Positions 1 to 64,000 of a stretch of DNA of 64,000 nt are shown piece after piece. Positions within the stretch are counted from its first letter, which is position 1; each line of letters begins with the position of its first letter. This DNA comes from an uncultured virus (IMG/VR IMGVR_UViG_3300042503_001397) (lineage: Duplodnaviria > Heunggongvirae > Uroviricota > Caudoviricetes): IMG/VR virus record IMGVR_UViG_3300042503_001397, one strand, 5' to 3'. Under the pieces are notes generated by a model that was not told the origin of the DNA, did no database searches, and was given only the letters and a program-made list of their open reading frames with translations. The position numbers were made by a program, and so were the translations under genes.

Positions 1-521
1 GTATTATATTTAGGGTCTGGTAATTCTCTAACCATAATAGGTAACCATTCTTTTTTAAAGAACCAACTATGCCCCACTAAATCAACTTCTACAGTCCTAT
101 CATTGTTACCTTGGTCAGGCCATCCGAATCTTAAGTAGTGTTCGTAGTATGAAGATTGTTGCGGAGGTAATGGATTCAAATACATCAATCCTACCGTTCC
201 CAATAAACCTTCCTTCTCATTCATTGTGTTCATACAATTCTCTAACCATTTCTTACCAGGAATCGTATCATCATCAAATACACACACATAGGGATTCTTA
301 GCGTTCATAGCAAAATAGAATCTTGCCCACACTCCGAAGTTGTAATTACAATAGGCAACAGGAACTTCCGTACCAATATCGTAATTAATCAAATCGTTAT
401 CGCCGGGGTTATTGTACCATACTAATATCTCATCCGGCGGTAATGTTTGATTTTTCAGAGCTTCTATTTGTTCATTTAGATTATCTCCTCTTTTGTAACC
501 ATTTAATATAACTGTTATCAT
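1..521 (-). CDS. GT2-like (GT-A fold) glycosyltransferase, partial (runs off the window start)
   Basis: Absent from the ORF track; translated by hand from ATG at 521 (ATGA overlap with the upstream stop): MITVILNGYKRGDNLNEQIEALKNQTLPPDEILVWYNN...YVCVFDDDTIPG. It has a DxD motif. Confidence 0.8.
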   Translation of the reverse strand, partial: MITVILNGYKRGDNLNEQIEALKNQTLPPDEILVWYNNPGDNDLINYDIGTEVPVAYCNYNFGVWARFYFAMNAKNPYVCVFDDDTIPGKKWLENCMNTMNEKEGLLGTVGLMYLNPLPPQQSSYYEHYLRFGWPDQGNNDRTVEVDLVGHSWFFKKEWLPIMVRELPDPKYN

Positions 522-1522
522 TGTAAATAATTTTTAATTCGTTCTATCCAAACTTCTTGCGAAAAAAGTTCTTTATAATTTTCTTTTGCTGTCTTAGAGC
601 ATTTATCATAAAACTCTTTATCTTCTCTTAACATAGTTGCCATCTCTCTTGCACTTTCCAAATCATTAACCATTACTGATGTATATGGGTGACATAACAT
701 TTGAGTATCTACATCCATATTTCCAATACAAGGAATTCCAAAATATGCACAATTCAACGCAAATGTACCAGCTGCCACCGTTGGCATCATATGAACTGCA
801 TATTTGAATGTTGATAAATTTTGCATCCATTCACTCCACATCATACGAGGTAAGTGATTTAAATTATCCACACTACCTTCATTCTCTCTCATAGCATGTG
901 ATGTTTGTGCCCAAATAGGAACTTCAAAATTGTTAGCTATAATGTAACTTTCAAATCCACCATACCATCTTGCAAAGTTACCACCTATAATTGCTTTATC
1001 TTCTTTTGTAGGTACTATATCTTTGATTAGAGTATCAATCATCAATGTACCGATAGGTTGGATTGTTTTGTTAGGAAATAACCCCTTATAATACATTACA
1101 TCGGAATCATTGTGAGTAAAGATTGAATCACATGATTGTAAAAAATTGAAGAAGTAAATTTGGTCTGCTATCTCATAATCGTTATACCACCAATGAGGTC
1201 CTTCTTGAATATAGTGAACCGAAGTATTACCTTTTTCTTTTATTCTACCAACAATATCTTGCTGAAGTAATTCTGAAAATGGATTAACTCCGTTTACCAA
1301 TCTACTTCCTTCCGAACTTAAGAATGTTTTACCTTTTGGAAATATAACAAAGACATGGTCATAACCTGTCAAATTTTTATCTGCACCAAACAAATGAATA
1401 TTAAAATGGTCAGCATCTAAAGCATGCATCCAAGCAAACTCCGTTCTCATATTTGGATGATTGGCTGGAACTTTCCCAACGAATCCCATTTCAGTAAGGA
1501 AAGCTATCTTAGATTGTATCAT
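518..1522 (-). CDS. Putative GT-B fold glycosyltransferase
   Basis: C-terminal AGTFALNCAYFGIPCIG resembles the GT-B nucleotide-sugar binding motif; lies in a GT cluster. Confidence 0.6.
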   Translation of the reverse strand: MIQSKIAFLTEMGFVGKVPANHPNMRTEFAWMHALDADHFNIHLFGADKNLTGYDHVFVIFPKGKTFLSSEGSRLVNGVNPFSELLQQDIVGRIKEKGNTSVHYIQEGPHWWYNDYEIADQIYFFNFLQSCDSIFTHNDSDVMYYKGLFPNKTIQPIGTLMIDTLIKDIVPTKEDKAIIGGNFARWYGGFESYIIANNFEVPIWAQTSHAMRENEGSVDNLNHLPRMMWSEWMQNLSTFKYAVHMMPTVAAGTFALNCAYFGIPCIGNMDVDTQMLCHPYTSVMVNDLESAREMATMLREDKEFYDKCSKTAKENYKELFSQEVWIERIKNYLQ

Positions 1523-2141
1523 AATAAGCGTTTTGTTTTTCTTGCCTATCTATTTGTTTATGATGATATAAACAATATATTTCTTCGTTTGGTAATATTG
1601 ATAATGTATTATATCCAACAATTCTTTCATGCACTTTACCAACCCATTCAATTTCAGATGTTCTACGATATATACGAGTTTGATAATCAGGAAAATTAAC
1701 CCAACCGTTATCATTTACATTCCACTTCCATTTTTTAATATGTGTTTTAGTTAAACCTTCAACGGTGTTAATTCTAGGAACAAAGAATAAATCAACATCT
1801 TTATTAAATTCAATAAATTCTGATAAGTTTTCTACCAAATATTCTGATGGTATTTCATCTGCATCAATTTGAAAAATGAATATTCCGTTTGCATTATTCT
1901 TTATATTATTTTTAAATGATGCAAAATCATTATTAAGAGGATATCCAATTACTTTGATTGTATTTGTATGTAACTGTGATAAAATGGTTAAATAACTTTT
2001 AATAGGGTCTGTAACCGATTCTTCATCATATTGAATTAAAATCTCATCATCCTTTTTAATTCTATCCTTTAGGAAGTCTACTAATTTTGTAATTTCTTCC
2101 AATTCATTGCAAACAGTAATTGCGTAAGTAATATTAATCAT
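1509..2141 (-). CDS. GT2 family glycosyltransferase
   Basis: ITYAITVCNE start, FQIDADE DxD motif, PDYQTRIYR...W.GKVHE. Start moved to ATG 2141 because the track's TTG at 2162 lies inside the promoter -7 element. Confidence 0.85.
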   Translation of the reverse strand: MINITYAITVCNELEEITKLVDFLKDRIKKDDEILIQYDEESVTDPIKSYLTILSQLHTNTIKVIGYPLNNDFASFKNNIKNNANGIFIFQIDADEIPSEYLVENLSEFIEFNKDVDLFFVPRINTVEGLTKTHIKKWKWNVNDNGWVNFPDYQTRIYRRTSEIEWVGKVHERIVGYNTLSILPNEEIYCLYHHKQIDRQEKQNAYYDTI

Positions 2142-2159
2142 AGTATTTTTATTTGAATA

Positions 2160-2192
2160 CAAATATACGAAAATTATATGAGATTAACAAAT
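2160..2192 (-). promoter_or_regulatory. Bacteroidetes-type primary-sigma promoter (-33 TTTG / -7 TATATTTG)
   Basis: ATTTG-N20-TATATTTG upstream of the GT2 gene. Confidence 0.75.
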
Positions 2193-2245
2193 ATATCTTT
2201 GTATATGTATATATAGATATAAATATACAATTTTCAAGTAAAGCA

Positions 2246-2280
2246 CAAAAAAATGGGTAACTTTTTTAAGATTACCCATT
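2246..2280 (-). terminator. Rho-independent terminator
   Basis: AATGGGTAA...TTACCCATT stem followed by a T run, downstream of 2300..4381. Confidence 0.75.
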
Positions 2281-2299
2281 TATATTTTATTAAATCCTA

Positions 2300-4381
2300 T
2301 TAATACGTTGTATTAACAGTTATCCAAGTACTACCATTATGGAACATTAACCAAGATTGTCCAGCTGAGCCAGATGAGTATAACATACCAGCCTGCCCAG
2401 TTGGTGCGAATTGATTTGGTATTAAATGAATTCCAGAATACAAAGCAATAGAACCACTAACCGTTAATATTTTTTGAGTTGGTTCAAATCTTAAATCAGC
2501 TTCAACAGCACCTGCCGTTGTTACATTATTATATGTTATTATACCATCATTAGTAGTTCCTGTTAAAGTTAAAAATCCACTCACACCACTTGTACCACTT
2601 GTACCACTCACACCACTTGAACCACCACCACCTGTCAATCCAGCTGAACCATTTGTACCAGAAGTACCGTTTGAACCAGAAGTACCATTTGTACCTTCTA
2701 CCCCACTTACTCCAGAAGTTCCCGATGTACCTGAAGTTCCATTAGAACCATTAGAACCAAATCCATTACTTCCACTTATTCCACTTGTACCAGATGTACC
2801 ATCCGTTCCAATTCCATCATTTCCAGAAGTTCCCGATGTACCACCTGGCCCTTGCGTTCCACTAGTACCCGATGAACCATTTGAACCAGCAGCGGATGAA
2901 ATACCCGATGAACCATTTGTACCAGAAGTTCCACTACTACCAGGAATACCATTAAATCCACTCACACCAGATGTTCCAGATGTACCACCACCACCGCCGC
3001 CTGTTATAGTAACTTGTGCTGTTGAATTACCCAAATCAGTAACAGTTGCTCCAGTAAATGTTAATATAGAAACATTAGATACACTATTAGGATTTGAATC
3101 CTCAACAGTTAATTTTAAAGAAGATGTTGGTGTCTGAGAATTACTTCTTCCACCCACGGCACCTACCCAAACATATCCTTGTCTTAAAGATGCTGTCATA
3201 GAACCTAATACATCCAAAGAACCTGTTATTTGTATATTATTTGTAGTTGCTACAACAGAACCCGTTGCTCTAAATATACCATCAGTTGTTGCAGTTCCCC
3301 CACCACTTCCAAATGATGAAGTAGCTACTAAAGATGTTATATTATTAGGTCCACCTACCCAAGCATAACCTTCTCTCAAAGATGCAGTTAATGTTGAACT
3401 AATATTTAACGAACCAGTTATGCGTTGATTACCATAAAAAGTATTTGCAGATGATGTTTGTGCAAATAAATTATAGTTTTGTATTTGTGTAGATGAACTT
3501 ACAATTGCTGCCCCTTTTAAAGATGCAGTATATGCCAATACATTATTTATTAAAGTTGTATCGATGGATGTTCCAGATGAACCACTTATTCCTGATGTAC
3601 CACTTGTACCGCTACTTCCACTTACTCCAGATGTACCACTTGTACCGCTACTTCCACTTACTCCAGAAGTTCCCGAAGTTCCAAAATTTGTACCATCTAA
3701 TCCGCTTGTACCACTTGTACCACTTGTACCAGAAGTTCCGCTTATACCAGATGTACCAGATGTTCCCGAAGTTCCAGAAGAACCAGAAGTTCCTGATGAA
3801 CCACTTATTCCACTTGTACCGCTTGTACCAGAAGTTCCTGATGTACCTGATGTACCACTACTACCAGAAGTACCCGAAGTACCACTACTACCAGATGTAC
3901 CACTACTACCAGCTTGTCCCGTAGCACCTGCTGTATTTATAAACCAAGATGTAAATGGTCCTCCACTACCAACAACAGAACCAACATTAACAACAAATTG
4001 ACCCGTACCACTATTATATGATGTAACGGTAGCTGTCATATAATTGCTACCATCTTTAGATATAATTGTTTGTTGACCAGGTGTCCAAGAAAGACCCGTA
4101 CCTATTGTGAAGGTTTTAGCTCCAATTGTTATTGATTCCGATGTTGATGAAATTGATGTGAATAAATCACCTTTTACGCCGGATGTTCCAGATGAACCAG
4201 ACGAACCACCACTTCCAGCCGTACCATTTGTACCATTAATTCCAGAAGTACCAGCAAGACCTGATGTTCCACTTGTACCATTAGTACCTGCACTTATTAT
4301 ACCTTCTAAGTATGTAAGATTATCATCCATCTCCACTGCGGTAAGTGGAGAACCCTTTGATAGACGTTTAGTTAATGCCAT
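2300..4381 (-). CDS. GTS-repeat (Gly-X-Y) fibre-like virion protein
   Basis: N-terminal KGSPLTAVEMDDNLTYL is typical of phage fibre attachment domains; three G-T/S-S triplet tracts. Confidence 0.6.
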   Translation of the reverse strand: MALTKRLSKGSPLTAVEMDDNLTYLEGIISAGTNGTSGTSGLAGTSGINGTNGTAGSGGSSGSSGTSGVKGDLFTSISSTSESITIGAKTFTIGTGLSWTPGQQTIISKDGSNYMTATVTSYNSGTGQFVVNVGSVVGSGGPFTSWFINTAGATGQAGSSGTSGSSGTSGTSGSSGTSGTSGTSGTSGTSGISGSSGTSGSSGTSGTSGTSGISGTSGTSGTSGTSGLDGTNFGTSGTSGVSGSSGTSGTSGVSGSSGTSGTSGISGSSGTSIDTTLINNVLAYTASLKGAAIVSSSTQIQNYNLFAQTSSANTFYGNQRITGSLNISSTLTASLREGYAWVGGPNNITSLVATSSFGSGGGTATTDGIFRATGSVVATTNNIQITGSLDVLGSMTASLRQGYVWVGAVGGRSNSQTPTSSLKLTVEDSNPNSVSNVSILTFTGATVTDLGNSTAQVTITGGGGGGTSGTSGVSGFNGIPGSSGTSGTNGSSGISSAAGSNGSSGTSGTQGPGGTSGTSGNDGIGTDGTSGTSGISGSNGFGSNGSNGTSGTSGTSGVSGVEGTNGTSGSNGTSGTNGSAGLTGGGGSSGVSGTSGTSGVSGFLTLTGTTNDGIITYNNVTTAGAVEADLRFEPTQKILTVSGSIALYSGIHLIPNQFAPTGQAGMLYSSGSAGQSWLMFHNGSTWITVNTTY

Positions 4382-4452
4382 GACTTATATTTTCCTATTA
4401 TAATTGTAATTGTTATAACAGTAAATATAATTAATTCCCAAAATAGAGAATT

Positions 4453-4920
4453 CTAGTAGTAAGATTTTAGAATATCAGGCTTAATTCTGATTTCTTGTAT
4501 TTGTTTTATCCCAGATATGTTGTAAGTTCTATATGCGGATGGGTCTTTTTTATATATTGTATTGGATTTGACAAACTGATTAAATATTTTACTTCCCTGC
4601 CTATCGCATAATATTAATAATTGTCCAAGCTTTTGTTCAGTAGCGAAATCGGCATCTGTTAAACCTTTTCTAAATATTGGTTTTAACCATTGAAAAAACT
4701 TTTCAGGTTTAATATCACTTATTTTTATACAAGTTAATTTTTTATCTGTTGTAATTCCAATAACAAATACAAATGCTGTTTTTGTACCTGATAATGTTTT
4801 TGTTGTACCATCTACATATTCGTAGGATGTAATTTTATATATGTTACGAGGAAGAATCTGCGATTTACTCACAGATTCCTCACTCAATATTAATGGTTTA
4901 TATTGTAATGAAAATGCCAT
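4453..4920 (-). CDS. Hypothetical protein
   Basis: 155-aa ORF coupled to the upstream GT stop. Confidence 0.7.
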   Translation of the reverse strand: MAFSLQYKPLILSEESVSKSQILPRNIYKITSYEYVDGTTKTLSGTKTAFVFVIGITTDKKLTCIKISDIKPEKFFQWLKPIFRKGLTDADFATEQKLGQLLILCDRQGSKIFNQFVKSNTIYKKDPSAYRTYNISGIKQIQEIRIKPDILKSYY

Positions 4921-6212
4921 TAGTTAATTTTATTCAATTTAGGTATTTGCATTTTCGAGCTATTAACCTTTGGTAAATTAAACGGAACTAATTTTGGTTG
5001 TGCTTTTACATAACTTTCCATTATTTCAATAAATTTATCATTCATCTTATCTAATGTAAAATTATTTAATGTATTAGTTCTCAACCCTTCAGATTTCTTT
5101 AAATAAATATCATAGTTTTTATAAACATCATAGATTTTATTTGCGGCTGTAGAGTAATTTACACTAAACCATTGTGCTTCTTTCATAAGAAATTGGTCAG
5201 CTGCAGATTCATCTACCGATGTCAAACTACCTTCCAATAAAACAGAATGTTCTGGTGGTAGGAAATCCAATTGTCCACTCCAACCACTAGCTATAATCGG
5301 TTTACCGGTCAAAGTAAACTCAGCCATAGGTCTACCATATCCCTCACCCTTAGCGAATGAAATCATCGATTTAACTTTAGGATGGTGGTATAAGTTACTC
5401 ATATCACTTTCTTCCATATCCCCATGTACTAAATAAATAGATGGGCATTTATCACCAAATGTTTTAACTACACTTTCTATTTTTTCACGAGTTGCTTCTC
5501 TATCAATTACAGAAAAACCTGCTGATGATGTTTTGATAATAAGACCAGGTCTTTTATCTTTAGGAGTATGTTGAAATACTGTGGCAAATGTTTTAATTGC
5601 CATACCAATATCTTTTCTATCTTGTCCTAAATTTCCTTTCAACCAATGCCCTACAATTAAGAAGTTAAAATCTTCTTTTACATTTTTTAATATATCCTTA
5701 CCACTTCCTTTAGAAAATATATCAGTATCAACTCCTTCAAAAAGAACTTCAATTGGAGTAATTGTTTTAATCTCTCCAACAATCTGTCCACTATCATTAT
5801 CTTTTTGCTGATATACAGTTCCACCTAAATTTTGTTTTGTAAAATTAGATGGTACAATTATCAAATTCATTTTGTTAGAACCATCGATAAAATCCTTTGG
5901 TGCTATTGTAGTTTCAACACCAGCAGTTATACCAATATTATAGTGTCCTTTTGGTTCAAACTCATTTGCTACCGAAACTTGCATAAACACATCCGGCTTT
6001 TCAGTTATTTCAGTAATAACTCTTTCTAACATCCATCTACCAAATTCGCTCTCACCATCAACTTGGTTTTGTGGAGTATTACCCCATCTTAAAGGTATGA
6101 TTTTAATATCATATTTATCCATCTTGCGTAAAGATTTCATTAAATCTCTACAATGGTCACCGTAACCACTACGAGTGAATATAGGTCCTTGAAATACTAA
6201 TGTTGGTTTCAT
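4920..6212 (-). CDS. GT4-like (GT-B) glycosyltransferase
   Basis: SGYG at the N-terminus, RKDIG, GEGYGRPMAE...GKPIIASGWSG motif. Confidence 0.88.
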   Translation of the reverse strand: MKPTLVFQGPIFTRSGYGDHCRDLMKSLRKMDKYDIKIIPLRWGNTPQNQVDGESEFGRWMLERVITEITEKPDVFMQVSVANEFEPKGHYNIGITAGVETTIAPKDFIDGSNKMNLIIVPSNFTKQNLGGTVYQQKDNDSGQIVGEIKTITPIEVLFEGVDTDIFSKGSGKDILKNVKEDFNFLIVGHWLKGNLGQDRKDIGMAIKTFATVFQHTPKDKRPGLIIKTSSAGFSVIDREATREKIESVVKTFGDKCPSIYLVHGDMEESDMSNLYHHPKVKSMISFAKGEGYGRPMAEFTLTGKPIIASGWSGQLDFLPPEHSVLLEGSLTSVDESAADQFLMKEAQWFSVNYSTAANKIYDVYKNYDIYLKKSEGLRTNTLNNFTLDKMNDKFIEIMESYVKAQPKLVPFNLPKVNSSKMQIPKLNKIN

Positions 6213-6221
6213 TTATATAAC

Positions 6222-7604
6222 TTATTTAATTTTAAATACTTCGAATCTTTCTCTTGGTTTCCAATTTTCAAAAACCGATTCGATTCCGTTTTCTAATTGT
6301 TGACACATATTCTTATGTGTTAAACCCATATCGCCCATAAATGCTTCTCTACCTATCAATCCATTTGCTTTACGAACTTCTTTTGGTGTGTTGTACATTT
6401 CCTCAATTGCTTCAGCAACTTCCTCCACATCAACTCTATCATCCCAAATATAAGGTGTTGGTACTGAACCTGCTAATGCTAATGCTCTACTCCATACAGG
6501 TTTAACCCAAGGACCAGGTTTAGCTTTTTGTTCCCACTTCCTCCACTCATGTAAAGAACCAATTTTAATGTAATCTTCGTGTGTTAATAATTTACCATCA
6601 ACTTCAAATCCACATTGGTCTTGCAATCCACCAGTTACGTTTACAATGATGGGAGTTCCCGTCATTACCGATTCTGCAGTTGCCAATCCAAATCCTTCGT
6701 TGTTAGCAATATTGATTGTTACATCTGCTATATTGTAAATAAGATTTAATTCTTCTTGAGGTCTTCTCTTTTCAGAAAATATGATATTACAATTAGGTGC
6801 TACTGCATCAATTACTGCTGGTAAATCAGTTCCATTCTCATCAACAGGTTGTGTGTGCATTACTAATACACATTTATCTGCTTTCTCCTTACCAATCTTA
6901 TCACAAAACTTTTGGAAAGCTACGATAACATCAGCTGGTTGTTTTCTACGGATATTTCTATTACTCCAATATAATACGAAGTCATATTCCTTATCACCTA
7001 AAATTTCTTTACGGAACTCAGCAGGTACTTCAGTTGGTTTGTATAAATTAAAATCAATACCATGTGGTACATAATCAATTTGCCAATCTGCTTTTGGTTT
7101 CCACGTTGGTTTAGTATCTAATGCTGATAATCTTTTAATGATACCATATGTTTGACGAGAGATACAACCAATCCAATCACAACTTTCATAGAAGTTACGA
7201 TTATATAATGGGTCTGGTAAATCATCCCAAATTGCGTAGAATAAAAGTGGGACATTTTGTCTGATTTCATGTTCGATATCATACAACCATGTCCAATAAC
7301 GAGGGTCAGTAAAATGTACAATTGCATCCGGCTTCTCTGCATTGATTAATTGTCTAATCAAATCAGCGTTACCATACCCATTCCAAGGTAAAATCTTTAC
7401 ATTAGCATCAGCGATACCATATCTTTCTTGGATATCTTGGCTAACATCTAAAACCTTTCCTGCTTCGGGGTGATTAATTGCGGCTCCTACTTGAAACCAA
7501 TCATATTTGTGTGCAGTTCCCAATACTAATTCTTTGGAAACGGTGGCAATACCACTTGCCATTCTTAAGTCATCTGATAATAACAGAATTTTCTTTTTTG
7601 CCAT
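6222..7604 (-). CDS. GT4-like (GT-B) glycosyltransferase
   Basis: VPHGID, RNIRRKQ, NEGFGLATAESVMTGTPII motif. Confidence 0.9.
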   Translation of the reverse strand: MAKKKILLLSDDLRMASGIATVSKELVLGTAHKYDWFQVGAAINHPEAGKVLDVSQDIQERYGIADANVKILPWNGYGNADLIRQLINAEKPDAIVHFTDPRYWTWLYDIEHEIRQNVPLLFYAIWDDLPDPLYNRNFYESCDWIGCISRQTYGIIKRLSALDTKPTWKPKADWQIDYVPHGIDFNLYKPTEVPAEFRKEILGDKEYDFVLYWSNRNIRRKQPADVIVAFQKFCDKIGKEKADKCVLVMHTQPVDENGTDLPAVIDAVAPNCNIIFSEKRRPQEELNLIYNIADVTINIANNEGFGLATAESVMTGTPIIVNVTGGLQDQCGFEVDGKLLTHEDYIKIGSLHEWRKWEQKAKPGPWVKPVWSRALALAGSVPTPYIWDDRVDVEEVAEAIEEMYNTPKEVRKANGLIGREAFMGDMGLTHKNMCQQLENGIESVFENWKPRERFEVFKIK

Positions 7605-7619
7605 AACTTATTTGTGTTG

Positions 7620-7820
7620 TTAAAATTGTGAACCTGAAATTTGTAATTTTAAGTATTCGTTCATTGATTCCCTAAATTCGATATCTGTTACATATCTCTC
7701 CACAGTCCTATTAACTAGCTTTTGAAGTGTAACATCCGAAGTAAAGGAAACCTTTTTGAAACTTGAATATACATCTTTAAGTATTTTCACAGTTGTCAAT
7801 TTTGTGTTTTCTTGATTCAT
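7620..7820 (-). CDS. Small protein, possibly ribbon-helix-helix DNA binding
   Basis: LTTVKI strand followed by two predicted helices (TLQKLVNRTVERY). Confidence 0.45.
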   Translation of the reverse strand: MNQENTKLTTVKILKDVYSSFKKVSFTSDVTLQKLVNRTVERYVTDIEFRESMNEYLKLQISGSQF

Positions 7821-7872
7821 TGTTTATATATTTATATATATAAGTATAATGATTTAAAAAAAACATAAATTT

Positions 7873-8745
7873 TTATTTTGTAGCTTTTTTATCACATATT
7901 CCCCTATTTCCAAACTCACAAAACTTACAATTCTTTTTTGCTGCACCAGGTACTTTTGGGAATTCGATATCTTTAAACGTACCACCATCATCAAATACAG
8001 TATTGATAAATTCCATAAATTCATCATATACTTTTTTAACAGATGGAGAACCATGTGCTGGAATATGCTTAGATACATGTGGTACTGGAAATGCCGAATC
8101 TTCGGGCAATTTTCTACGAAGTATCTGATACTCTACTTTAATCTTTTGTAATGGAATATTAAATAACTCTGAATAATACTTTTTGTATAATAGTATTTGT
8201 GAGTTCTTCATCTTATCAGCTTTTTGATACTGATTCCATCCCATAGTGGATGTCTTTAAATCTATAATAATGATTTCGTTTGATGCCAAATCTCTAATAA
8301 CAATATCGATAAATCCAATAAAATGTACACCCTCTTTAATGGTTGCGTTTAATGGAATCTCAATACCCACTAATTCAAATCCACTCTTTGAGTAAAATTT
8401 GTGCATATGTTTATCCAACCATTGTAGAATACGTCTACCATCACCATAAAATTCTTCTAATTGAATTTGAGTACAAGGAGTTCCTTCGCTCATTTTATCA
8501 GCTTCACTTTTATAAGCTTCTCTCATTTTTTCCAATAAGAGCTTGTCTTTGTTGATTTCATCTGCTTGCTTTTTAGAAACACCATACATAACCGAAAGGT
8601 AATGTTGGATAGTTTCGTGCATAGCAGTTCCAAAGATTGTATGGATATTAGATGAACTTTCACCTAATTTATCTATGTAGTTTAATTTGTATTGATGTGG
8701 ACATGAACTCCACATACTATATTGTGAAAATGATACTTTAGCCAT
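7873..8745 (-). CDS. PD-(D/E)XK nuclease, Cas4/AddB-like
   Basis: SFSQ..CP, FGTAMHE, GFIDIV...IIDLKTS, and C-terminal CKFC......C completing four Cys (Fe-S type). Confidence 0.85.
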   Translation of the reverse strand: MAKVSFSQYSMWSSCPHQYKLNYIDKLGESSSNIHTIFGTAMHETIQHYLSVMYGVSKKQADEINKDKLLLEKMREAYKSEADKMSEGTPCTQIQLEEFYGDGRRILQWLDKHMHKFYSKSGFELVGIEIPLNATIKEGVHFIGFIDIVIRDLASNEIIIIDLKTSTMGWNQYQKADKMKNSQILLYKKYYSELFNIPLQKIKVEYQILRRKLPEDSAFPVPHVSKHIPAHGSPSVKKVYDEFMEFINTVFDDGGTFKDIEFPKVPGAAKKNCKFCEFGNRGICDKKATK

Positions 8746-8762
8746 TATGTTGTTTTATTGTA

Positions 8763-8795
8763 TAAAGATACGAAAAATACCCGAGTTTACCAAAT
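8763..8795 (-). promoter_or_regulatory. Bacteroidetes-type promoter
   Basis: ATTTG-N20-TATCTTTA. Confidence 0.7.
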
Positions 8796-9244
8796 TAAAC
8801 TTTTAGTTTTAACTTAGTTATTTGCTTTGGGTCAGTACCATAATTCTCTGCAATTTCCTTAATATGCATCTTACCGCTGGTGGTTTCGTAAAGGATTTTA
8901 AGATAATCCTCTGCTTCAGTTAAAGATACTTCGTATTGTCTTGCTACCAATTCAATAATCCAATCTTCATATTTTTCAGATGAAGCTGGTTTCATATATT
9001 TTAAAAATGCTCTTGTCTTTGGAATTAATCCTATCAAACATAAATACATCGCTTTAGGAGGTGCCTCCTGTATGTAAGGTTGTATATCTGCAATCAATTC
9101 TATCCATTCGGGTTTCATAGAAAGAAAACGGAGTATCATATAGTTACTCCATGTCTTTTTATCACTTTCATCAAGTGTGTCCCAATACTTTGGGTCTTTC
9201 TTATCCGTAATTGCGTTTAGATGGTCGAATAATGTTTTAGCCAT
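8795..9244 (-). CDS. Clamp loader small subunit (T4 gp62-like)
   Basis: LFDHLNAI...SNYMILRFLSM pattern; close to the gp44-like gene. Confidence 0.7.
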   Translation of the reverse strand: MAKTLFDHLNAITDKKDPKYWDTLDESDKKTWSNYMILRFLSMKPEWIELIADIQPYIQEAPPKAMYLCLIGLIPKTRAFLKYMKPASSEKYEDWIIELVARQYEVSLTEAEDYLKILYETTSGKMHIKEIAENYGTDPKQITKLKLKV

Positions 9245-9245
9245 A

Positions 9246-9512
9246 TTATGCTTCTTCTTCTACTTTTAAACCCGGAGGTAATAATTCATTAAGTACTTCA
9301 CCACAATCTCCACAAAGGAATAGTTCAACCGGCAGTACTTCATCTTTTGGTTTACCAGTTAATAACTTTGAAATTCTACGGAATCCAAAACCTTGTACGA
9401 AAATCTCACCACCACATTTCTTACATCCGATTGCTTCGGTTTTTTCTAATGAAACTGCTTTTTCTTCTTGTCCTCCGATTGGTTGCCCACCTGCTCCTAA
9501 AATGTTTGCCAT
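9246..9512 (-). CDS. Small Zn-ribbon protein
   Basis: CKKC...CGDC. Confidence 0.65.
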   Translation of the reverse strand: MANILGAGGQPIGGQEEKAVSLEKTEAIGCKKCGGEIFVQGFGFRRISKLLTGKPKDEVLPVELFLCGDCGEVLNELLPPGLKVEEEA

Positions 9513-10453
9513 TATATAATATTTAAAATTTGAATTAATGTAGCTGCTGCTGGAATTTCTTTATCAATTGCTACTGCTGATTTGTTTACTCCATCGCCTA
9601 ATAGTAAGATTACATTTGCCGTATTTTCTCCTGCATACTCATCTACCTTATCATATAACATTGTATATAAATCGGTAAAGTCAGTAACTTTAGAATCAAT
9701 AAGAGCCTGTCTTACTTTCATATATTTGTTTCTCTTATCATCCGAAGATTTTAAGATATCAATAATTTTATTTCTATAATCATTCTCTAATAGATTTTGT
9801 ACATCCACTTTCAACTTACCTTTGTTGGAGTTCAATTGACAAGTATTAATAATCTTACGAATATCAGGATACGATGCGTCAATGATTGGAACTAAATCCT
9901 TAACTTCAAATTCAATCTCCTCATTCTTTAAGATTTTACTAATTTGCATAGCAACATCTTTTTTAGTTGGAGGTACGATTTGAAATGATTGACATCTACT
10001 TTGAATCGGGTCAATTACTTTCTCAACATAGTTACAAGTTAATATGAAACGGCAATGTGCTGAAAATGTTTCCATTAAGTTTCTTAAGATAGCTTGTGCG
10101 TTGTGAGTCATATAATCAAACTCATCCAATATAATAATCTTAAATGGTTTGAATCCCATTGAAGATGCAAAGTTAGTTACTTTGTTTCTTACGGTATCCA
10201 CATTGTTCTCCGAAGATGCATTGATAATCATATAATCACATTCAATTGATTTTATAATTAACTTTGCTAATGTAGTTTTACCAGTACCGGCTTTTCCGTA
10301 CAAAAGTAAATGTGGAATTTCGCCTGTTTCTAAGTAACCTTCTACTTTTGATTTTAGATGTTCATTACCTACATAATCAACAAGCTTTGTTGGGCGATAC
10401 TTCTCTACCCACAAATTATTATTTACTTTTTCTTCCGATTGTTCTATAAACAT
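9512..10453 (-). CDS. Clamp loader large subunit (gp44/RFC AAA+)
   Basis: LWVEKYRP, GKAGTGKT, ILDEFD, SRC motifs. Confidence 0.95.
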   Translation of the reverse strand: MFIEQSEEKVNNNLWVEKYRPTKLVDYVGNEHLKSKVEGYLETGEIPHLLLYGKAGTGKTTLAKLIIKSIECDYMIINASSENNVDTVRNKVTNFASSMGFKPFKIIILDEFDYMTHNAQAILRNLMETFSAHCRFILTCNYVEKVIDPIQSRCQSFQIVPPTKKDVAMQISKILKNEEIEFEVKDLVPIIDASYPDIRKIINTCQLNSNKGKLKVDVQNLLENDYRNKIIDILKSSDDKRNKYMKVRQALIDSKVTDFTDLYTMLYDKVDEYAGENTANVILLLGDGVNKSAVAIDKEIPAAATLIQILNII

Positions 10454-10463
10454 ATTTTATTTT

Positions 10464-10883
10464 TTATTTTCCAGTTGAACCAAATCCACCATCACCCCTT
10501 TCAGTATCCGATAACTCAGCTACTTCATCAAACTCAATTGGAGGATGTGGAATAATCATAATTTGTGCACCTCTATCACCAACTTCATATTTAGGCCTAA
10601 ATCCAGTTGTTTTAAAGGTAGCTTGTAATTCACCTCTATATCCACTATCAATTACACCAACTGAATTTGATAAAATTAAATCAGTTTTTCTAATAGATGA
10701 ACGAGGGAATACTAATCCTACAAATCCATAAGGAATTTCAAGTGCAATACCAAATCCATAAGTAATATCTCCCTCACTTCTAGCAATGATAGATGTAATA
10801 ACTAAATCCATTCCAGCATCACCATCTTTTGCATATGATGGGATTACTGCATTTTCATTAAGCTTCTTTATTCGTACTTTCAT
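10464..10883 (-). CDS. dut: Trimeric dUTPase
   Basis: AGMDL, PRSS, GVIDSGYRGE, RGDGGFGSTG. Confidence 0.97.
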   Translation of the reverse strand: MKVRIKKLNENAVIPSYAKDGDAGMDLVITSIIARSEGDITYGFGIALEIPYGFVGLVFPRSSIRKTDLILSNSVGVIDSGYRGELQATFKTTGFRPKYEVGDRGAQIMIIPHPPIEFDEVAELSDTERGDGGFGSTGK

Positions 10884-11214
10884 TTTCTAAATTTTGTTTT
10901 ACTAATTCAGCTTGCTTTGTTTGAAACTCTCTCATTTCTTTACCTTCTTTGGAAAGTTCTCTAGCAAATAATTTAAATTTCTTACCAGTTTCTCTGTTTG
11001 TAAACGAGATGTAAGCATCTTTTGTGTTACTAACCGTAAATGTAACTGTTGGGTCTTCATCTGTCATATCTTCACTAGTCCAAGCAAAGATTTGTGGTTC
11101 ATCTTCATCAAACTGAAATACCCATTCACATTGTTCTAACTTTTCAGGTGGTGTCATTTTTATTTCACCAATTGGTTCTAATTTTTCTTCTTTTGTTTTT
11201 TTAGCCTTTGCCAT
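10858..11214 (-). CDS. Hypothetical protein
   Basis: 118-aa ORF within the operon. Confidence 0.65.
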   Translation of the reverse strand: MAKAKKTKEEKLEPIGEIKMTPPEKLEQCEWVFQFDEDEPQIFAWTSEDMTDEDPTVTFTVSNTKDAYISFTNRETGKKFKLFARELSKEGKEMREFQTKQAELVKQNLENESTNKEA

Positions 11215-11231
11215 AATTTTTCTTTTTATTT

Positions 11232-12443
11232 TTATCTCCCTACTTCTGATAGGTATTTAGCTTTCATTTCTTCCCAACTAATTCCAATAGCATCTATATA
11301 GAATAAGTGTTCGGGTTTAATTCTTCCTTCATCGTGTAGTTTTGTATATCTACTGATTGCATGTTTCTTCCACCATTTGTTAATGTATTCAGTACCTTGC
11401 TTAAACTTATTTTTGATGATTAATTTATCTTCGGTAATTTCGTTACGAAGAAATTCATTTCCATTCTCATACATCATAGCTAAGTACACACCTCTTTTAA
11501 ATCCGTGATGATATTCAGTTGCCTTAATACCACACTCTTTGAATATCTTACCTAATATCTTTTGTTTGATACCACTAACAGGTCCGTTTCTTTCATAACC
11601 CATATTAGCTCCATTACGGGCTCTTTCTTCGGTAATGTTTTCGGAATACCATTCTGCATGATTTTCTTTAATCCATTGATGCCACGGGTCATAGAATTTA
11701 TCATCCGGCTTCAAACTAATCTTACCAGCCGATTCACCTAAAGTTTTGAATAAGGGGATACCATTATATTGAGAGTGAATACCATATAAAGATGTTGTAC
11801 CTACTGCAATCAATATATTCTTATACTTCTCTTTCCAATAGTTTCTAACTTCAGGTACAGTAGTCATCATAGCGATTAATTTACCACCTAAAAAGTTATA
11901 ACCTAATGGTTGAGTACATACAATAGTAGAAGCAATAGTAGTGTTGTTTAACTTACCATCAACAAACTTATTATCTTTAGTCCAACCAATGAAGTTATCT
12001 CTAACTCCCATAGCGGTTACATCGGATGCTAATGAAATTTGTCCTAATAGTTTTCCACTCACTCTATCCTTTACATTAATCTTTACATTACGGCCAGGGT
12101 TTGCTGTAAAATCCATTGTGTGAATCATACGTCTTACCGCTGCCCATTTAGTAGATTCTTTTGGGTCATCCACAATCTCAACGTAAGGGTCTAACGATTC
12201 AATTTCTTTTATCGTTAGCTCCTTATTGTTGATATCAGTTGGTTTCCATTGAGAATCATAATAAGATGCTATTTGGGCTTTTGCTTGAATCATTGTAGGT
12301 TCTTGCAATTCTACCCACTTCTTATACAAAGTTTGTTCTTGTACAGACATTGTCATAAGGTAATCCATATTTTCTATTAACTTTGATTTTTCAGATTCAA
12401 AGTCAAAGACAGGTTTTTGTGGTTCAGTATCCCAAAAGCTCAT
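11232..12443 (-). CDS. DUF4338 / Druantia DruA-like protein (probable GNAT-related fold)
   Basis: PGRN..I.V.D..SGKLLG.ISLASD....RDNFIGW; QPLGYNFLGGKLIA; TTSLYG..SQYN. Confidence 0.7.
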   Translation of the reverse strand: MSFWDTEPQKPVFDFESEKSKLIENMDYLMTMSVQEQTLYKKWVELQEPTMIQAKAQIASYYDSQWKPTDINNKELTIKEIESLDPYVEIVDDPKESTKWAAVRRMIHTMDFTANPGRNVKINVKDRVSGKLLGQISLASDVTAMGVRDNFIGWTKDNKFVDGKLNNTTIASTIVCTQPLGYNFLGGKLIAMMTTVPEVRNYWKEKYKNILIAVGTTSLYGIHSQYNGIPLFKTLGESAGKISLKPDDKFYDPWHQWIKENHAEWYSENITEERARNGANMGYERNGPVSGIKQKILGKIFKECGIKATEYHHGFKRGVYLAMMYENGNEFLRNEITEDKLIIKNKFKQGTEYINKWWKKHAISRYTKLHDEGRIKPEHLFYIDAIGISWEEMKAKYLSEVGR

Positions 12444-12449
12444 ATTATA

Positions 12450-12629
12450 TTATTTTACGATTGCTCTAATTTGATTAGTTTCTATTGATGGTACATAAAT
12501 GTATATCTCCTTACCAGCATTTTCAATAAGAAATTTTTCTAAATTCAAATTCCATGTTTCAGTTTGATATAACTTACCATCTATTTCAAATACAGGTTCA
12601 CTTATTAATTTATAATGTTGGTTTGCCAT
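12450..12629 (-). CDS. Small hypothetical protein (59 aa)
   Basis: Hand-translated MANQHYKLISEPVFEIDGKLYQTETWNLNLEKFLIENAGKEIYIYVPSIETNQIRAIVK; fills the gap between flanking genes. Confidence 0.65.
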   Translation of the reverse strand: MANQHYKLISEPVFEIDGKLYQTETWNLNLEKFLIENAGKEIYIYVPSIETNQIRAIVK

Positions 12630-12630
12630 A

Positions 12631-13326
12631 TTACTTAATTTCTACTAAATAGTAATTTGAAGTGTAGTCACCATCAACGAATGCTACGTGCGATAATCCC
12701 TTAGATGAGATTTTCAATGAAGATGATTTAGAACCTTTGTTAGCCATTAAGATAGCTTTCAAATACTTTGCAGAAAATGCAATTGGTTCAATATCTTCTT
12801 TAGCAGTTGCTTCTACTGCAATTGAAATTCGGTTTGAGTTGATTGAAGAATATCCTAAGATAATTTCAGCTTTACCAGCCTTAACCGTAAATGTGAATGT
12901 ATCTGAATCAGATAATACACCTTTTGATTTGATGAACTTATTTACAAAGTCATCATCTAAGCTTACTTCCGTATCAAATGAAGGTAATGCTTTTAAATCA
13001 GGTACTGCAGGAATCACCGATGGTGCTGCTAACATATATTGTACCTTTGTTTTCTTATCAGAAAACTTCAATGCTCCAGTAACTTCTTCTACTGCAATTG
13101 TGTCATCCAATACACTCAATAATCCTTTTAATTGAGATGTAGTGTAAATACCAAACTCACCGCTTGGAAATTCACCACCTACTACTGTAACATCACCTAA
13201 TAAGGTTTTGTCATCTGAAATCATTCTTACCGATAAGTTCTTGTCATCGGATTTTACCATAACGGATTCAATCTCACCACCTAAGTTGTAACGATTTACG
13301 AAACCATCAAATTTGCTTTTGTTCAT
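12631..13326 (-). CDS. Sliding clamp (T4 gp45-like)
   Basis: EFGIYTTSQLKGLLSV, KISSKGLSHVAF...YYL; sits between PolB and the clamp loader. Start taken at ATG 13326, downstream of the promoter. Confidence 0.8.
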   Translation of the reverse strand: MNKSKFDGFVNRYNLGGEIESVMVKSDDKNLSVRMISDDKTLLGDVTVVGGEFPSGEFGIYTTSQLKGLLSVLDDTIAVEEVTGALKFSDKKTKVQYMLAAPSVIPAVPDLKALPSFDTEVSLDDDFVNKFIKSKGVLSDSDTFTFTVKAGKAEIILGYSSINSNRISIAVEATAKEDIEPIAFSAKYLKAILMANKGSKSSSLKISSKGLSHVAFVDGDYTSNYYLVEIK

Positions 13327-13362
13327 AATTGAAATTTTAAATTTATGTTTTAATTTGTTATA

Positions 13363-13395
13363 CAAATATACGAAAAATACCTGAAACTACCAAAT
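13363..13395 (-). promoter_or_regulatory. Bacteroidetes-type promoter
   Basis: ATTTG-N20-TATATTTG. Confidence 0.8.
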
Positions 13396-13399
13396 ATTC

Positions 13400-15922
13400 T
13401 TAAAAAGAAAAGAATTGTTCAGCGGTTTTTTGTGAAGAAAGTACTGCACCCCACCCTAAAGCCCCATAGAAGTCCTCTAATTTCTTCAATAATTCCCTTT
13501 CGAAGATTTTATCATAATCGATATACGTCCTCACCAAGTCCATTATTTCATCAGGGTCATCATGTCCTTTGAATCCAACCGCATCCAATCCATATGGGTT
13601 TTGTTTCAAATATACCCACTTAATCTTATCACCATCTCTCATTGGAGCGTGCTTAGCTGCACATTTGAAGTGAACTAATAATTGGTTATGTGCAATTGCT
13701 GCTTTAACGTGCGCCGGAGTTCCACTATTAAATTGGAACATTGCTCTATTATCTTTCTTCTTTGGAATATATTTTGATAATTCTTTTACTGCTGAGTTTT
13801 TAGCAATTGAAGTTACATCCATATTAACCAAGTCCTTTTTGAAATCATATATCCTGTCAGTTAGAACCATTTCAGTTTCACCTTGTAGAATTGAAATAAG
13901 GATACCACTCATAAACTTACGGAATTGTGCGGGGTACGATGAACGAACCACATCCAATCCTTTAACTTGCAACGTATCACAAGGAATACCATTCTCCGCA
14001 ATAATCCATTGAGCGTATCTTTTCTTAGCAATCCAAATACCACTTCTACTTACGAATTCTTTTTTGATTTGGAATCTATGTTTTGTTTTATCAACATTAA
14101 ATACTTTCTCAGCCAATACATCATAAAACTTATTTAAAAAGTCTTGTGTTTCACCAGCAATAGCATCCACCTTTAATGCAATTTCTGCATCAGTCAAATT
14201 TCTCCAATCTTTATAACGATGGTCTAAGATAGGTACTGCTGAAAAGAATACGGAATCCGTATCAATGTATATGTTAAAGTCTTGTCCGTTTGTTCCTAAT
14301 TCTTTATTGTATTTAATGTTAGCCATATCAGCCGTAGATTTAATTACAGTCTGACCTGTTGTTGTTACAGCCTCAGCGTTGTCCACATCATAGAAACGGA
14401 AAGCCGGCAAACCTAACACACCATACAAAGAGTTCAATAAGATTTTTTGTACCAACTGTCTTTTTTTATAGAAAGCGTATTTCTCTTTGTCACCACTCTC
14501 ACCATACTTCTTCTCTAATGCTCTAAACTCCACACGTTGTTTGAACCATAGGTCTAAGATATCAGGAATACAACCTACTTTATCAGTAGTGTAAAGAACT
14601 CCGTTAGATGATATAGCGTATTTACTTTCATCCAACAATTTTTTAAGATTATCTTTTGTAATACTTTTATCTCCTAAAAAGAAAGTATCAATTTCACCCT
14701 TCATAAACTTTTGTGCATCCCAATTATCAATCTTACCAACTTTAGTTTCTGGTGAAATGTTAGTTGTCATAATGATTGAAGGATATAGTGAAGTTAAATC
14801 CAAGTCATATATCCATTCGTACTTACCAACGATAGGTGCCTTCACATATGCTCCAATGAATTTCTCTTGGTCATTATCTCTAAGTGCTTGCATTCTTTCT
14901 TGTCTATCCGCAGGTTTGTTAGGAGCTACAATGTTTCTTCTCTTAAGGTAACATAACAATGCACCCTCTAAGTATTTCGATGAATAAACAAAGTCCTCAT
15001 ATGGAACGTGTCCAGCGTGACAGATACCTCTAGCCGTATCAATGAATTGTAACTTCTTATCCATATCAGCTACTAACTGAACATCGACTAAGTTATACTC
15101 AATAAACTTTTCAATATCATCTTTGAATAAATCATCTAAGTTACCAGAGTACTCAATCTTACCTCTACCCAATTCCTTCATCGCAATACTATCCAAACGA
15201 TAGTTATCTAATTCCGAATAGGTGAAGTTTTTATATAAAGCTAGGTAATCTAAATAAGATACGCCGGCCATATAGAATCTCTTACGATATGGAGACCAAA
15301 AACATTCACCTATTGGGCTTAATCTATTAGCGTGTTTAACACCTAATAGTCTTTTAATACGATTATATAAATAAGGAGTATCGAAGTTATCAATGTTCCA
15401 ACCAGTTACGATTGTTGGATTGATGTATTCATACAATTCTAAATATTTCATACACATATCCCTCTCATCTTTGAAAGGAATTACAGTACGATTGCCGGTC
15501 TTCTTCTCACTCATTTTACCAGCTTTGTCCATAATCAAAACCCAATAATGATTAGTAGCAGAATCATGCAAACCAATTGCCGTTAATTCATTTTCTGATT
15601 TTTCTACATCAGGCAAACCACTATCCATTTCACACTCAATATCATATGTAAGCGTAACGTGTCCTTCTGATGGTATATCTGAATCAGTATATGTATCAAC
15701 CAAAACTCTAGTGGTTTCGGCTACATCGGATTCAAATAAATTCGGGTCATCTTTTGTGAATTTAAAAATCTTATCTAACTTATCTCCATACAAAGATGTG
15801 TATTGTCCTCTTTGTGCTTTTTCATAAGCATACCTAACATACGGAAAGGTTCTATATCCTAACTTATCATCCCAAATGTGTACTAAATTTCTTTCTCTCT
15901 GATAATAAATATTTTGATACAT
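13400..15922 (-). CDS. Family B DNA polymerase (T4 gp43-like)
   Basis: Exonuclease YDIE, GWNIDNFD, YNLVDV; polymerase DLTSLYPS, KILLNSLYG, YIDTDS. Confidence 0.97.
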   Translation of the reverse strand: MYQNIYYQRERNLVHIWDDKLGYRTFPYVRYAYEKAQRGQYTSLYGDKLDKIFKFTKDDPNLFESDVAETTRVLVDTYTDSDIPSEGHVTLTYDIECEMDSGLPDVEKSENELTAIGLHDSATNHYWVLIMDKAGKMSEKKTGNRTVIPFKDERDMCMKYLELYEYINPTIVTGWNIDNFDTPYLYNRIKRLLGVKHANRLSPIGECFWSPYRKRFYMAGVSYLDYLALYKNFTYSELDNYRLDSIAMKELGRGKIEYSGNLDDLFKDDIEKFIEYNLVDVQLVADMDKKLQFIDTARGICHAGHVPYEDFVYSSKYLEGALLCYLKRRNIVAPNKPADRQERMQALRDNDQEKFIGAYVKAPIVGKYEWIYDLDLTSLYPSIIMTTNISPETKVGKIDNWDAQKFMKGEIDTFFLGDKSITKDNLKKLLDESKYAISSNGVLYTTDKVGCIPDILDLWFKQRVEFRALEKKYGESGDKEKYAFYKKRQLVQKILLNSLYGVLGLPAFRFYDVDNAEAVTTTGQTVIKSTADMANIKYNKELGTNGQDFNIYIDTDSVFFSAVPILDHRYKDWRNLTDAEIALKVDAIAGETQDFLNKFYDVLAEKVFNVDKTKHRFQIKKEFVSRSGIWIAKKRYAQWIIAENGIPCDTLQVKGLDVVRSSYPAQFRKFMSGILISILQGETEMVLTDRIYDFKKDLVNMDVTSIAKNSAVKELSKYIPKKKDNRAMFQFNSGTPAHVKAAIAHNQLLVHFKCAAKHAPMRDGDKIKWVYLKQNPYGLDAVGFKGHDDPDEIMDLVRTYIDYDKIFERELLKKLEDFYGALGWGAVLSSQKTAEQFFSF

Positions 15923-17038
15923 CTATGCTTTTAATTTTATATTTAATTGTTGTAACATTCTACCTTCGTTTTCTGAAAGTTCTAATGCTCTTTCTATACT
16001 TTTAATCTCTCTATCCTTTCTATAATTATCGTCATCCAATATTTTATCTAGCATTTCAAACAGGTCTTTTTTAAATTTAAAAAACAATCCGTTTGGTTCT
16101 ATTTCCTGATAACATAAAGATTCTTGATATATCATTGGAGTACCATTCATCAAACAATCCGTTGCTGATACACTCCAACCATAATTCGTTTGCCTCATTT
16201 GAATACCGACTTTACATTGTTGTAATCTACCATAGTATTCATGCTTTGGAAGTTTAGTTGAATCAATCCAGCTATGTTCCGGCGTTCCTTTTAATTGAGG
16301 CACCCATACACTAAAATCTTGTCTACGTTCTCTATATTCCTCCATCAATTTAATGAAAGTAGGGTATCCTTTATAAGCTGCTGCTCTATGATTGAATACT
16401 ATAATATTTCGTTTTTCTTCTGATGCTGATTCAATTACATTTTGTTTTGGTAGTCCCAAATTCCATACCACCAAAATATCATCTAACTTTTTAACAAACT
16501 CATCATTGAACCAAATCTTAGCTTCTTCCAATACTCTATTCTTTTGGTCTTGTGTATTAAGGTAACAAGTTTCCATTTGAGATATACCTAATAGTTCAAT
16601 AGGCATCCATCTCCATTTATTCTTTCTATCTTCCGCATTGCAGGTTTTCATTTCCCACCAATGGCAATATCCAATAATTTTTGTGTTGAAATCGTTTTTG
16701 TATCTACCAACTTGAGGCCAATCAGGCAAATGTGAGTAGATAACATCATACTCTAATGTTTCTAATAATCGATTGAAGTCGGGCGGATAGGTACGCATTT
16801 TAATCATATCGCCAGAGAAGGGTAAGATATGCTGCTTTACATTTAGTAAATTCAGTTTCCTAACCGGCTCTGGTAATATAATATTCCAAAAGTATTCACC
16901 GTGTTGCTCTAAACCTTTTATGTGGTTGTAGATAACATCAACGAATGAATCCTTTTCTATATTAGCGGAATTGGTGATATTAGGTATCACCAAAACACGC
17001 CTTGCTTCTTTACTTAATTGTCCTTCCCAAAATGTCAT
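15923..17038 (-). CDS. GT-B glycosyltransferase, possibly DNA-acting
   Basis: IVFNHRAAAYKGY and WSVSATDCLMNGTP motif; abuts the PolB start. Confidence 0.7.
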   Translation of the reverse strand: MTFWEGQLSKEARRVLVIPNITNSANIEKDSFVDVIYNHIKGLEQHGEYFWNIILPEPVRKLNLLNVKQHILPFSGDMIKMRTYPPDFNRLLETLEYDVIYSHLPDWPQVGRYKNDFNTKIIGYCHWWEMKTCNAEDRKNKWRWMPIELLGISQMETCYLNTQDQKNRVLEEAKIWFNDEFVKKLDDILVVWNLGLPKQNVIESASEEKRNIIVFNHRAAAYKGYPTFIKLMEEYRERRQDFSVWVPQLKGTPEHSWIDSTKLPKHEYYGRLQQCKVGIQMRQTNYGWSVSATDCLMNGTPMIYQESLCYQEIEPNGLFFKFKKDLFEMLDKILDDDNYRKDREIKSIERALELSENEGRMLQQLNIKLKA

Positions 17039-17048
17039 TAATTATTAT

Positions 17049-18524
17049 TTAATTTAAAAGTGATTTGTACTCATCACCACTCATATTCAACTTTTTAAGA
17101 TTATGAGATTTGCTAGTTACTACAAGATTATCATATTCAGTAACACCACCTTTTTTCTTTCCCCAACTTCTAGGAATATAATGGTCACCAACCAACTTCT
17201 TATTATCCAAAGGTTGTCCATCGTAGAAATCAATTCTACCTTGCTCTTCCCATTTTCTGATAATTTGGTCTCTAGTAAAATCACGATTATCAATTTCAAT
17301 TACCCCAAAAGAATCCATATTTTCTTTTAATTCCTTATCCAATATATAAGTGATTGTACCAATTGCTTTTGGATTTTTACCACCAAATAGTTTATTGAAT
17401 GGCTCCATTTGCTCATCATCAGTACCAAACATTAATTCATCAGCATACAACTTACCACCAGTCTTTTTATCGGTATTACTCCATTTATCATATACTTCAA
17501 AAAACTTATTTACATAGGTTTCTATAATAAGCTTTCCGTATTTGTTTTTTAACTCATAACCATATAAAATTAACATTTGAGAAAACATTGGTACAAGTTT
17601 ATATTTTCTATCAGATGCAACAGATGTAATGATATCATAAGAAAATTGAATTAGTGGTTCTAAAACCGATTCTTTATAATCTTCAAATTGTTCTTCGGTA
17701 GATAAGATACCATTGGTGGCCTGAGCCTTTGTAATCCAATCGGTGTGTTTTCCTTGTGTAAGTCCATTACGATAACCATTATGTTGTAACATAATCATTT
17801 CGGAAACAAACTCATCTACTTCCATACGGCCGTTGATTACGAACCCTTCGGAGAAATTAGATAATTTCCATTTTTTCTTCTTTCCACTATCAATTAATGT
17901 TCTATCAAATAGTTTATGCTTATTTTCAAATCTTGATATATTACGAATATATTCAGATAATCTACCACGAATAGCGTTTCTCTTTTCTTGTGGTTTCATT
18001 TCATTTGAATTATTCAAAACATTAATGAATAAATCAGCCGTTTGAGAATCTGATAAGTTTTCGTACCACTTACAGCTAATTCTATAAGAAAGTATTGTTT
18101 GATATAAATTTGGTTCGTTTTGTCTAATCCAATCTATATTCTTTTCGCGCAAATCAATACCATTGATTATAAAAGAGTCATGTTTTGGTAAACAAAACTC
18201 ACCATTTATAAAATCCAAAATAGATGTTATTCTTTGCTGCCCGTCAATAAGTTCAAAGATAAAAGATTTTCCTTTCTTAACAACTCTAATATGAATTTCA
18301 GGAATCTTTTTATACGAATTGAGAATAACAGTTAGCATTATACCTTGTTTAAAGGTAAGAGATGCTACTTTTTCTCTTTGATACTCCCTAGCCCCAGTTT
18401 CAATTTTTGGAGTTTTAGAGTCTGTTAAATACGAAATACTAACATCTCCATCGTAAGATGTTGGTTTGTTTGTTTGGCCAAAGCTTTCTTCGGCGATTTC
18501 ACAATAAATGAAATTTTCAGTCAT
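17049..18524 (-). CDS. DUF262 + HNH protein (GmrSD/SspE-like architecture)
   Basis: YQRE, ELIDGQQRITS, LF...NN (DUF262); C-terminal DHYIP...GG...NL...HNLKK (HNH). Confidence 0.85.
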   Translation of the reverse strand: MTENFIYCEIAEESFGQTNKPTSYDGDVSISYLTDSKTPKIETGAREYQREKVASLTFKQGIMLTVILNSYKKIPEIHIRVVKKGKSFIFELIDGQQRITSILDFINGEFCLPKHDSFIINGIDLREKNIDWIRQNEPNLYQTILSYRISCKWYENLSDSQTADLFINVLNNSNEMKPQEKRNAIRGRLSEYIRNISRFENKHKLFDRTLIDSGKKKKWKLSNFSEGFVINGRMEVDEFVSEMIMLQHNGYRNGLTQGKHTDWITKAQATNGILSTEEQFEDYKESVLEPLIQFSYDIITSVASDRKYKLVPMFSQMLILYGYELKNKYGKLIIETYVNKFFEVYDKWSNTDKKTGGKLYADELMFGTDDEQMEPFNKLFGGKNPKAIGTITYILDKELKENMDSFGVIEIDNRDFTRDQIIRKWEEQGRIDFYDGQPLDNKKLVGDHYIPRSWGKKKGGVTEYDNLVVTSKSHNLKKLNMSGDEYKSLLN

Positions 18525-18613
18525 AGTTTAAAATTTGCGATAATATCTTAACCTCTAATTTATAATTTTTTTGGGTTTTTAGATATCATCAGTTTTATAA
18601 ATTGTTTACTATG

Positions 18614-18646
18614 TAAAGGTACGAATAATTTGTGAATTCGCCAAAT
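18614..18646 (-). promoter_or_regulatory. Bacteroidetes-type promoter for the DUF262-HNH gene
   Basis: ATTTG-N20-TACCTTTA. Confidence 0.65.
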
Positions 18647-18662
18647 CTTTTTTACTATTTAT

Positions 18663-18691
18663 TATAACTGATTGATTATCAATGAGTTATA
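18663..18691. repeat. 29-bp near-perfect palindrome
   Basis: TATAACT-G-ATTGAT-T-ATCAAT-G-AGTTATA: 1-nt centre, one mismatched pair. Confidence 0.8.
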
Positions 18692-18693
18692 TA

Positions 18694-19494
18694 TTACCAA
18701 AAATTTTCAGTACCTTCCGGTACTTCGTATGTAGTTAGATGATGTACCACTTCTGTGTTGTATGAAGCGGTATCTTTTGGATACGGCCTGATTTCGTGCT
18801 TTAATCGTTTCATCAAATCCTTCTTTTCTTTTTTATCTTGCGCAAGTATTTGAACATATCTATGTTTTGGTGGTTCTTCCCTTCTCCAAAACTCTTTATA
18901 TCCTTGCTTACCAATTTCCATTTGTAAGTGTGCTAAGTTACCACTACCCCACATTGAAAATACAGTTCTACTATGAATCCATTGATACGGGTCTTTGTGT
19001 AATGATATACCCCAATTTGGCATCAATGCAATATCCGTAGATAATCCTTGATAAATCCAATTGGTAGCTTGGTATATTCCTCCCAAGTGAGCTTGTCCGT
19101 TATCAGCGTATGAAAGTAATACCTTAATATTCTTATCATGCTCTTTTAACCATTTGAAAGATTGTCCTAATGCAAATGATTCAATATTAGAACCATAACC
19201 ATCATCACAATATAAACGTGTCAATTCTAAAATGTTATCTTTGGTCAATCCTTCACAAATAGAAGTGGATGCTTTTGCTCCAACAGGAAACCCATAGATT
19301 AAACAACCTATAAGTTTATCACCATCAAAGGTATTAGCATCTTCTGATTTGTAATATATTCCAATTGCATATCTACAAGCTGTCCAAGCGTGAGTATAGT
19401 GCTTCTTAACAATAATATCTTTAGCGATACTCTTTGCTATTGGAGCTACATATACTTTGGATGTATCACAATAATTTTTACCTTCTACCTTCAT
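18694..19494 (-). CDS. Mom-like adenine-modification GNAT protein (paralog 2)
   Basis: KKHY, LELTRL, SNIESF, LLSYAD, HLGGIYQATNWIYQG, KHRY. Confidence 0.8.
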   Translation of the reverse strand: MKVEGKNYCDTSKVYVAPIAKSIAKDIIVKKHYTHAWTACRYAIGIYYKSEDANTFDGDKLIGCLIYGFPVGAKASTSICEGLTKDNILELTRLYCDDGYGSNIESFALGQSFKWLKEHDKNIKVLLSYADNGQAHLGGIYQATNWIYQGLSTDIALMPNWGISLHKDPYQWIHSRTVFSMWGSGNLAHLQMEIGKQGYKEFWRREEPPKHRYVQILAQDKKEKKDLMKRLKHEIRPYPKDTASYNTEVVHHLTTYEVPEGTENFW

Positions 19495-19732
19495 TCTTTT
19501 TTGCTTGTTTTGCTTTTTCTAAAATAGATAAACTTCTCTCAGCCTTTGCTAATTTTTGTCTTTGTTTCAAATCTTTTACATAACCAGCAGGATATTTGTT
19601 CTCTACTGATATAGGTCCATTTGGGAATTTATCCAAATCGTATTTCCAAATTGATTCACATCCATCATCATCTTTGTAGATATGTTCAAATTTACGTGGT
19701 TTATCCTTAGCGCTGGGTTCTACTCTTGCCAT
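19478..19732 (-). CDS. Hypothetical protein
   Basis: 84-aa ORF just downstream of a promoter. Confidence 0.65.
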   Translation of the reverse strand: MARVEPSAKDKPRKFEHIYKDDDGCESIWKYDLDKFPNGPISVENKYPAGYVKDLKQRQKLAKAERSLSILEKAKQAKKNEGRR

Positions 19733-19739
19733 AACATTA

Positions 19740-19772
19740 CAAATATACGAAATTAATCTGAAACTACCAAAT
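19740..19772 (-). promoter_or_regulatory. Bacteroidetes-type promoter
   Basis: ATTTG-N20-TATATTTG, overlapping the 3' end of Mom paralog 1. Confidence 0.78.
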
Positions 19773-20526
19773 CTATCGGCTCCATTTTATGAACTTCATC
19801 GATAATATCCAACTCTACCTTTGGATATGGGAATACCTCATGTTTAAGCGATTTTAAGAGGGCTTTACGTTCCTTTTTATCTTTGGTTAGAATATACACA
19901 TAGCGATGCTTACGGGGTTCTCTTTTAATCCAGAATGGGCTTGTAACCATTGTCTGAATTATCTTTGGGTCATTCGTTCCGTACTTCACATAGGATGTCC
20001 GAGAATGATGCCATTCATCATCTTCACTCCATTTGAAACTCCAACTATCTGACCATCTGATTTTGTTACCTTGATATATCCAATTAGTAGCTTGATATAC
20101 CGTTCCTAAGTGCCCAGCGTTTGGGTCTGAATAAGATATTAGGGCTTTGATACGAGGTACATTAGTTCTTAACCATTCAAAAGATTGTCCAACGAACCAA
20201 CTCTCAATGTTACTACCATATCCATCGAATACGAATAGTCGTGTTAATTCTAATACACCATCTCTAGGAAGTAATTCGGAAATTGATGCGCCGGCATTTC
20301 TACCAACCGGGTCACCATAACAGGCAACTCCAACTAATTGTTCATTCACTCCACTAAAGAATGAATGTTCATCATCGGATATATAAAATAATCCAATGGC
20401 ATAGGATACCTTTGTCCATATTCCACTATAATGGTTATTGACAATGATATCCTTTGCTATGTTCTTATTAATCTCTCTAATTGAAAATTTAGAGATATCG
20501 CAATATTGTTTACCTTCTACTTTCAT
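19753..20526 (-). CDS. Mom-like adenine-modification GNAT protein (paralog 1)
   Basis: NNHY, LELTRL, SNIESW, LISYSD, HLGTVYQATNWIYQG, KHRY. Confidence 0.8.
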   Translation of the reverse strand: MKVEGKQYCDISKFSIREINKNIAKDIIVNNHYSGIWTKVSYAIGLFYISDDEHSFFSGVNEQLVGVACYGDPVGRNAGASISELLPRDGVLELTRLFVFDGYGSNIESWFVGQSFEWLRTNVPRIKALISYSDPNAGHLGTVYQATNWIYQGNKIRWSDSWSFKWSEDDEWHHSRTSYVKYGTNDPKIIQTMVTSPFWIKREPRKHRYVYILTKDKKERKALLKSLKHEVFPYPKVELDIIDEVHKMEPIDLVVSD

Positions 20527-20726
20527 AAGCTACCACTCCAAAAATGATTTAAATGAGTCCAAGTTTTACGTTGAATTATCTTCAATACATTTGATGGTGA
20601 TACCTTATTGTTTTGGGCAATAACTTTAATATTACGATGACCCATTCTCCATAGGTCTCTAATGATTAAAACTTGTTCCTCTGTCAGTTTTGCTGACGGG
20701 TGTTGCTGCCCTCTTAAAATTGCCAT
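20523..20726 (-). CDS. Small HTH DNA-binding protein (like the C-terminal domain of HNH homing endonucleases)
   Basis: RGQQHPSAKLTEEQV..IR...IAQ...VS...V..I..RKTW.H. Confidence 0.7.
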   Translation of the reverse strand: MAILRGQQHPSAKLTEEQVLIIRDLWRMGHRNIKVIAQNNKVSPSNVLKIIQRKTWTHLNHFWSGSL

Positions 20727-20749
20727 AAATGTAACCTTTATTTTTTGTT

Positions 20750-21013
20750 CTACTTCAATCCTTCGTTGATAGCGTTTACATACGCCATCTTAGAAGACAT
20801 TCCAGTAAATCTATTTATTTCTACTCCATCTTTTACTATCACTACAGTTGGTACTGAACGTACTCCGTATTCAGTTGCTGCTTCATATGCCGTATCTACA
20901 TCATAATCAGTAAACTTAACATTTGTAAATTGTCCCTTAACTTCATTCATAATAGGAGCTAATGCTCTGCATGGGCCACACCACACTGCTGAAAATTTCT
21001 TTACTTCTAACAT
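20750..21013 (-). CDS. trxA: Thioredoxin
   Basis: WCGPC, VRSVPT. Confidence 0.95.
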   Translation of the reverse strand: MLEVKKFSAVWCGPCRALAPIMNEVKGQFTNVKFTDYDVDTAYEAATEYGVRSVPTVVIVKDGVEINRFTGMSSKMAYVNAINEGLK

Positions 21014-21035
21014 CTTCTTTTTTTATTTTAATTGT

Positions 21036-22814
21036 TTATGCTTCACAACTTACACAGTCAGGGTTCATAGCTTGTTGAGCTATATCTCCTCTCAATACTG
21101 ATTCAGTTCTCATATAATATAATGTTTTAACTCCTTGCTTCCAAGCTTCCAAATGTACCTGATTAATCCATTTAGGGTCAGCTATTGCTGGAAATGCTAA
21201 ATTCAATGAAACCGCCTGGTCTATATATTGTTGTCTAACACCTGCTTGTCTTACCAAATCCAATTGATTAATTTCTTTGAATGTTTTGAATACATCTTTA
21301 ACTGATGTACATTTATGTTTTGCTTCACCCTCTACTTCTTTACACTCCACAATCTTTCCATCTACATAACACCACTCATCTAAAAAATCCAATCCCATTA
21401 CAGAACCACCATCTGCTAAAATCTTATCCCAAGTTTCTTTTGTATCAAATCCTATTTTCTTTAACACCTTTTTTAATTCAGGATTCTTTCTGATGAAAGT
21501 TCCTTTTGATGTTTGTTCGGTAAATACATTAGCTGCCCAAGGTTCAATACCACTACTTACGTTACCACTCAACTTAGAGTTTGATACCGTAGGTGCTACT
21601 GCTCTTAAATGTGTATTTCTCATACCACTTTCTTTACACCATAGTGGTTCACCATATTCAGTTGCTAACCATCTACTTGCTCTTTCAGATTCAATCTTTA
21701 ATTGAGAGAAAATCTTACGGGTTTCAAATTGAGCTTGTAAACCTTCAAATGGCAATCCTTTTTGTTGTAAATAAGTGTGCCATCCCAATACACCTAAACC
21801 CAATGCTCTACCTCTTTCTGCTGAACGTACTGAATTTTCAAATCCTTTTAAGTTTTTAGCTCTTTGGATAAATTCTTCCAATACACCATCTAAAAAGATA
21901 GTAGCTGTATAAACTAAATCCGTATCTTTCCACTCATCGTACTTTGCTAAGTTTAGAGAACTTAAGCAACAAACAAATGAATGTTGTTCATCAGTATGTA
22001 ATACGATTTCAGAACATATATTAGTCATATGAACTTTCAAACCATTCTTTTTATACATTTCAGGATTTGCTTTGTTTACATTTCCTTTATACATAATGTA
22101 TGGTTCACCAGTTGCTTTTCTTTTTTGTAATAATTTACCCCACTTTCTACGAGCATCAGGCTCACCTTCTTCTAACTTCTTCATAAATCTATCACTAATT
22201 ACAACACATTGATGTAAGTTAAGTGATTGACGATTTACATCTCCCTTTGGTTCTCTAATCTCTAAGAAATCTTCAAAATCTTTGTGTTCAATTTTAATGT
22301 TTACCGATGCTGCTCCTCTACGAACTGAACCCTGATTTGTAGCTAGAATAGTTGAATCATAGATTTTACAAAATGGAACTACACCATCTGATGTACCATT
22401 TCCAGTAATTTTAGTACCAGCCGGTCTAATCATATTAATACCAATACCAACACCACCGCCATGCTTTGCTAACAACATCAATTCTAAATTCTTAGAACCA
22501 ATCTCATAGATACTATCACCCACATCAATACCGAAGCATGAAATAGGTAATCCTCTATCAGTACCAGTATTTGCTAATACAGGTGTTGCTAAACATAACC
22601 AACCCTTCCACATATAATCAAAAAACTTTGTTGCTAATTGTGGTTTATCCAATCTCTTAGCAACTGCCGTAGCAACTCTCCAATATGCATCTTTAGGCTT
22701 TTCGCCTGATTGTAAATAAGTCTTTGATATAGTTTTTATATATATCTCATTGTTTCCCCAAGAAGGAAAATCAACATCAATCTCCCAACCATTTTCTTCT
22801 CCGTAATTTTTCAT
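21036..22814 (-). CDS. nrdA: Class I ribonucleotide reductase alpha subunit (no ATP cone)
   Basis: PISCF, TNICSEI, VAPTVS, KTLYYMR, C-terminal CVSCE. Confidence 0.95.
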   Translation of the reverse strand: MKNYGEENGWEIDVDFPSWGNNEIYIKTISKTYLQSGEKPKDAYWRVATAVAKRLDKPQLATKFFDYMWKGWLCLATPVLANTGTDRGLPISCFGIDVGDSIYEIGSKNLELMLLAKHGGGVGIGINMIRPAGTKITGNGTSDGVVPFCKIYDSTILATNQGSVRRGAASVNIKIEHKDFEDFLEIREPKGDVNRQSLNLHQCVVISDRFMKKLEEGEPDARRKWGKLLQKRKATGEPYIMYKGNVNKANPEMYKKNGLKVHMTNICSEIVLHTDEQHSFVCCLSSLNLAKYDEWKDTDLVYTATIFLDGVLEEFIQRAKNLKGFENSVRSAERGRALGLGVLGWHTYLQQKGLPFEGLQAQFETRKIFSQLKIESERASRWLATEYGEPLWCKESGMRNTHLRAVAPTVSNSKLSGNVSSGIEPWAANVFTEQTSKGTFIRKNPELKKVLKKIGFDTKETWDKILADGGSVMGLDFLDEWCYVDGKIVECKEVEGEAKHKCTSVKDVFKTFKEINQLDLVRQAGVRQQYIDQAVSLNLAFPAIADPKWINQVHLEAWKQGVKTLYYMRTESVLRGDIAQQAMNPDCVSCEA

Positions 22815-22823
22815 AAACTTTTT

Positions 22824-23837
22824 TTAAAATATATCATCCCAATTTTCACCTTCACCAGCCTTACTATAATCAGTAGGTCTCATAGCGAAGAAATCCGTAT
22901 GGGTTACTCCACCTGTAAGATGGTAGAACCAATCTAATTCAGATGCTTTCTTTTCGTTAAACTCAAAGTAGTCATCTCCACCTTTAATTGGGTTGTATCC
23001 TAATTCTCCTAATTTCTCATTAACTCTTTTTGTAATGAATTCTTTTAAGTTATCTTTTTTAAGATTATCCAAATCACCCATTTCAAAAATTTTATCAATA
23101 AATTTATGTTCTAAATCTCTAATAATTAGTGCTGCCTCATAAATATCTTTTTTAGCTTCCTCTAATAATTCAGGAAACTCCTCACACATGTGTCTGAATA
23201 ATTGACAACCCATCTTTGAATGTAGGGATTCATCTCTTACACTCCACTTCATTTGTTGTCCGATTCCTTTTAATAGATTTCTCATTTGAAAAGAATACAA
23301 TACAGCGAATGATGAGTATAATGCTACACCTTCAGCAAATGCCGAAAAGATAGCAAGTGAACGAGCAACTTCAACTCTAGCCTGATGATTTGTTTGTAAA
23401 TCTTTAGGAGTCCAATCTGCAGTTGTGTTTGTTAATAACTCAAATCTTTCCTTCATTGTTTCATCATGTAGGAAACCTGCGAAATCATCTAATCCCAATG
23501 TTTCATTAAGATATGAATATGCAACTGAATGGATTGTTTCTTGCGAACCAAATGCCATCGCCATCTGTCTAATCTCATGCTTTGGAAACCATTTGGTAAC
23601 CATACCTGTCCAATAATCTGATACTGCACATTCCGTTTGAGCAAACCCCAAAAGAATATTTCCAACTAAATGTTTTTCTTCTTTTGTTAAATTCTCATTC
23701 CAATCCTTCACATCTCCCTGCATTGGGATTTCAGTATGTAACCAAAATGCTTGCATTTGTTTCAACCAACCTTCATTGTAGTAGTCTGGGAATTCAAATG
23801 GTTTGTAGGGAATCCTATCCGTAAATAATTTGCTCAT
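22824..23837 (-). CDS. nrdB: Class I ribonucleotide reductase beta subunit
   Basis: FW..E, QTEC, ETIHSVAY, EGVALYSSF, RDESLH, DFF....TDY. Confidence 0.95.
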   Translation of the reverse strand: MSKLFTDRIPYKPFEFPDYYNEGWLKQMQAFWLHTEIPMQGDVKDWNENLTKEEKHLVGNILLGFAQTECAVSDYWTGMVTKWFPKHEIRQMAMAFGSQETIHSVAYSYLNETLGLDDFAGFLHDETMKERFELLTNTTADWTPKDLQTNHQARVEVARSLAIFSAFAEGVALYSSFAVLYSFQMRNLLKGIGQQMKWSVRDESLHSKMGCQLFRHMCEEFPELLEEAKKDIYEAALIIRDLEHKFIDKIFEMGDLDNLKKDNLKEFITKRVNEKLGELGYNPIKGGDDYFEFNEKKASELDWFYHLTGGVTHTDFFAMRPTDYSKAGEGENWDDIF

Positions 23838-23970
23838 AGTGTAATCTAATTTTGTAAGTTCTTTGAGGGGTGAATATAAATACAATATATACTCATAAAC
23901 CTTTCAGAATTCACAACTATTTTTTAATATTTTTGTCTGTTCTTATTAATGTCTATTATAACATATAGTT

Positions 23971-23990
23971 AGGGGAGTGTTACCTCCCCT
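23971..23990 (-). terminator. GC-rich hairpin, probable terminator
   Basis: AGGGGAG-N6-CTCCCCT just after the Hc1-like stop; the T tail is weak. Confidence 0.55.
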
Positions 23991-23996
23991 ATCATA

Positions 23997-24167
23997 TTAT
24001 GCTTTTTGCTCTGCGGTAGATGCTTGTCTATACGCAGTAATCAATTTCTTCAAATCACCGATAGCTTTTCTAGCTCTTGATTTGTTTACTTTTTTAGTTC
24101 CGTTGTGCTCTGTTTCAAATTGTGTAAACAAAGTCTTCATTTGTTCGAATAGTTCTTGACTGTTCAT
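23997..24167 (-). CDS. Histone H1-like (Hc1 family) small protein, 56 aa
   Basis: Below the track cutoff: MNSQELFEQMKTLFTQFETEHNGTKKVNKSRARKAIGDLKKLITAYRQASTAEQKA. RARKA...K.....R..S matches Bacteroidetes Hc1-like proteins. Confidence 0.7.
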   Translation of the reverse strand: MNSQELFEQMKTLFTQFETEHNGTKKVNKSRARKAIGDLKKLITAYRQASTAEQKA

Positions 24168-24191
24168 AGTTTTTGTTTTTAATTGTTATTA

Positions 24192-25586
24192 TTAACCCAA
24201 TCCAGATACCAGTGCCGGCTTTGCACCAGGCATTGTATCTAAATATTTTTTGTGTAACATTTGTTTTTCCATTTCAGCACCACTAGCACTTTCTTTTGAT
24301 GCTATGATACCATCGGATGAAGATGCTGCATATACTTCTATCGTTCCAGTATTAGTATCCATTTTAGAAGGGAAGGTCAAACCATCCGAACCAAAACGAT
24401 TCTTCATAATGTGTACTCTAGCCGTATTGTTTATCTTATCTTTTGCCTTTCTACTTAAACTCATAATAAAGTCAGCGTTCATTACTTTAGCGTAACTATC
24501 TGCTATCTTATCTGCTTCAATAACCTCACTATCTATTGCTGAACGATTTGTTTGTGATGCTGTCCAAATTGGTATTTGTAACTCACCACTCATTCCTCTC
24601 AAATCGATATATACACCACCTTGCTCAGCGTATGTACTATCAGTTTTATTTGAGTGTGATAATAACAAGTCGGCGTAATCCACAATAATTAAATCGGGCT
24701 TATTACCAGCTGCTATCATCTTCTCAATGTGAAGTTGAATTGTTTTTGATGATGCTCCTTTAGGTGGATAGTATTTAACTTTAAGTTTACCTGGCAATCT
24801 TTTAAGTTTACCATATACTTCATCTTTCTTTTCTTTTAAATCAACAGATGGAATATGAGTAAACACAGTATCGTATCTTAATCCTACATAATGTTGTGAA
24901 AGTTCTAATGTATAATGTACTACGGTCTTACCAGCTCTTACAGCTGCTGCTCCTAAACACGCCAACATCCAACTCTTACCAACACCAGAAGGTGCTACTA
25001 CTACTCCCAATTCACCCGGTCCTAAACCACCACCCATTAAATCATCAACACAATCCCATCCCGTTGCCACAGTCAACCTTCCAGTCTCACTAAATCTTTC
25101 CTCAAAATCTAAAAGGTAATCCATACCTAAATCTGATTCAACTCCAACCTTCATTGCCTTATCAACTAAGTCTTTGATTCTATCGTAGTTGCCTGATTTA
25201 AGTAAATCTACTGATTGTAGAATTACGTTCTTCATATTCTGATTGATACAAAATGATGTGAATTCGTTTTTCACATATTCAAAATCATCTTGTCCAATTT
25301 GTGTGTAGACCGTTTTAAGTTGTTCTACTACTGATTTCTTTAGCGATGGATTATCTAGCTTTGATACTTGCCCTTTGAATACATCCAATGTAGGTTCTTT
25401 CTTATACTCATCGTAATAATCTTTAATCTCTTGTACTATCCATTTGTTAGCATCGGATTCGAAAAACTTCTTATCAATGATTTCGCACAATGTGTCCATC
25501 ATTCTAACATCGGTAAGTAAAGCAGATATTACTTTAGCTTGAAACGATTGCCCATATTTAGAGAGTGTATCTACTTGCTCTGCCAT
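24192..25586 (-). CDS. Replicative helicase (DnaB/T4 gp41-like)
   Basis: APSGVGKS, YTLEL, IVDYADLL, WTASQTNR, MKNRFG. Confidence 0.95.
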   Translation of the reverse strand: MAEQVDTLSKYGQSFQAKVISALLTDVRMMDTLCEIIDKKFFESDANKWIVQEIKDYYDEYKKEPTLDVFKGQVSKLDNPSLKKSVVEQLKTVYTQIGQDDFEYVKNEFTSFCINQNMKNVILQSVDLLKSGNYDRIKDLVDKAMKVGVESDLGMDYLLDFEERFSETGRLTVATGWDCVDDLMGGGLGPGELGVVVAPSGVGKSWMLACLGAAAVRAGKTVVHYTLELSQHYVGLRYDTVFTHIPSVDLKEKKDEVYGKLKRLPGKLKVKYYPPKGASSKTIQLHIEKMIAAGNKPDLIIVDYADLLLSHSNKTDSTYAEQGGVYIDLRGMSGELQIPIWTASQTNRSAIDSEVIEADKIADSYAKVMNADFIMSLSRKAKDKINNTARVHIMKNRFGSDGLTFPSKMDTNTGTIEVYAASSSDGIIASKESASGAEMEKQMLHKKYLDTMPGAKPALVSGLG

Positions 25587-26630
25587 CTATTTTACTATTA
25601 TATTTGTATAAGTTGATTTCAACCAATCGTTTATATCTTTCCAATTTTGAAGTATTTTGTACTTCATAGCTGCTTTAATAAAATCCATCTTATCAAACTT
25701 CTTATTAGGTTCGTTGAAACGGTCTAATATTTTAAGAGTTTGGTTTGTATTGATTTGTGCTTCTTCTAATTGCATGATTTGTCTATTTCTCAATACCTCA
25801 TTCTTTTGCGAAAGGATATCAGCGTATATTTTTGCATCATCTTTCTTAGCTTCACATATACCAAAGAATTCATCAAAGGTAATTAATCTATCTTCCTCCA
25901 ATTCAGGGAATCTTTTTAGTACAGTCTTTAAACCACATCCTTTAACGCCAGGAATATTATCTGAATTATCACCATCCAATGTTCTGAATAGTAAAAGGTT
26001 TTGTGGGTACATTCCCCATTCTGCTTTTACCATCTCTCTATCATAAAGTTTCTTTTTAGTTGGTGAATAAACTTTCGTCTTATCATCTACTAATTGTAAG
26101 AAATCTTTATCAGTTGATACAATAATACATTCTTCATCTTCACCTAATATTTGTCTAGCTATGTTAGCTATTACATCATCAGCTTCGATTCCATCATATA
26201 TCATTGTTGTAATTGGAAGTGAATCTAACAAATCAACTAACCAAACGAATTGGCGTTTCATTGAAAGTTGTTCTTCTTCCTGTGACATCATTTCAGGATA
26301 TTGTCTATTAACTCTAAAACGATTTTTACCTCTGTCAGCTTTGTATCCTTCAAACACTTCCTTTCTACCTTTAGAACCACCCTTACCATCAAAGATAAGA
26401 ACTACTCTAGTCGGATTGAATTGGCGTATTTGAGAACCAATTGAATTTAATGAACCAATAACTCCACCCGTATGGTCACCATCCTCATTCATTGTAGGAT
26501 TGGTAGTCCAACTACGGATGAAGGTATTTAGTCCATCAATGACAAGAACTCTACTATTACGCACTCTTAAGTGTGATGTCTCATGTTCTGATTCTACTTC
26601 GTTAAGAAGCTTTTTGTATAAGTCTTTCAT
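25587..26630 (-). CDS. 5'-3' exonuclease / T4 RNase H-like (FEN family)
   Basis: IDGLN, FDG, YKADR, EADDVI, STDKDFLQL, GDNSDNIPGV. Confidence 0.93.
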   Translation of the reverse strand: MKDLYKKLLNEVESEHETSHLRVRNSRVLVIDGLNTFIRSWTTNPTMNEDGDHTGGVIGSLNSIGSQIRQFNPTRVVLIFDGKGGSKGRKEVFEGYKADRGKNRFRVNRQYPEMMSQEEEQLSMKRQFVWLVDLLDSLPITTMIYDGIEADDVIANIARQILGEDEECIIVSTDKDFLQLVDDKTKVYSPTKKKLYDREMVKAEWGMYPQNLLLFRTLDGDNSDNIPGVKGCGLKTVLKRFPELEEDRLITFDEFFGICEAKKDDAKIYADILSQKNEVLRNRQIMQLEEAQINTNQTLKILDRFNEPNKKFDKMDFIKAAMKYKILQNWKDINDWLKSTYTNIIVK

Positions 26631-26650
26631 TTGTTTTGTAACCTTTTATT

Positions 26651-27772
26651 TTAATCCCCAATTACTTCTGAATCTACAACTAAGTTATCAGAGTCTAGTG
26701 AATCTTTTTTGTATTGTAAAATTGTACCTTCGCAAATTCTTTTATAAATCTGCTCTTTTACTTCCGTATTGTTTTGTAATGTAGAAGGAAAATCTTTCGC
26801 TTGGAACTTAATGATTTCACCAGTATCAATATCAGTATATTCATACCATGCACCACTTTGTTTTACGATTGCGTTTTCTTTCATCATTCCCAACCATGCT
26901 CCGTAGTTATCAATACCTCTATCAAAGAAGATATCGAAATCTGCTGAACGTAATGGTGGTCCCATACGATTCTTTACAACCTGGCATCTTACTTTGATAC
27001 CAACAATTCTATCGTTACCATTTTCTTTTGCCTTAATCGTTCCCATACTCTTTAATCTCAAACGAACTGATGCATGGAAAGCGATTGCTTTACCACCCGA
27101 TGTTGTCCAAGGGTCAGAGAATGGCATTGCGTTCATTTTCTGTCTTAATTGGTTTGTGAAAACTAGAGTGATTTTCTGTCTACCAATAAGATTTGTGATT
27201 TTACGCATTGCTTTGGAAATGATAATTGCTTTATCCGTAGCGTAACCATCCTTACCATAATCAGCTTCCATCTCCTTTTCAGTTGATGCTGCTGCTACTG
27301 AATCCACAACGATTGTTACATACTTATCTTTCGATGAAACTCTTACCTTTTCGATAATCGTTTCCGTATATTCAAAACATTGTTCAACAGTCTCAGCTGC
27401 TACATAAAGTAATTTGGTTGTATCTACTCCAATGGCTTCTAAGAATTCTCTACTTACGGCGTTCTCCGTGTCAATCAATACAGCGATACCACCTAACTTT
27501 TGTGTTTCGGCAAGTAAGTGAGCTGATACTAATGATTTACCACTTTGTTCTAATCCCGTAATTTCGGTAATTCTACCAACAGGCAAACCTCCATAAGGTC
27601 TATTAGAGATTGCCACATCCAACATTGATGCTCCGGTTGATACCCAACCTTCTACGTTTGTAGGGGAGTCATTGTTGTCCAAAAAGAATGCTACCTTTTG
27701 GTCTTTTGCTTGTTTGTTTAGGGAGTCCGCTAGCACTTCTGCTAAGTCTACCTCTTTCGTTGCTTTCGCCAT
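26651..27772 (-). CDS. uvsX: RecA/UvsX recombinase
   Basis: GLEQSGKS, IDTENA, VVDSVAA, TNQLR, SGGKAIAFHASVR. Confidence 0.93.
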   Translation of the reverse strand: MAKATKEVDLAEVLADSLNKQAKDQKVAFFLDNNDSPTNVEGWVSTGASMLDVAISNRPYGGLPVGRITEITGLEQSGKSLVSAHLLAETQKLGGIAVLIDTENAVSREFLEAIGVDTTKLLYVAAETVEQCFEYTETIIEKVRVSSKDKYVTIVVDSVAAASTEKEMEADYGKDGYATDKAIIISKAMRKITNLIGRQKITLVFTNQLRQKMNAMPFSDPWTTSGGKAIAFHASVRLRLKSMGTIKAKENGNDRIVGIKVRCQVVKNRMGPPLRSADFDIFFDRGIDNYGAWLGMMKENAIVKQSGAWYEYTDIDTGEIIKFQAKDFPSTLQNNTEVKEQIYKRICEGTILQYKKDSLDSDNLVVDSEVIGD

Positions 27773-27788
27773 GTTGTTTACTTATTTA

Positions 27789-28610
27789 CTATGAATTGAA
27801 AAGGTCATCAAATGCTGATGCTACATCATCGATTTTCTTCGGTGATTCTTTTGGTGCTGATTTTGTTTCATCAACATCAAATGGTGCTTCATCATTTTTT
27901 GCGGTAGATGCTAACGTTTCTACTGCTGCAGTAGATGTATCTTCATCACCATTAGCGGATGGGTTTAACCAACCTTCTAATACATTTTTCAATTCCGAAT
28001 AAGTCAACTCTTGGTAAAGGTCTGTGATTTCGGTTTGTCCATTGATAAACTTATCAGTTTCTTCTTTAGTTGCTGCTAAAGGAGTTTCTTTTGGTTTAAC
28101 ACGGATTGTTGTTACAGGGTAAGAAGTACCACTGTCTTCAGCTGATACTACTTCAACAGTAATATCTCTACCTTCATTTGGGTCAGTAATATCACCATAA
28201 TCTGGGTCAGCAATGTAACCTAAGATTTCCTGATAAACTGTCTTTCCAAAGCCCCAAAATCTTACACCTTCACCTTCTTCACCTCTTACCAATACTGGTA
28301 CGAATGTTCTAAGTTTCGGCTCCATTTTCTTGGCAGCTTTCCAATCTTCTTTATCACCCATTCTTTTCAACTTATCAGCGAACTCAACGATAGGGTCAGG
28401 TCTGCCAAAAGAAGATGGAGATAGATAAGATTTGTTGTTAATGTTGTAGTGAAAGAATAATTCAATAAAAGGATTCTCTTTGTTGAATTTGTAAGGGACT
28501 AAACGAATAGTGTGTTTGCCCGGAGCTGGTTTCCAAAGTTCTACTTTCTTTGAAGTTGTGCTTTGTAGTTTGTTCAGTCTACCTCTGATTGCGTCTAAGT
28601 TAATAGCCAT
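27789..28610 (-). CDS. Single-stranded DNA binding protein (T4 gp32-like)
   Basis: WKP, IRLVP, FWGFGKTVY, DITDP..G.D, acidic tail AFDDLF. Start taken at ATG 28610. Confidence 0.85.
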   Translation of the reverse strand: MAINLDAIRGRLNKLQSTTSKKVELWKPAPGKHTIRLVPYKFNKENPFIELFFHYNINNKSYLSPSSFGRPDPIVEFADKLKRMGDKEDWKAAKKMEPKLRTFVPVLVRGEEGEGVRFWGFGKTVYQEILGYIADPDYGDITDPNEGRDITVEVVSAEDSGTSYPVTTIRVKPKETPLAATKEETDKFINGQTEITDLYQELTYSELKNVLEGWLNPSANGDEDTSTAAVETLASTAKNDEAPFDVDETKSAPKESPKKIDDVASAFDDLFNS

Positions 28611-28696
28611 TTTTTTACGTTTTAAGAGTTTATGTTTTATGGTTTTATTTAGGTGAGTGTCCTTCACCCTCTATGTATATAAATATTAAGAGATTA

Positions 28697-28729
28697 CAAA
28701 TATACGACAAATTATCGGACTTTCCAAAT
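28697..28729 (-). promoter_or_regulatory. Bacteroidetes-type promoter (proximal, gp32)
   Basis: ATTTG-N20-TATATTTG. Confidence 0.75.
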
Positions 28730-28786
28730 CTTTTTTGAAGTATATTTTTAACCCATTTAAGCATGTATATATGTTTGAGATTTACT

Positions 28787-28819
28787 CAAAGATACGAAAA
28801 ATATACGAAACTACCAAAT
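28787..28819 (-). promoter_or_regulatory. Bacteroidetes-type promoter (distal, gp32)
   Basis: ATTTG-N20-TATCTTTG. Confidence 0.75.
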
Positions 28820-28830
28820 AAAAAAGGGGA

Positions 28831-30687
28831 TTAATTTTCCCCTTCTTTTGTATATAATAATGATGTTCTGTTTGGATATTGTAGATGTTTCTTTAAAATG
28901 TCCTTTTCGTTATCATCTATAAACTCTCTTAACTTAATTTCGTTTTTAGTTCCCGCTTGTTCTAATGTTATAATAGTAAAATTACGGCCTTTTTCCATTT
29001 TTGTAGATTCGGTTTTCACAACTTTATATTTATTGTTTGATGGTAAAAGTACTTCATGTTGGCCAGACCAATCACCAAAATCATTACCAAACATTTTATC
29101 TTTATTTTTAGCAGATACATTACCTACATTTGCATTCATACAAAATCCATTGAATGTATTTTTTGAATTTACTACTTTGATTATTATGGATTGATTATTT
29201 GATTCATTTACCAATGAATTTGCGTTACCAACATTATTAGCAAATTCAGTAGCTGTTGTTGCATCAAATGAAAATGAAGATATTGGTAAATCAATATTAC
29301 CACCTTCCTTAAAAGATTTCATAAATTTAGAATAATCAAAAGAATTCATAGCCATACCCCTATACAAAGCGTTTGTTTGTACTGGAGGTGGTGGTTCTGA
29401 TTTCAACATCTCATCAATTCTATTTAATGCATCTTTGTTAATCATTGATTGATATGAAATCATATCATTTATATAATTTGGATTCTTTTTAGCTTGCTGC
29501 TTAACCCATTTAGATTGATTTTTATCATTAGCTTCCGAAATACCTACAAAAGAATTATCCTTATCATCTCCCCTTTCCTTTTTAATAAAGTTACGAAGTC
29601 CACCATCCACAGTTGTTGGGTTCTCTAACTCATTCTGCATTGTCTTATTCCACTCATCATCTGAAAGTGTTTTATATTTTAGTGGATATGCTAATTGTAA
29701 ATTTGATAAATCATCCATAGCATCAGTCTCATTATCTTTTCCAAAATAAATGGTATTCCCCATTTTAACTAAAGCATACTCTGATAAACTTTTATAACCC
29801 CAAGCTTTTAAATCTTCTTTATTTGGAGTAAATCCGGATATATCAAAATACATTTCAGGATGTTGTAATATTCTATTTACATCTATTTTATATTTGTTAG
29901 CCACTTTAGCAACATCTTTTGGAGTAAATGTTCCAGAAAATATAATTTTATTCTTTACCTTTGAAAGTGCATTTGTTAAATTTTTAGTAGTTTTATCGTT
30001 ATACAAATCATTTTTATCCGATTCAGCTTTAGCTATTTTTTTATCTGCTTTCTTTTGAATTCCTTCCGGGTCAATTATTTTTTTAATTTTTTCAACAGTA
30101 GCATCTTTACTAAATCCGTAAGCATTATAATATCTTGCATCTTCAGCCTTTCCACCTGGTGCGTACTGATTTAATTCAACACTTTTCATAATCAAATCTC
30201 TAATAAATGTATGAAAAGGTTTGCTCCTACCATTATCTTTTATTTTAGTTTCTGCTCCAAAAGAATTTACAAGATTTATATCAATATCATTATCTTCTAA
30301 TGTTTTTTTAATAAGTTCCGATGTTATATCCGATTGTCTAAATTCGGCATCTGGTACTATTTTTCCGTTTTTATTTTTTCTACTAAGACGAACCACAACA
30401 GTCCCAGCTTTTGTATCTTTCATTGCATTTACAAATTCTTCGGATGGTTCTTTATTATCAATTGTGTCACCTCTTTCCTTTTCATAATCCCCTTTAAATA
30501 AATCGGAAGATTTTGGAGCTTCTACATCCTTTCCTTTTACTTTAGGTGTATTATGTGTACCATCCTTAACTGCAGTATCCATATTATCTTTAGTATCAAA
30601 ATATACTAATTTACCTGTTTTTTTGGATATTGCCGAAAAATCAGTTGTTTTTGGGTTGGCCTCAAATAGTTCTTTAAGTAAAATCAT
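28831..30687 (-). CDS. Protein with C-terminal ADP-ribosyltransferase domain (R-S-E, Alt/VIP2-like)
   Basis: LYRGM...ISSFS...QHEVLLP...YKV. Confidence 0.75.
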   Translation of the reverse strand: MILLKELFEANPKTTDFSAISKKTGKLVYFDTKDNMDTAVKDGTHNTPKVKGKDVEAPKSSDLFKGDYEKERGDTIDNKEPSEEFVNAMKDTKAGTVVVRLSRKNKNGKIVPDAEFRQSDITSELIKKTLEDNDIDINLVNSFGAETKIKDNGRSKPFHTFIRDLIMKSVELNQYAPGGKAEDARYYNAYGFSKDATVEKIKKIIDPEGIQKKADKKIAKAESDKNDLYNDKTTKNLTNALSKVKNKIIFSGTFTPKDVAKVANKYKIDVNRILQHPEMYFDISGFTPNKEDLKAWGYKSLSEYALVKMGNTIYFGKDNETDAMDDLSNLQLAYPLKYKTLSDDEWNKTMQNELENPTTVDGGLRNFIKKERGDDKDNSFVGISEANDKNQSKWVKQQAKKNPNYINDMISYQSMINKDALNRIDEMLKSEPPPPVQTNALYRGMAMNSFDYSKFMKSFKEGGNIDLPISSFSFDATTATEFANNVGNANSLVNESNNQSIIIKVVNSKNTFNGFCMNANVGNVSAKNKDKMFGNDFGDWSGQHEVLLPSNNKYKVVKTESTKMEKGRNFTIITLEQAGTKNEIKLREFIDDNEKDILKKHLQYPNRTSLLYTKEGEN

Positions 30688-30705
30688 GTATATAAATATA
30701 AGGCA

Positions 30706-30739
30706 AATAAAAAGGGAGAATTTTTACGTTCTCCCTTTT
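30706..30739 (-). terminator. Rho-independent terminator
   Basis: AAAAGGGAGAA-loop-TTCTCCCTTTT after the endolysin. Confidence 0.75.
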
Positions 30740-30743
30740 GTTA

Positions 30744-31583
30744 TTATGCTAATAAATGATAATATTCTTTAAAGTGTTTAATTCTATCAGGCAATCCAAT
30801 AGTACCACCATTTACTCTTTTAGTAATCTTTGTTACAACTGTATCACTAGCTCCTTCATCCGCCATCTTATGTAATCCGTTTTTAGAAAAGAACCAAGCT
30901 GCTGATAATAAAGCGTAAGATGATGCTACCTTATCAGGGTTTGCTGTCATATCTTCACCAATTGATTTACCAAATGCAGTGTAATTTTCTTTACCTGTCA
31001 ATTGGATATATCCTCTACCTCTGAATTTATAGCCTTCACCGCTTGCTTCAGTTCCATTGCCCATTCTATTTGCATATACTTTAGATGCAATCTTTTGTGG
31101 TTGTCTAGCATATGGAGTTGCTGCTGCTTCAGTTGGGAAGTATTTCTTAAAGATACCAGCCAATCCTTTTGCTGAATAGTTTAGGTTTTCTTGAGTTGCT
31201 CTAAATCCACCACTCTCGTGTCCACATTGTGCTAAGAAGTGTGCCAATCTCAATGGAGTATTAATTTGGAACTTAGCTGCCGTATCAGGAATCATAGCAA
31301 TAACCGCATCAGGAATATGTCCTTTAAGTTTATCTAATTTTAATCCACCTACCGGTGCTATTGGTGCAGATACGATTGGAGTAGGGGCTGCTACAGATTC
31401 TCCCATAATCTTTGCCCAAGTTGATGGTCCTACAATACCATCTGCAGTTAAACCATTCTTTGCTTGCCATTCTTTTACAGCTGCTTCGGTTTTAGGTCCA
31501 AAGTTAGTTACCGCTGGTTCAATACCCAGCTTTTGTTGCATTAACTTTACGTTTTCGTTATTATCTCCTTTTTTTAATAACAT
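30744..31583 (-). CDS. Endolysin: peptidoglycan-binding domain + GH19
   Basis: WQAKNGLTADGIVGP; AHFLAQCGHES, ENLNYS, FRGRGYIQLTG, VNGGTIGL. Confidence 0.93.
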   Translation of the reverse strand: MLLKKGDNNENVKLMQQKLGIEPAVTNFGPKTEAAVKEWQAKNGLTADGIVGPSTWAKIMGESVAAPTPIVSAPIAPVGGLKLDKLKGHIPDAVIAMIPDTAAKFQINTPLRLAHFLAQCGHESGGFRATQENLNYSAKGLAGIFKKYFPTEAAATPYARQPQKIASKVYANRMGNGTEASGEGYKFRGRGYIQLTGKENYTAFGKSIGEDMTANPDKVASSYALLSAAWFFSKNGLHKMADEGASDTVVTKITKRVNGGTIGLPDRIKHFKEYYHLLA

Positions 31584-31591
31584 AATAAAAA

Positions 31592-32023
31592 TTATTTAGA
31601 TTGTCCTTCCGTAACTTCTTTATTTCCTTCTCCGAAATCAATTACTTCAAAAATTCTTGTCTGAATTTTCTTTGTACCTTCGGCGTTTGTTAATATGATT
31701 GAATTCTTAAACTTTTGCCAATTGATGACAAAAGATGTATCTAACACCCCACCATTCTCCTCTTTAACTAATTCGTTAAGAGCATTAATAGTGTAAAGTG
31801 AATTAGATTCTTTCTTTCTATGTATTAGTATTGTATTTTCCAATGGAGTCTCCGGTTGGAAAGCAGTATCTATATTATAAGTCACAAACAATTCCTCTAA
31901 ATTGGACTTGTTTTGTAGTATATAGATATAGTTGTAGACTATATGGTAAGTCTCTCTTATCTGTTGTAGAGTATTTTGTAACTCCTCTTTTGTTGTAAAT
32001 GTACAAAGTAACTGTGTCTTCAT
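31592..32023 (-). CDS. Hypothetical protein
   Basis: 143-aa ORF preceded by TATTTATA. Confidence 0.7.
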   Translation of the reverse strand: MKTQLLCTFTTKEELQNTLQQIRETYHIVYNYIYILQNKSNLEELFVTYNIDTAFQPETPLENTILIHRKKESNSLYTINALNELVKEENGGVLDTSFVINWQKFKNSIILTNAEGTKKIQTRIFEVIDFGEGNKEVTEGQSK

Positions 32024-32087
32024 CCTTCCTCTTGTGTCTTTTTATTATCTATAAATATCAAAAACCAAAAGGAAGGATAAAAACGGG

Positions 32088-35000
32088 TTATTTTTTCTTA
32101 TTTGCTTTTGCCGCTCTATTATTTACTCTTTTACCAATAGATTGTCTAGCTTTCTCATTTGATTCGGATGTATCTCCATTTTTACGATTTGCTTCAGAAA
32201 TAGCTAATGCAAAATCATCGGAACAAGATATTTCAAAACCAACAGTTCCTTCATATCCTTTACCTTTTTGTCTTGCACCTACTACACCAATCGGAATATC
32301 TTTACCATCTTTGGTTTTTGCACCATATACTAATATAGTTTCACCATTTGGTAATCTTTTTAATTTCATACCTTTTTGTAATTCATCATAGTTTGCTACA
32401 CCAAATACAGTTTGTAAAGTTTTTTGAGTTACTTTCATACCATCTATACACATAAACTCCTCACCCTGCATACAAGTCTTCATTGGGAATGCATCTGCCA
32501 ATTTCTGCATTAAACCTCCCATTAATTGAGGACTTTCTGGTAATACTTCCATTAAAGCATTTCCGGCTTCTACTGCTAAATTATAATGTTTACTCAAAGC
32601 TTTTTCAGCTTTAGTATCACCAGCAGCTATTGCTACTTTAGATGCCAACACTGCTACTTTACATACTCTATCATCGGTTGTATCCTCCCCAGCTGCACTT
32701 AATTTTTGTCTTATACATGTAGTTATATCTTTAGTACCACTTGCTTTACAATCCTTAACTGCTTTGTAAGCAAATTTAGCAAAATCTTTATCACCACCAT
32801 CTATATTTTTTGCATTATCAATCACATTATTTGCGTTTCTAATATTAGTGTTTGCTGTTTTAATTAAACTTTCTGCTGATTTTGTTTGAGCTCCTCCAAA
32901 ATTTCTAACTTTAGAAACTGCTTGTTGTACATGCGAAGGTGCTGCATCAAATGCTTTTGTTCTAATATCACCTGCTAATTGTTTCAATGCAGCTATTGCT
33001 TTTGTACCTTTTAATCCAGTAATTCTTTCAGCTGCTGCTAAGGCGGCCGCTCTATCTTCTGGATTTTTGTTTGATGCTCCTGCTTTTGTTACTATTGCTT
33101 CATATCCTTTTACTCTTTTTCTCTCCTTATCATCTAAGAAGTTTAATACAAAATTATTAACTTCATTAATTGAACCATTAAAGAAGAAAATGTTTTCATC
33201 TTTCTTTAAAGAATTCTTTTGTGCTCTAGCAGGTCCGTTTGGTTTACCATTTTTATCTAAAGGTTGTACTCTTAACATTACATCGGTTGAGAATCCTTTG
33301 TTTTTATAATCTAATCCTAATGATTCAACATCACTCCTAATATCCCAAGCAGCTCCTTCAAATCTCCACTGACCTTTACCATATTTTTCATCCATTGCCG
33401 AATCAAATGCTTCTGCGTGTGTTAGTGAGGCCTCTACCCAATCTTTAGTTGCAATTGAACTTTGTTTTCCACCTCCAAATTCTTCTGCTGATTTTGCAAT
33501 CTCAGCGCTCATTATATCAGCAAGTTGTCTTCTTTGTTGTGGGTCTCTCATTGACATAAATGCCATTGCCATTACTTCACCAAATTGAGATTGAATTTGC
33601 CCAGCACCACCTTGCTTTATTAATTCAGTTACAGGTGGTTTTTTACCTTTAACTTGTGTATTAATACATCTTTCTAAAAACTTAATATATTTTTCAGGAA
33701 ATCCTGATTCTTTTAATTTTGTTCTTGTATCTTTATCTACTTTATATGGCTCTTTTCTAACCAAAGAAGAATGCTTTCTTCCACCATTTGAAGTTGAATA
33801 GTAATCATCATCGGAATATCCATCAGCCATATCTTGGTTTGAATACTCTGGTGCCAATTCTCTCATATCATCAGGAGTTGCTTCTCCCGTATTTACATAT
33901 TTTTCTAATATAGAATCAAGTTCTTCGGGTTTTACTTCTAAAATAGTCTTACCTTCATCTCCGTTCTTTTTGTGTGGATTATTTGTTTCAACTCTTTCTT
34001 TTTTAGCTGGAACTGATGCTTTTTTTACATCCGGCTTCATATCAGGAGTTTTTCTAAAATCACCAGCTCCTAATTTTTTAGTTGGAGCTTGTGGTGTTGT
34101 AGTACCTCCTGCATTTTTAATATCTCTCTTATTAGGAACATCGTGTTGTGCTGATTTTGGTGCTATTACAGTATAAACATTACCAGTCTTTTTACTTTTT
34201 ACCCAATACTTACCATCATCTGATTTTGGATATGTTGCTTCATCTATAAAGCCATAAATCATTTCTAACATTAACTCATTTGCTAAATCTATACTTTCTT
34301 CTTTCATTTTTGGTTCTATTGGTGTTTCAACGTTATCAGTTTCACCATTTTCTTTTTTCTTATTATATGAATCAACCATATCCTCCATCATTTCATCACT
34401 AATTTCCATTTCTTCAAGTCCTTTTGCAATCAATTCAGTAAACTTTAATATGTTTGCATCCATTTCAGCTTCACCATCCGCATCAGCAAATACAGCTGCT
34501 TTACCAACTCCCTTTAGAATTGTCTCACCAATAATGTGAGGTATAAACTCCATTGCTACGTGCTTTCCAAATGCAGCAACACCATGTGATAATCCACCAA
34601 ATGCAGCTCCGAATACGGCGGTAGTTACTACTTTAAATGCAACTGCTTTAACGGCTTTTTGTTCATGCTCACTCAAAGGTTTACCACTAAAAAAGTTTTG
34701 AACTCCTTTACCAGCTGCTTTAAATTCCTCAACCTCATGCTTAGCTCCTTTCTTAATTGCCTTCAAAGCCCCAGCTGCTTTATCTTTTAAAGCCTGTCCT
34801 AAACTTCTACGTTCTTTTGAACCAGGCGCACCTTCGTTTTTCTCAAAGAATGCTTTTTCCTTTTCAGTCCATTTATCTATTTTTTGTTTTATCTTATCAG
34901 TAATTTTTGGTACTGATGTTACGGCTGATGGTGTCTCTTTATTTGCATCTGCTTTCTTAGGTGCGATTCCCATATCTTCTGCAAACTTATTTGCCATTGG

Positions 35001-36278
35001 TATTGCATCTTTAATATCCTGGTCTAATACCGTTGTTTTCATTGGTATTTGTTTGTCTGGATTTTGTGCATTATATGCTACAATTGCTGCCCATCTATGG
35101 TGGCCATCAATTACATATCCATCTCTACTCACATATATTGGTGCGGTAATTTTTGGATGATTAGGGTCTTTCTCTAAAGCCCCCATCATACCAACTACTT
35201 TTGCTCCAACTAAATCTTTTTGTGTTGCTTTTAATTTATCAGCAGGTACTTCAGTTTGTAAGGTTTTAATTCCCTTCTCTTTTAACATTTCTTTGAATAC
35301 AGGTTCAGTATCAACCTCACCACTAGCATCAGCTTCCATTCCAGCTGCTCTACTACCCGGCGATGCATTTCCTTTAAATTGTGGCATCTCATCTCTTGGT
35401 ATTCCTAAGTTATCATCACAATATAAGTTTGTACCTGGCACAGTTACATCACATAAATTAACATTTGGTGCAGGTTCTCCTTTAGCTTTAGCATCAGCTA
35501 CTTGCTGTGCTACTTTATTAATATCTGTATTGAATTGTTCTAACTCCTTTGGGTCTATTGCATCTGGAATATCACTACCACCACTAAATGTATCAGTATC
35601 GGCTTGTGGCATTTCCTTTGCTACATCTTTAATATCAATTGGATTAAATTTAGCATCTAATGGATTTGGTTCTTCTTTTGATTTTTCAGAATCAGCTTCT
35701 TTATCCTTTTGTGCTATCTTATCATTTGCCGCTTTTTCTCTATCCATTCTAGCTCCCATTGCAGGGTCTGCTTTTGGGTCAAACATTGATGCCGCTTGCT
35801 TTTGTTTTTCCTTTTCAGCATCAGCTCCACCTACCGCACCACCTTCTCCACCTTCAGGTTTTTTTGGTTGTCCTTCACCACCCAATTCCTGATTTAATTT
35901 TTCTCTTTCTGGAGAACCTTCCGGTGGTAACATTTTTTCTGCTGCCGTTCTAGCAGGACTTCCTTCCGGTTGTCTTAATAGATTTCCAACAATACCTTCT
36001 TTATCTTCACCACCTGTACTCTTATAAGTTACTTTTTTATTTAAGATAGGATTAGTAAAGTTTTTATCAGCTTCTGCAATATCTTGAGGAGTCTTTCCCT
36101 TTTCGGTTAAAAGATTTTCAATTAGCATATCTTCTATTTGAGATATTCCCATTTCTTTTAATACAATACGCAACTCTTTTAAGTGAGTTGGATTTTTCAC
36201 ATCAGGCATACCATCTTTTACTCTGTATGCCCAATCTGATACGATTTCCTTTATTAATTCAGTTATATTCATATTCAT
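32088..36278 (-). CDS. 1396-aa multidomain protein: ParB/Srx-like domain and putative PD-(D/E)XK-like C-terminal domain
   Basis: GIPRDEMPQ, LKATQ, YVIDGHHRWAA; later QFGEV...STDVML...SLKK. Confidence 0.6.
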   Translation of the reverse strand: MNMNITELIKEIVSDWAYRVKDGMPDVKNPTHLKELRIVLKEMGISQIEDMLIENLLTEKGKTPQDIAEADKNFTNPILNKKVTYKSTGGEDKEGIVGNLLRQPEGSPARTAAEKMLPPEGSPEREKLNQELGGEGQPKKPEGGEGGAVGGADAEKEKQKQAASMFDPKADPAMGARMDREKAANDKIAQKDKEADSEKSKEEPNPLDAKFNPIDIKDVAKEMPQADTDTFSGGSDIPDAIDPKELEQFNTDINKVAQQVADAKAKGEPAPNVNLCDVTVPGTNLYCDDNLGIPRDEMPQFKGNASPGSRAAGMEADASGEVDTEPVFKEMLKEKGIKTLQTEVPADKLKATQKDLVGAKVVGMMGALEKDPNHPKITAPIYVSRDGYVIDGHHRWAAIVAYNAQNPDKQIPMKTTVLDQDIKDAIPMANKFAEDMGIAPKKADANKETPSAVTSVPKITDKIKQKIDKWTEKEKAFFEKNEGAPGSKERRSLGQALKDKAAGALKAIKKGAKHEVEEFKAAGKGVQNFFSGKPLSEHEQKAVKAVAFKVVTTAVFGAAFGGLSHGVAAFGKHVAMEFIPHIIGETILKGVGKAAVFADADGEAEMDANILKFTELIAKGLEEMEISDEMMEDMVDSYNKKKENGETDNVETPIEPKMKEESIDLANELMLEMIYGFIDEATYPKSDDGKYWVKSKKTGNVYTVIAPKSAQHDVPNKRDIKNAGGTTTPQAPTKKLGAGDFRKTPDMKPDVKKASVPAKKERVETNNPHKKNGDEGKTILEVKPEELDSILEKYVNTGEATPDDMRELAPEYSNQDMADGYSDDDYYSTSNGGRKHSSLVRKEPYKVDKDTRTKLKESGFPEKYIKFLERCINTQVKGKKPPVTELIKQGGAGQIQSQFGEVMAMAFMSMRDPQQRRQLADIMSAEIAKSAEEFGGGKQSSIATKDWVEASLTHAEAFDSAMDEKYGKGQWRFEGAAWDIRSDVESLGLDYKNKGFSTDVMLRVQPLDKNGKPNGPARAQKNSLKKDENIFFFNGSINEVNNFVLNFLDDKERKRVKGYEAIVTKAGASNKNPEDRAAALAAAERITGLKGTKAIAALKQLAGDIRTKAFDAAPSHVQQAVSKVRNFGGAQTKSAESLIKTANTNIRNANNVIDNAKNIDGGDKDFAKFAYKAVKDCKASGTKDITTCIRQKLSAAGEDTTDDRVCKVAVLASKVAIAAGDTKAEKALSKHYNLAVEAGNALMEVLPESPQLMGGLMQKLADAFPMKTCMQGEEFMCIDGMKVTQKTLQTVFGVANYDELQKGMKLKRLPNGETILVYGAKTKDGKDIPIGVVGARQKGKGYEGTVGFEISCSDDFALAISEANRKNGDTSESNEKARQSIGKRVNNRAAKANKKK

Positions 36279-36880
36279 TAAAATTTATGGTCGTTTGCTT
36301 CACATACCATTTCCAACTCATCCCAATTAAATTTAGGTTTTTCATTTAGAAATACATAACACTTCCATTTCTTTTGTTTTTCAAAATAGATATGTTTTTG
36401 TAAGTGGGATGGTATTGCTGCTCCAGTTGCTACTCTTTTAGCAGGAGTATCAAAGAATGTTTTTATTAATACGGTAATATTTTCGGTATCATCCCATTTA
36501 CGGATTTGTTCTTCTAACATTCTCCATTCACCTCTATTAAGATATTTATCCTGCATTATGCAATTTAGATAAGAAAATGTTTGTTTTAGATTTACCATAT
36601 TATCAGAAAATGTTGCAGCTGGTGCACCATGTCCTTTGTCATATATGTTTGCTTTATAATCATCACCATCTGATGTTTTGATATTTGCTTCTTTATAAAA
36701 ATCCATAGCTCCTCTATTCACATTTGTAGGACGGTTAGTAGAACGATACTTAATTACTAAGGGTTGTTCTAACGATTGTGAGTATAAAACCTCAAACACA
36801 TTATTTTTAATTCTTACATTTTGTCCAAAGGAAACCAAAGAAAGGATTAAAAAAATAAAAAGGATAACGATTTTCTTCAT
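36278..36880 (-). CDS. Secreted DNA/RNA non-specific endonuclease (NucA-like)
   Basis: Signal peptide MKKIVILFIFLILSLVSFG; YDKGHGAPA, TFSYLN, LNRGEW..LE..IR. Confidence 0.88.
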   Translation of the reverse strand: MKKIVILFIFLILSLVSFGQNVRIKNNVFEVLYSQSLEQPLVIKYRSTNRPTNVNRGAMDFYKEANIKTSDGDDYKANIYDKGHGAPAATFSDNMVNLKQTFSYLNCIMQDKYLNRGEWRMLEEQIRKWDDTENITVLIKTFFDTPAKRVATGAAIPSHLQKHIYFEKQKKWKCYVFLNEKPKFNWDELEMVCEANDHKF

Positions 36881-36919
36881 ATTATAGCACGTTTTTGTAT
36901 ATACTATAAATATGGGTTC

Positions 36920-38206
36920 TTATAGTTTTCCGTAATCCAAACCCCAACTAGCCTTAACAGGGAAACCACTTCCTTCGATGATTTCCTTCAATCCCTTAAT
37001 CAATCCCTTATCAATATCAGTCGGAACATCAAAAAGAAACGAGTCATATGTGTATAAACAAAAGTTAATACCACTACCTCTTATATAATCCAATATCTTT
37101 CTCATAACCTCAATGTTCATCTCAGTCTCAACGGCTTGTAATAAGTAGTTGAATACCTTTTGTGCATTTGGTTGTTCTATCCAGCTCAATGGGATTTCTC
37201 TATGTGGTGTTTGTAAGTATCCCTTCTTTTGTACATCAATCCATAAGGTATCAATGTAATCAGCTACCGCATTAAAATATGGGATTTGACGGAAATCATC
37301 ATCAATACCACCATAAAGTAATTGGAACGTAATACCCTTTGATTCATCCACACTACATCCATATTGTTCGGCCAACCACTCATGCACACTGGTTTTGGGA
37401 AGCTCAAAGTTTACCAACTTACCAATCAATCGAGGGTGATATGCGTTATAATCCATTTGTAGGAATATACCATCGGAAACGAAACATTCTCTACTACCAT
37501 CGGTTTTATTTAAGGCGGCATAGTTCACACCACCATGTCTATTGGATGGTCTACCTGTCACCGTAAATGGATTGTATTCGGTGTACACTAAGTTATCGGA
37601 GGATACTTGCTTTTGAGCTTGTGGCCATCTATCAGTAAATTTTTTCCCATCGACACGGATTCCAAATTGTTCGATATCTGAAAGGGTAGGTATAAACACT
37701 TCGTTGTACCACTTAAGAGTAGTAGTGTATGGTTCATTATGGAAGTATTTACGAAATTGCGGTTCTATCACCTCTACAATCTTCATTAGAGGAAGGGATT
37801 GGATTAAGTCATCTCTATACCCTTTGTGAGTCAACGTTGAAAGGAGAGGATTTAAAGGGGCTTCATAATCAATTACCTTTGCTTCCTTTCTAAAGTATGC
37901 AGAATCTACATCGTATAGATTTACTGAAACATTAAGAGTATGTAATATCTTCTTTTTTTGGAATACCCACTTTTGTCCGTTGGTATTTATGATAGATTCT
38001 ATTTGCGCATTACTTAACGATAGAGCGTCTGTATGTTTATGAGGTAGAATGTATAAGCCATCTGAACATCGTACAACTACGAGCGAAATAGAAGTGTTTA
38101 ATGGATGCTTACTATTATCTACCCACAATGGATACCAAATAGATGCTTCCGTTTCCAGCTTTTGTTTTAATTCATTAATTTCCTCAATAGACTCAATAAT
38201 CTTCAT
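36920..38206 (-). CDS. Minimal family A DNA polymerase-like protein
   Basis: GIRVD, TGRPSN, motif A MDYNAYHPR, motif B K...F...YG, NYLLQA, motif C YDS. Confidence 0.8.
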   Translation of the reverse strand: MKIIESIEEINELKQKLETEASIWYPLWVDNSKHPLNTSISLVVVRCSDGLYILPHKHTDALSLSNAQIESIINTNGQKWVFQKKKILHTLNVSVNLYDVDSAYFRKEAKVIDYEAPLNPLLSTLTHKGYRDDLIQSLPLMKIVEVIEPQFRKYFHNEPYTTTLKWYNEVFIPTLSDIEQFGIRVDGKKFTDRWPQAQKQVSSDNLVYTEYNPFTVTGRPSNRHGGVNYAALNKTDGSRECFVSDGIFLQMDYNAYHPRLIGKLVNFELPKTSVHEWLAEQYGCSVDESKGITFQLLYGGIDDDFRQIPYFNAVADYIDTLWIDVQKKGYLQTPHREIPLSWIEQPNAQKVFNYLLQAVETEMNIEVMRKILDYIRGSGINFCLYTYDSFLFDVPTDIDKGLIKGLKEIIEGSGFPVKASWGLDYGKL

Positions 38207-38211
38207 AGATA

Positions 38212-38244
38212 CAAAGATACGAAAATTATATTAAAATACCAAAT
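38212..38244 (-). promoter_or_regulatory. Bacteroidetes-type promoter, very close to the PolA-like start
   Basis: ATTTG-N20-TATCTTTG ending 5 nt before ATG 38206. Confidence 0.75.
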
Positions 38245-38248
38245 CTTT

Positions 38249-38635
38249 TTAGGAAATATCAACTACCCATAATTTTGGGTTATATCCATAATGTACCAAT
38301 CCAGACAAACGAGTATTACCTGCAACCAAATCATAATCATTATCTGAAAACTTTACTACGATTGGATATTCCACTAATCCATCTTGAATGTATTGTTTTA
38401 CAAATTTAATTTTTTTGGGTTCTAATGAATTAAAGTTTAAATCAACATTACCTAATATATCTTTTATAGAATTGAAATCAATAACATATCCGGCTTTACC
38501 TTTTTTAATCCATTCCAATCTACCCATTTCAACGAATTCAGGATATCGTTCAGCTTCCTCCCATTCACTATCAAAGTTTGGATGGATATACTTAATATTA
38601 TTTTTTTCTTCCAATAATGCTTTTAAAGATATCAT
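38249..38635 (-). CDS. Small ParB/Srx-like protein
   Basis: EYPIVV...YDLVAGNTRL. Confidence 0.6.
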   Translation of the reverse strand: MISLKALLEEKNNIKYIHPNFDSEWEEAERYPEFVEMGRLEWIKKGKAGYVIDFNSIKDILGNVDLNFNSLEPKKIKFVKQYIQDGLVEYPIVVKFSDNDYDLVAGNTRLSGLVHYGYNPKLWVVDIS

Positions 38636-38647
38636 ATACATAAATAT

Positions 38648-38681
38648 AAAAAAATCCCAAACTATTAAAGTTCGGGATTTT
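38648..38681 (-). terminator. Terminator of the tmRNA gene
   Basis: AAAATCCCGAACT-TTAAT-AGTTTGGGATTTT followed by T's. Confidence 0.8.
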
Positions 38682-39065
38682 GGTGGAGATGAGGGGAATC
38701 GAACCCCTGTCTTACAAAGTAATCATAATACCAGCATATCACACGTTTAGGTAAAGTTTAATCTTATTCACTTTCCAAAATAATTGGGGCCGTATGGTTA
38801 GTACAGCTTTTCCACCAATTCGTTGATTCGGGCTCAACGAATAAAGCCTTTGTAAACACTTCTGTTCCTAGGTTGTATGTGCACCGACCCGATTGTTGTG
38901 ACTAGGCTGCTACAGCGTAATCAGCACCTACGAAAGCCATAAGGTCTTCGAAGGTCATAGTTGACATTTCGTCAGTTATTGTTTTGTACAGATTTAAAGA
39001 CATCTAGCACTTCTGTCTACGTGTGGTACTACCATTCTCATTGCAATCAAGTCCATGGCATCCCC
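38681..39065 (-). ncRNA. ssrA: tmRNA (385 nt)
   Basis: 5' GGGGATG pairs with 3' CATCTCC-ACCA including G3:U70; T-arm AGGGG-TTCGATT-CCCCT; ATAACT before the resume codon; tag frame 38973..38902 encodes DEMSTMTFEDLMAFVGADYAVAA*. Confidence 0.93.
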
Positions 39066-39075
39066 ATATAATATG

Positions 39076-39108
39076 TAAATATACGAATAATAATTTAGAT
39101 TACCAAAT
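39076..39108 (-). promoter_or_regulatory. Bacteroidetes-type promoter of the tmRNA
   Basis: ATTTG-N20-TATATTTA ending 10 nt before the tmRNA 5' end. Confidence 0.75.
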
Positions 39109-39467
39109 TATTGTTTAGAAAATTGTAAATAGTTTGGTAAATATAAATGTAAGGATGAAATAGTCTTCATTCCTATTTTTATTGAATTGAAATTAGATTC
39201 TTTTATTTCATCTACGCTTCCACTTATTCTCCAACGTATAATTACAACATTAAAAAATGGACTTATTTTAAAATTTAAAAATGATAATGAATCAATTTCA
39301 TATATGTATCCAGTAGCATCATTTGCTTTTTGAATAAAGTATCTTTTTATAAATCCTCTGTTATAATCATCTACTAATGGAGATGGTACGTGAGTGATTA
39401 TTTCCGGAAGTTCATATTCCGATAAATTATTATTAATCTTTTCGTATCTGTATTTGTTTACTGACAT
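39108..39467 (-). CDS. Hypothetical protein (end of tail module)
   Basis: 119-aa ORF coupled to the upstream gene. Confidence 0.65.
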   Translation of the reverse strand: MSVNKYRYEKINNNLSEYELPEIITHVPSPLVDDYNRGFIKRYFIQKANDATGYIYEIDSLSFLNFKISPFFNVVIIRWRISGSVDEIKESNFNSIKIGMKTISSLHLYLPNYLQFSKQ

Positions 39468-39468
39468 T

Positions 39469-42285
39469 TTATTGTTTTTGTCTATATTCTCCAGTCACAT
39501 TTGTTGTCCACATCATACCTTCCAAACTTTGCTCTATTTGTGTAACTTGAAATAAACCATGCTTAGCATACTTAGCTGGAATTCCGTTTATATTAAACGT
39601 ATCTCCTCTACGAATACCACTTGTTCCCAATACTTTAAAATTATATTTTATTGGTAATGGATGCGATAATGTTCCATTAGCCTTCTTAGCAGTAAATGCA
39701 TCATTTTTCATTCTATCAAAAAATGGTTCATCGTTTAAGCAATATATAACAAATAATTTCTTTAAAGCTTCTGGGTTTTCTAAAGCAGTAATTTTATCAG
39801 GATTCATTGATGCCCAATCTGGAAGTGGTAATACATCTATTTTAGCTAAATTATTTGAAAGAGCTGTTTTTTTATTTTGCTCATCATCCGCTTCATCTTT
39901 TTTCTTTTGCTCTTTTACTTCTTCTTCTTTCTTTTCAATTTCTTTTTTGATATCCGATATACTTTTATCCAATGTCTCAATTTTAGCTCTAATTTTTGCT
40001 ATATCTTTATCACGTAAATCTTCTTGAACATCTTTAGCAGCTTCTTTATCTGCAGCTTCTTTTATAGCTTTATCACTTCTAAATACATTAGCTACTGTAT
40101 CAGCAGCTTCTTGTATAAATTCAACATCAAGACCCCTAGCTCCTTTTTTTGCATAATCAGCTTTTATTTTATCAATTTCTGCCTGCAAATCTTTTTTATC
40201 GTTTCTTGCTTTTTCTAGTGCTCCTTCGTTTTTTACAATATCTTCTTGTATCTTTTCATGTGGCTTTTTCTCTGTTTCTTTTTGTTGTTCTTTTTGTGCT
40301 AAATCTTGAGCATCCTTTTCAGCTTGAGTTAATTTTTTTCTTTTATTACCATTTGAATCAGTAACACTATCTAAAAATAAATCAGTTTGTGAATTAAAAA
40401 ATCCACCTACGCCTACAATTGGTTCATCCGGATTATTTGCTAATGCTAATCTTCTACTAATAATTTGATTTGTCATTTCAGATGGTACTGATATATCAAG
40501 ATTGGCATCTAAAAATACAGATTTGGGCCCACTGTGATAAAATACCTTTGTGTTAGTATTGGGATTACTACCAACCCAGTTTTCATCTATTACAGTTATT
40601 ATAATTTTACTTGGCGTTGGTTTTCCTTCTTCAACCTTACCAGTGTTTACTGTTTCTTCAACTATTTGAAAATTCCAAAATGAATTTACTGCAGATGACA
40701 TCTCATTCAACATATCAACAAAAACCTCTCTTATGTTTTTATTTTTTTGTGTTAATTTTTCAACAAATAAATCAAAATTTATATATAAGTTTTTTAAATA
40801 TCCCCAATATCCCGCCTTTTCAACATACCCATCTTCATTTAAATCAGTTTGTTCAACAAATTGTATTGGTTGACCAGGAATTGCATTTCGTACTATTCCA
40901 TACTCGTTACCACCGCTTCTAAATATACCACCTTTTAATTGGTCTACTTGCCCCTCATTTAAAAAATAAACAGAGAAATCAGGCATAAACCCCGGTATTA
41001 CCAATTTAGATGCCTTAGTTGAAAACATATTTGGAAATGCTCCAATTTTTGCTTTGCTAATATCAAATTCAACACTAAGTTTTTTACTACCCATTGTGTA
41101 AGCAGTAAATTCACTATTTGAATTTAATATTTTTACAGCCAAATCAAATCGTATATATTTATTTTTTGAAAATAATTTTTCCTTTTCAATTGTAGATTTT
41201 CCAACTTTTATTTCACTGGAGTTACCGAAAATTTTAGCGATAAATCCAGGGTTTGCATATGTTGTAATACTTTTATTAACAGCAGCATCTAAATTTAAAT
41301 AAGAATCCCAATCAGTTGTGGGCATTAATTTTCGTACTTGGTCAGTTTGCCTTTGAGATGGTAACTGATTAAACATATTTTTGAATCTTCTATCTCTACG
41401 AATTTCACCACTACCTGCTTCTTCTGTTTCGGATACCCCATAAGGTTTAGGTTCTCCGGGTTTATCAACTATATCACCATTACCATCAATTTGTAATGAT
41501 TTATTTTGAGTTTGTAAAAATGTTGGTAATCCGGGAGCTCCTCTAAGTTTAACAGATACTGTCCATTTATCTCCATCAGATGATACCGTACCACCAACTA
41601 TAAATCCCAAAAAAGAATCATAGTCTCCAGCAGAATTTACACGTATTGAATGTAATTTGTTATAATCTAAATTTATATTTACAGCTTGAGATAATATATG
41701 TTGTGCTTTATTTTCTTTAACATTTGTATTAATTGCACTTTTTATACCGTTTACACTATTCCAACCATATTCAATGCATAAAGAATATCCAGGTTCCAAA
41801 AAATAAGTCTGCATTAACTCTATTTGAGCTAATGAAAATGCTTTCATAGTTAATGTACATTCTCTTGATATTTGGTCTTTACCTTCTTTTATTTCCAATG
41901 CAGTTATAATTGGAGATGGTCTTAATGGTGCACCTATTCCAGATGATATTGGGTTACCGTCCCAACTAAGACCCATATCACCACTACTAACACTATCACC
42001 ATATGTACTTGTAAATTCAGTAGTACCTTTAAAAACATCGGATTGGTTTACAGATGATAATATAAGACCATTTCTAGCTCTAGTTCCTTTTTTTGTTGTC
42101 TCCTTTCCATCTTTATCTTTAACAATAGTATCTTTACTACTATCATATTCAAGCACCCTTGCTCCAGAAAAAACTCTAATCCAAGCCATTCTTTTACTTG
42201 CATTAAATCCTACTTTACTGCTGGATACCTCAGATGTTAAATTTATATAAATATTATCTTCAATGTTACTTAGCTTAGGCCACAT
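39469..42285 (-). CDS. Putative baseplate hub/tail protein with coiled-coil insert
   Basis: RPSPIIT, YFLEPGYSLCIEYGW, C-terminal GTSGIRRGDTFNI...FQVTQIEQSL...WTT resembles gpD/gp27-type hubs; synteny. Confidence 0.55.
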   Translation of the reverse strand: MWPKLSNIEDNIYINLTSEVSSSKVGFNASKRMAWIRVFSGARVLEYDSSKDTIVKDKDGKETTKKGTRARNGLILSSVNQSDVFKGTTEFTSTYGDSVSSGDMGLSWDGNPISSGIGAPLRPSPIITALEIKEGKDQISRECTLTMKAFSLAQIELMQTYFLEPGYSLCIEYGWNSVNGIKSAINTNVKENKAQHILSQAVNINLDYNKLHSIRVNSAGDYDSFLGFIVGGTVSSDGDKWTVSVKLRGAPGLPTFLQTQNKSLQIDGNGDIVDKPGEPKPYGVSETEEAGSGEIRRDRRFKNMFNQLPSQRQTDQVRKLMPTTDWDSYLNLDAAVNKSITTYANPGFIAKIFGNSSEIKVGKSTIEKEKLFSKNKYIRFDLAVKILNSNSEFTAYTMGSKKLSVEFDISKAKIGAFPNMFSTKASKLVIPGFMPDFSVYFLNEGQVDQLKGGIFRSGGNEYGIVRNAIPGQPIQFVEQTDLNEDGYVEKAGYWGYLKNLYINFDLFVEKLTQKNKNIREVFVDMLNEMSSAVNSFWNFQIVEETVNTGKVEEGKPTPSKIIITVIDENWVGSNPNTNTKVFYHSGPKSVFLDANLDISVPSEMTNQIISRRLALANNPDEPIVGVGGFFNSQTDLFLDSVTDSNGNKRKKLTQAEKDAQDLAQKEQQKETEKKPHEKIQEDIVKNEGALEKARNDKKDLQAEIDKIKADYAKKGARGLDVEFIQEAADTVANVFRSDKAIKEAADKEAAKDVQEDLRDKDIAKIRAKIETLDKSISDIKKEIEKKEEEVKEQKKKDEADDEQNKKTALSNNLAKIDVLPLPDWASMNPDKITALENPEALKKLFVIYCLNDEPFFDRMKNDAFTAKKANGTLSHPLPIKYNFKVLGTSGIRRGDTFNINGIPAKYAKHGLFQVTQIEQSLEGMMWTTNVTGEYRQKQ

Positions 42286-42297
42286 ATATGTAAATTA

Positions 42298-42588
42298 TTA
42301 TTGTTCAAAATCACGCAAAATATCAATGTAATTTTGTGGTATTCTTAAAATCGTTCCTTCCTTTATTCCAATATTTGCATTATGAATATTATTAGCACAA
42401 GCAATTATCCACCATAAAGTAGAATCGTTATAAAATTGATATGCTAATGTATCAAATCTATCACCAGTTTCAGTTGCAACATATATATCATCATCCGTTT
42501 TTGCGATATTAGGATATATTTTAGATTGTAGTACTTCCCTACCATCTATTGTTTTTTTGAATCTACTATTTTTGTATCTACTTTGCAT
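42298..42588 (-). CDS. LysM-like baseplate protein (gp53/gpX-like)
   Basis: GDRFDTLAYQFYNDSTLWWIIACAN...G..LRIP. Confidence 0.85.
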   Translation of the reverse strand: MQSRYKNSRFKKTIDGREVLQSKIYPNIAKTDDDIYVATETGDRFDTLAYQFYNDSTLWWIIACANNIHNANIGIKEGTILRIPQNYIDILRDFEQ

Positions 42589-42623
42589 ATTTTATTTACA
42601 ATTGTTATATCTTTTAGATTGGT

Positions 42624-44453
42624 TTATTTTCCAATAAAATTATCAATCCATCTTCTTTCAAAGTTAAGTAACTCTATCTCTGCCCTACCTTCGGGTCCTG
42701 CATGAAGTGGTTGCTCTCCATCTCTTGTAATATATACAAAATTTGGTGGTTTTGATTTTTTGTATATATTGAAATCTTTGTATTTTTCTACAAATATACC
42801 ATGTGGACCTATTTTTTCTTTTGGTTTTTCTTCGGATGGATTTTTTGTATTTGAATCCTGTTTTACATCAGTCTGAGTGCCATCTTCTTTCTTTTTAGGA
42901 GAACCATCCGCATTTAATTCTTTGTTACTATCTTGCTTAATTGAAACATTAGCAGGAACATCACCATATCCATATAATCTTTTTTGATATGTACTTCCAA
43001 TTGTTTCTACTAATTTAAGCGTAATATCAACATTTACAATTTTTGGCAATTTCCAATTTTTAGTTTCAGTATCAAGACCAATATCCCAAGGTGAATTATC
43101 ATCAATTGTATATGTTAATGAATCTATATATGCTTCTTTATTTCTAAACATATCTCCTAATGTAAATTTAATAAAAGGTGCATATACTGAGTTTTGTGAA
43201 TACCCTTGTGGATAAGTAAGACTTGTTAAAAAATTTAATCTTTGCCAAGCTGCTACATGTTCATCATATGATAAGGAATATACTTTAAAATTAAAAGTTA
43301 TACTTCGTTCAACACCATTATATGTATAAAAATTAAATGGATTTCCAATAAATTTATTAGTATCCCAACTAGGTGATAATGTTTCACTTAATCCACTTAT
43401 AGTTGCTCTAAAGTTTACTGCTGCCTTTTTATGCACAGACCAAAATTTTAAAGTTACAAAATCATAATCATCTAATTGCTTTTCCGTATCTTTGATTAAA
43501 TCATTTTTTAACCCAGTTGCTGATGGATATGAAACCTGTTTATTTAAGTAATCTGATGTTGTAAACATCGCTCTAACTCTTTCAATACTATTATTACGTT
43601 GTATTTCATTTCTACTAAATTTTGTTTTTGGTGTTTTTATTACATTTGGTACTGCTATATAATTTGTTATTGGTAATGGTGTATTAAATATATCTACTTC
43701 ATATTCCGTATATTTTGATAATAAACCGATTGTGGTATCAGTCATTACTTTACCATATGGAGCTAGACTATCATATAGAACACCACCGGCTTTTGCAAAA
43801 TTAACTGCTGCTTGAGATGGAGAACCTAATAATAAATTGTTTAATTTCTTTTTACCTAATTCTAAAGCTGAACCAAGTATTTGGTTTGGATTTGGTCTTC
43901 CTGATAAATTATTTTTAATAAGATTACCAAGTAAATTACCACCAGATTGTAATTTTAAATTTCTTAGAGTAATCATGGTGTTATATTCACCACCTTCTCT
44001 TGTAAAATCTTTATCTAATACAATTCTACTTGGTATAAGTTGTTCAGGTAATTTAATACCTAGTTTTGATAATACATTTTTTCCTAAATTCTCTGCTTTA
44101 TTTAAAAATGTACCTAATATACCACCATTAGTAACACCACCAGCACCACCTTTCATATCATCTACAATACCTCTAGTCTTTGTAGTGAATTTGATTATAT
44201 CAGTTCCATATAAAATAGGACTTGTTGTTTTTGATAATATGCGTAATCCAGTTACTTCTTCTTCTAATCTTCTTTCTCTTGTTCGAAGTGATAAATTTCT
44301 TCTACCAATTTCAGCAATTCTAAAAGATGGTGTCATTAAAACATTATATGGATTTCTTCGCAAATCAGCAGTATTACGAATATCATATTGTTGTTCAGCA
44401 GTTTGCCCACTAACTAATTTTTTACTTTTAAATAATTCTTCTATCGTTGGCAT
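42624..44453 (-). CDS. Putative baseplate / tail tube initiator protein
   Basis: FRATISGLSET.SPSW...FIG...Y.Y.G.ERSITFNFK; lies between tape measure and LysM gene. Confidence 0.55.
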   Translation of the reverse strand: MPTIEELFKSKKLVSGQTAEQQYDIRNTADLRRNPYNVLMTPSFRIAEIGRRNLSLRTRERRLEEEVTGLRILSKTTSPILYGTDIIKFTTKTRGIVDDMKGGAGGVTNGGILGTFLNKAENLGKNVLSKLGIKLPEQLIPSRIVLDKDFTREGGEYNTMITLRNLKLQSGGNLLGNLIKNNLSGRPNPNQILGSALELGKKKLNNLLLGSPSQAAVNFAKAGGVLYDSLAPYGKVMTDTTIGLLSKYTEYEVDIFNTPLPITNYIAVPNVIKTPKTKFSRNEIQRNNSIERVRAMFTTSDYLNKQVSYPSATGLKNDLIKDTEKQLDDYDFVTLKFWSVHKKAAVNFRATISGLSETLSPSWDTNKFIGNPFNFYTYNGVERSITFNFKVYSLSYDEHVAAWQRLNFLTSLTYPQGYSQNSVYAPFIKFTLGDMFRNKEAYIDSLTYTIDDNSPWDIGLDTETKNWKLPKIVNVDITLKLVETIGSTYQKRLYGYGDVPANVSIKQDSNKELNADGSPKKKEDGTQTDVKQDSNTKNPSEEKPKEKIGPHGIFVEKYKDFNIYKKSKPPNFVYITRDGEQPLHAGPEGRAEIELLNFERRWIDNFIGK

Positions 44454-44464
44454 TTACTTATATT

Positions 44465-46837
44465 TTATGCTATTGCAAAGTTATTTCGTGTACTCTTATT
44501 AACCTGATTTGATACTCCTGCTGTAACTTTTGCTCCATCCATATGTACCGATATTTTACCGGCAGCCATATCTGCTCTTAATCCTTTTATTTCAGCTATC
44601 ATAGCATTTAATGGTGCAGATAAAATTGCTAAATTCATTTGAGGTGTTGCCGATTGTTGAGTTGTTCCCGTTTGTTGAGTTCCTCCGTTTGCTAAAGCAT
44701 TTGATATACCAGGCCCAGCAACTATATCATCGTTTGGAGATAATTGAAATAATCCACCTTCTTTTGTAGATACTTGAGTTTTGCCATCTGCCGGTGAATT
44801 CATATCACCAACTTTTGATAATGTAGCAAATCCTGCCGATAATATTGCTGCCGAAGCTGCTATTGCTAATGGTAATCCAAATCCCAAACTCATTGCCATA
44901 ATTCCTTGGAATGCGCTATAAGCTGCGTAAACAACTGCCAAACCAGCAAGTCCCTTTAAAACTTTACCAACAGTTCCCAAAGGACCTATCATGTTACTAA
45001 TAGAGTCACCAATACCACCAAATACATATTGTATTAATTCAACTATCATTTGAATTGGCATCAATGCAATACCAATACCTTCAATTAAAGGCATCAATGT
45101 ATTTCCTATCACAGTTGCCATACCCATAAACGCGTTTGTTATTTTTTCAACTTGCTTTTGCTGTTCTTGTTGTTTAGCAAATTTATCAGTTTCTTGTGCT
45201 AATTGGTCTGCCCCAATGTTTGTTATATCCAATCCCTTACTAATCGCATCTTCGGCAGCTTTCTTTTGTTCTGCTGATAGACTATTTAATTTATCTTGAG
45301 TACTAAGTTGTTTATTAATTTCTTCAACGGTCATTCCAGCTGCTTTGGCTAATTGCTGTTGGGTGAAGTAATCTTTCTTTCGGAAATCACCACTTCTTTG
45401 AATTTGAGAAAGAGTTTCTTCATTTGCTTCTTGAAGTTTACCTTCCATTGCTAATGCTCTAGCTCTACTCAAATTAAATTGTCCACCAACAAAAGTTGCT
45501 GCTACTAATTCTTCTTCTATACCACTTTCAAAATCTAATAATTTTTCTGCTAATGATACTTGCTCTTTTAAAGAAGTACCCATTCTACGGGCTTGAACTG
45601 CATTCTTTGTTAATGCACTTAAATCTCCTTTAAAAAACGTTGATGCTGCTTCTGCATTTTCTGCAATATCTTTAAATACTTTATCGGGAGCTACTCCGGC
45701 TAATTTAGCCATATTAGCTGCCTGCATTTGAACATTAGCTGCTGTTTCTGCACTCAACCCACCAACACTTTCAAATATACCTTGTACTTTAGCTGATGAT
45801 TCAGCTGCTATTCCAAAGTTTTTATTCATTACACTTAGTGCAGCTACTGTTTCTTTTGAAAACTCAACCGAATCACTAAATTCACTTTTTAAAGATGATA
45901 TGGTTTTTAAGACATCTGCACTTTCTAATCCAATATTTGCAAACTCCGTACTGATTTGTACTGCTTGGGATTTTATTCCCTCCATTTGCGAATTTAATAA
46001 TCCAGTTTCTTTTCTAAAATCTGCAGCTGCATCATCCAAATCAACGAATGATTTAATTGCCAATGCCAATATAGCTCCTATTATAAATATAGGGCCGAAA
46101 CCAGCCGCTAAAGCCATCTTTAACTTTTTAGCTACCCCAATGATACTTTGCAATCCAGCCGGTAGTGCACCAATTATTCCATCTTGAGCTTCCTTTAATT
46201 CATTTAGTCTAGCCTCTTGCTTAATTAATAGTTCATTTTGTTCAAATAAGTCCTCAGCAATTTTTCTTTCATCTTCACTTAAATCCGTTATTGATGTTTG
46301 AAATTCTAATCTTCTTTGCGCAGAATCTGTCATTCCTTTAGCACTTCTTTCAGCAGATGCAGTTGCTTTTGCTTGAGTTATTAATGATGATTGTAAATTT
46401 TCTAAAATTGCTCTTTTTTCTTGAGCTGCCTCTAATTCATCATCACTTAAACTTAATTCTTGTGCTTTTAATTCTACTATCTTTCTACTAGATGCAGCAA
46501 CTAAACTATTACCAGTAACAGAATCTTTTAGCATCTTTTTTACATCAGGCGCCAATCTAGCCATTGATTTCGCAGAATCTCTATAAGCTTTTGCTCTTTC
46601 TCTAGCTGCTCTTTCTGCTCTCTCTTCTGCAGCAACTTGCTCATTTAATGGAGCTACTGAAGCTCTTCTGTATCCAAGTGTTTCCTTTTCGGAATCTCTT
46701 ATTTGTTCTAATTGTCTTCGTTGCGCACCAGTTGCCGTTGCCAATGCTTCATTGGTAACAGCTAACCTAGCTTCAATTTCAGCAATTTCTTCTAATAGGT
46801 CAGCCCTTTGTTGTAATTGTTCGTTGGATAATGCCAT
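44465..46837 (-). CDS. Tape measure protein
   Basis: Long Ala/Leu-rich helical protein with hydrophobic segments, downstream of tube and chaperone genes. Confidence 0.8.
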   Translation of the reverse strand: MALSNEQLQQRADLLEEIAEIEARLAVTNEALATATGAQRRQLEQIRDSEKETLGYRRASVAPLNEQVAAEERAERAARERAKAYRDSAKSMARLAPDVKKMLKDSVTGNSLVAASSRKIVELKAQELSLSDDELEAAQEKRAILENLQSSLITQAKATASAERSAKGMTDSAQRRLEFQTSITDLSEDERKIAEDLFEQNELLIKQEARLNELKEAQDGIIGALPAGLQSIIGVAKKLKMALAAGFGPIFIIGAILALAIKSFVDLDDAAADFRKETGLLNSQMEGIKSQAVQISTEFANIGLESADVLKTISSLKSEFSDSVEFSKETVAALSVMNKNFGIAAESSAKVQGIFESVGGLSAETAANVQMQAANMAKLAGVAPDKVFKDIAENAEAASTFFKGDLSALTKNAVQARRMGTSLKEQVSLAEKLLDFESGIEEELVAATFVGGQFNLSRARALAMEGKLQEANEETLSQIQRSGDFRKKDYFTQQQLAKAAGMTVEEINKQLSTQDKLNSLSAEQKKAAEDAISKGLDITNIGADQLAQETDKFAKQQEQQKQVEKITNAFMGMATVIGNTLMPLIEGIGIALMPIQMIVELIQYVFGGIGDSISNMIGPLGTVGKVLKGLAGLAVVYAAYSAFQGIMAMSLGFGLPLAIAASAAILSAGFATLSKVGDMNSPADGKTQVSTKEGGLFQLSPNDDIVAGPGISNALANGGTQQTGTTQQSATPQMNLAILSAPLNAMIAEIKGLRADMAAGKISVHMDGAKVTAGVSNQVNKSTRNNFAIA

Positions 46838-46847
46838 TACTTATTAA

Positions 46848-47084
46848 TTAATCTTTACCCAAAATGCCAGCTTTAACTAACATATTATAATATTCAGGTT
46901 CTTCTTTTTTCATTTTTTCAATATCATCAGCGTATTTGTTGTTTATTTTATTAACATCTGCTTTCAATTGTTGTAAAACCGGGTCATTATCTATTATAGT
47001 TTGTAATTTATTTGGCACATTCTTTTTACCGAACCATCCAAACAGCTCTTTTAGATTTGATTTAGATATTTTATATTTTTTCAT
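46848..47084 (-). CDS. Small hypothetical protein
   Basis: 78 aa, preceded by TATTTATA (47106..47113). Confidence 0.6.
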   Translation of the reverse strand: MKKYKISKSNLKELFGWFGKKNVPNKLQTIIDNDPVLQQLKADVNKINNKYADDIEKMKKEEPEYYNMLVKAGILGKD

Positions 47085-47148
47085 TGAATATTGGGTTTAT
47101 ACTACTATAAATATCGTATAAAACAAAAAGTTAGGATTACCCAGTAAA

Positions 47149-47376
47149 TTACCGTTTAATCCTAACTTTGGATGATTTCCCAGCCTTTGTATTGGCTGCT
47201 TGTATTTGTTCGTTTTCTTTGGTTTTTGAATCAACCAATTTATTATAGTAGAAGTTTCGAAGATATGTTGGCATTTTATAGATTTCCATCATAGTAAATC
47301 CGTTTCCATAATTTACCATATCAAATATCTGCGAATGCATTTGAACACTATGATTCTGAGCTAGGCCAAAAAAACC
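47149..47376 (-). CDS. Tail assembly chaperone 'T' segment, probably expressed by frameshift
   Basis: The frame opens after an in-frame TAG at 47379..47377 and reads GFFGLAQNHSVQMHSQIFDMVNYGNGFTMMEIYKMPTYLRNFY. Confidence 0.6.
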   Translation of the reverse strand, partial: GFFGLAQNHSVQMHSQIFDMVNYGNGFTMMEIYKMPTYLRNFYYNKLVDSKTKENEQIQAANTKAGKSSKVRIKR

Positions 47377-48112
47377 CTACGCCCATTGGAATCGGACTTA
47401 CCTCCTTTTCTCCATCTCTGTGGGTATATGTAAATGACATATCAACATCAGGAGATATAGTTTTAACATATTCTCTGAATGCTTTACTATCTCTAGCTAA
47501 CATATTATTTAAATACTTTGTAATTGCACCTAAAGATGTATCACCTTCTACACTTTTAATCATATAACGTAATCTAGTAGTAATTTCACCAGAAAACTCT
47601 TTATTTATTTTTTGCATTCCTTCAATATCTTTCTCAATAGCAATTTCGTCACCATGAGTTAATAATTTGAATGTTAATTTTGTTTTACCAAATGGTGTTG
47701 TATAATCAAATTCGTTTTTATTATTGAATACTGACATATCTACTTCTTTTGTTTGGATTTTTGCCAAATCAATAGTTGTTGATATTACATCGCCAGTAAC
47801 ATTTGAATAAAATTTAAAATTATAATCAGGACCATATCCTAATAATCTAGTTGCTAATAAAATTGCGTTTTTATCACCAATTAAAATATCTTTTGAATTT
47901 ACACCATTATCAACTATAATTGATTCAAACAATTTATCCAAAACAACACCTTTTTTAATAAGATTTTGATTGGAAAGGATATCTTCTTCCTTTGCAGTCA
48001 TACATTTAATTGTGATTCTACCAGATGATAACGGATTATCCTTTGGATACAATTTACCTTGAGATGGTAAATCCAACACTTCGGTTGGAAAATCATATTC
48101 TCTTTCGTTCAT
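47348..48112 (-). CDS. Tail assembly chaperone / T4 gp26-like protein
   Basis: LPSQGKLY, MTAKEEDIL, GDKNAILLATRLLGYG, ending GVGFFWP; between tube and tape measure. Confidence 0.7.
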   Translation of the reverse strand: MNEREYDFPTEVLDLPSQGKLYPKDNPLSSGRITIKCMTAKEEDILSNQNLIKKGVVLDKLFESIIVDNGVNSKDILIGDKNAILLATRLLGYGPDYNFKFYSNVTGDVISTTIDLAKIQTKEVDMSVFNNKNEFDYTTPFGKTKLTFKLLTHGDEIAIEKDIEGMQKINKEFSGEITTRLRYMIKSVEGDTSLGAITKYLNNMLARDSKAFREYVKTISPDVDMSFTYTHRDGEKEVSPIPMGVGFFWPSSES

Positions 48113-48174
48113 AACTTTACTTTGTTTTAAGTTTGTATATATAAATACATACTTTTTAAAAAATTAGAAAGCAC

Positions 48175-48203
48175 AAAAAAGGGGATACTTTTGATATCCC
48201 CTT
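48175..48203 (-). terminator. Rho-independent terminator after the tail tube gene
   Basis: AAGGGGATA...TATCCCCTTTTTT. Confidence 0.8.
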
Positions 48204-48221
48204 AATTTTATATACTTTTGA

Positions 48222-48710
48222 TTAGAATTCTAAGATTGCGTAATCGTAAGCTAATGTTAATTCTATTGTTGCAGGTTCATTAGAATCAAACGATAAATCA
48301 CCAAAGTTAGCCTGAGAAATAAATGCACCTTTTAAAGTCCATTGTTCAATCTTATCACCAACAGGTCCCAACATATAGAAAGTGATATCTTTTTTATAGA
48401 AATCAGCGTATCCATCTCTACCAGTAATTGATTCATGTCCTAAACGAACCCAATCCATTACCGCTTGTGCTGCCGAAGGTACAATTGGGTCATACAAAGT
48501 GATACTTACATCTTGCCACTCACCTTTACCTTTTAACTTTCTCTTTACGTTGATATGGTCTAAAGTAATTGTTTCAAATTGAATTGTGGGTCTATTTGCT
48601 GCCTTTACAAGATATGAAGGGATGTTTTCAATCTCCATCACATATCTATTTTTCATCTTCGGTTCGAAGTTCGTATAGAACATCTTATCAAACTCTAATA
48701 TTTCTGCCAT
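48222..48710 (-). CDS. Tail tube protein (T4 gp19-like)
   Basis: EPKMKNRY, KGKGEWQDVSITLYD, W.LKGAF, LTLAYDYA; follows the sheath. Confidence 0.88.
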   Translation of the reverse strand: MAEILEFDKMFYTNFEPKMKNRYVMEIENIPSYLVKAANRPTIQFETITLDHINVKRKLKGKGEWQDVSITLYDPIVPSAAQAVMDWVRLGHESITGRDGYADFYKKDITFYMLGPVGDKIEQWTLKGAFISQANFGDLSFDSNEPATIELTLAYDYAILEF

Positions 48711-48761
48711 TTTTATTCCTTTTTATTATATTAATAAATATCTAATTCCTTTATTTTCGTA

Positions 48762-51128
48762 TTATGCTGTGAAACTTGCTCCAGTTGGTAAGATGTTGAA
48801 ATCTATTACGATAAATTCCGCTGTCTTAGCCGGTTGTAAGAAAATTTGTCCTGCTAATATGTTTCTATCAATCACATCCGGTGTGTTGTTAGTTTCATCC
48901 ATTACAACTTTGAATGTATAAAGACCTTGTCTTTGTTGTACAGACTCTAAATAAGGATTAACAGTATTTAAGAATCTATTTCTAGTCGTAGATGTATTTT
49001 GTTCGAACACTAAGAAACGAGATGTTGAAGCGATAAACTTCTTAAGAGTGATAAGTAATCTTCTAACATTGATTCTATCTAAAGCAGATGCCTTATCTTG
49101 CAATGTCTTCTGTCCGAATGCTACAATACCTTGTCCAGGGAATGCTGCGATTGGGTTTACTTTGTTCTCATAAAGAGTATCTCTTTCAGCGTGCGTTAAT
49201 CTATTTAATACACTAACTGCTCCAGTGATACCACCTCTATTCAAACCAGCAGGTGCGAACCATTCAGCTGCTAATCTATCATTAGAAGCGAATACAGCCG
49301 GCATCAATACTGATGGTGGAACTGAAGTTAATTTATTTGTGTTACTATCGATTGTTTTAACCCAAGGATAGTAAGTTGCTACATAGTTTGAATCTACTGA
49401 ATTTGCTTGCTCAGTTGCTTCAGTAATTGTATCATCGTAATCGTTGAAATCAGCGATGTAGAAACAATCTTGTCTTTCTTCAACCATATCAATTACTTTA
49501 GAAGTAATAGCCGGATGTAATTGTCTTACAATACCAGGAGTTACTACCATATTGATATCATACTCATCAGGATTAGATACAGCGTTGATTGCTTTTGTAT
49601 ATGCTACTGAACCAGATGATGTTGAAGTTGCGCAATTAAAACCTTGCTGATTTGCATTACCCCAATCAGTATCGCCAGCCTTAGCTATCTTTACAGTTGG
49701 GTTAGTACCATCAAATCCAAATTGGAATCCTAATACAAATTGTCTCTTAACCATATCAGTTGATGCTGAACCAGTCATTACATAATTCAATTGAGAATCA
49801 AATGCGAATGCTACGTTTGCTCCAGATTTAGCTCCAACAGGAATTGGTTTCAAATATTGTTTATTATCCATTGATACACCAGATGTTTCAAAATCAAATC
49901 CACTATAATAAATTGGAGATGATGATGTGTTATTTGCTGAACCAGTTTGATAAGTTACTGCAGGCACCCATCCATCTTCTGTTGTAGAATTTGTTTTGAT
50001 TGGATTTGTATATGCTTCATGTCCAAATGGTGCTGCTGATATTGGATAAGAACCAGGTCCTAAAATATTAGCGTTTGCATCCTGAACTACTACTCTTACA
50101 TATTTTGATTTTGATGTATAATCACCATATTCAGTAATTTTACCATTAGAATCAATTGTGAAATATCTATCACCAATTCTTCTAGCAATATAGTTTGGAG
50201 AAGCAGGGTCTAAGTTTACATTGTTAAATGTTTCAACAACACTCTTTCTCTTATCAGTATCACTATATGAACGAATTGTTACAGTAAATGTTGAATAATC
50301 AGTCGAACCATCTTCACCAGCTGCTTTTACATTAGAAATACCAACTTTAAATTTAGTATTGTATAATGTACCATGTCCAATAGTTTTAAATTGGAATAGG
50401 TTATATCTTTCACCACTAATTAATTGAGATTGAACAATTGGAGTTTCAGCTTCTTGTGCATCACCATAAGTTTGAGTTGGTAATGTTACCTCACTAATTA
50501 CAGTTTTATTAGTACCATTAGCACCAGAACCAGTGTAGGATAATGCAACGTTTTCAAAGAAATTATAAGCGTATGCTGCTTTAGCACCAAATGCAGATTC
50601 ACCAAATACGTCTGCTAAATCATTAGTAGCTGTACTTAATATAGATGCTGATATGTTAGCTGCGCCAGAACCTGAACTAATTAGTCCAGAAATTACGAAA
50701 CTACCCTCGCCTTCTGCACTACTTGTGATATTAGTTGATGCATTTGTAAAACCTACTTTTTCATCACCAAAATTAGTTGAATAAAGTACCCCAACAAATT
50801 TTTGTCCTACTCCATTAGTAGAACCAGATGCTAAGATACCTAAAGGTGCTAATTGTTGATATCCACCAATACCAGCAACTCTTACGATTGTTGCTTGTCC
50901 AGCTTCTCTTAAATAGTTTTGTACTGCATATTCAGTATAATAAGTTCCATCAGGAGTACCGAAGATATCTTCGAACTCTGATTGGGTTCTCACAATTGTA
51001 GGTACGAATGCAGGTCCTTGCTTAAAAGGTCCTATAAATGCTGCTCCGATTTCTCCTACACCTTGTGCTAAGAATGAAAGGTCATTTTCTCTTGTGAAAA
51101 CTCCCGGTGATACGATTCTTTCTGCCAT
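48762..51128 (-). CDS. Tail sheath protein (T4 gp18-like)
   Basis: SPGVFTREND, WFAPAGLNRG, LYENKVNPI, FGQKTLQ, DRINVRRLL. Confidence 0.95.
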   Translation of the reverse strand: MAERIVSPGVFTRENDLSFLAQGVGEIGAAFIGPFKQGPAFVPTIVRTQSEFEDIFGTPDGTYYTEYAVQNYLREAGQATIVRVAGIGGYQQLAPLGILASGSTNGVGQKFVGVLYSTNFGDEKVGFTNASTNITSSAEGEGSFVISGLISSGSGAANISASILSTATNDLADVFGESAFGAKAAYAYNFFENVALSYTGSGANGTNKTVISEVTLPTQTYGDAQEAETPIVQSQLISGERYNLFQFKTIGHGTLYNTKFKVGISNVKAAGEDGSTDYSTFTVTIRSYSDTDKRKSVVETFNNVNLDPASPNYIARRIGDRYFTIDSNGKITEYGDYTSKSKYVRVVVQDANANILGPGSYPISAAPFGHEAYTNPIKTNSTTEDGWVPAVTYQTGSANNTSSSPIYYSGFDFETSGVSMDNKQYLKPIPVGAKSGANVAFAFDSQLNYVMTGSASTDMVKRQFVLGFQFGFDGTNPTVKIAKAGDTDWGNANQQGFNCATSTSSGSVAYTKAINAVSNPDEYDINMVVTPGIVRQLHPAITSKVIDMVEERQDCFYIADFNDYDDTITEATEQANSVDSNYVATYYPWVKTIDSNTNKLTSVPPSVLMPAVFASNDRLAAEWFAPAGLNRGGITGAVSVLNRLTHAERDTLYENKVNPIAAFPGQGIVAFGQKTLQDKASALDRINVRRLLITLKKFIASTSRFLVFEQNTSTTRNRFLNTVNPYLESVQQRQGLYTFKVVMDETNNTPDVIDRNILAGQIFLQPAKTAEFIVIDFNILPTGASFTA

Positions 51129-51273
51129 TTTATTTCTCCAATTTGTATTTTAAGTTTGTAATTAAGAAAATCCTATGTAATTACCTATATAAATATAAAG
51201 AAAATGTTCAAAACACAAATTTGTTTATAAATAAGTGCTTTGAACATATTACAATAAAAATCTTTAAATATTA

Positions 51274-51675
51274 TTAAGTTGTTGGTGCAACCTCTGGTGG
51301 AGTTGGTGTAGCACTGCCAGATGTTGGTGACCAAGGTAAATCAATTTCATTTACATCTATTGTTGCAAATTTTACAGTATCAATTTGTTTTTGTATTTGT
51401 TGATTTATATGAGTCATATAGTTTGATGGAGATGAACCACTTACATGGTTTTGTATCCAACCCAATACTAATTCTTCTGTCAAATCTCTATAATCTACAA
51501 AACCATCACCGTTAAGGTCTTGTATTTGAAAAGGAGTTGCTCCATTGAATATACCACTATTACCATCTTCATCGGTACCTGTTAATCTCCAATTAGTACC
51601 AACAATTACATCAGATAAATTTTCTGTGTTTTGCTTTTTAAGTCCTATTAATTTCCATTCGTATGTTAATGCCAT
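51274..51675 (-). CDS. Hypothetical protein, tail-fibre associated
   Basis: YEWK...W...G.D.DG...FV.Y.DLTEELVLGW...LPW, a type often found after phage fibre genes. Confidence 0.6.
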   Translation of the reverse strand: MALTYEWKLIGLKKQNTENLSDVIVGTNWRLTGTDEDGNSGIFNGATPFQIQDLNGDGFVDYRDLTEELVLGWIQNHVSGSSPSNYMTHINQQIQKQIDTVKFATIDVNEIDLPWSPTSGSATPTPPEVAPTT

Positions 51676-51710
51676 AATTTTTTATTTTATATTATATAAA
51701 TATATTGATT

Positions 51711-52142
51711 TTAAACTTCCAATGAACCACTATAATAATCGGTAGTTAATAAATGTCTATATGCTTGTGCCATATGGTCCAATGGTGATGATTGGTCTAT
51801 AAAAAATACGCACTTATGGTCCATACCAGCAGTACCAATACTAACACCATGTTTATTATCAGATGGGTTAGTTCCTATAAATCCAATTGGGTTTGCATTG
51901 GCATCCCTTGCAGCTTTATTTACCCAAATAGTTACTGCCACTTCTCCAGTATATCCAGCAGACCAATATACTTCCGTACCTGCGCTTCTATTCATTGGCG
52001 TTAAACCATCGGGTCTAGATAGGTCAACAGGTGGCTTGAAATCTGCCATTCTTTTTTCAACTTTTATATTTGTAACAACGTGATATGCATTTGGTACAGT
52101 CAATCCAGTTCCTGGTAATTCGTAATCTCTAATTAGTGCCAT
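51711..52142 (-). CDS. Hypothetical protein, tail-fibre associated
   Basis: 143 aa, coupled to the fibre gene. Confidence 0.6.
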   Translation of the reverse strand: MALIRDYELPGTGLTVPNAYHVVTNIKVEKRMADFKPPVDLSRPDGLTPMNRSAGTEVYWSAGYTGEVAVTIWVNKAARDANANPIGFIGTNPSDNKHGVSIGTAGMDHKCVFFIDQSSPLDHMAQAYRHLLTTDYYSGSLEV

Positions 52143-52146
52143 ATTA

Positions 52147-55100
52147 TTATCCTTTAATATTAAGTATTAAATTATTTAAAATTTCTTTCAATTCTTTAAT
52201 TTCAGCTGATTGTTTTTTTATAATTTCATTTTGTTCTTTTATTGCTTCAATAAATAAACCAGCAAAATTACCATATGAAACACCATACTCATCCACATCA
52301 GCTGCGTATGTTACTACCTCAGGTAATATTTTTTCTACTTCTTGTGCAATTACCCCTATATTTCTTTTTTTGGTTTCATCATTAATTCTACTATAAAATA
52401 CACCTCTCATTTGTGATACTTTATCTAAAGCATTATCAACAGTTATAATATTTTCTTTTGCTCGTCTATCAGAATAAGCTACTATATTACCTTCAGAATA
52501 AATACCTTTAGCTACATATATACCATATGCTCCAGATGTTGAAGATGTACAAAATCCCGTACAGTTATTTCCCAATGAATGATACCATACCCATCTTCCA
52601 GCGTCTTGTAAATAACAACCACCATTACCACTCTCCCACATATAGTGAGGTAAATATGCTGAATCGATTACGTGTCCATACCATCCATTTCTATTACCAT
52701 TCATTCTCCAAGCACCATATGTGATGTTGTTTGGATACCAGTGAGCTCCGTTTTGACTGGCGTAATATCCAGTATCATTTGTCCACATCCACTTATACTT
52801 AAATGAATAGTTTGATGAACCTGCCAATTGGATACACAAATCACTCATATCGTAATCAGAATAAACTCTAGTTCCTTCATAAGAACCAGCATTTCCTCCC
52901 AATTTAATACCAGTATGGTATGCAATTCTTAAATCCGGATAAGGATAACCCCATCCACCACCTTCTTGGAAGATAGAGTATGCATTTGTACCTTGTCCAG
53001 AGTTACCACCCGTACCAATAAAATCAATACGAGCTGCTCTCATATAGTTATTGAATTCACCAGAACTCATTTGAGAATATCCAGTAGGGTCAGTATAATA
53101 TCCTGTATTGTTTTGGTCATAGAATATAGGTGCTCTAGAACTACCATTTGAATATGAGTTACCACCCCTATCTATATAGAAATCAGTAGTACCCCAACTT
53201 TGGTTTCTATGGCCGTGGTCGTGGTTGATTCTAAAATAAGAATCATCTGCATATCCATATCCACAAGACCATGTATTACTATTAAATCCGCTTGAGAATA
53301 AGATAGAAGGTCTATCACCTCCAGGTCCACCATTTACTCTAAATTCACCAACAATACCCCAAGAGTTATCACCCTGGTTGTTTGCTGCCATAAATGCTCT
53401 ACTATTAGGACCTGTTCCAAGTTTTACAACTTCTAATACTAAACCAGTGTTTGTAAAATAACTATATCCATTAGGGTCTACATATCGAGATGTGTCATTG
53501 GCATCGTACATAATTGTAGAATATAGTGAACCAACACCAACTTCATTCAATCCGTACATTGCTAACTTATACCAAGCACGCTTTGAACTCCAATAAGATG
53601 TCCACCATGCACCTTCAATAGGTCCACCAACTAATTGCCACCCATATCCACTATTATATGAACTTACATAGTGAAGTGCCTGAACTCCAGTCCAGTGAGA
53701 TGTACCAGCGGGTTGGTTAGCTGGGTTACTCCACGTATCAAAGAATCCACTACCCCAAGTAAATACTGAAATAAGGTCAGTTGTACCCCAACCCATTGAA
53801 CCTACCCAATAGTTAGAATCCCCAGTATAATCATTTCTACGGAAGTTACCTTTTGCAGTCTGTCCAATTCTCATTTTACCATAATCGGTCAAACCTTGCC
53901 AGTTAGTATTTCCGTTACCATCAAAATAGTAACCAGTATCTCTATCGTAATAGATTGGTGCGTTCATTTGGTCTCTTGCCCAAATTCTAGAAGAAATTGC
54001 TGCGAATGTAGTACCATAGTTCATTACCAATAATCCGTGGTCATTTAAGAATCCAGCTTGTCCTCCAGCGTTTGGATGTGACCAAGCTAAACCATATAAA
54101 GAACCAGGAGATGAACCATCAATTGCTAATTTATATGAATCACCCATTGCGAATACACCCTGATATCTAGTAGATGTATAAACACCTACAACAGATTGTC
54201 CGTAGTTGTAATCTAAGTAAAGGTTATTGTTTGTACCAATTCTAACTGCCGAATTAAATCTAACAGAAGATGTACTATCTGCATTAAATCCTAATAATGT
54301 GTTTCCTGCTGAGTTATTTGATGAATAGAATCCACCTGCTTCGTAAGCGTAATAAGAGCCATCAACTAATGTATATCCTTGTCCACCTTTATATAGGATT
54401 ACAAATTCAGAACCCCCAGACATAGCATGTCCCCAAGCTCTAGTAAATCCATAAGATGCTAAATCACCTAACCAACCACCACTATTATACCAAACTTGTG
54501 CGCCACCAATGGTCATATTAACGGCGTTAATACCACTATTTGTAAATGTTGCCGATGTTACACCATTACTACTTTGAACTCTAAATCCAGTTCCAAAATA
54601 GTATCTCATTTCTTCCCAATCATCATCCGCATTCCATATAAAGTGATTGGTATCTCCGTTAGTTCTTAGATATAATCTTTGGTCATTTAAACCATAAGAA
54701 CCAGTCATATTTATACCACCACTAATAGGAATTGCGTATCCAGAATAGTTTCCAGCATGCAACATTGCTCTCCACCCACTTTGCCAGTTCGTAGTACCAT
54801 ACCATCCGTATCTATGAAGAATTTCACCCTGATAGAAATAGTATTGGTCATGTTGATGCCCACCTAATCCATAATATTCAATTAATGTACCATAAGATGA
54901 AGGTGCTCCACTTTGAGTGTAACTATCCCACATTCTAAAGGACATTGATTGAGTACCACTACCAGTACCATGAGCTCCCCAACTATAATCCCATTCTCTA
55001 TAAGGGAATGTTACTTGGTTTACTACTATTCTATTACTATTCCATAAATAAGTTGTATCATCCGAAACATAATATAGTGGTGAACGTAAATTACCATTTA

Positions 55101-58100
55101 CCGAATCAGGCGTTACATATACTTCCTGATTTACCATTCTTAATGTAGTAAAATTCGATGCACCTTCAGTACCAGTATTTAAATTGATTCTTTTTGATGA
55201 ACCTCTATTTGATATATTAATTGCCCCAGCTCCATCTAAATTCATAGATAATCCATCAGTAGAATATGCTGCATAAGAACCAAAAGATTGTGTTCTACCA
55301 CCCATACCAAACCAAACTCTTTGAGTACTATTATCATCATACATTCCCAATAACATATATCCAGATGCAGATGTATTATGCCATCTCATAAACGGAGCGC
55401 CACTACTATTGAATCTTGCTAAACCATTTACAATTAAACCGGCATTGTTTACATTCAAATTACCAGTATCTAATGTTAAATAATTTGTTCCATTAATACT
55501 CCAATAATGAGCGTTGTTATTAGCATCAATTTGATATGTTGTATATGCTCCAGAGTTTGATGGTCTAGTTTGGAATCTCATTTTTGCACGGCTGGTGCCA
55601 TTATCAACAGTCTCAATATAAAGACCGCCACTATCCATATCACTATAAGTGTAATATGAGTTACCACCAGAAGACCATCTTAAATTACCAACGGCTTGTA
55701 TAGTAGCTTGAGGAGTACCAGTACTTCCAGCTATTAAACTATTTGTTACTTTAACGTTTGCATCACTAGTACCAACTGATAAAATAACTGCATCTAAATC
55801 TTCATTATTATAGAAACGAACTCCACCATATCCAGGTTGTGCACCCATACGAATACCAGTGTGCCATCTTAAATCTAATTTGGTATATGAACCTCCAAAA
55901 TTTTCTATATTAGTACCAATGTAGTAATTACTATTTGCATCACTATCACCACCACCAAAATGTAATCTAGTAGAACCTACTGAACTATATGCCTGATTAC
56001 TAAAGTTACCACCAATTACAGCTCTACCTGTTACTGTTAAATCATTAAAAGTAGGAGAATCGGTTGTACGAACATACTGATTCATATAATATGCATATGG
56101 AGAATTGAAATCAGTAAGAACTAATCTACCACTTCCCCAATTTGCCGAATCAAATGCTTGTTTTGCGAAGAAAACATTTTCTGAGTATTTGTCACTTACA
56201 ATAGCGAAACTACTCTTAACATCACCACCACTATATGTACTTGTCCATAACACATCACTCCAAGGACCACTAAATCCTAAATTACCACTGGATAACATTG
56301 CTACCTTAAACTTACCAGCTCCAAATATAGCGTTGTTTGGTTTTTCACTACCACCACTCACATAATAACCACCTAAATAGTTATCTGCTCTTGTATATTG
56401 TCTTTGGTCATAATAAGTACCTTCTTGCCCATCCAATAAATCTGAATTGAGGCTTGATACTAATGTAGTTGATGAAACTACCAATGGAGATGTACCAGTT
56501 GCAACTCCTAATGTTAGTCTATTATGTGTTACGTTATCAGTTGTTCTAACCGGTTGGTTTAAATAATCTGAGAATTGGTAACCATCCCATAAATCCGCAT
56601 CCAATCCAGTACCAGTTCCATCATTTGCACTATGCCAAATTGTTCCAGCAATATGTCCTTGATTTGCAGTTGTCATAGTTACCCATCCAACCGATGACCA
56701 AGATGTATTATCCGTTCTATTTCTTATTTTGAATCCTCTAACAGGAGTATTATATTCAAACTCCATTTGAACTGTTCCAGTAGAACCACCCATATTAGTA
56801 GACCACAATCCAGAACTATATCCTGTATAACTTAAGGTTCTAAATCCATTATCAACATAAGTATCAATACTAGTACCAGTACCTCCACTTAAATTTCTAA
56901 AGAATGATGAATTTTGTTGTCCACCTAAATAATCAGAGTTTAAGTTACTAACTAAAGTTGTAGATGATACTGCTAATGGTGATGTACCAGTTGCTACAGT
57001 TGATGTTATTCTATTGAATGATGGTGAATCAGTTGTACGAACATTTTGGTTCATTAAATGAACTTCAGTTGCTCCTTGTCCACTATCAACAGTTCCACTA
57101 AGAACTACATTACCTGCTACATAAAGACCATCTTCGGCATACCATCTATCATTTGCTTCTTCCCAATAAAATGCTTTCGTTGCTGCATTACCTCTCTTAA
57201 CTTCTATACCTGCATTTTCAGTTGGTGCAGTTGATGCTCCAATATCTGCGTTAAGTGTAAGGATATTATCACCTACGTTAAGAGTTGTTGTATTAATATA
57301 TGTTGTTGTACCACTTACAGTAAGGTCACCACTAATTGTAGCGTTACCAGTTACTGCTAATGTAGTACCATCGAATCTTAAATTTGCTTCAACAGTTCCG
57401 TTAGGAGCTGAACCATTTAGTGTGATTACACCATTATCAGTTGTACCAGTTAATGCTAATAATCCAGATGTACCAGATGTACCACGCGTACCTGATGTTC
57501 CACTACTTCCAGAAGTTCCAGAAGAACCAGAAGTACCACTACTTCCAGAAGTTCCAGAAGAACCAGAAGTACCACTACTACCGCTTGTACCAGCAGAACC
57601 ACTTACTCCAGAAGTTCCCGATGAGCCACTTGTACCAGAAGTTCCTGAAGTACCTCTACTACCACTTGTACCAGAAGTTCCAGCCGAACCACTTGTACCA
57701 GAAGTTCCTGAAGTTCCAGCCGAACCACTCACCCCACTACTACCACTAGTCCCACTACTACCACTTATACCAGAAGTTCCTGAAGTGCCTCTACTACCAC
57801 TTGTACCAGAAGTTCCTGCTGAACCAGAAGAACCTTGTGCTCCAGAAGTTCCAGATGTTCCTGCTGAACCAGAAGAACCTTGTGCTCCAGAAGTTCCAGA
57901 TGTTCCCGATGTACCTGCCGAACCTGAAATTCCAGATGTACCAGAAGTTCCTGATGTTCCTGCTGAACCCGATGAACCTTGTGCTCCAGAAGTTCCTGAT
58001 GTTCCTGATGTTCCTGCTGAACCCGATGAACCTTGTGCTCCAGAAGTTCCTGATGTACCTCTACTTCCACTTGTTCCCGAAGTTCCTGAAGTTCCCGATG

Positions 58101-59514
58101 AACCCCCACTACCACTTATTCCAGAAGTTCCAGATGAACCAGAAGTTCCTGATGAACCAGAAGTTCCTGATGTACCTCTACTTCCACTTGTTCCCGAAGT
58201 TCCCGATGAACCACTTCCTCCACCGGCTCCAGTTATACCTGAAGTTCCCGATGAACCTCCACTACCAGCCGTTCCATTCGTTCCACTTGTACCGCTTGTC
58301 CCACTACTACCAGAAGTTCCTGATGTTCCATTTGAACCGCCACCACCAGTTATACCACCACTTCCTGCAGTTCCAGAAGTTCCCGAAGTACCACTACTAC
58401 CACTTCTTCCAGAGGTTCCCGATGTACCAGCTGTACCAGTTGTACCACCCGTACCATTTGTACCACTTATTCCCGATGAACCACTCGTACCGCTTGTTCC
58501 ACTACTACCACTTAGTCCAGATGTACCGCTTGTACCAGAAGTTCCTGATGTTCCAGAAGTTCCTGATGTTCCAGAAGTTCCTGCCGAACCCGTTGTACCA
58601 CTACTACCTGTTGAGCCTGATGTTCCAGAAGTTCCCGATGTACCACTTGTACCACTACTACCGCTTGTACCAGAAGTTCCTGATGTTCCAGAAGTTCCTG
58701 ATGTTCCAGAAGTTCCTGATGTGCCAGCCGAACCAGTTGAACCAGAAGTTCCTGATGTTCCAGAAGTTCCTGATGTTCCAGAAGTTCCAGACGAACCCTG
58801 AGAACCAGAAGTTCCTGATGAACCCGATGTACCAGATGAACCAGATGTTCCTGATGTTCCCGATGTTCCAGAAGTACCAGATGTTCCTGATGTTGCTGCT
58901 GCTGTTTTTACACCAACCCTACCAGTTGTTGTATTATAAACTAAAACTTCATTTGTACTACCATCTTGCGGTAAAGAGCCAACACCAAATGTTAATGAAC
59001 CAGTAATACCAACACTTCCAGTAAATTCTTGCTTATCAGTTTGAGCATCACCAAATTTTGATGAACCACTTGCGTATATTATTGATGATGAAATGTAAGT
59101 TACTTTTAATTCAGTTGCATTTATTGTACCAGCTACTGTTAAATCAGTATTAACTACTAAACCTTTATTTGGAGAAATTATTGCCGTTGCTGAACCTGAT
59201 TTTAATCTATCCAAATCACCAATTGATGTAGCTGATATATTAAACAATCCACTACCATCTCCTCTAAACAAAGATGCTGATATTGATGATGAAATATTAA
59301 AAGAGCCACTAATTTGGGTATTTGCTTTTATTTGAAGTGGTGATGTACCAATTACTCCAATTACATTTGTTTGTACTGCAGAAGAACTAAAATTTCCTAC
59401 AATATTAACAGATTCAGATGAGGCATTTAAAATAGGAGAACCACTTACAAAAAGTGATACACTATTTACACTAGTCTGATTTAAACCATTTGGATTATTA
59501 CCGTTAAACGCCAT
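52147..59514 (-). CDS. Long tail fibre (2455 aa) with GTS repeat shaft and C-terminal peptidase S74 intramolecular chaperone
   Basis: AYSDRRAKENI...ALDKV..MRGV...IGVIAQEVEKILPEVV...VSYGNFAGLFIEAIKE plus terminal coiled coil. Confidence 0.9.
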   Translation of the reverse strand: MAFNGNNPNGLNQTSVNSVSLFVSGSPILNASSESVNIVGNFSSSAVQTNVIGVIGTSPLQIKANTQISGSFNISSSISASLFRGDGSGLFNISATSIGDLDRLKSGSATAIISPNKGLVVNTDLTVAGTINATELKVTYISSSIIYASGSSKFGDAQTDKQEFTGSVGITGSLTFGVGSLPQDGSTNEVLVYNTTTGRVGVKTAAATSGTSGTSGTSGTSGTSGSSGTSGSSGTSGSQGSSGTSGTSGTSGTSGTSGSTGSAGTSGTSGTSGTSGTSGTSGTSGSSGTSGTSGTSGTSGSTGSSGTTGSAGTSGTSGTSGTSGTSGTSGTSGLSGSSGTSGTSGSSGISGTNGTGGTTGTAGTSGTSGRSGSSGTSGTSGTAGSGGITGGGGSNGTSGTSGSSGTSGTSGTNGTAGSGGSSGTSGITGAGGGSGSSGTSGTSGSRGTSGTSGSSGTSGSSGTSGISGSGGSSGTSGTSGTSGSRGTSGTSGAQGSSGSAGTSGTSGTSGAQGSSGSAGTSGTSGTSGISGSAGTSGTSGTSGAQGSSGSAGTSGTSGAQGSSGSAGTSGTSGSRGTSGTSGISGSSGTSGSSGVSGSAGTSGTSGTSGSAGTSGTSGSRGTSGTSGTSGSSGTSGVSGSAGTSGSSGTSGSSGTSGSSGTSGSSGTSGSSGTSGTRGTSGTSGLLALTGTTDNGVITLNGSAPNGTVEANLRFDGTTLAVTGNATISGDLTVSGTTTYINTTTLNVGDNILTLNADIGASTAPTENAGIEVKRGNAATKAFYWEEANDRWYAEDGLYVAGNVVLSGTVDSGQGATEVHLMNQNVRTTDSPSFNRITSTVATGTSPLAVSSTTLVSNLNSDYLGGQQNSSFFRNLSGGTGTSIDTYVDNGFRTLSYTGYSSGLWSTNMGGSTGTVQMEFEYNTPVRGFKIRNRTDNTSWSSVGWVTMTTANQGHIAGTIWHSANDGTGTGLDADLWDGYQFSDYLNQPVRTTDNVTHNRLTLGVATGTSPLVVSSTTLVSSLNSDLLDGQEGTYYDQRQYTRADNYLGGYYVSGGSEKPNNAIFGAGKFKVAMLSSGNLGFSGPWSDVLWTSTYSGGDVKSSFAIVSDKYSENVFFAKQAFDSANWGSGRLVLTDFNSPYAYYMNQYVRTTDSPTFNDLTVTGRAVIGGNFSNQAYSSVGSTRLHFGGGDSDANSNYYIGTNIENFGGSYTKLDLRWHTGIRMGAQPGYGGVRFYNNEDLDAVILSVGTSDANVKVTNSLIAGSTGTPQATIQAVGNLRWSSGGNSYYTYSDMDSGGLYIETVDNGTSRAKMRFQTRPSNSGAYTTYQIDANNNAHYWSINGTNYLTLDTGNLNVNNAGLIVNGLARFNSSGAPFMRWHNTSASGYMLLGMYDDNSTQRVWFGMGGRTQSFGSYAAYSTDGLSMNLDGAGAINISNRGSSKRINLNTGTEGASNFTTLRMVNQEVYVTPDSVNGNLRSPLYYVSDDTTYLWNSNRIVVNQVTFPYREWDYSWGAHGTGSGTQSMSFRMWDSYTQSGAPSSYGTLIEYYGLGGHQHDQYYFYQGEILHRYGWYGTTNWQSGWRAMLHAGNYSGYAIPISGGINMTGSYGLNDQRLYLRTNGDTNHFIWNADDDWEEMRYYFGTGFRVQSSNGVTSATFTNSGINAVNMTIGGAQVWYNSGGWLGDLASYGFTRAWGHAMSGGSEFVILYKGGQGYTLVDGSYYAYEAGGFYSSNNSAGNTLLGFNADSTSSVRFNSAVRIGTNNNLYLDYNYGQSVVGVYTSTRYQGVFAMGDSYKLAIDGSSPGSLYGLAWSHPNAGGQAGFLNDHGLLVMNYGTTFAAISSRIWARDQMNAPIYYDRDTGYYFDGNGNTNWQGLTDYGKMRIGQTAKGNFRRNDYTGDSNYWVGSMGWGTTDLISVFTWGSGFFDTWSNPANQPAGTSHWTGVQALHYVSSYNSGYGWQLVGGPIEGAWWTSYWSSKRAWYKLAMYGLNEVGVGSLYSTIMYDANDTSRYVDPNGYSYFTNTGLVLEVVKLGTGPNSRAFMAANNQGDNSWGIVGEFRVNGGPGGDRPSILFSSGFNSNTWSCGYGYADDSYFRINHDHGHRNQSWGTTDFYIDRGGNSYSNGSSRAPIFYDQNNTGYYTDPTGYSQMSSGEFNNYMRAARIDFIGTGGNSGQGTNAYSIFQEGGGWGYPYPDLRIAYHTGIKLGGNAGSYEGTRVYSDYDMSDLCIQLAGSSNYSFKYKWMWTNDTGYYASQNGAHWYPNNITYGAWRMNGNRNGWYGHVIDSAYLPHYMWESGNGGCYLQDAGRWVWYHSLGNNCTGFCTSSTSGAYGIYVAKGIYSEGNIVAYSDRRAKENIITVDNALDKVSQMRGVFYSRINDETKKRNIGVIAQEVEKILPEVVTYAADVDEYGVSYGNFAGLFIEAIKEQNEIIKKQSAEIKELKEILNNLILNIKG
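57465..58890 (-). repeat. Coding GTS/GSS triplet repeat tract (about 475 aa)
   Basis: Near-continuous G-X-Y with X and Y mostly T/S; degenerate 9-bp DNA repeats. Confidence 0.95.
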
Positions 59515-59530
59515 TTAATATATCTTTTTA

Positions 59531-59863
59531 TTATGTCAATTCTAATACTGAAACAATTACATCTGCCGAAGCTGCTAACGATGATGTAACTGAAATAAAG
59601 TCTGTTGCTTCTAATACAACTTTTTGGTCTCCACCTACCATAACATTTGAACTACCTTGTACAATTAAAGCATTCTTTACCAAAAATACGCATTTGTTTC
59701 CACCATTATCTCTAAGCATTACACTTACAGAAATATTTTGAGTTGATGTATTTGCTACATTGACACCAATTACAGTTGCTGCTGTTCCTGCCGGAGCTTC
59801 ATATACTTTTACGCCTGTTATTCCGATTGAACTTGTTATACTATTTTTAAATGTATTTGCCAT
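59531..59863 (-). CDS. Small putative virion structural protein
   Basis: MANTFK...GGDQKVVLE..D.I.V...VSVLE, beta-rich, in the fibre operon. Confidence 0.6.
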   Translation of the reverse strand: MANTFKNSITSSIGITGVKVYEAPAGTAATVIGVNVANTSTQNISVSVMLRDNGGNKCVFLVKNALIVQGSSNVMVGGDQKVVLEATDFISVTSSLAASADVIVSVLELT

Positions 59864-59875
59864 TTTGTTTTATTT

Positions 59876-60154
59876 TTATCCTAATGCTATTGCAAAGGCT
59901 ATTGCCGAATCTAATACGTCCACACCATCTACTAAATAACCACCTTGTGTTAATCTAATAGAACCAGTAATTATTTGAGAACCAGTAACAGATAATCTTT
60001 GATTTATATTAAGAAAATCAAAAGATGCTTGAGATACATCAATAGTTCCTTTAAATGAACCAGTAAATGAACCAGTAAATGAACCGCTTAAATTTGCGTA
60101 TGCATTTGAAGCTTGAATAATTGAACCTGAAAATATTGGACTATGTATTACCAT
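59876..60154 (-). CDS. Small fibre-like protein
   Basis: SGSFTGSFTGSF repeats; C-terminal AIAFAIALG. Confidence 0.55.
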   Translation of the reverse strand: MVIHSPIFSGSIIQASNAYANLSGSFTGSFTGSFKGTIDVSQASFDFLNINQRLSVTGSQIITGSIRLTQGGYLVDGVDVLDSAIAFAIALG

Positions 60155-60205
60155 CTATATCTATATACTTTTGTGTTATGTGTATAAATATAAATAATTT
60201 TCCTT

Positions 60206-60649
60206 TTAAGGTTTCACAGGCCAAGTTATACTAAATGGATTGGGTTGAGATGTAATATCTCTTAAAGATTGTCTGTATTCAGACCAAATTGCTTTTGTTT
60301 CAGCTGATACATCTGCTAATTGTGTCCAATCACACTCTACCAATAATTCATTTCGAGTTTCTCTAACAATAAACCATTGATTTTCTAATCTATAATCTAT
60401 TTCAGTTTGAGATGCATTGGTTTGAATCCAATTTTGATAATATACACCATCAGTTAAAACAGGCGTTCCTTCGGTGATATTTTTTGTGTAATCGGTTGGC
60501 ATTGGAGTTGGAGTAACTACATACATATCCCACTCTATCAATGATGTATCAGTTAATTCGCTAGGTAAGCTTACATTTGGAAATGCTGCTCTTAATTGAG
60601 GAATACTATAAGGATAGTTTATTGTTTCATCTATAATTCGTAAATACAT
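60206..60649 (-). CDS. Tail fibre assembly chaperone-like protein
   Basis: VRETRNELL.ECDWTQL.D...W.EYRQSLRDIT...WPVKP. Confidence 0.85.
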   Translation of the reverse strand: MYLRIIDETINYPYSIPQLRAAFPNVSLPSELTDTSLIEWDMYVVTPTPMPTDYTKNITEGTPVLTDGVYYQNWIQTNASQTEIDYRLENQWFIVRETRNELLVECDWTQLADVSAETKAIWSEYRQSLRDITSQPNPFSITWPVKP

Positions 60650-60650
60650 A

Positions 60651-61553
60651 TTATTTAAAGTTTACAGGTATTGATGCAAAATTTGATAAACCAGTACAAT
60701 TGTTGAATGCATCAGTTCCAGATGGAGTTGGAGTTCTTAACCACAATTCAGGTGCAGTTCCCGTTAATGAATTTACAGTTGAACTCATATTATAAATATT
60801 ATTAAAAATAGTTACGTTTGTATTAAATGTAAATTGTAATACATTTGTTAATGCTCTACAATTTCTAAAAGTTGATGAAAAGTTTACTACTAAAGTATTA
60901 GTATCAAATAATGTAGAAGGTACTGATGTTAATCCAGTACAAGCAAAAAAGCAAGATGCAAATGTTGTTGCTAAAGTTACATTATCAAATAATCCAGTTG
61001 GTACGGTTGTTATAGTTGTTATACCAGAAAAACTATCCGTAAATGTTGTTGCGTTTGGTGAATAATCAAATACATCCTCAGGAATTGCTGTTATTCTAGT
61101 ACCTCTCATAAAAGAGGCAAAAGAAACTACCTCTGCTAAACCAGTATACCCACCCACACCACTCAATGAAGCACTTCCAGGTATTGCTGTCAAATTAGTA
61201 CATCCATAAAAATTTATAGTTCTTAATCCAACAATTCCCCATTGTACTAATTCCGTAACAAGAGTTCTAATACCAGCATTATTATCGACACGAAAACCTG
61301 GCATAAATCCATTTATAGTAATTGTATAAGTTCCGGCTGTTACAAAGGTATGTATTCTATCTACTGAATTTGATGATGTTATTAGTGGTGATGATGTAGA
61401 ATCTCCCCAGCTAATCGTTAAATTAGGAGTTAAACCACCATAATCTACTAAAGGAGTTGTAAATACAGTATTAGCCGTAGTCGTTGTTATTCTAAATACA
61501 AACGGAAAAACTGCCGATGTTTCTGATTCTACTAGTCTTCTAAATATTCCCAT
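60651..61553 (-). CDS. PKD-like + BspA/DUF285-like leucine-rich-repeat protein
   Basis: ISWGD...HTFVTAGTYTITI; repeated F..C..LT.VP..LFD units. Confidence 0.75.
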   Translation of the reverse strand: MGIFRRLVESETSAVFPFVFRITTTTANTVFTTPLVDYGGLTPNLTISWGDSTSSPLITSSNSVDRIHTFVTAGTYTITINGFMPGFRVDNNAGIRTLVTELVQWGIVGLRTINFYGCTNLTAIPGSASLSGVGGYTGLAEVVSFASFMRGTRITAIPEDVFDYSPNATTFTDSFSGITTITTVPTGLFDNVTLATTFASCFFACTGLTSVPSTLFDTNTLVVNFSSTFRNCRALTNVLQFTFNTNVTIFNNIYNMSSTVNSLTGTAPELWLRTPTPSGTDAFNNCTGLSNFASIPVNFK

Positions 61554-61564
61554 AACTATAATTA

Positions 61565-64000
61565 TTAACTTAAGTTTTTACCTGTTACAAATCCATAGTA
61601 AGATGTTCCACCATTATAAGTGTAGAATACTAAAACATCAGTTCCAGAAGAAGTAAGTATTGGCGCACTTCCACCAACCCAATCAACACTAGCAGGCCAA
61701 GTAATTGCATATGCTCCGGCATTTACGGTTACTAATGTAAATCCAAATCCAATTGGAGAATTAGGTGCGTTTGTTATTGTTATTGTTGCAGTTCCGTTAA
61801 ATTGTCTTCTAAAGTTGTTTGCTGTTGATAAATCCAATGTTGCACTTCCACCAGTTCCTAAATCATTAAATGTTTCTCTATATGTTGTTGATATTACGTT
61901 ACCTACTACTGCTAAATTCGTACCATCAAATGTTATATTACTTTCAACAGTTGCACCAACGGGTGCATTTGTGTAAGTTAATAATCCATCATTGGTTGTT
62001 CCAACCAAAGAAAATCCATTTGTACCAGAAGTTCCAGATGAAAATGCCGGTGAATTAGTACCCGATGTACCATTTGCACCACTAGTCCCAGATGAACCAA
62101 AGAATGTACCATTTAATCCAGAAGTACCATTTGCACCACCACTACCAGAAGTACCAGATGAAAATCCCGGAGCGTTTGTACCTGATGTACCAGAAGAACC
62201 GGAAGCGCCAGTTTCACCATTAATACCACTCGTACCACTGCTACCAAAGAATGTACCATTAACACCAGAAGTTCCTGATGTACCAGAAGTTCCAGAAGTT
62301 CCTAATCCAGACGTTCCCGATGTTCCAGCCGTACCACTTATTCCAGAAGTTCCTGATGAACCGAACATTGTACCATTTAATCCAGAAGTTCCTGATGTAC
62401 CTGAAGTTCCCGATGTACCAGCAGAACCAGATACTCCAGAAGTTCCTGATGTGCCGCTTGTACCACTACTACCAAACATAGTACCATTCAATCCAGAAGT
62501 TCCTGCTGTCCCAGAAATACCAGATGTGCCCGATGTACCACTTACTCCGGAAGTACCCGATGTTCCAGAAGTACCACTACTTCCAAACATTGTACCATTT
62601 AAACCAGAAGTTCCAGCCGAACCAGAAGTTCCAGAAGTTCCAGAAGTACCACTACTTCCACTTACTCCTGAAGTACCACTTGTACCACTACTTCCAAAGA
62701 AAGTTCCATTTAATCCAGAAGTTCCTGATGTTCCCGATGTACCAGAAGTTCCTGATGAACCATCCGTGCCATTTAAACCAGAAGTTCCCGATGAACCACT
62801 TTCTCCAGAAGTACCACTACTTCCAAACATTGTACCATTTAAACCAGAAGTTCCCGATGAACCACTTTCTCCAGAAGTTCCAGATGTACCAGCTCCGCTT
62901 GTACCAGAAGTACCATCAAAACCAGATGTTCCACTACTTCCAAACATTGTACCATTTAAACCAGAAGTTCCTGAAGTTCCAGAAGTTCCAGAAGAACCAC
63001 TTTCTCCAGAAGTACCTGAAGTACCACTTATTCCAGAAGTACCACTACTTCCAAACATTGTACCATTCAATCCAGAAGTTCCTGAAGTACCATCAGTACC
63101 ATTTATTCCCGATGTACCACTTGTACCACTTGTACCAGACGTACCATCAGTACCATTTATACCAGAAGTTCCTGAAGAACCAAAGAAAGTTCCGTTTAAT
63201 CCAGAAGTTCCTGAAGTTCCGCTAGTACCATCCGTACCATTTATTCCACTCGTTCCACTACTTCCACTTTCTCCCGATGTTCCAGAAGTACCGCTACTAC
63301 CAAAGAATGTACCATTTAATCCAGAAGTTCCAGAAGAACCATTTTCTCCAGAAGTTCCCGATGAGCCATTTTCTCCAGAAGTTCCTGATGTTCCCGATGT
63401 ACCATCAGAACCACTTACGCCGCTTGTACCACTACTACCAAAGAATGTTCCGTTTAAACCAGAAGTTCCTGATGAACCATTTTCTCCAGAAGTTCCTGAA
63501 GTTCCTGATGTGCCACTTGTACCGCTTGTACCAGAAGTACCACTACTACCAAAGAAAGTTCCATCTAATCCAGATGTTCCTGATGTACCACTTGTACCAC
63601 CACTTCCAGATGTTCCAGAAGTTCCATCACTACCACTTGTGCCGCTTGTACCGCTTGTTCCATCACTACCAGAAGTTCCTGATGTTCCAGAAGTTCCATC
63701 TGAACCATTTGTACCGGATGTACCAGCTGAACCATTTGTACCTGAAGTTCCCGATGTACCACTTGCTCCAGAAGTTCCTGATGAACCACTTTCTCCAGAA
63801 GTTCCTGAAGTTCCTGATGTACCATCAGTACCAACACCACTTGTACCACTTGAACCAGCACTACCATTTGTGCCACTTGTACCAGATGTGCCTGAAGTTC
63901 CAGATGAACCACTTTCTCCAGAAGTTCCTGATGTACCAGATGTACCATCAGTACCAACGCCGCTTGTACCAGAAGTTCCTGATGTACCGCTTGTACCAGA
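61565..64000 (-). CDS. GTS-repeat fibre protein, 5' partial (start beyond the window)
   Basis: The SGT repeats at 64000 are in frame with the track ORF (2436 nt), so the frame appears open to the window edge. C-terminal beta domain AYAITWPASVDWVGGSAP.LT.SG.DVL.F.T..GG. Confidence 0.8.
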   Translation of the reverse strand, partial: SGTSGTSGTSGTSGVGTDGTSGTSGTSGESGSSGTSGTSGTSGTNGSAGSSGTSGVGTDGTSGTSGTSGESGSSGTSGASGTSGTSGTNGSAGTSGTNGSDGTSGTSGTSGSDGTSGTSGTSGSDGTSGTSGSGGTSGTSGTSGLDGTFFGSSGTSGTSGTSGTSGTSGTSGENGSSGTSGLNGTFFGSSGTSGVSGSDGTSGTSGTSGENGSSGTSGENGSSGTSGLNGTFFGSSGTSGTSGESGSSGTSGINGTDGTSGTSGTSGLNGTFFGSSGTSGINGTDGTSGTSGTSGTSGINGTDGTSGTSGLNGTMFGSSGTSGISGTSGTSGESGSSGTSGTSGTSGLNGTMFGSSGTSGFDGTSGTSGAGTSGTSGESGSSGTSGLNGTMFGSSGTSGESGSSGTSGLNGTDGSSGTSGTSGTSGTSGLNGTFFGSSGTSGTSGVSGSSGTSGTSGTSGSAGTSGLNGTMFGSSGTSGTSGTSGVSGTSGTSGISGTAGTSGLNGTMFGSSGTSGTSGTSGVSGSAGTSGTSGTSGTSGLNGTMFGSSGTSGISGTAGTSGTSGLGTSGTSGTSGTSGVNGTFFGSSGTSGINGETGASGSSGTSGTNAPGFSSGTSGSGGANGTSGLNGTFFGSSGTSGANGTSGTNSPAFSSGTSGTNGFSLVGTTNDGLLTYTNAPVGATVESNITFDGTNLAVVGNVISTTYRETFNDLGTGGSATLDLSTANNFRRQFNGTATITITNAPNSPIGFGFTLVTVNAGAYAITWPASVDWVGGSAPILTSSGTDVLVFYTYNGGTSYYGFVTGKNLS
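62020..64000 (-). repeat. Coding GTS tract punctuated by GLNGT(M/F)FGSS units
   Basis: More than a dozen (L/V)(N/D)GT(M/F)FGSSGTSG units separated by variable numbers of triplets. Confidence 0.93.

Follow-up and report, generated by a model that had tools for sequence, protein, structure and literature searches.

The genes adjoining the DNA polymerase gene of an uncultured T4-like water phage are best explained as a vertically inherited DNA-hypermodification core accompanied by an optional, horizontally exchanged nuclease of conflict or homing type, a combined reading to which we give about an even chance. The putative core consists of an HTH-like protein, two Mom paralogs (MomA and MomB), a DruA-like GNAT and a GT-B glycosyltransferase (GT), all embedded in the replication module, and the nuclease occupies a slot immediately 5' of the GT gene. 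In the window, by which we mean the whole 64,000-nucleotide stretch that was analysed, the ORF list gives the minus-strand order thioredoxin, 67-aa HTH-like protein, MomA, 84-aa ORF, MomB, DUF262-HNH protein, GT-B and family B DNA polymerase (PolB), with the thioredoxin and RNR genes upstream of the island. This list and the family matches agree with the initial annotation, in that all the genes it named are present and co-oriented between thioredoxin/RNR and PolB. The features are:

20523-20726, minus strand: HTH-like protein, 67 aa, with weak HTH signals; its stop overlaps the MomA start
19753-20526, minus strand: MomA, Mom-family GNAT (PF25680)
19741-19771, minus strand: promoter-like motif before the 84-aa ORF (motif scan, aligned copies)
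19478-19732, minus strand: 84-aa ORF between MomA and MomB, no family match
18694-19494, minus strand: MomB, second Mom paralog (PF25680)
18593-18693, minus strand: conserved 5' flank of the slot, with a promoter-like motif variant at about 18600-18640 (blastn homology to relatives)
17043-18592, minus strand: swappable segment, the nuclease ORF plus a leader of about 70 nt (blastn breakpoints)
17049-18524, minus strand: nuclease, 491 aa, with a ParB-DUF262 NTPase-type domain, helical middle and C-terminal HNH (profiles, alignment)
15923-17038, minus strand: GT-B (GT4-like) glycosyltransferase, 371 aa (predicted fold, weak profile matches)
13400-15922, minus strand: PolB, family B DNA polymerase, conserved flank (PF00136, PF03104)
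12631-13365, minus strand: sliding clamp (PHROG 223, E 7e-13)
11232-12443, minus strand: DruA/DUF4338-like GNAT, third acyltransferase-fold gene of the module (PF14236, PADLOC DruA)

Hundreds of uncultured aquatic phages of the T4-like type keep the HTH, Mom, DruA-like and GT genes, which track PolB; the closest isolate match of the PolB is Microcystis phage Mel-JY01 (52%). These phages include a near and a distant clade, between which PolB identity is only 30-33%. In pairwise comparisons of 14 phages, identity of the DruA-like protein and of the GT followed that of PolB (Spearman 0.83 and 0.76, respectively), and between the two clades the DruA-like proteins are only 25-29% identical.

Profile searches assigned both MomA (E 1.2e-43) and MomB (E 1.5e-44) to PF25680. 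The two are 48% identical, and across relatives MomB forms its own orthologous lineage, apart from MomA. A MomA profile matched Mu Mom (8bv8) with E 7.8e-14, and MomA keeps the equivalents of Mu H58, Y59, R111, S124, D149 and Y159. Six of the seven Mu catalytic/essential positions are thus kept in the Mom genes, the equivalent of the essential R151 being lost (N136 in MomA, G in MomB); an aromatic pair closes the extreme C-terminus of MomB. The HTH-like protein gave weak matches (MarR, E 0.007; PHROG 20467, E 2.4e-4), and in relatives its gene also lies immediately 5' of the first Mom gene, with 58-96% identity. For the 84-aa ORF no match was found in Pfam, PHROG, PADLOC or NCBIfam. It is limited to the nearest relatives (L068-L080 and L129; 44-99% identical), and in relatives lacking it MomA and MomB abut or overlap. 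The promoter-like motif, TTTGG-N16-20-CGTATNTTT, has seven matches, all on the minus strand, where none were expected from 100 shuffles; a further copy to those listed above lies at 13364-13394, by the sliding clamp gene.

The DruA/DUF4338-like gene was missed by the initial annotation; in relatives it forms part of this module. Here it lies 3.5 kb beyond the island; in many relatives it is within it, immediately 5' of the slot and GT. The protein matched PF14236 (E 3.3e-19) and PADLOC DruA (E 1.2e-15), and DUF4338 is termed a GNAT in PMC10853773. The core of its structure model, which is poor overall (pLDDT 60.9), adopts a GNAT fold; among 48,161 chains Mu Mom 8bv8 ranked second (Z 8.0), level with other GNATs. 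Foldseek with this model returned nothing at E<=0.001, and a profile comparison between Mom and the DruA-like protein was not significant (probability 6.8%). In 34 of 97 unique junctions the DruA-like gene is followed at once by GT, the two being 1 nt apart or overlapping by 4 nt, and in one locus (L204) three Mom-like genes replace the DruA-like gene immediately 5' of GT.

By sequence the GT gave weak GT4/GT1 matches (E about 1e-3), and by fold it is a GT-B enzyme (AF2 pLDDT 85.9), with MshA 3c4q as the top Foldseek match (E 8.5e-13) and VIA Z scores of 26.1, 25.8 and 25.4 against GT4-type enzymes. T4 DNA alpha-glucosyltransferase 1y6f ranked 33 (Z 19.6), and T4 beta-GT was absent among the best 50 structural matches listed. 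The GT gene starts 10 nt past the nuclease stop and has at least 573 relatives in IMG/VR. In the distant clade the GT is extended at its C-terminus by about 75 aa that look by eye like a winged helix. Elsewhere, a D12 adenine DNA methyltransferase, a cytidylyltransferase, a second GT and a sulfotransferase lie in or beside the slot. The window holds two further GT genes, beside tail-fibre genes.

The nuclease matched GmrSD_N/DUF262 at its N-terminus (E 2.3e-7; 31.6 bits, so just below the cut-off of 33.2), where it bears REYQRE and DGQQR motifs. PADLOC NsnA matched residues 84-285 (E 7.7e-7), and the C-terminal HNH matched PHROG endonuclease VII (E 5e-5, residues 415-489) and the Cas9d HNH (E 2.6e-5). 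In 18 aligned family members R46, Y48, Q49, R50, E51, D94-R98 (DGQQR), D447, H448, N466 and N475 are invariant. The family was found in viral contigs only, bacterial genomes giving weak matches of the N-terminal domain (24-43% identity). Since almost all of the 330 homologs are full length, the NTPase and HNH motifs are invariant and all five slot regions initially scored ORF-less contain intact ORFs, the nuclease shows the signs of a functional rather than a decaying gene. GT is next downstream in 32 of 39 nuclease-anchored loci; of the other seven, four are clipped at the end (L016, L030, L034, L044) and three have the nuclease away from GT (L036, L045, L046).

Slot occupancy was surveyed in 97 unique junctions fetched through GT alone. 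The slot was empty in 34, held the DUF262-HNH family in 13 and other genes in 50, several of these with ParB-like or nuclease signals. The 51 junctions of the near clade comprised 24 empty, 6 with the DUF262-HNH family, 9 with family B, 3 with family C, 1 with another DUF262 protein and 8 with other genes; the 46 of the distant clade comprised 10 empty, 7 DUF262-HNH, 5 family B, 3 family C and 21 other. The slot genes of L072 and L130 encode DUF262 plus HNH, those of L184 and L180 matched a ParB-like PHROG (E 2.5e-5 and 6.5e-4), and plain small HNH genes occupy the slot in L123 and L125. For families B and C, Pfam, PHROG and PDB sequence searches gave nothing; Atlas (language model plus structure) gave ParB_N leads, joined by motifs seen by eye, and 3 of 11 family B members had weak SegE GIY-YIG hints (best E 0.18). 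Among the occupants without a detectable ParB signal are a GHKL ATPase and small HNH proteins.

Near-identical phages (PolB 83-100%) hold different slot genes. In blastn comparisons with L068, L069, L072, L076 and L129, homology ended at 18593-18658 and returned at 17042-17056, so that the breakpoints coincide with the borders of the nuclease ORF and the promoter-like motif of the slot falls in the conserved flank, not in the swapped cassette. The nuclease moves horizontally among phages: L023 has a PolB 98% identical to that of the window and a nuclease only 50% identical, and this nuclease is 88% identical to that of L020/L021 despite a PolB identity of only 60%. Nuclease identity tracked PolB less closely (Spearman 0.38, pairwise, 14 phages), and it is uncoupled from GT identity (GT 77% and nuclease 49% in L020; 69% and 66% in L015). 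The slot next to GT alleles 95-99% identical to that of the window held family B, family C or a different DUF262 protein, and none of five near-complete core-carrying relatives had the DUF262-HNH family anywhere (positive control, 5/5). Because one and the same GT allele is found beside four different slot genes and many full-core phages are nuclease-free, the nuclease is an optional part: it depends on no particular partner, nor does the core depend on a nuclease.

These data bear directly on the fixed pairing proposed in the initial annotation, in which the nuclease reads the Mom and GT marks as the obligate partner of those enzymes. The genes are co-oriented and tightly packed, GT follows the nuclease in most nuclease-anchored loci, and, according to PMC12065111, GmrSD and SspE use their DUF262 domains to detect modified DNA. 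However, the nuclease is missing from 84 of the 97 GT-anchored junctions and from the near-complete relatives, unrelated genes replace it in near-identical phages beside nearly the same GT allele, and it moves horizontally. Synteny thus marks it as a sporadic insertion, half of the outcome that the annotation itself had named as contrary to its proposal, and we regard an obligate pairing as highly improbable. Purely selfish homing is a serious although still unlikely alternative: the slot genes would be free-standing homing endonuclease genes that cut the nuclease-less DruA/MomB-GT junction and are copied by repair, their place in the cassette being incidental. T-even phages are known for Seg/Mob homing genes at sites between conserved genes, and the slot lies between such genes near PolB. 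Presence/absence polymorphism in near-identical phages, clean breakpoints at ORF borders, transfer between phages with PolB 60% identical, the small HNH genes in the same slot and the SegE hints in family B are all in line with homing. On the other hand, 491 aa with an intact ParB-type NTPase resembles GmrSD, SspE and NsnA more than known Seg/Mob proteins, the promoter stays with the flank, and no decayed copies were seen among the slot regions examined. Several unrelated families also share the one junction in both clades, and since the junction DNA is not conserved between these, target-site specificity alone is insufficient.

The slot protein might instead belong to the modification machinery as a subunit, acting as an NTP-dependent DNA clamp of ParB type that loads or targets the GNATs and the GT, with a nuclease that nicks or is vestigial. 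A ParB-superfamily signal in at least five unrelated slot families and the tight coupling of the slot gene stop to the GT start would fit such a role, and phages and plasmids commonly encode DNA methyltransferases with a fused ParB-like domain. The empty junctions imply, however, that the core works without a slot gene, the invariant HNH catalytic residues favour real cutting and some occupants carry no ParB signal, which makes this role improbable. Only slightly less doubtful is the possibility that GT-B and the DruA-like protein act off DNA, on a host envelope glycan, protein or RNA, leaving DNA modification to the Mom genes. Structurally the GT is nearest to GT4 enzymes that act in small-molecule, lipid and glycan pathways, two more GT genes stand by tail-fibre genes, and the cytidylyltransferase and sulfotransferase neighbours would also suit glycan synthesis. 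Against this, GT and the DruA-like gene are constantly found in the replication module, by PolB, clamp and clamp loader, in two deeply diverged clades; they directly adjoin Mom genes, nuclease genes and, in L206, the gene of an adenine DNA methyltransferase; and Mom-like genes can stand in for the DruA-like gene before GT. The alignment with the T4 alpha-glucosyltransferase and the winged-helix-like extension of the distant GT would likewise fit action on DNA.

Taken together, our results favour the conserved core with an exchangeable nuclease. Given that the replication module contains two conserved Mom lineages as well as a third GNAT and a GT-B, it is reasonable to infer that the phage modifies its own DNA. 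Mu Mom glycylates N6-adenine in dsDNA using Gly-tRNA (PMC13219725), and by analogy charged tRNA may supply an aminoacyl group that the Mom paralogs place on N6 of adenine in double-stranded DNA. Another acyl or aminoacyl mark would come from the DruA-like GNAT and a sugar from the GT, DNA being the probable substrate of both. A host-type promoter that resides in the conserved flank is predicted to drive the slot. In this phage the slot product would be a ParB-type NTPase sensor whose nucleotide-binding motifs are intact, joined to a helical DNA-binding middle and an HNH cutter, that is, a candidate conflict nuclease swapped among phages in the manner of homing genes. Such a nuclease may cut non-self DNA, of the host or a co-infecting phage, with the core modifications shielding the phage genome.

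Parts of this arrangement resemble known systems. MomA and MomB are clear members of the family of Mu Mom (PF25680, 8bv8; E 1e-43 and 1e-44), a Gly-tRNA-dependent GNAT described in PMC13219725 as making N6-carbamoylmethyl-adenine in dsDNA. Mu has one such gene, whereas here there are two paralog lineages in which the R151 equivalent is lost, carried by a lytic T4-like phage within its replication module together with a DruA-like GNAT and GT-B. Upstream of Mom, Mu encodes the zinc-finger protein Com, in contrast to the HTH-like protein here. Druantia DruA (PF14236, DUF4338) is matched by the same Pfam and PADLOC models and shares the GNAT core; DruB-E genes are absent here, and the phage-encoded protein is paired with GT-B instead of a helicase. 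With GmrSD/BrxU/SspE and the Menshen sensor NsnA the nuclease shares an N-terminal DUF262 with DGQQR, a helical region and a C-terminal His-Me-type nuclease. Those are bacterial defence proteins, whereas this one is encoded by the phage, and the GmrSD-type C-terminus is DUF1524 where here it is a short HNH of the Cas9/endonuclease VII kind.

T4 has hmC/glucosyl-hmC DNA, alpha- and beta-glucosyltransferases, the host-DNA nucleases EndoII and EndoIV and free-standing Seg/Mob homing endonucleases. The present phage, also T4-like, is similar in having a GT-B enzyme among DNA-metabolism genes, nucleases that it can do without, and nuclease genes gained and lost between conserved neighbours. Unlike in T4, no hydroxymethylase step is evident (G004, a complete core-carrying relative, has ThyX only and no ThyA-family gene), the GT is GT4-like and its acceptors would be GNAT-made marks. 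The initial annotation had recognised no described system in this combination, which is true only in part: in jumbo phages, Mom fused to REase-fold nucleases was predicted to form momylation restriction-modification-like systems (Iyer et al. 2021, PMC7824862), a phage-borne pair in which momylation and the linked nuclease are proposed to guard self and attack host or rival DNA. The linkage of Mom modifier and endonuclease and the proposed logic are the same, so that the combination is not wholly undescribed, whereas the fused REase domain of those systems is here a separate, optional and exchanged ParB-DUF262-HNH gene, joined by a GT and a third GNAT.

The relatives of the window fit a vertically inherited modification core (the HTH-like protein, MomA, MomB, a DruA-like GNAT and a GT-B glycosyltransferase, GT) combined with a nuclease cassette that is optional and exchanged horizontally and that sits in one fixed expression site, the slot directly upstream of GT. 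From 11 to 25 kb every gene is on the minus strand. The gene identities listed in the initial annotation were borne out by family searches, and a DruA/DUF4338-like gene past PolB and the clamp, missing from that list, is added here:

19753-20526, minus strand, MomA
19478-19732, minus strand, 84-aa ORF
18694-19494, minus strand, MomB
17049-18524, minus strand, DUF262-HNH nuclease
15923-17038, minus strand, GT
13400-15922, minus strand, PolB
11232-12443, minus strand, DruA-like gene

HTH signals in the 67-aa protein were weak and the 84-aa ORF between the two Mom genes is without family. This ORF and its promoter-like motif were seen in the nearest relatives only, and have the appearance of a small insertion into an otherwise overlapping MomA-MomB pair. 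The window is from a T4-like myovirus, with backbone genes for clamp loader, UvsX, gp32-like SSB, DnaB, RNR, sheath and tube. The best isolate match of its PolB is Microcystis phage Mel-JY01 (52%), which has just two small hypothetical genes between thioredoxin and PolB, and the island is therefore accessory to the T4-like backbone. A blastn search of the island against GenBank phages gave no match, and the nearest record, from the same phage (G001), covers only window positions >28490, outside the island.

Both Mom genes matched PF25680, with E 1.2e-43 for MomA and 1.5e-44 for MomB (149.5 and 152.6 bits, cut-off 27.1), and their profile aligned to the Mu Mom structure 8bv8 with E 7.8e-14. Mu residue equivalents were read from this alignment, with the S124A-substituted chain serving as a check. 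The equivalents of Mu H58, Y59, R111, S124, D149 and Y159 (H32, Y33, R96, S109, D134 and Y144) were invariant in 12 of 12 aligned sequences, and the equivalent of R151 is N in MomA, G in MomB and K, F or E in orthologs. With Gly-tRNA(Gly) as donor, Mu Mom attaches glycine to the N6 of adenine in dsDNA, after which the adduct rearranges (PMC13219725). MomA and MomB share 48% identity and fall into separate orthologous lineages. They diverge most where they align to the DNA-binding insertion of Mu Mom, so they may differ in specificity. The number of Mom genes among relatives ranges from 0 to 3. At two relatives' loci (L204:1-2029 and L143:5925-7970) GT directly follows a tandem array of three Mom-like genes, with no DruA-like gene intervening, which suggests that GNATs of the Mom and DruA types can stand in for each other as partners of GT. 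An aromatic pair (FW, YW or FF) ends 27 of 30 distinct MomB-type C-terminal tails across loci, and near-clade PolB tails have FF-x-F at their end.

The DruA-like protein matched PF14236 (E 3.3e-19, 69.6 bits, cut-off 27) and the PADLOC DruA model (E 1.2e-15), and its gene is surrounded by the clamp, a 59-aa ORF, a 118-aa ORF and dUTPase. DUF4338 has been described as a GNAT (PMC10853773). The structure model of the protein is weak (pLDDT 60.9) and found no Foldseek match at E<=0.001. Structural matches of its core (residues 80-353 of the same weak model) were GNATs only, with Mu Mom at rank 2 (Z 8.0, rmsd 4.4, 151 residues), tied with AAC(6')-Ib (Z 8.4). Profile comparison of Mom with the DruA-like family gave a probability of 6.8%, by which homology is not shown.

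Pfam scores of GT for GT4 and GT1 (19.6 and 18.4 bits) were below the cut-offs (28.5 and 26.4), and its model (pLDDT 85.9) has a two-Rossmann GT-B fold. The best Foldseek match was MshA (3c4q, E 8.5e-13); VIA aligned 341 residues to 6kih with Z 26.1, and ranked sucrose-phosphate synthase (Z 26.1), PimB' (25.8) and BshA (25.4) ahead of T4 DNA alpha-glucosyltransferase (rank 33, Z 19.6). T4 beta-glucosyltransferase was absent among the 50 matches listed, and GT is therefore not labelled as akin to it. As modelled, GT is a GT-B enzyme closest to GT4-type retaining enzymes. Invariant residues include N216-H217-R218, K223, D294 and E312, which, going by GT4 motifs, would be placed at the nucleotide-sugar ligands. 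In the distant clade the downstream gene (~447 aa) is a homolog of GT (38% identity, E 1e-69). Its product (L009:6431-7777 and others) carries a conserved C-terminal extension of ~75 aa, which the clade of the window lacks, with the motif GWGRGIKW.PYRRAL..HPNI.D (A2 alignment columns ~420-496); judged by eye, this may be a winged helix. Two further glycosyltransferase genes lie between an exonuclease and a collagen-like tail-fibre gene and are conserved in the relatives' loci L021 and L025:

4920-6212, minus strand, glycosyltransferase, PHROG 2170, weakly MshA/BshA-like by NCBIfam
6222-7604, minus strand, glycosyltransferase, PHROG 2170, weakly MshA/BshA-like by NCBIfam

Among five near-complete relatives that bear the core, the complete G004 carries ThyX but lacks any ThyA-family gene, so a hydroxymethyl-pyrimidine acceptor made by a ThyA-type enzyme is not a general requirement; the other four have one ThyA-family gene each. 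A Tet_JBP search matched 0 of 5 relatives, and likewise 0 of the control genomes.

In the slot of the window lies the nuclease (491 aa), whose N-terminus scores just under the cut-off for DUF262/GmrSD_N (PF03235, E 2.3e-7, 31.6 against 33.2 bits); PF03235 is precomputed on most of its listed homologs. The C-terminus matched HNH models (PHROG endonuclease VII, E 5e-5; Cas9d HNH, E 2.6e-5). An alignment of 18 members showed R46, Y48, Q49, R50, E51 and D94-G-Q-Q-R98 to be invariant, forming REYQRE and DGQQR motifs, together with the HNH residues D447, H448, N466 and N475. Residues 84-285 also matched NsnA in PADLOC, which is described as Menshen's ParB-DUF262 plus ParBDB sensor (PMC12065111). Homologs at E<=0.001 numbered 330 among 5092 candidates, and the 120 listed are 46-100% identical, with >=95% query coverage in all but one. 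In bacteria and archaea (one genome per species, 185,579 species) only short N-terminal-domain matches of 24-43% identity were found, none extending beyond residue 257, and the sole tblastn hit among GenBank phages was Vibrio phage QD01 (27% identity, 34% query coverage). In the collections searched, members of the nuclease family came from uncultured viral contigs only.

To follow the slot among relatives, 39 loci at >=41% identity were collected from IMG/VR with the nuclease. GT has at least 573 relatives there, of which the best 80 were used, and a distant-clade GT, taken as a further query, brought in 79 loci. After removal of duplicates and of loci without a recognisable upstream gene (15/80 and 24/76), 97 unique junctions remained, each reaching from the upstream anchor to GT and found through GT only. 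By gene order the 39 nuclease-derived loci fall into two clades. The near clade (PolB 59-100% identical to that of the window) has the order thioredoxin, HTH, MomA, MomB, DruA-like, nuclease, GT, PolB, with the DruA-like gene placed either before the nuclease or after the clamp; the distant clade (PolB ~31%) has DruA-like, nuclease and GT, usually adjoining PolB or the clamp loader. The window's nuclease family occupies 13 of the 97 junctions and 34 are empty; in these the DruA-like gene either overlaps GT or ends 1 nt away from it. Some junctions classed as other hold family B genes missed by the ORF filter. At the five junctions scored as ORF-less by the filter no pseudogenised slot gene was found, and all five hold intact ORFs.

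Contents of the unique GT-anchored junctions
Near clade, 51 junctions: 24 empty, 6 window's nuclease family, 9 family B, 3 family C, 1 other DUF262, 8 other
Distant clade, 46 junctions: 10 empty, 7 window's nuclease family, 5 family B, 3 family C, 21 other

Further slot occupants or neighbours, with the relatives' loci that hold them
Further DUF262-HNH lineages: L072, L130
GHKL ATPases: L125, L205
Small HNH genes: L123, L125
Endonuclease-like 337-aa protein: L080
Proteins of 324-327 aa, PHROG "ParB-like partition protein": L184 (E 2.5e-5), L180 (E 6.5e-4)
D12 adenine methyltransferase: L206
Second GT: L040, L155
Cytidylyltransferase-like gene: L033, L156, L184
Sulfotransferase: L017

Families B and C gave nothing meaningful in PDB sequence searches and no PHROG match, and Pfam, run per member, gave only SegE GIY-YIG in 3/11 members of family B (E>=0.18). 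Their assignments therefore rest on protein atlas leads and motifs seen by eye. The nearest named clusters of family C all carry ParB_N, and residues ~130-410 of the family B Atlas model align to ParB/Spo0J proteins at TM 0.31-0.36. By eye, family B has GIY-YIG-like and DGNHT motifs, and family C has PNP..N/DAGHTR and D...E-x-K. We treat ParB, GIY-YIG and PD-(D/E)xK types as leads rather than findings. Profile comparison of our alignment A1 with family C found nothing, and that of family B with family C aligned 34 columns at a probability of 5%.

The exchange can be followed at nucleotide level. In close relatives (L068-L079, PolB 83-100% and GT 95-99% identical to the window) the nuclease is replaced by family C, family B or another DUF262 gene. 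DNA homology to such relatives ends at window 18593-18658 and restarts at 17042-17056, and the replaced segment is therefore the nuclease ORF plus a leader of ~70 nt; a promoter-like motif is retained in the conserved flank, outside this segment. Pairwise identities over 14 phages gave Spearman correlations with PolB of 0.83 for the DruA-like protein, 0.76 for GT and 0.38 for the nuclease. In the relative L023, PolB and the DruA-like protein are 98% and 94% identical to those of the window and the nuclease only 50%, while that nuclease is 88% identical to the one of L020/L021, whose PolB is only 60%. Between the deep clades the nuclease has 44-47% identity, PolB 30-33%, the DruA-like protein 25-29% and GT 33-38%. 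The GT of L023 (L023:1846-2988) is, despite PolB at 98%, only 60% identical to that of the window and 56-60% to all other GTs compared, so the GT allele is also swapped occasionally. The nuclease family was found nowhere in the five core-bearing relatives (79-100% complete by CheckV; 0/5), and the same search recovered 5/5 records known to hold the family. The modification and restriction genes had been proposed to form a fixed pair, which 13 of 97 junctions, 0 of 5 near-complete relatives and the discordant nuclease phylogeny do not support.

A motif that resembles the promoter consensus of Bacteroidota lies ahead of several genes of the window. That consensus has TTTG at -33 and TAnnTTTG at -7. 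The motif, TTTGG-N16-20-CGTATNTTT, had 7 matches against 0 expected in shuffles, and each copy is followed, after a few to tens of bases, by a start codon; its likeness to the consensus would suggest a Bacteroidota host and early transcription by the host polymerase. The phage also encodes a tmRNA (ARAGORN, tag peptide DEMSTMTFEDLMAFVGADYAVAA; Rfam RF00023, 82.9 bits, E 3e-32, full-length model covered) and very large tail-fibre genes with collagen-like repeats. These repeats cross-match within the related record G001, and GC climbs to 43-48% in the collagen-like stretches.

8764-8794, minus strand, intergenic promoter-like motif
13364-13394, minus strand, intergenic promoter-like motif
19741-19771, minus strand, intergenic promoter-like motif
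28698-28728, minus strand, intergenic promoter-like motif
28788-28818, minus strand, intergenic promoter-like motif
38213-38243, minus strand, intergenic promoter-like motif
39077-39107, minus strand, intergenic promoter-like motif
38681-39065, minus strand, tmRNA gene
52147-59514, minus strand, tail-fibre gene, 2455 aa
2300-4381, minus strand, tail-fibre gene, 693 aa
61565-63070, minus strand, tail-fibre gene, 501 aa

A homing gene occurs sporadically at a single locus in closely related genomes and spreads horizontally, and the nuclease fits this. A purely selfish homing gene would account for the slot polymorphism as well as a conflict nuclease does. We favour a slot protein that would act as a conflict nuclease and also spread like a homing gene, while the putative marks of the core would shield the phage from its own nuclease, because its architecture matches NTP-gated sensor nucleases, the slot repeatedly contains ParB-type proteins and is kept across deep divergence, and the slot genes are intact. 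A complete scheme, which we regard as rather improbable, would be a virus-borne, non-methyl self/non-self system of abundant aquatic T4-like phages: Mom A and B and the DruA-like GNAT would mark the genome with aminoacyl-adenine modifications in a tRNA-dependent way, and the GT4-like enzyme would then glycosylate these, a base chemistry so far undescribed; the hypervariable GNAT-GT slot would provide a changing set of ParB-NTPase nucleases, which would destroy DNA of the host or of rival phages that lacks the marks.

Should the core modify DNA, an undescribed adenine-based and possibly sugar-bearing hypermodification would be carried by a large, abundant and uncultured group of aquatic T4-like phages, in which GT alone has at least 573 relatives in IMG/VR. 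This would affect sequencing, restriction and editing of such genomes, extend the newly found tRNA-dependent chemistry of Mom and connect DruA, a Druantia protein so far unexplained, with enzymes of the Mom type; if the self/non-self reading holds, it would give the first functional clue to Druantia DruA, as a DNA-marking enzyme. The slot, where several unrelated families with ParB-type or nuclease signals share one position between the same two flanking genes, is a natural experiment in nuclease exchange and makes the relation between a DNA mark and a phage-borne nuclease directly testable.

The combination had been thought undescribed, and this holds in part: we found no published account of a Mom/DruA-like/GT/DUF262 cassette in the literature covered, which lies mostly outside subscription journals, but the concept of momylation with a linked nuclease is in print for Mom-REase fusions (PMC7824862). 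Druantia operons carry DruB-E, whereas PADLOC gave no further Druantia match among the 9 window proteins scanned, and the DruA-like gene is not part of such an operon. The nuclease resembles GmrSD and SspE in its N-terminal DUF262 with the DGQQR nucleotide-binding motif, but in place of their C-terminal DUF1524 (no match at E<=0.01) it has an HNH domain, and it therefore has the architecture of GmrSD and yet is no member of that family.
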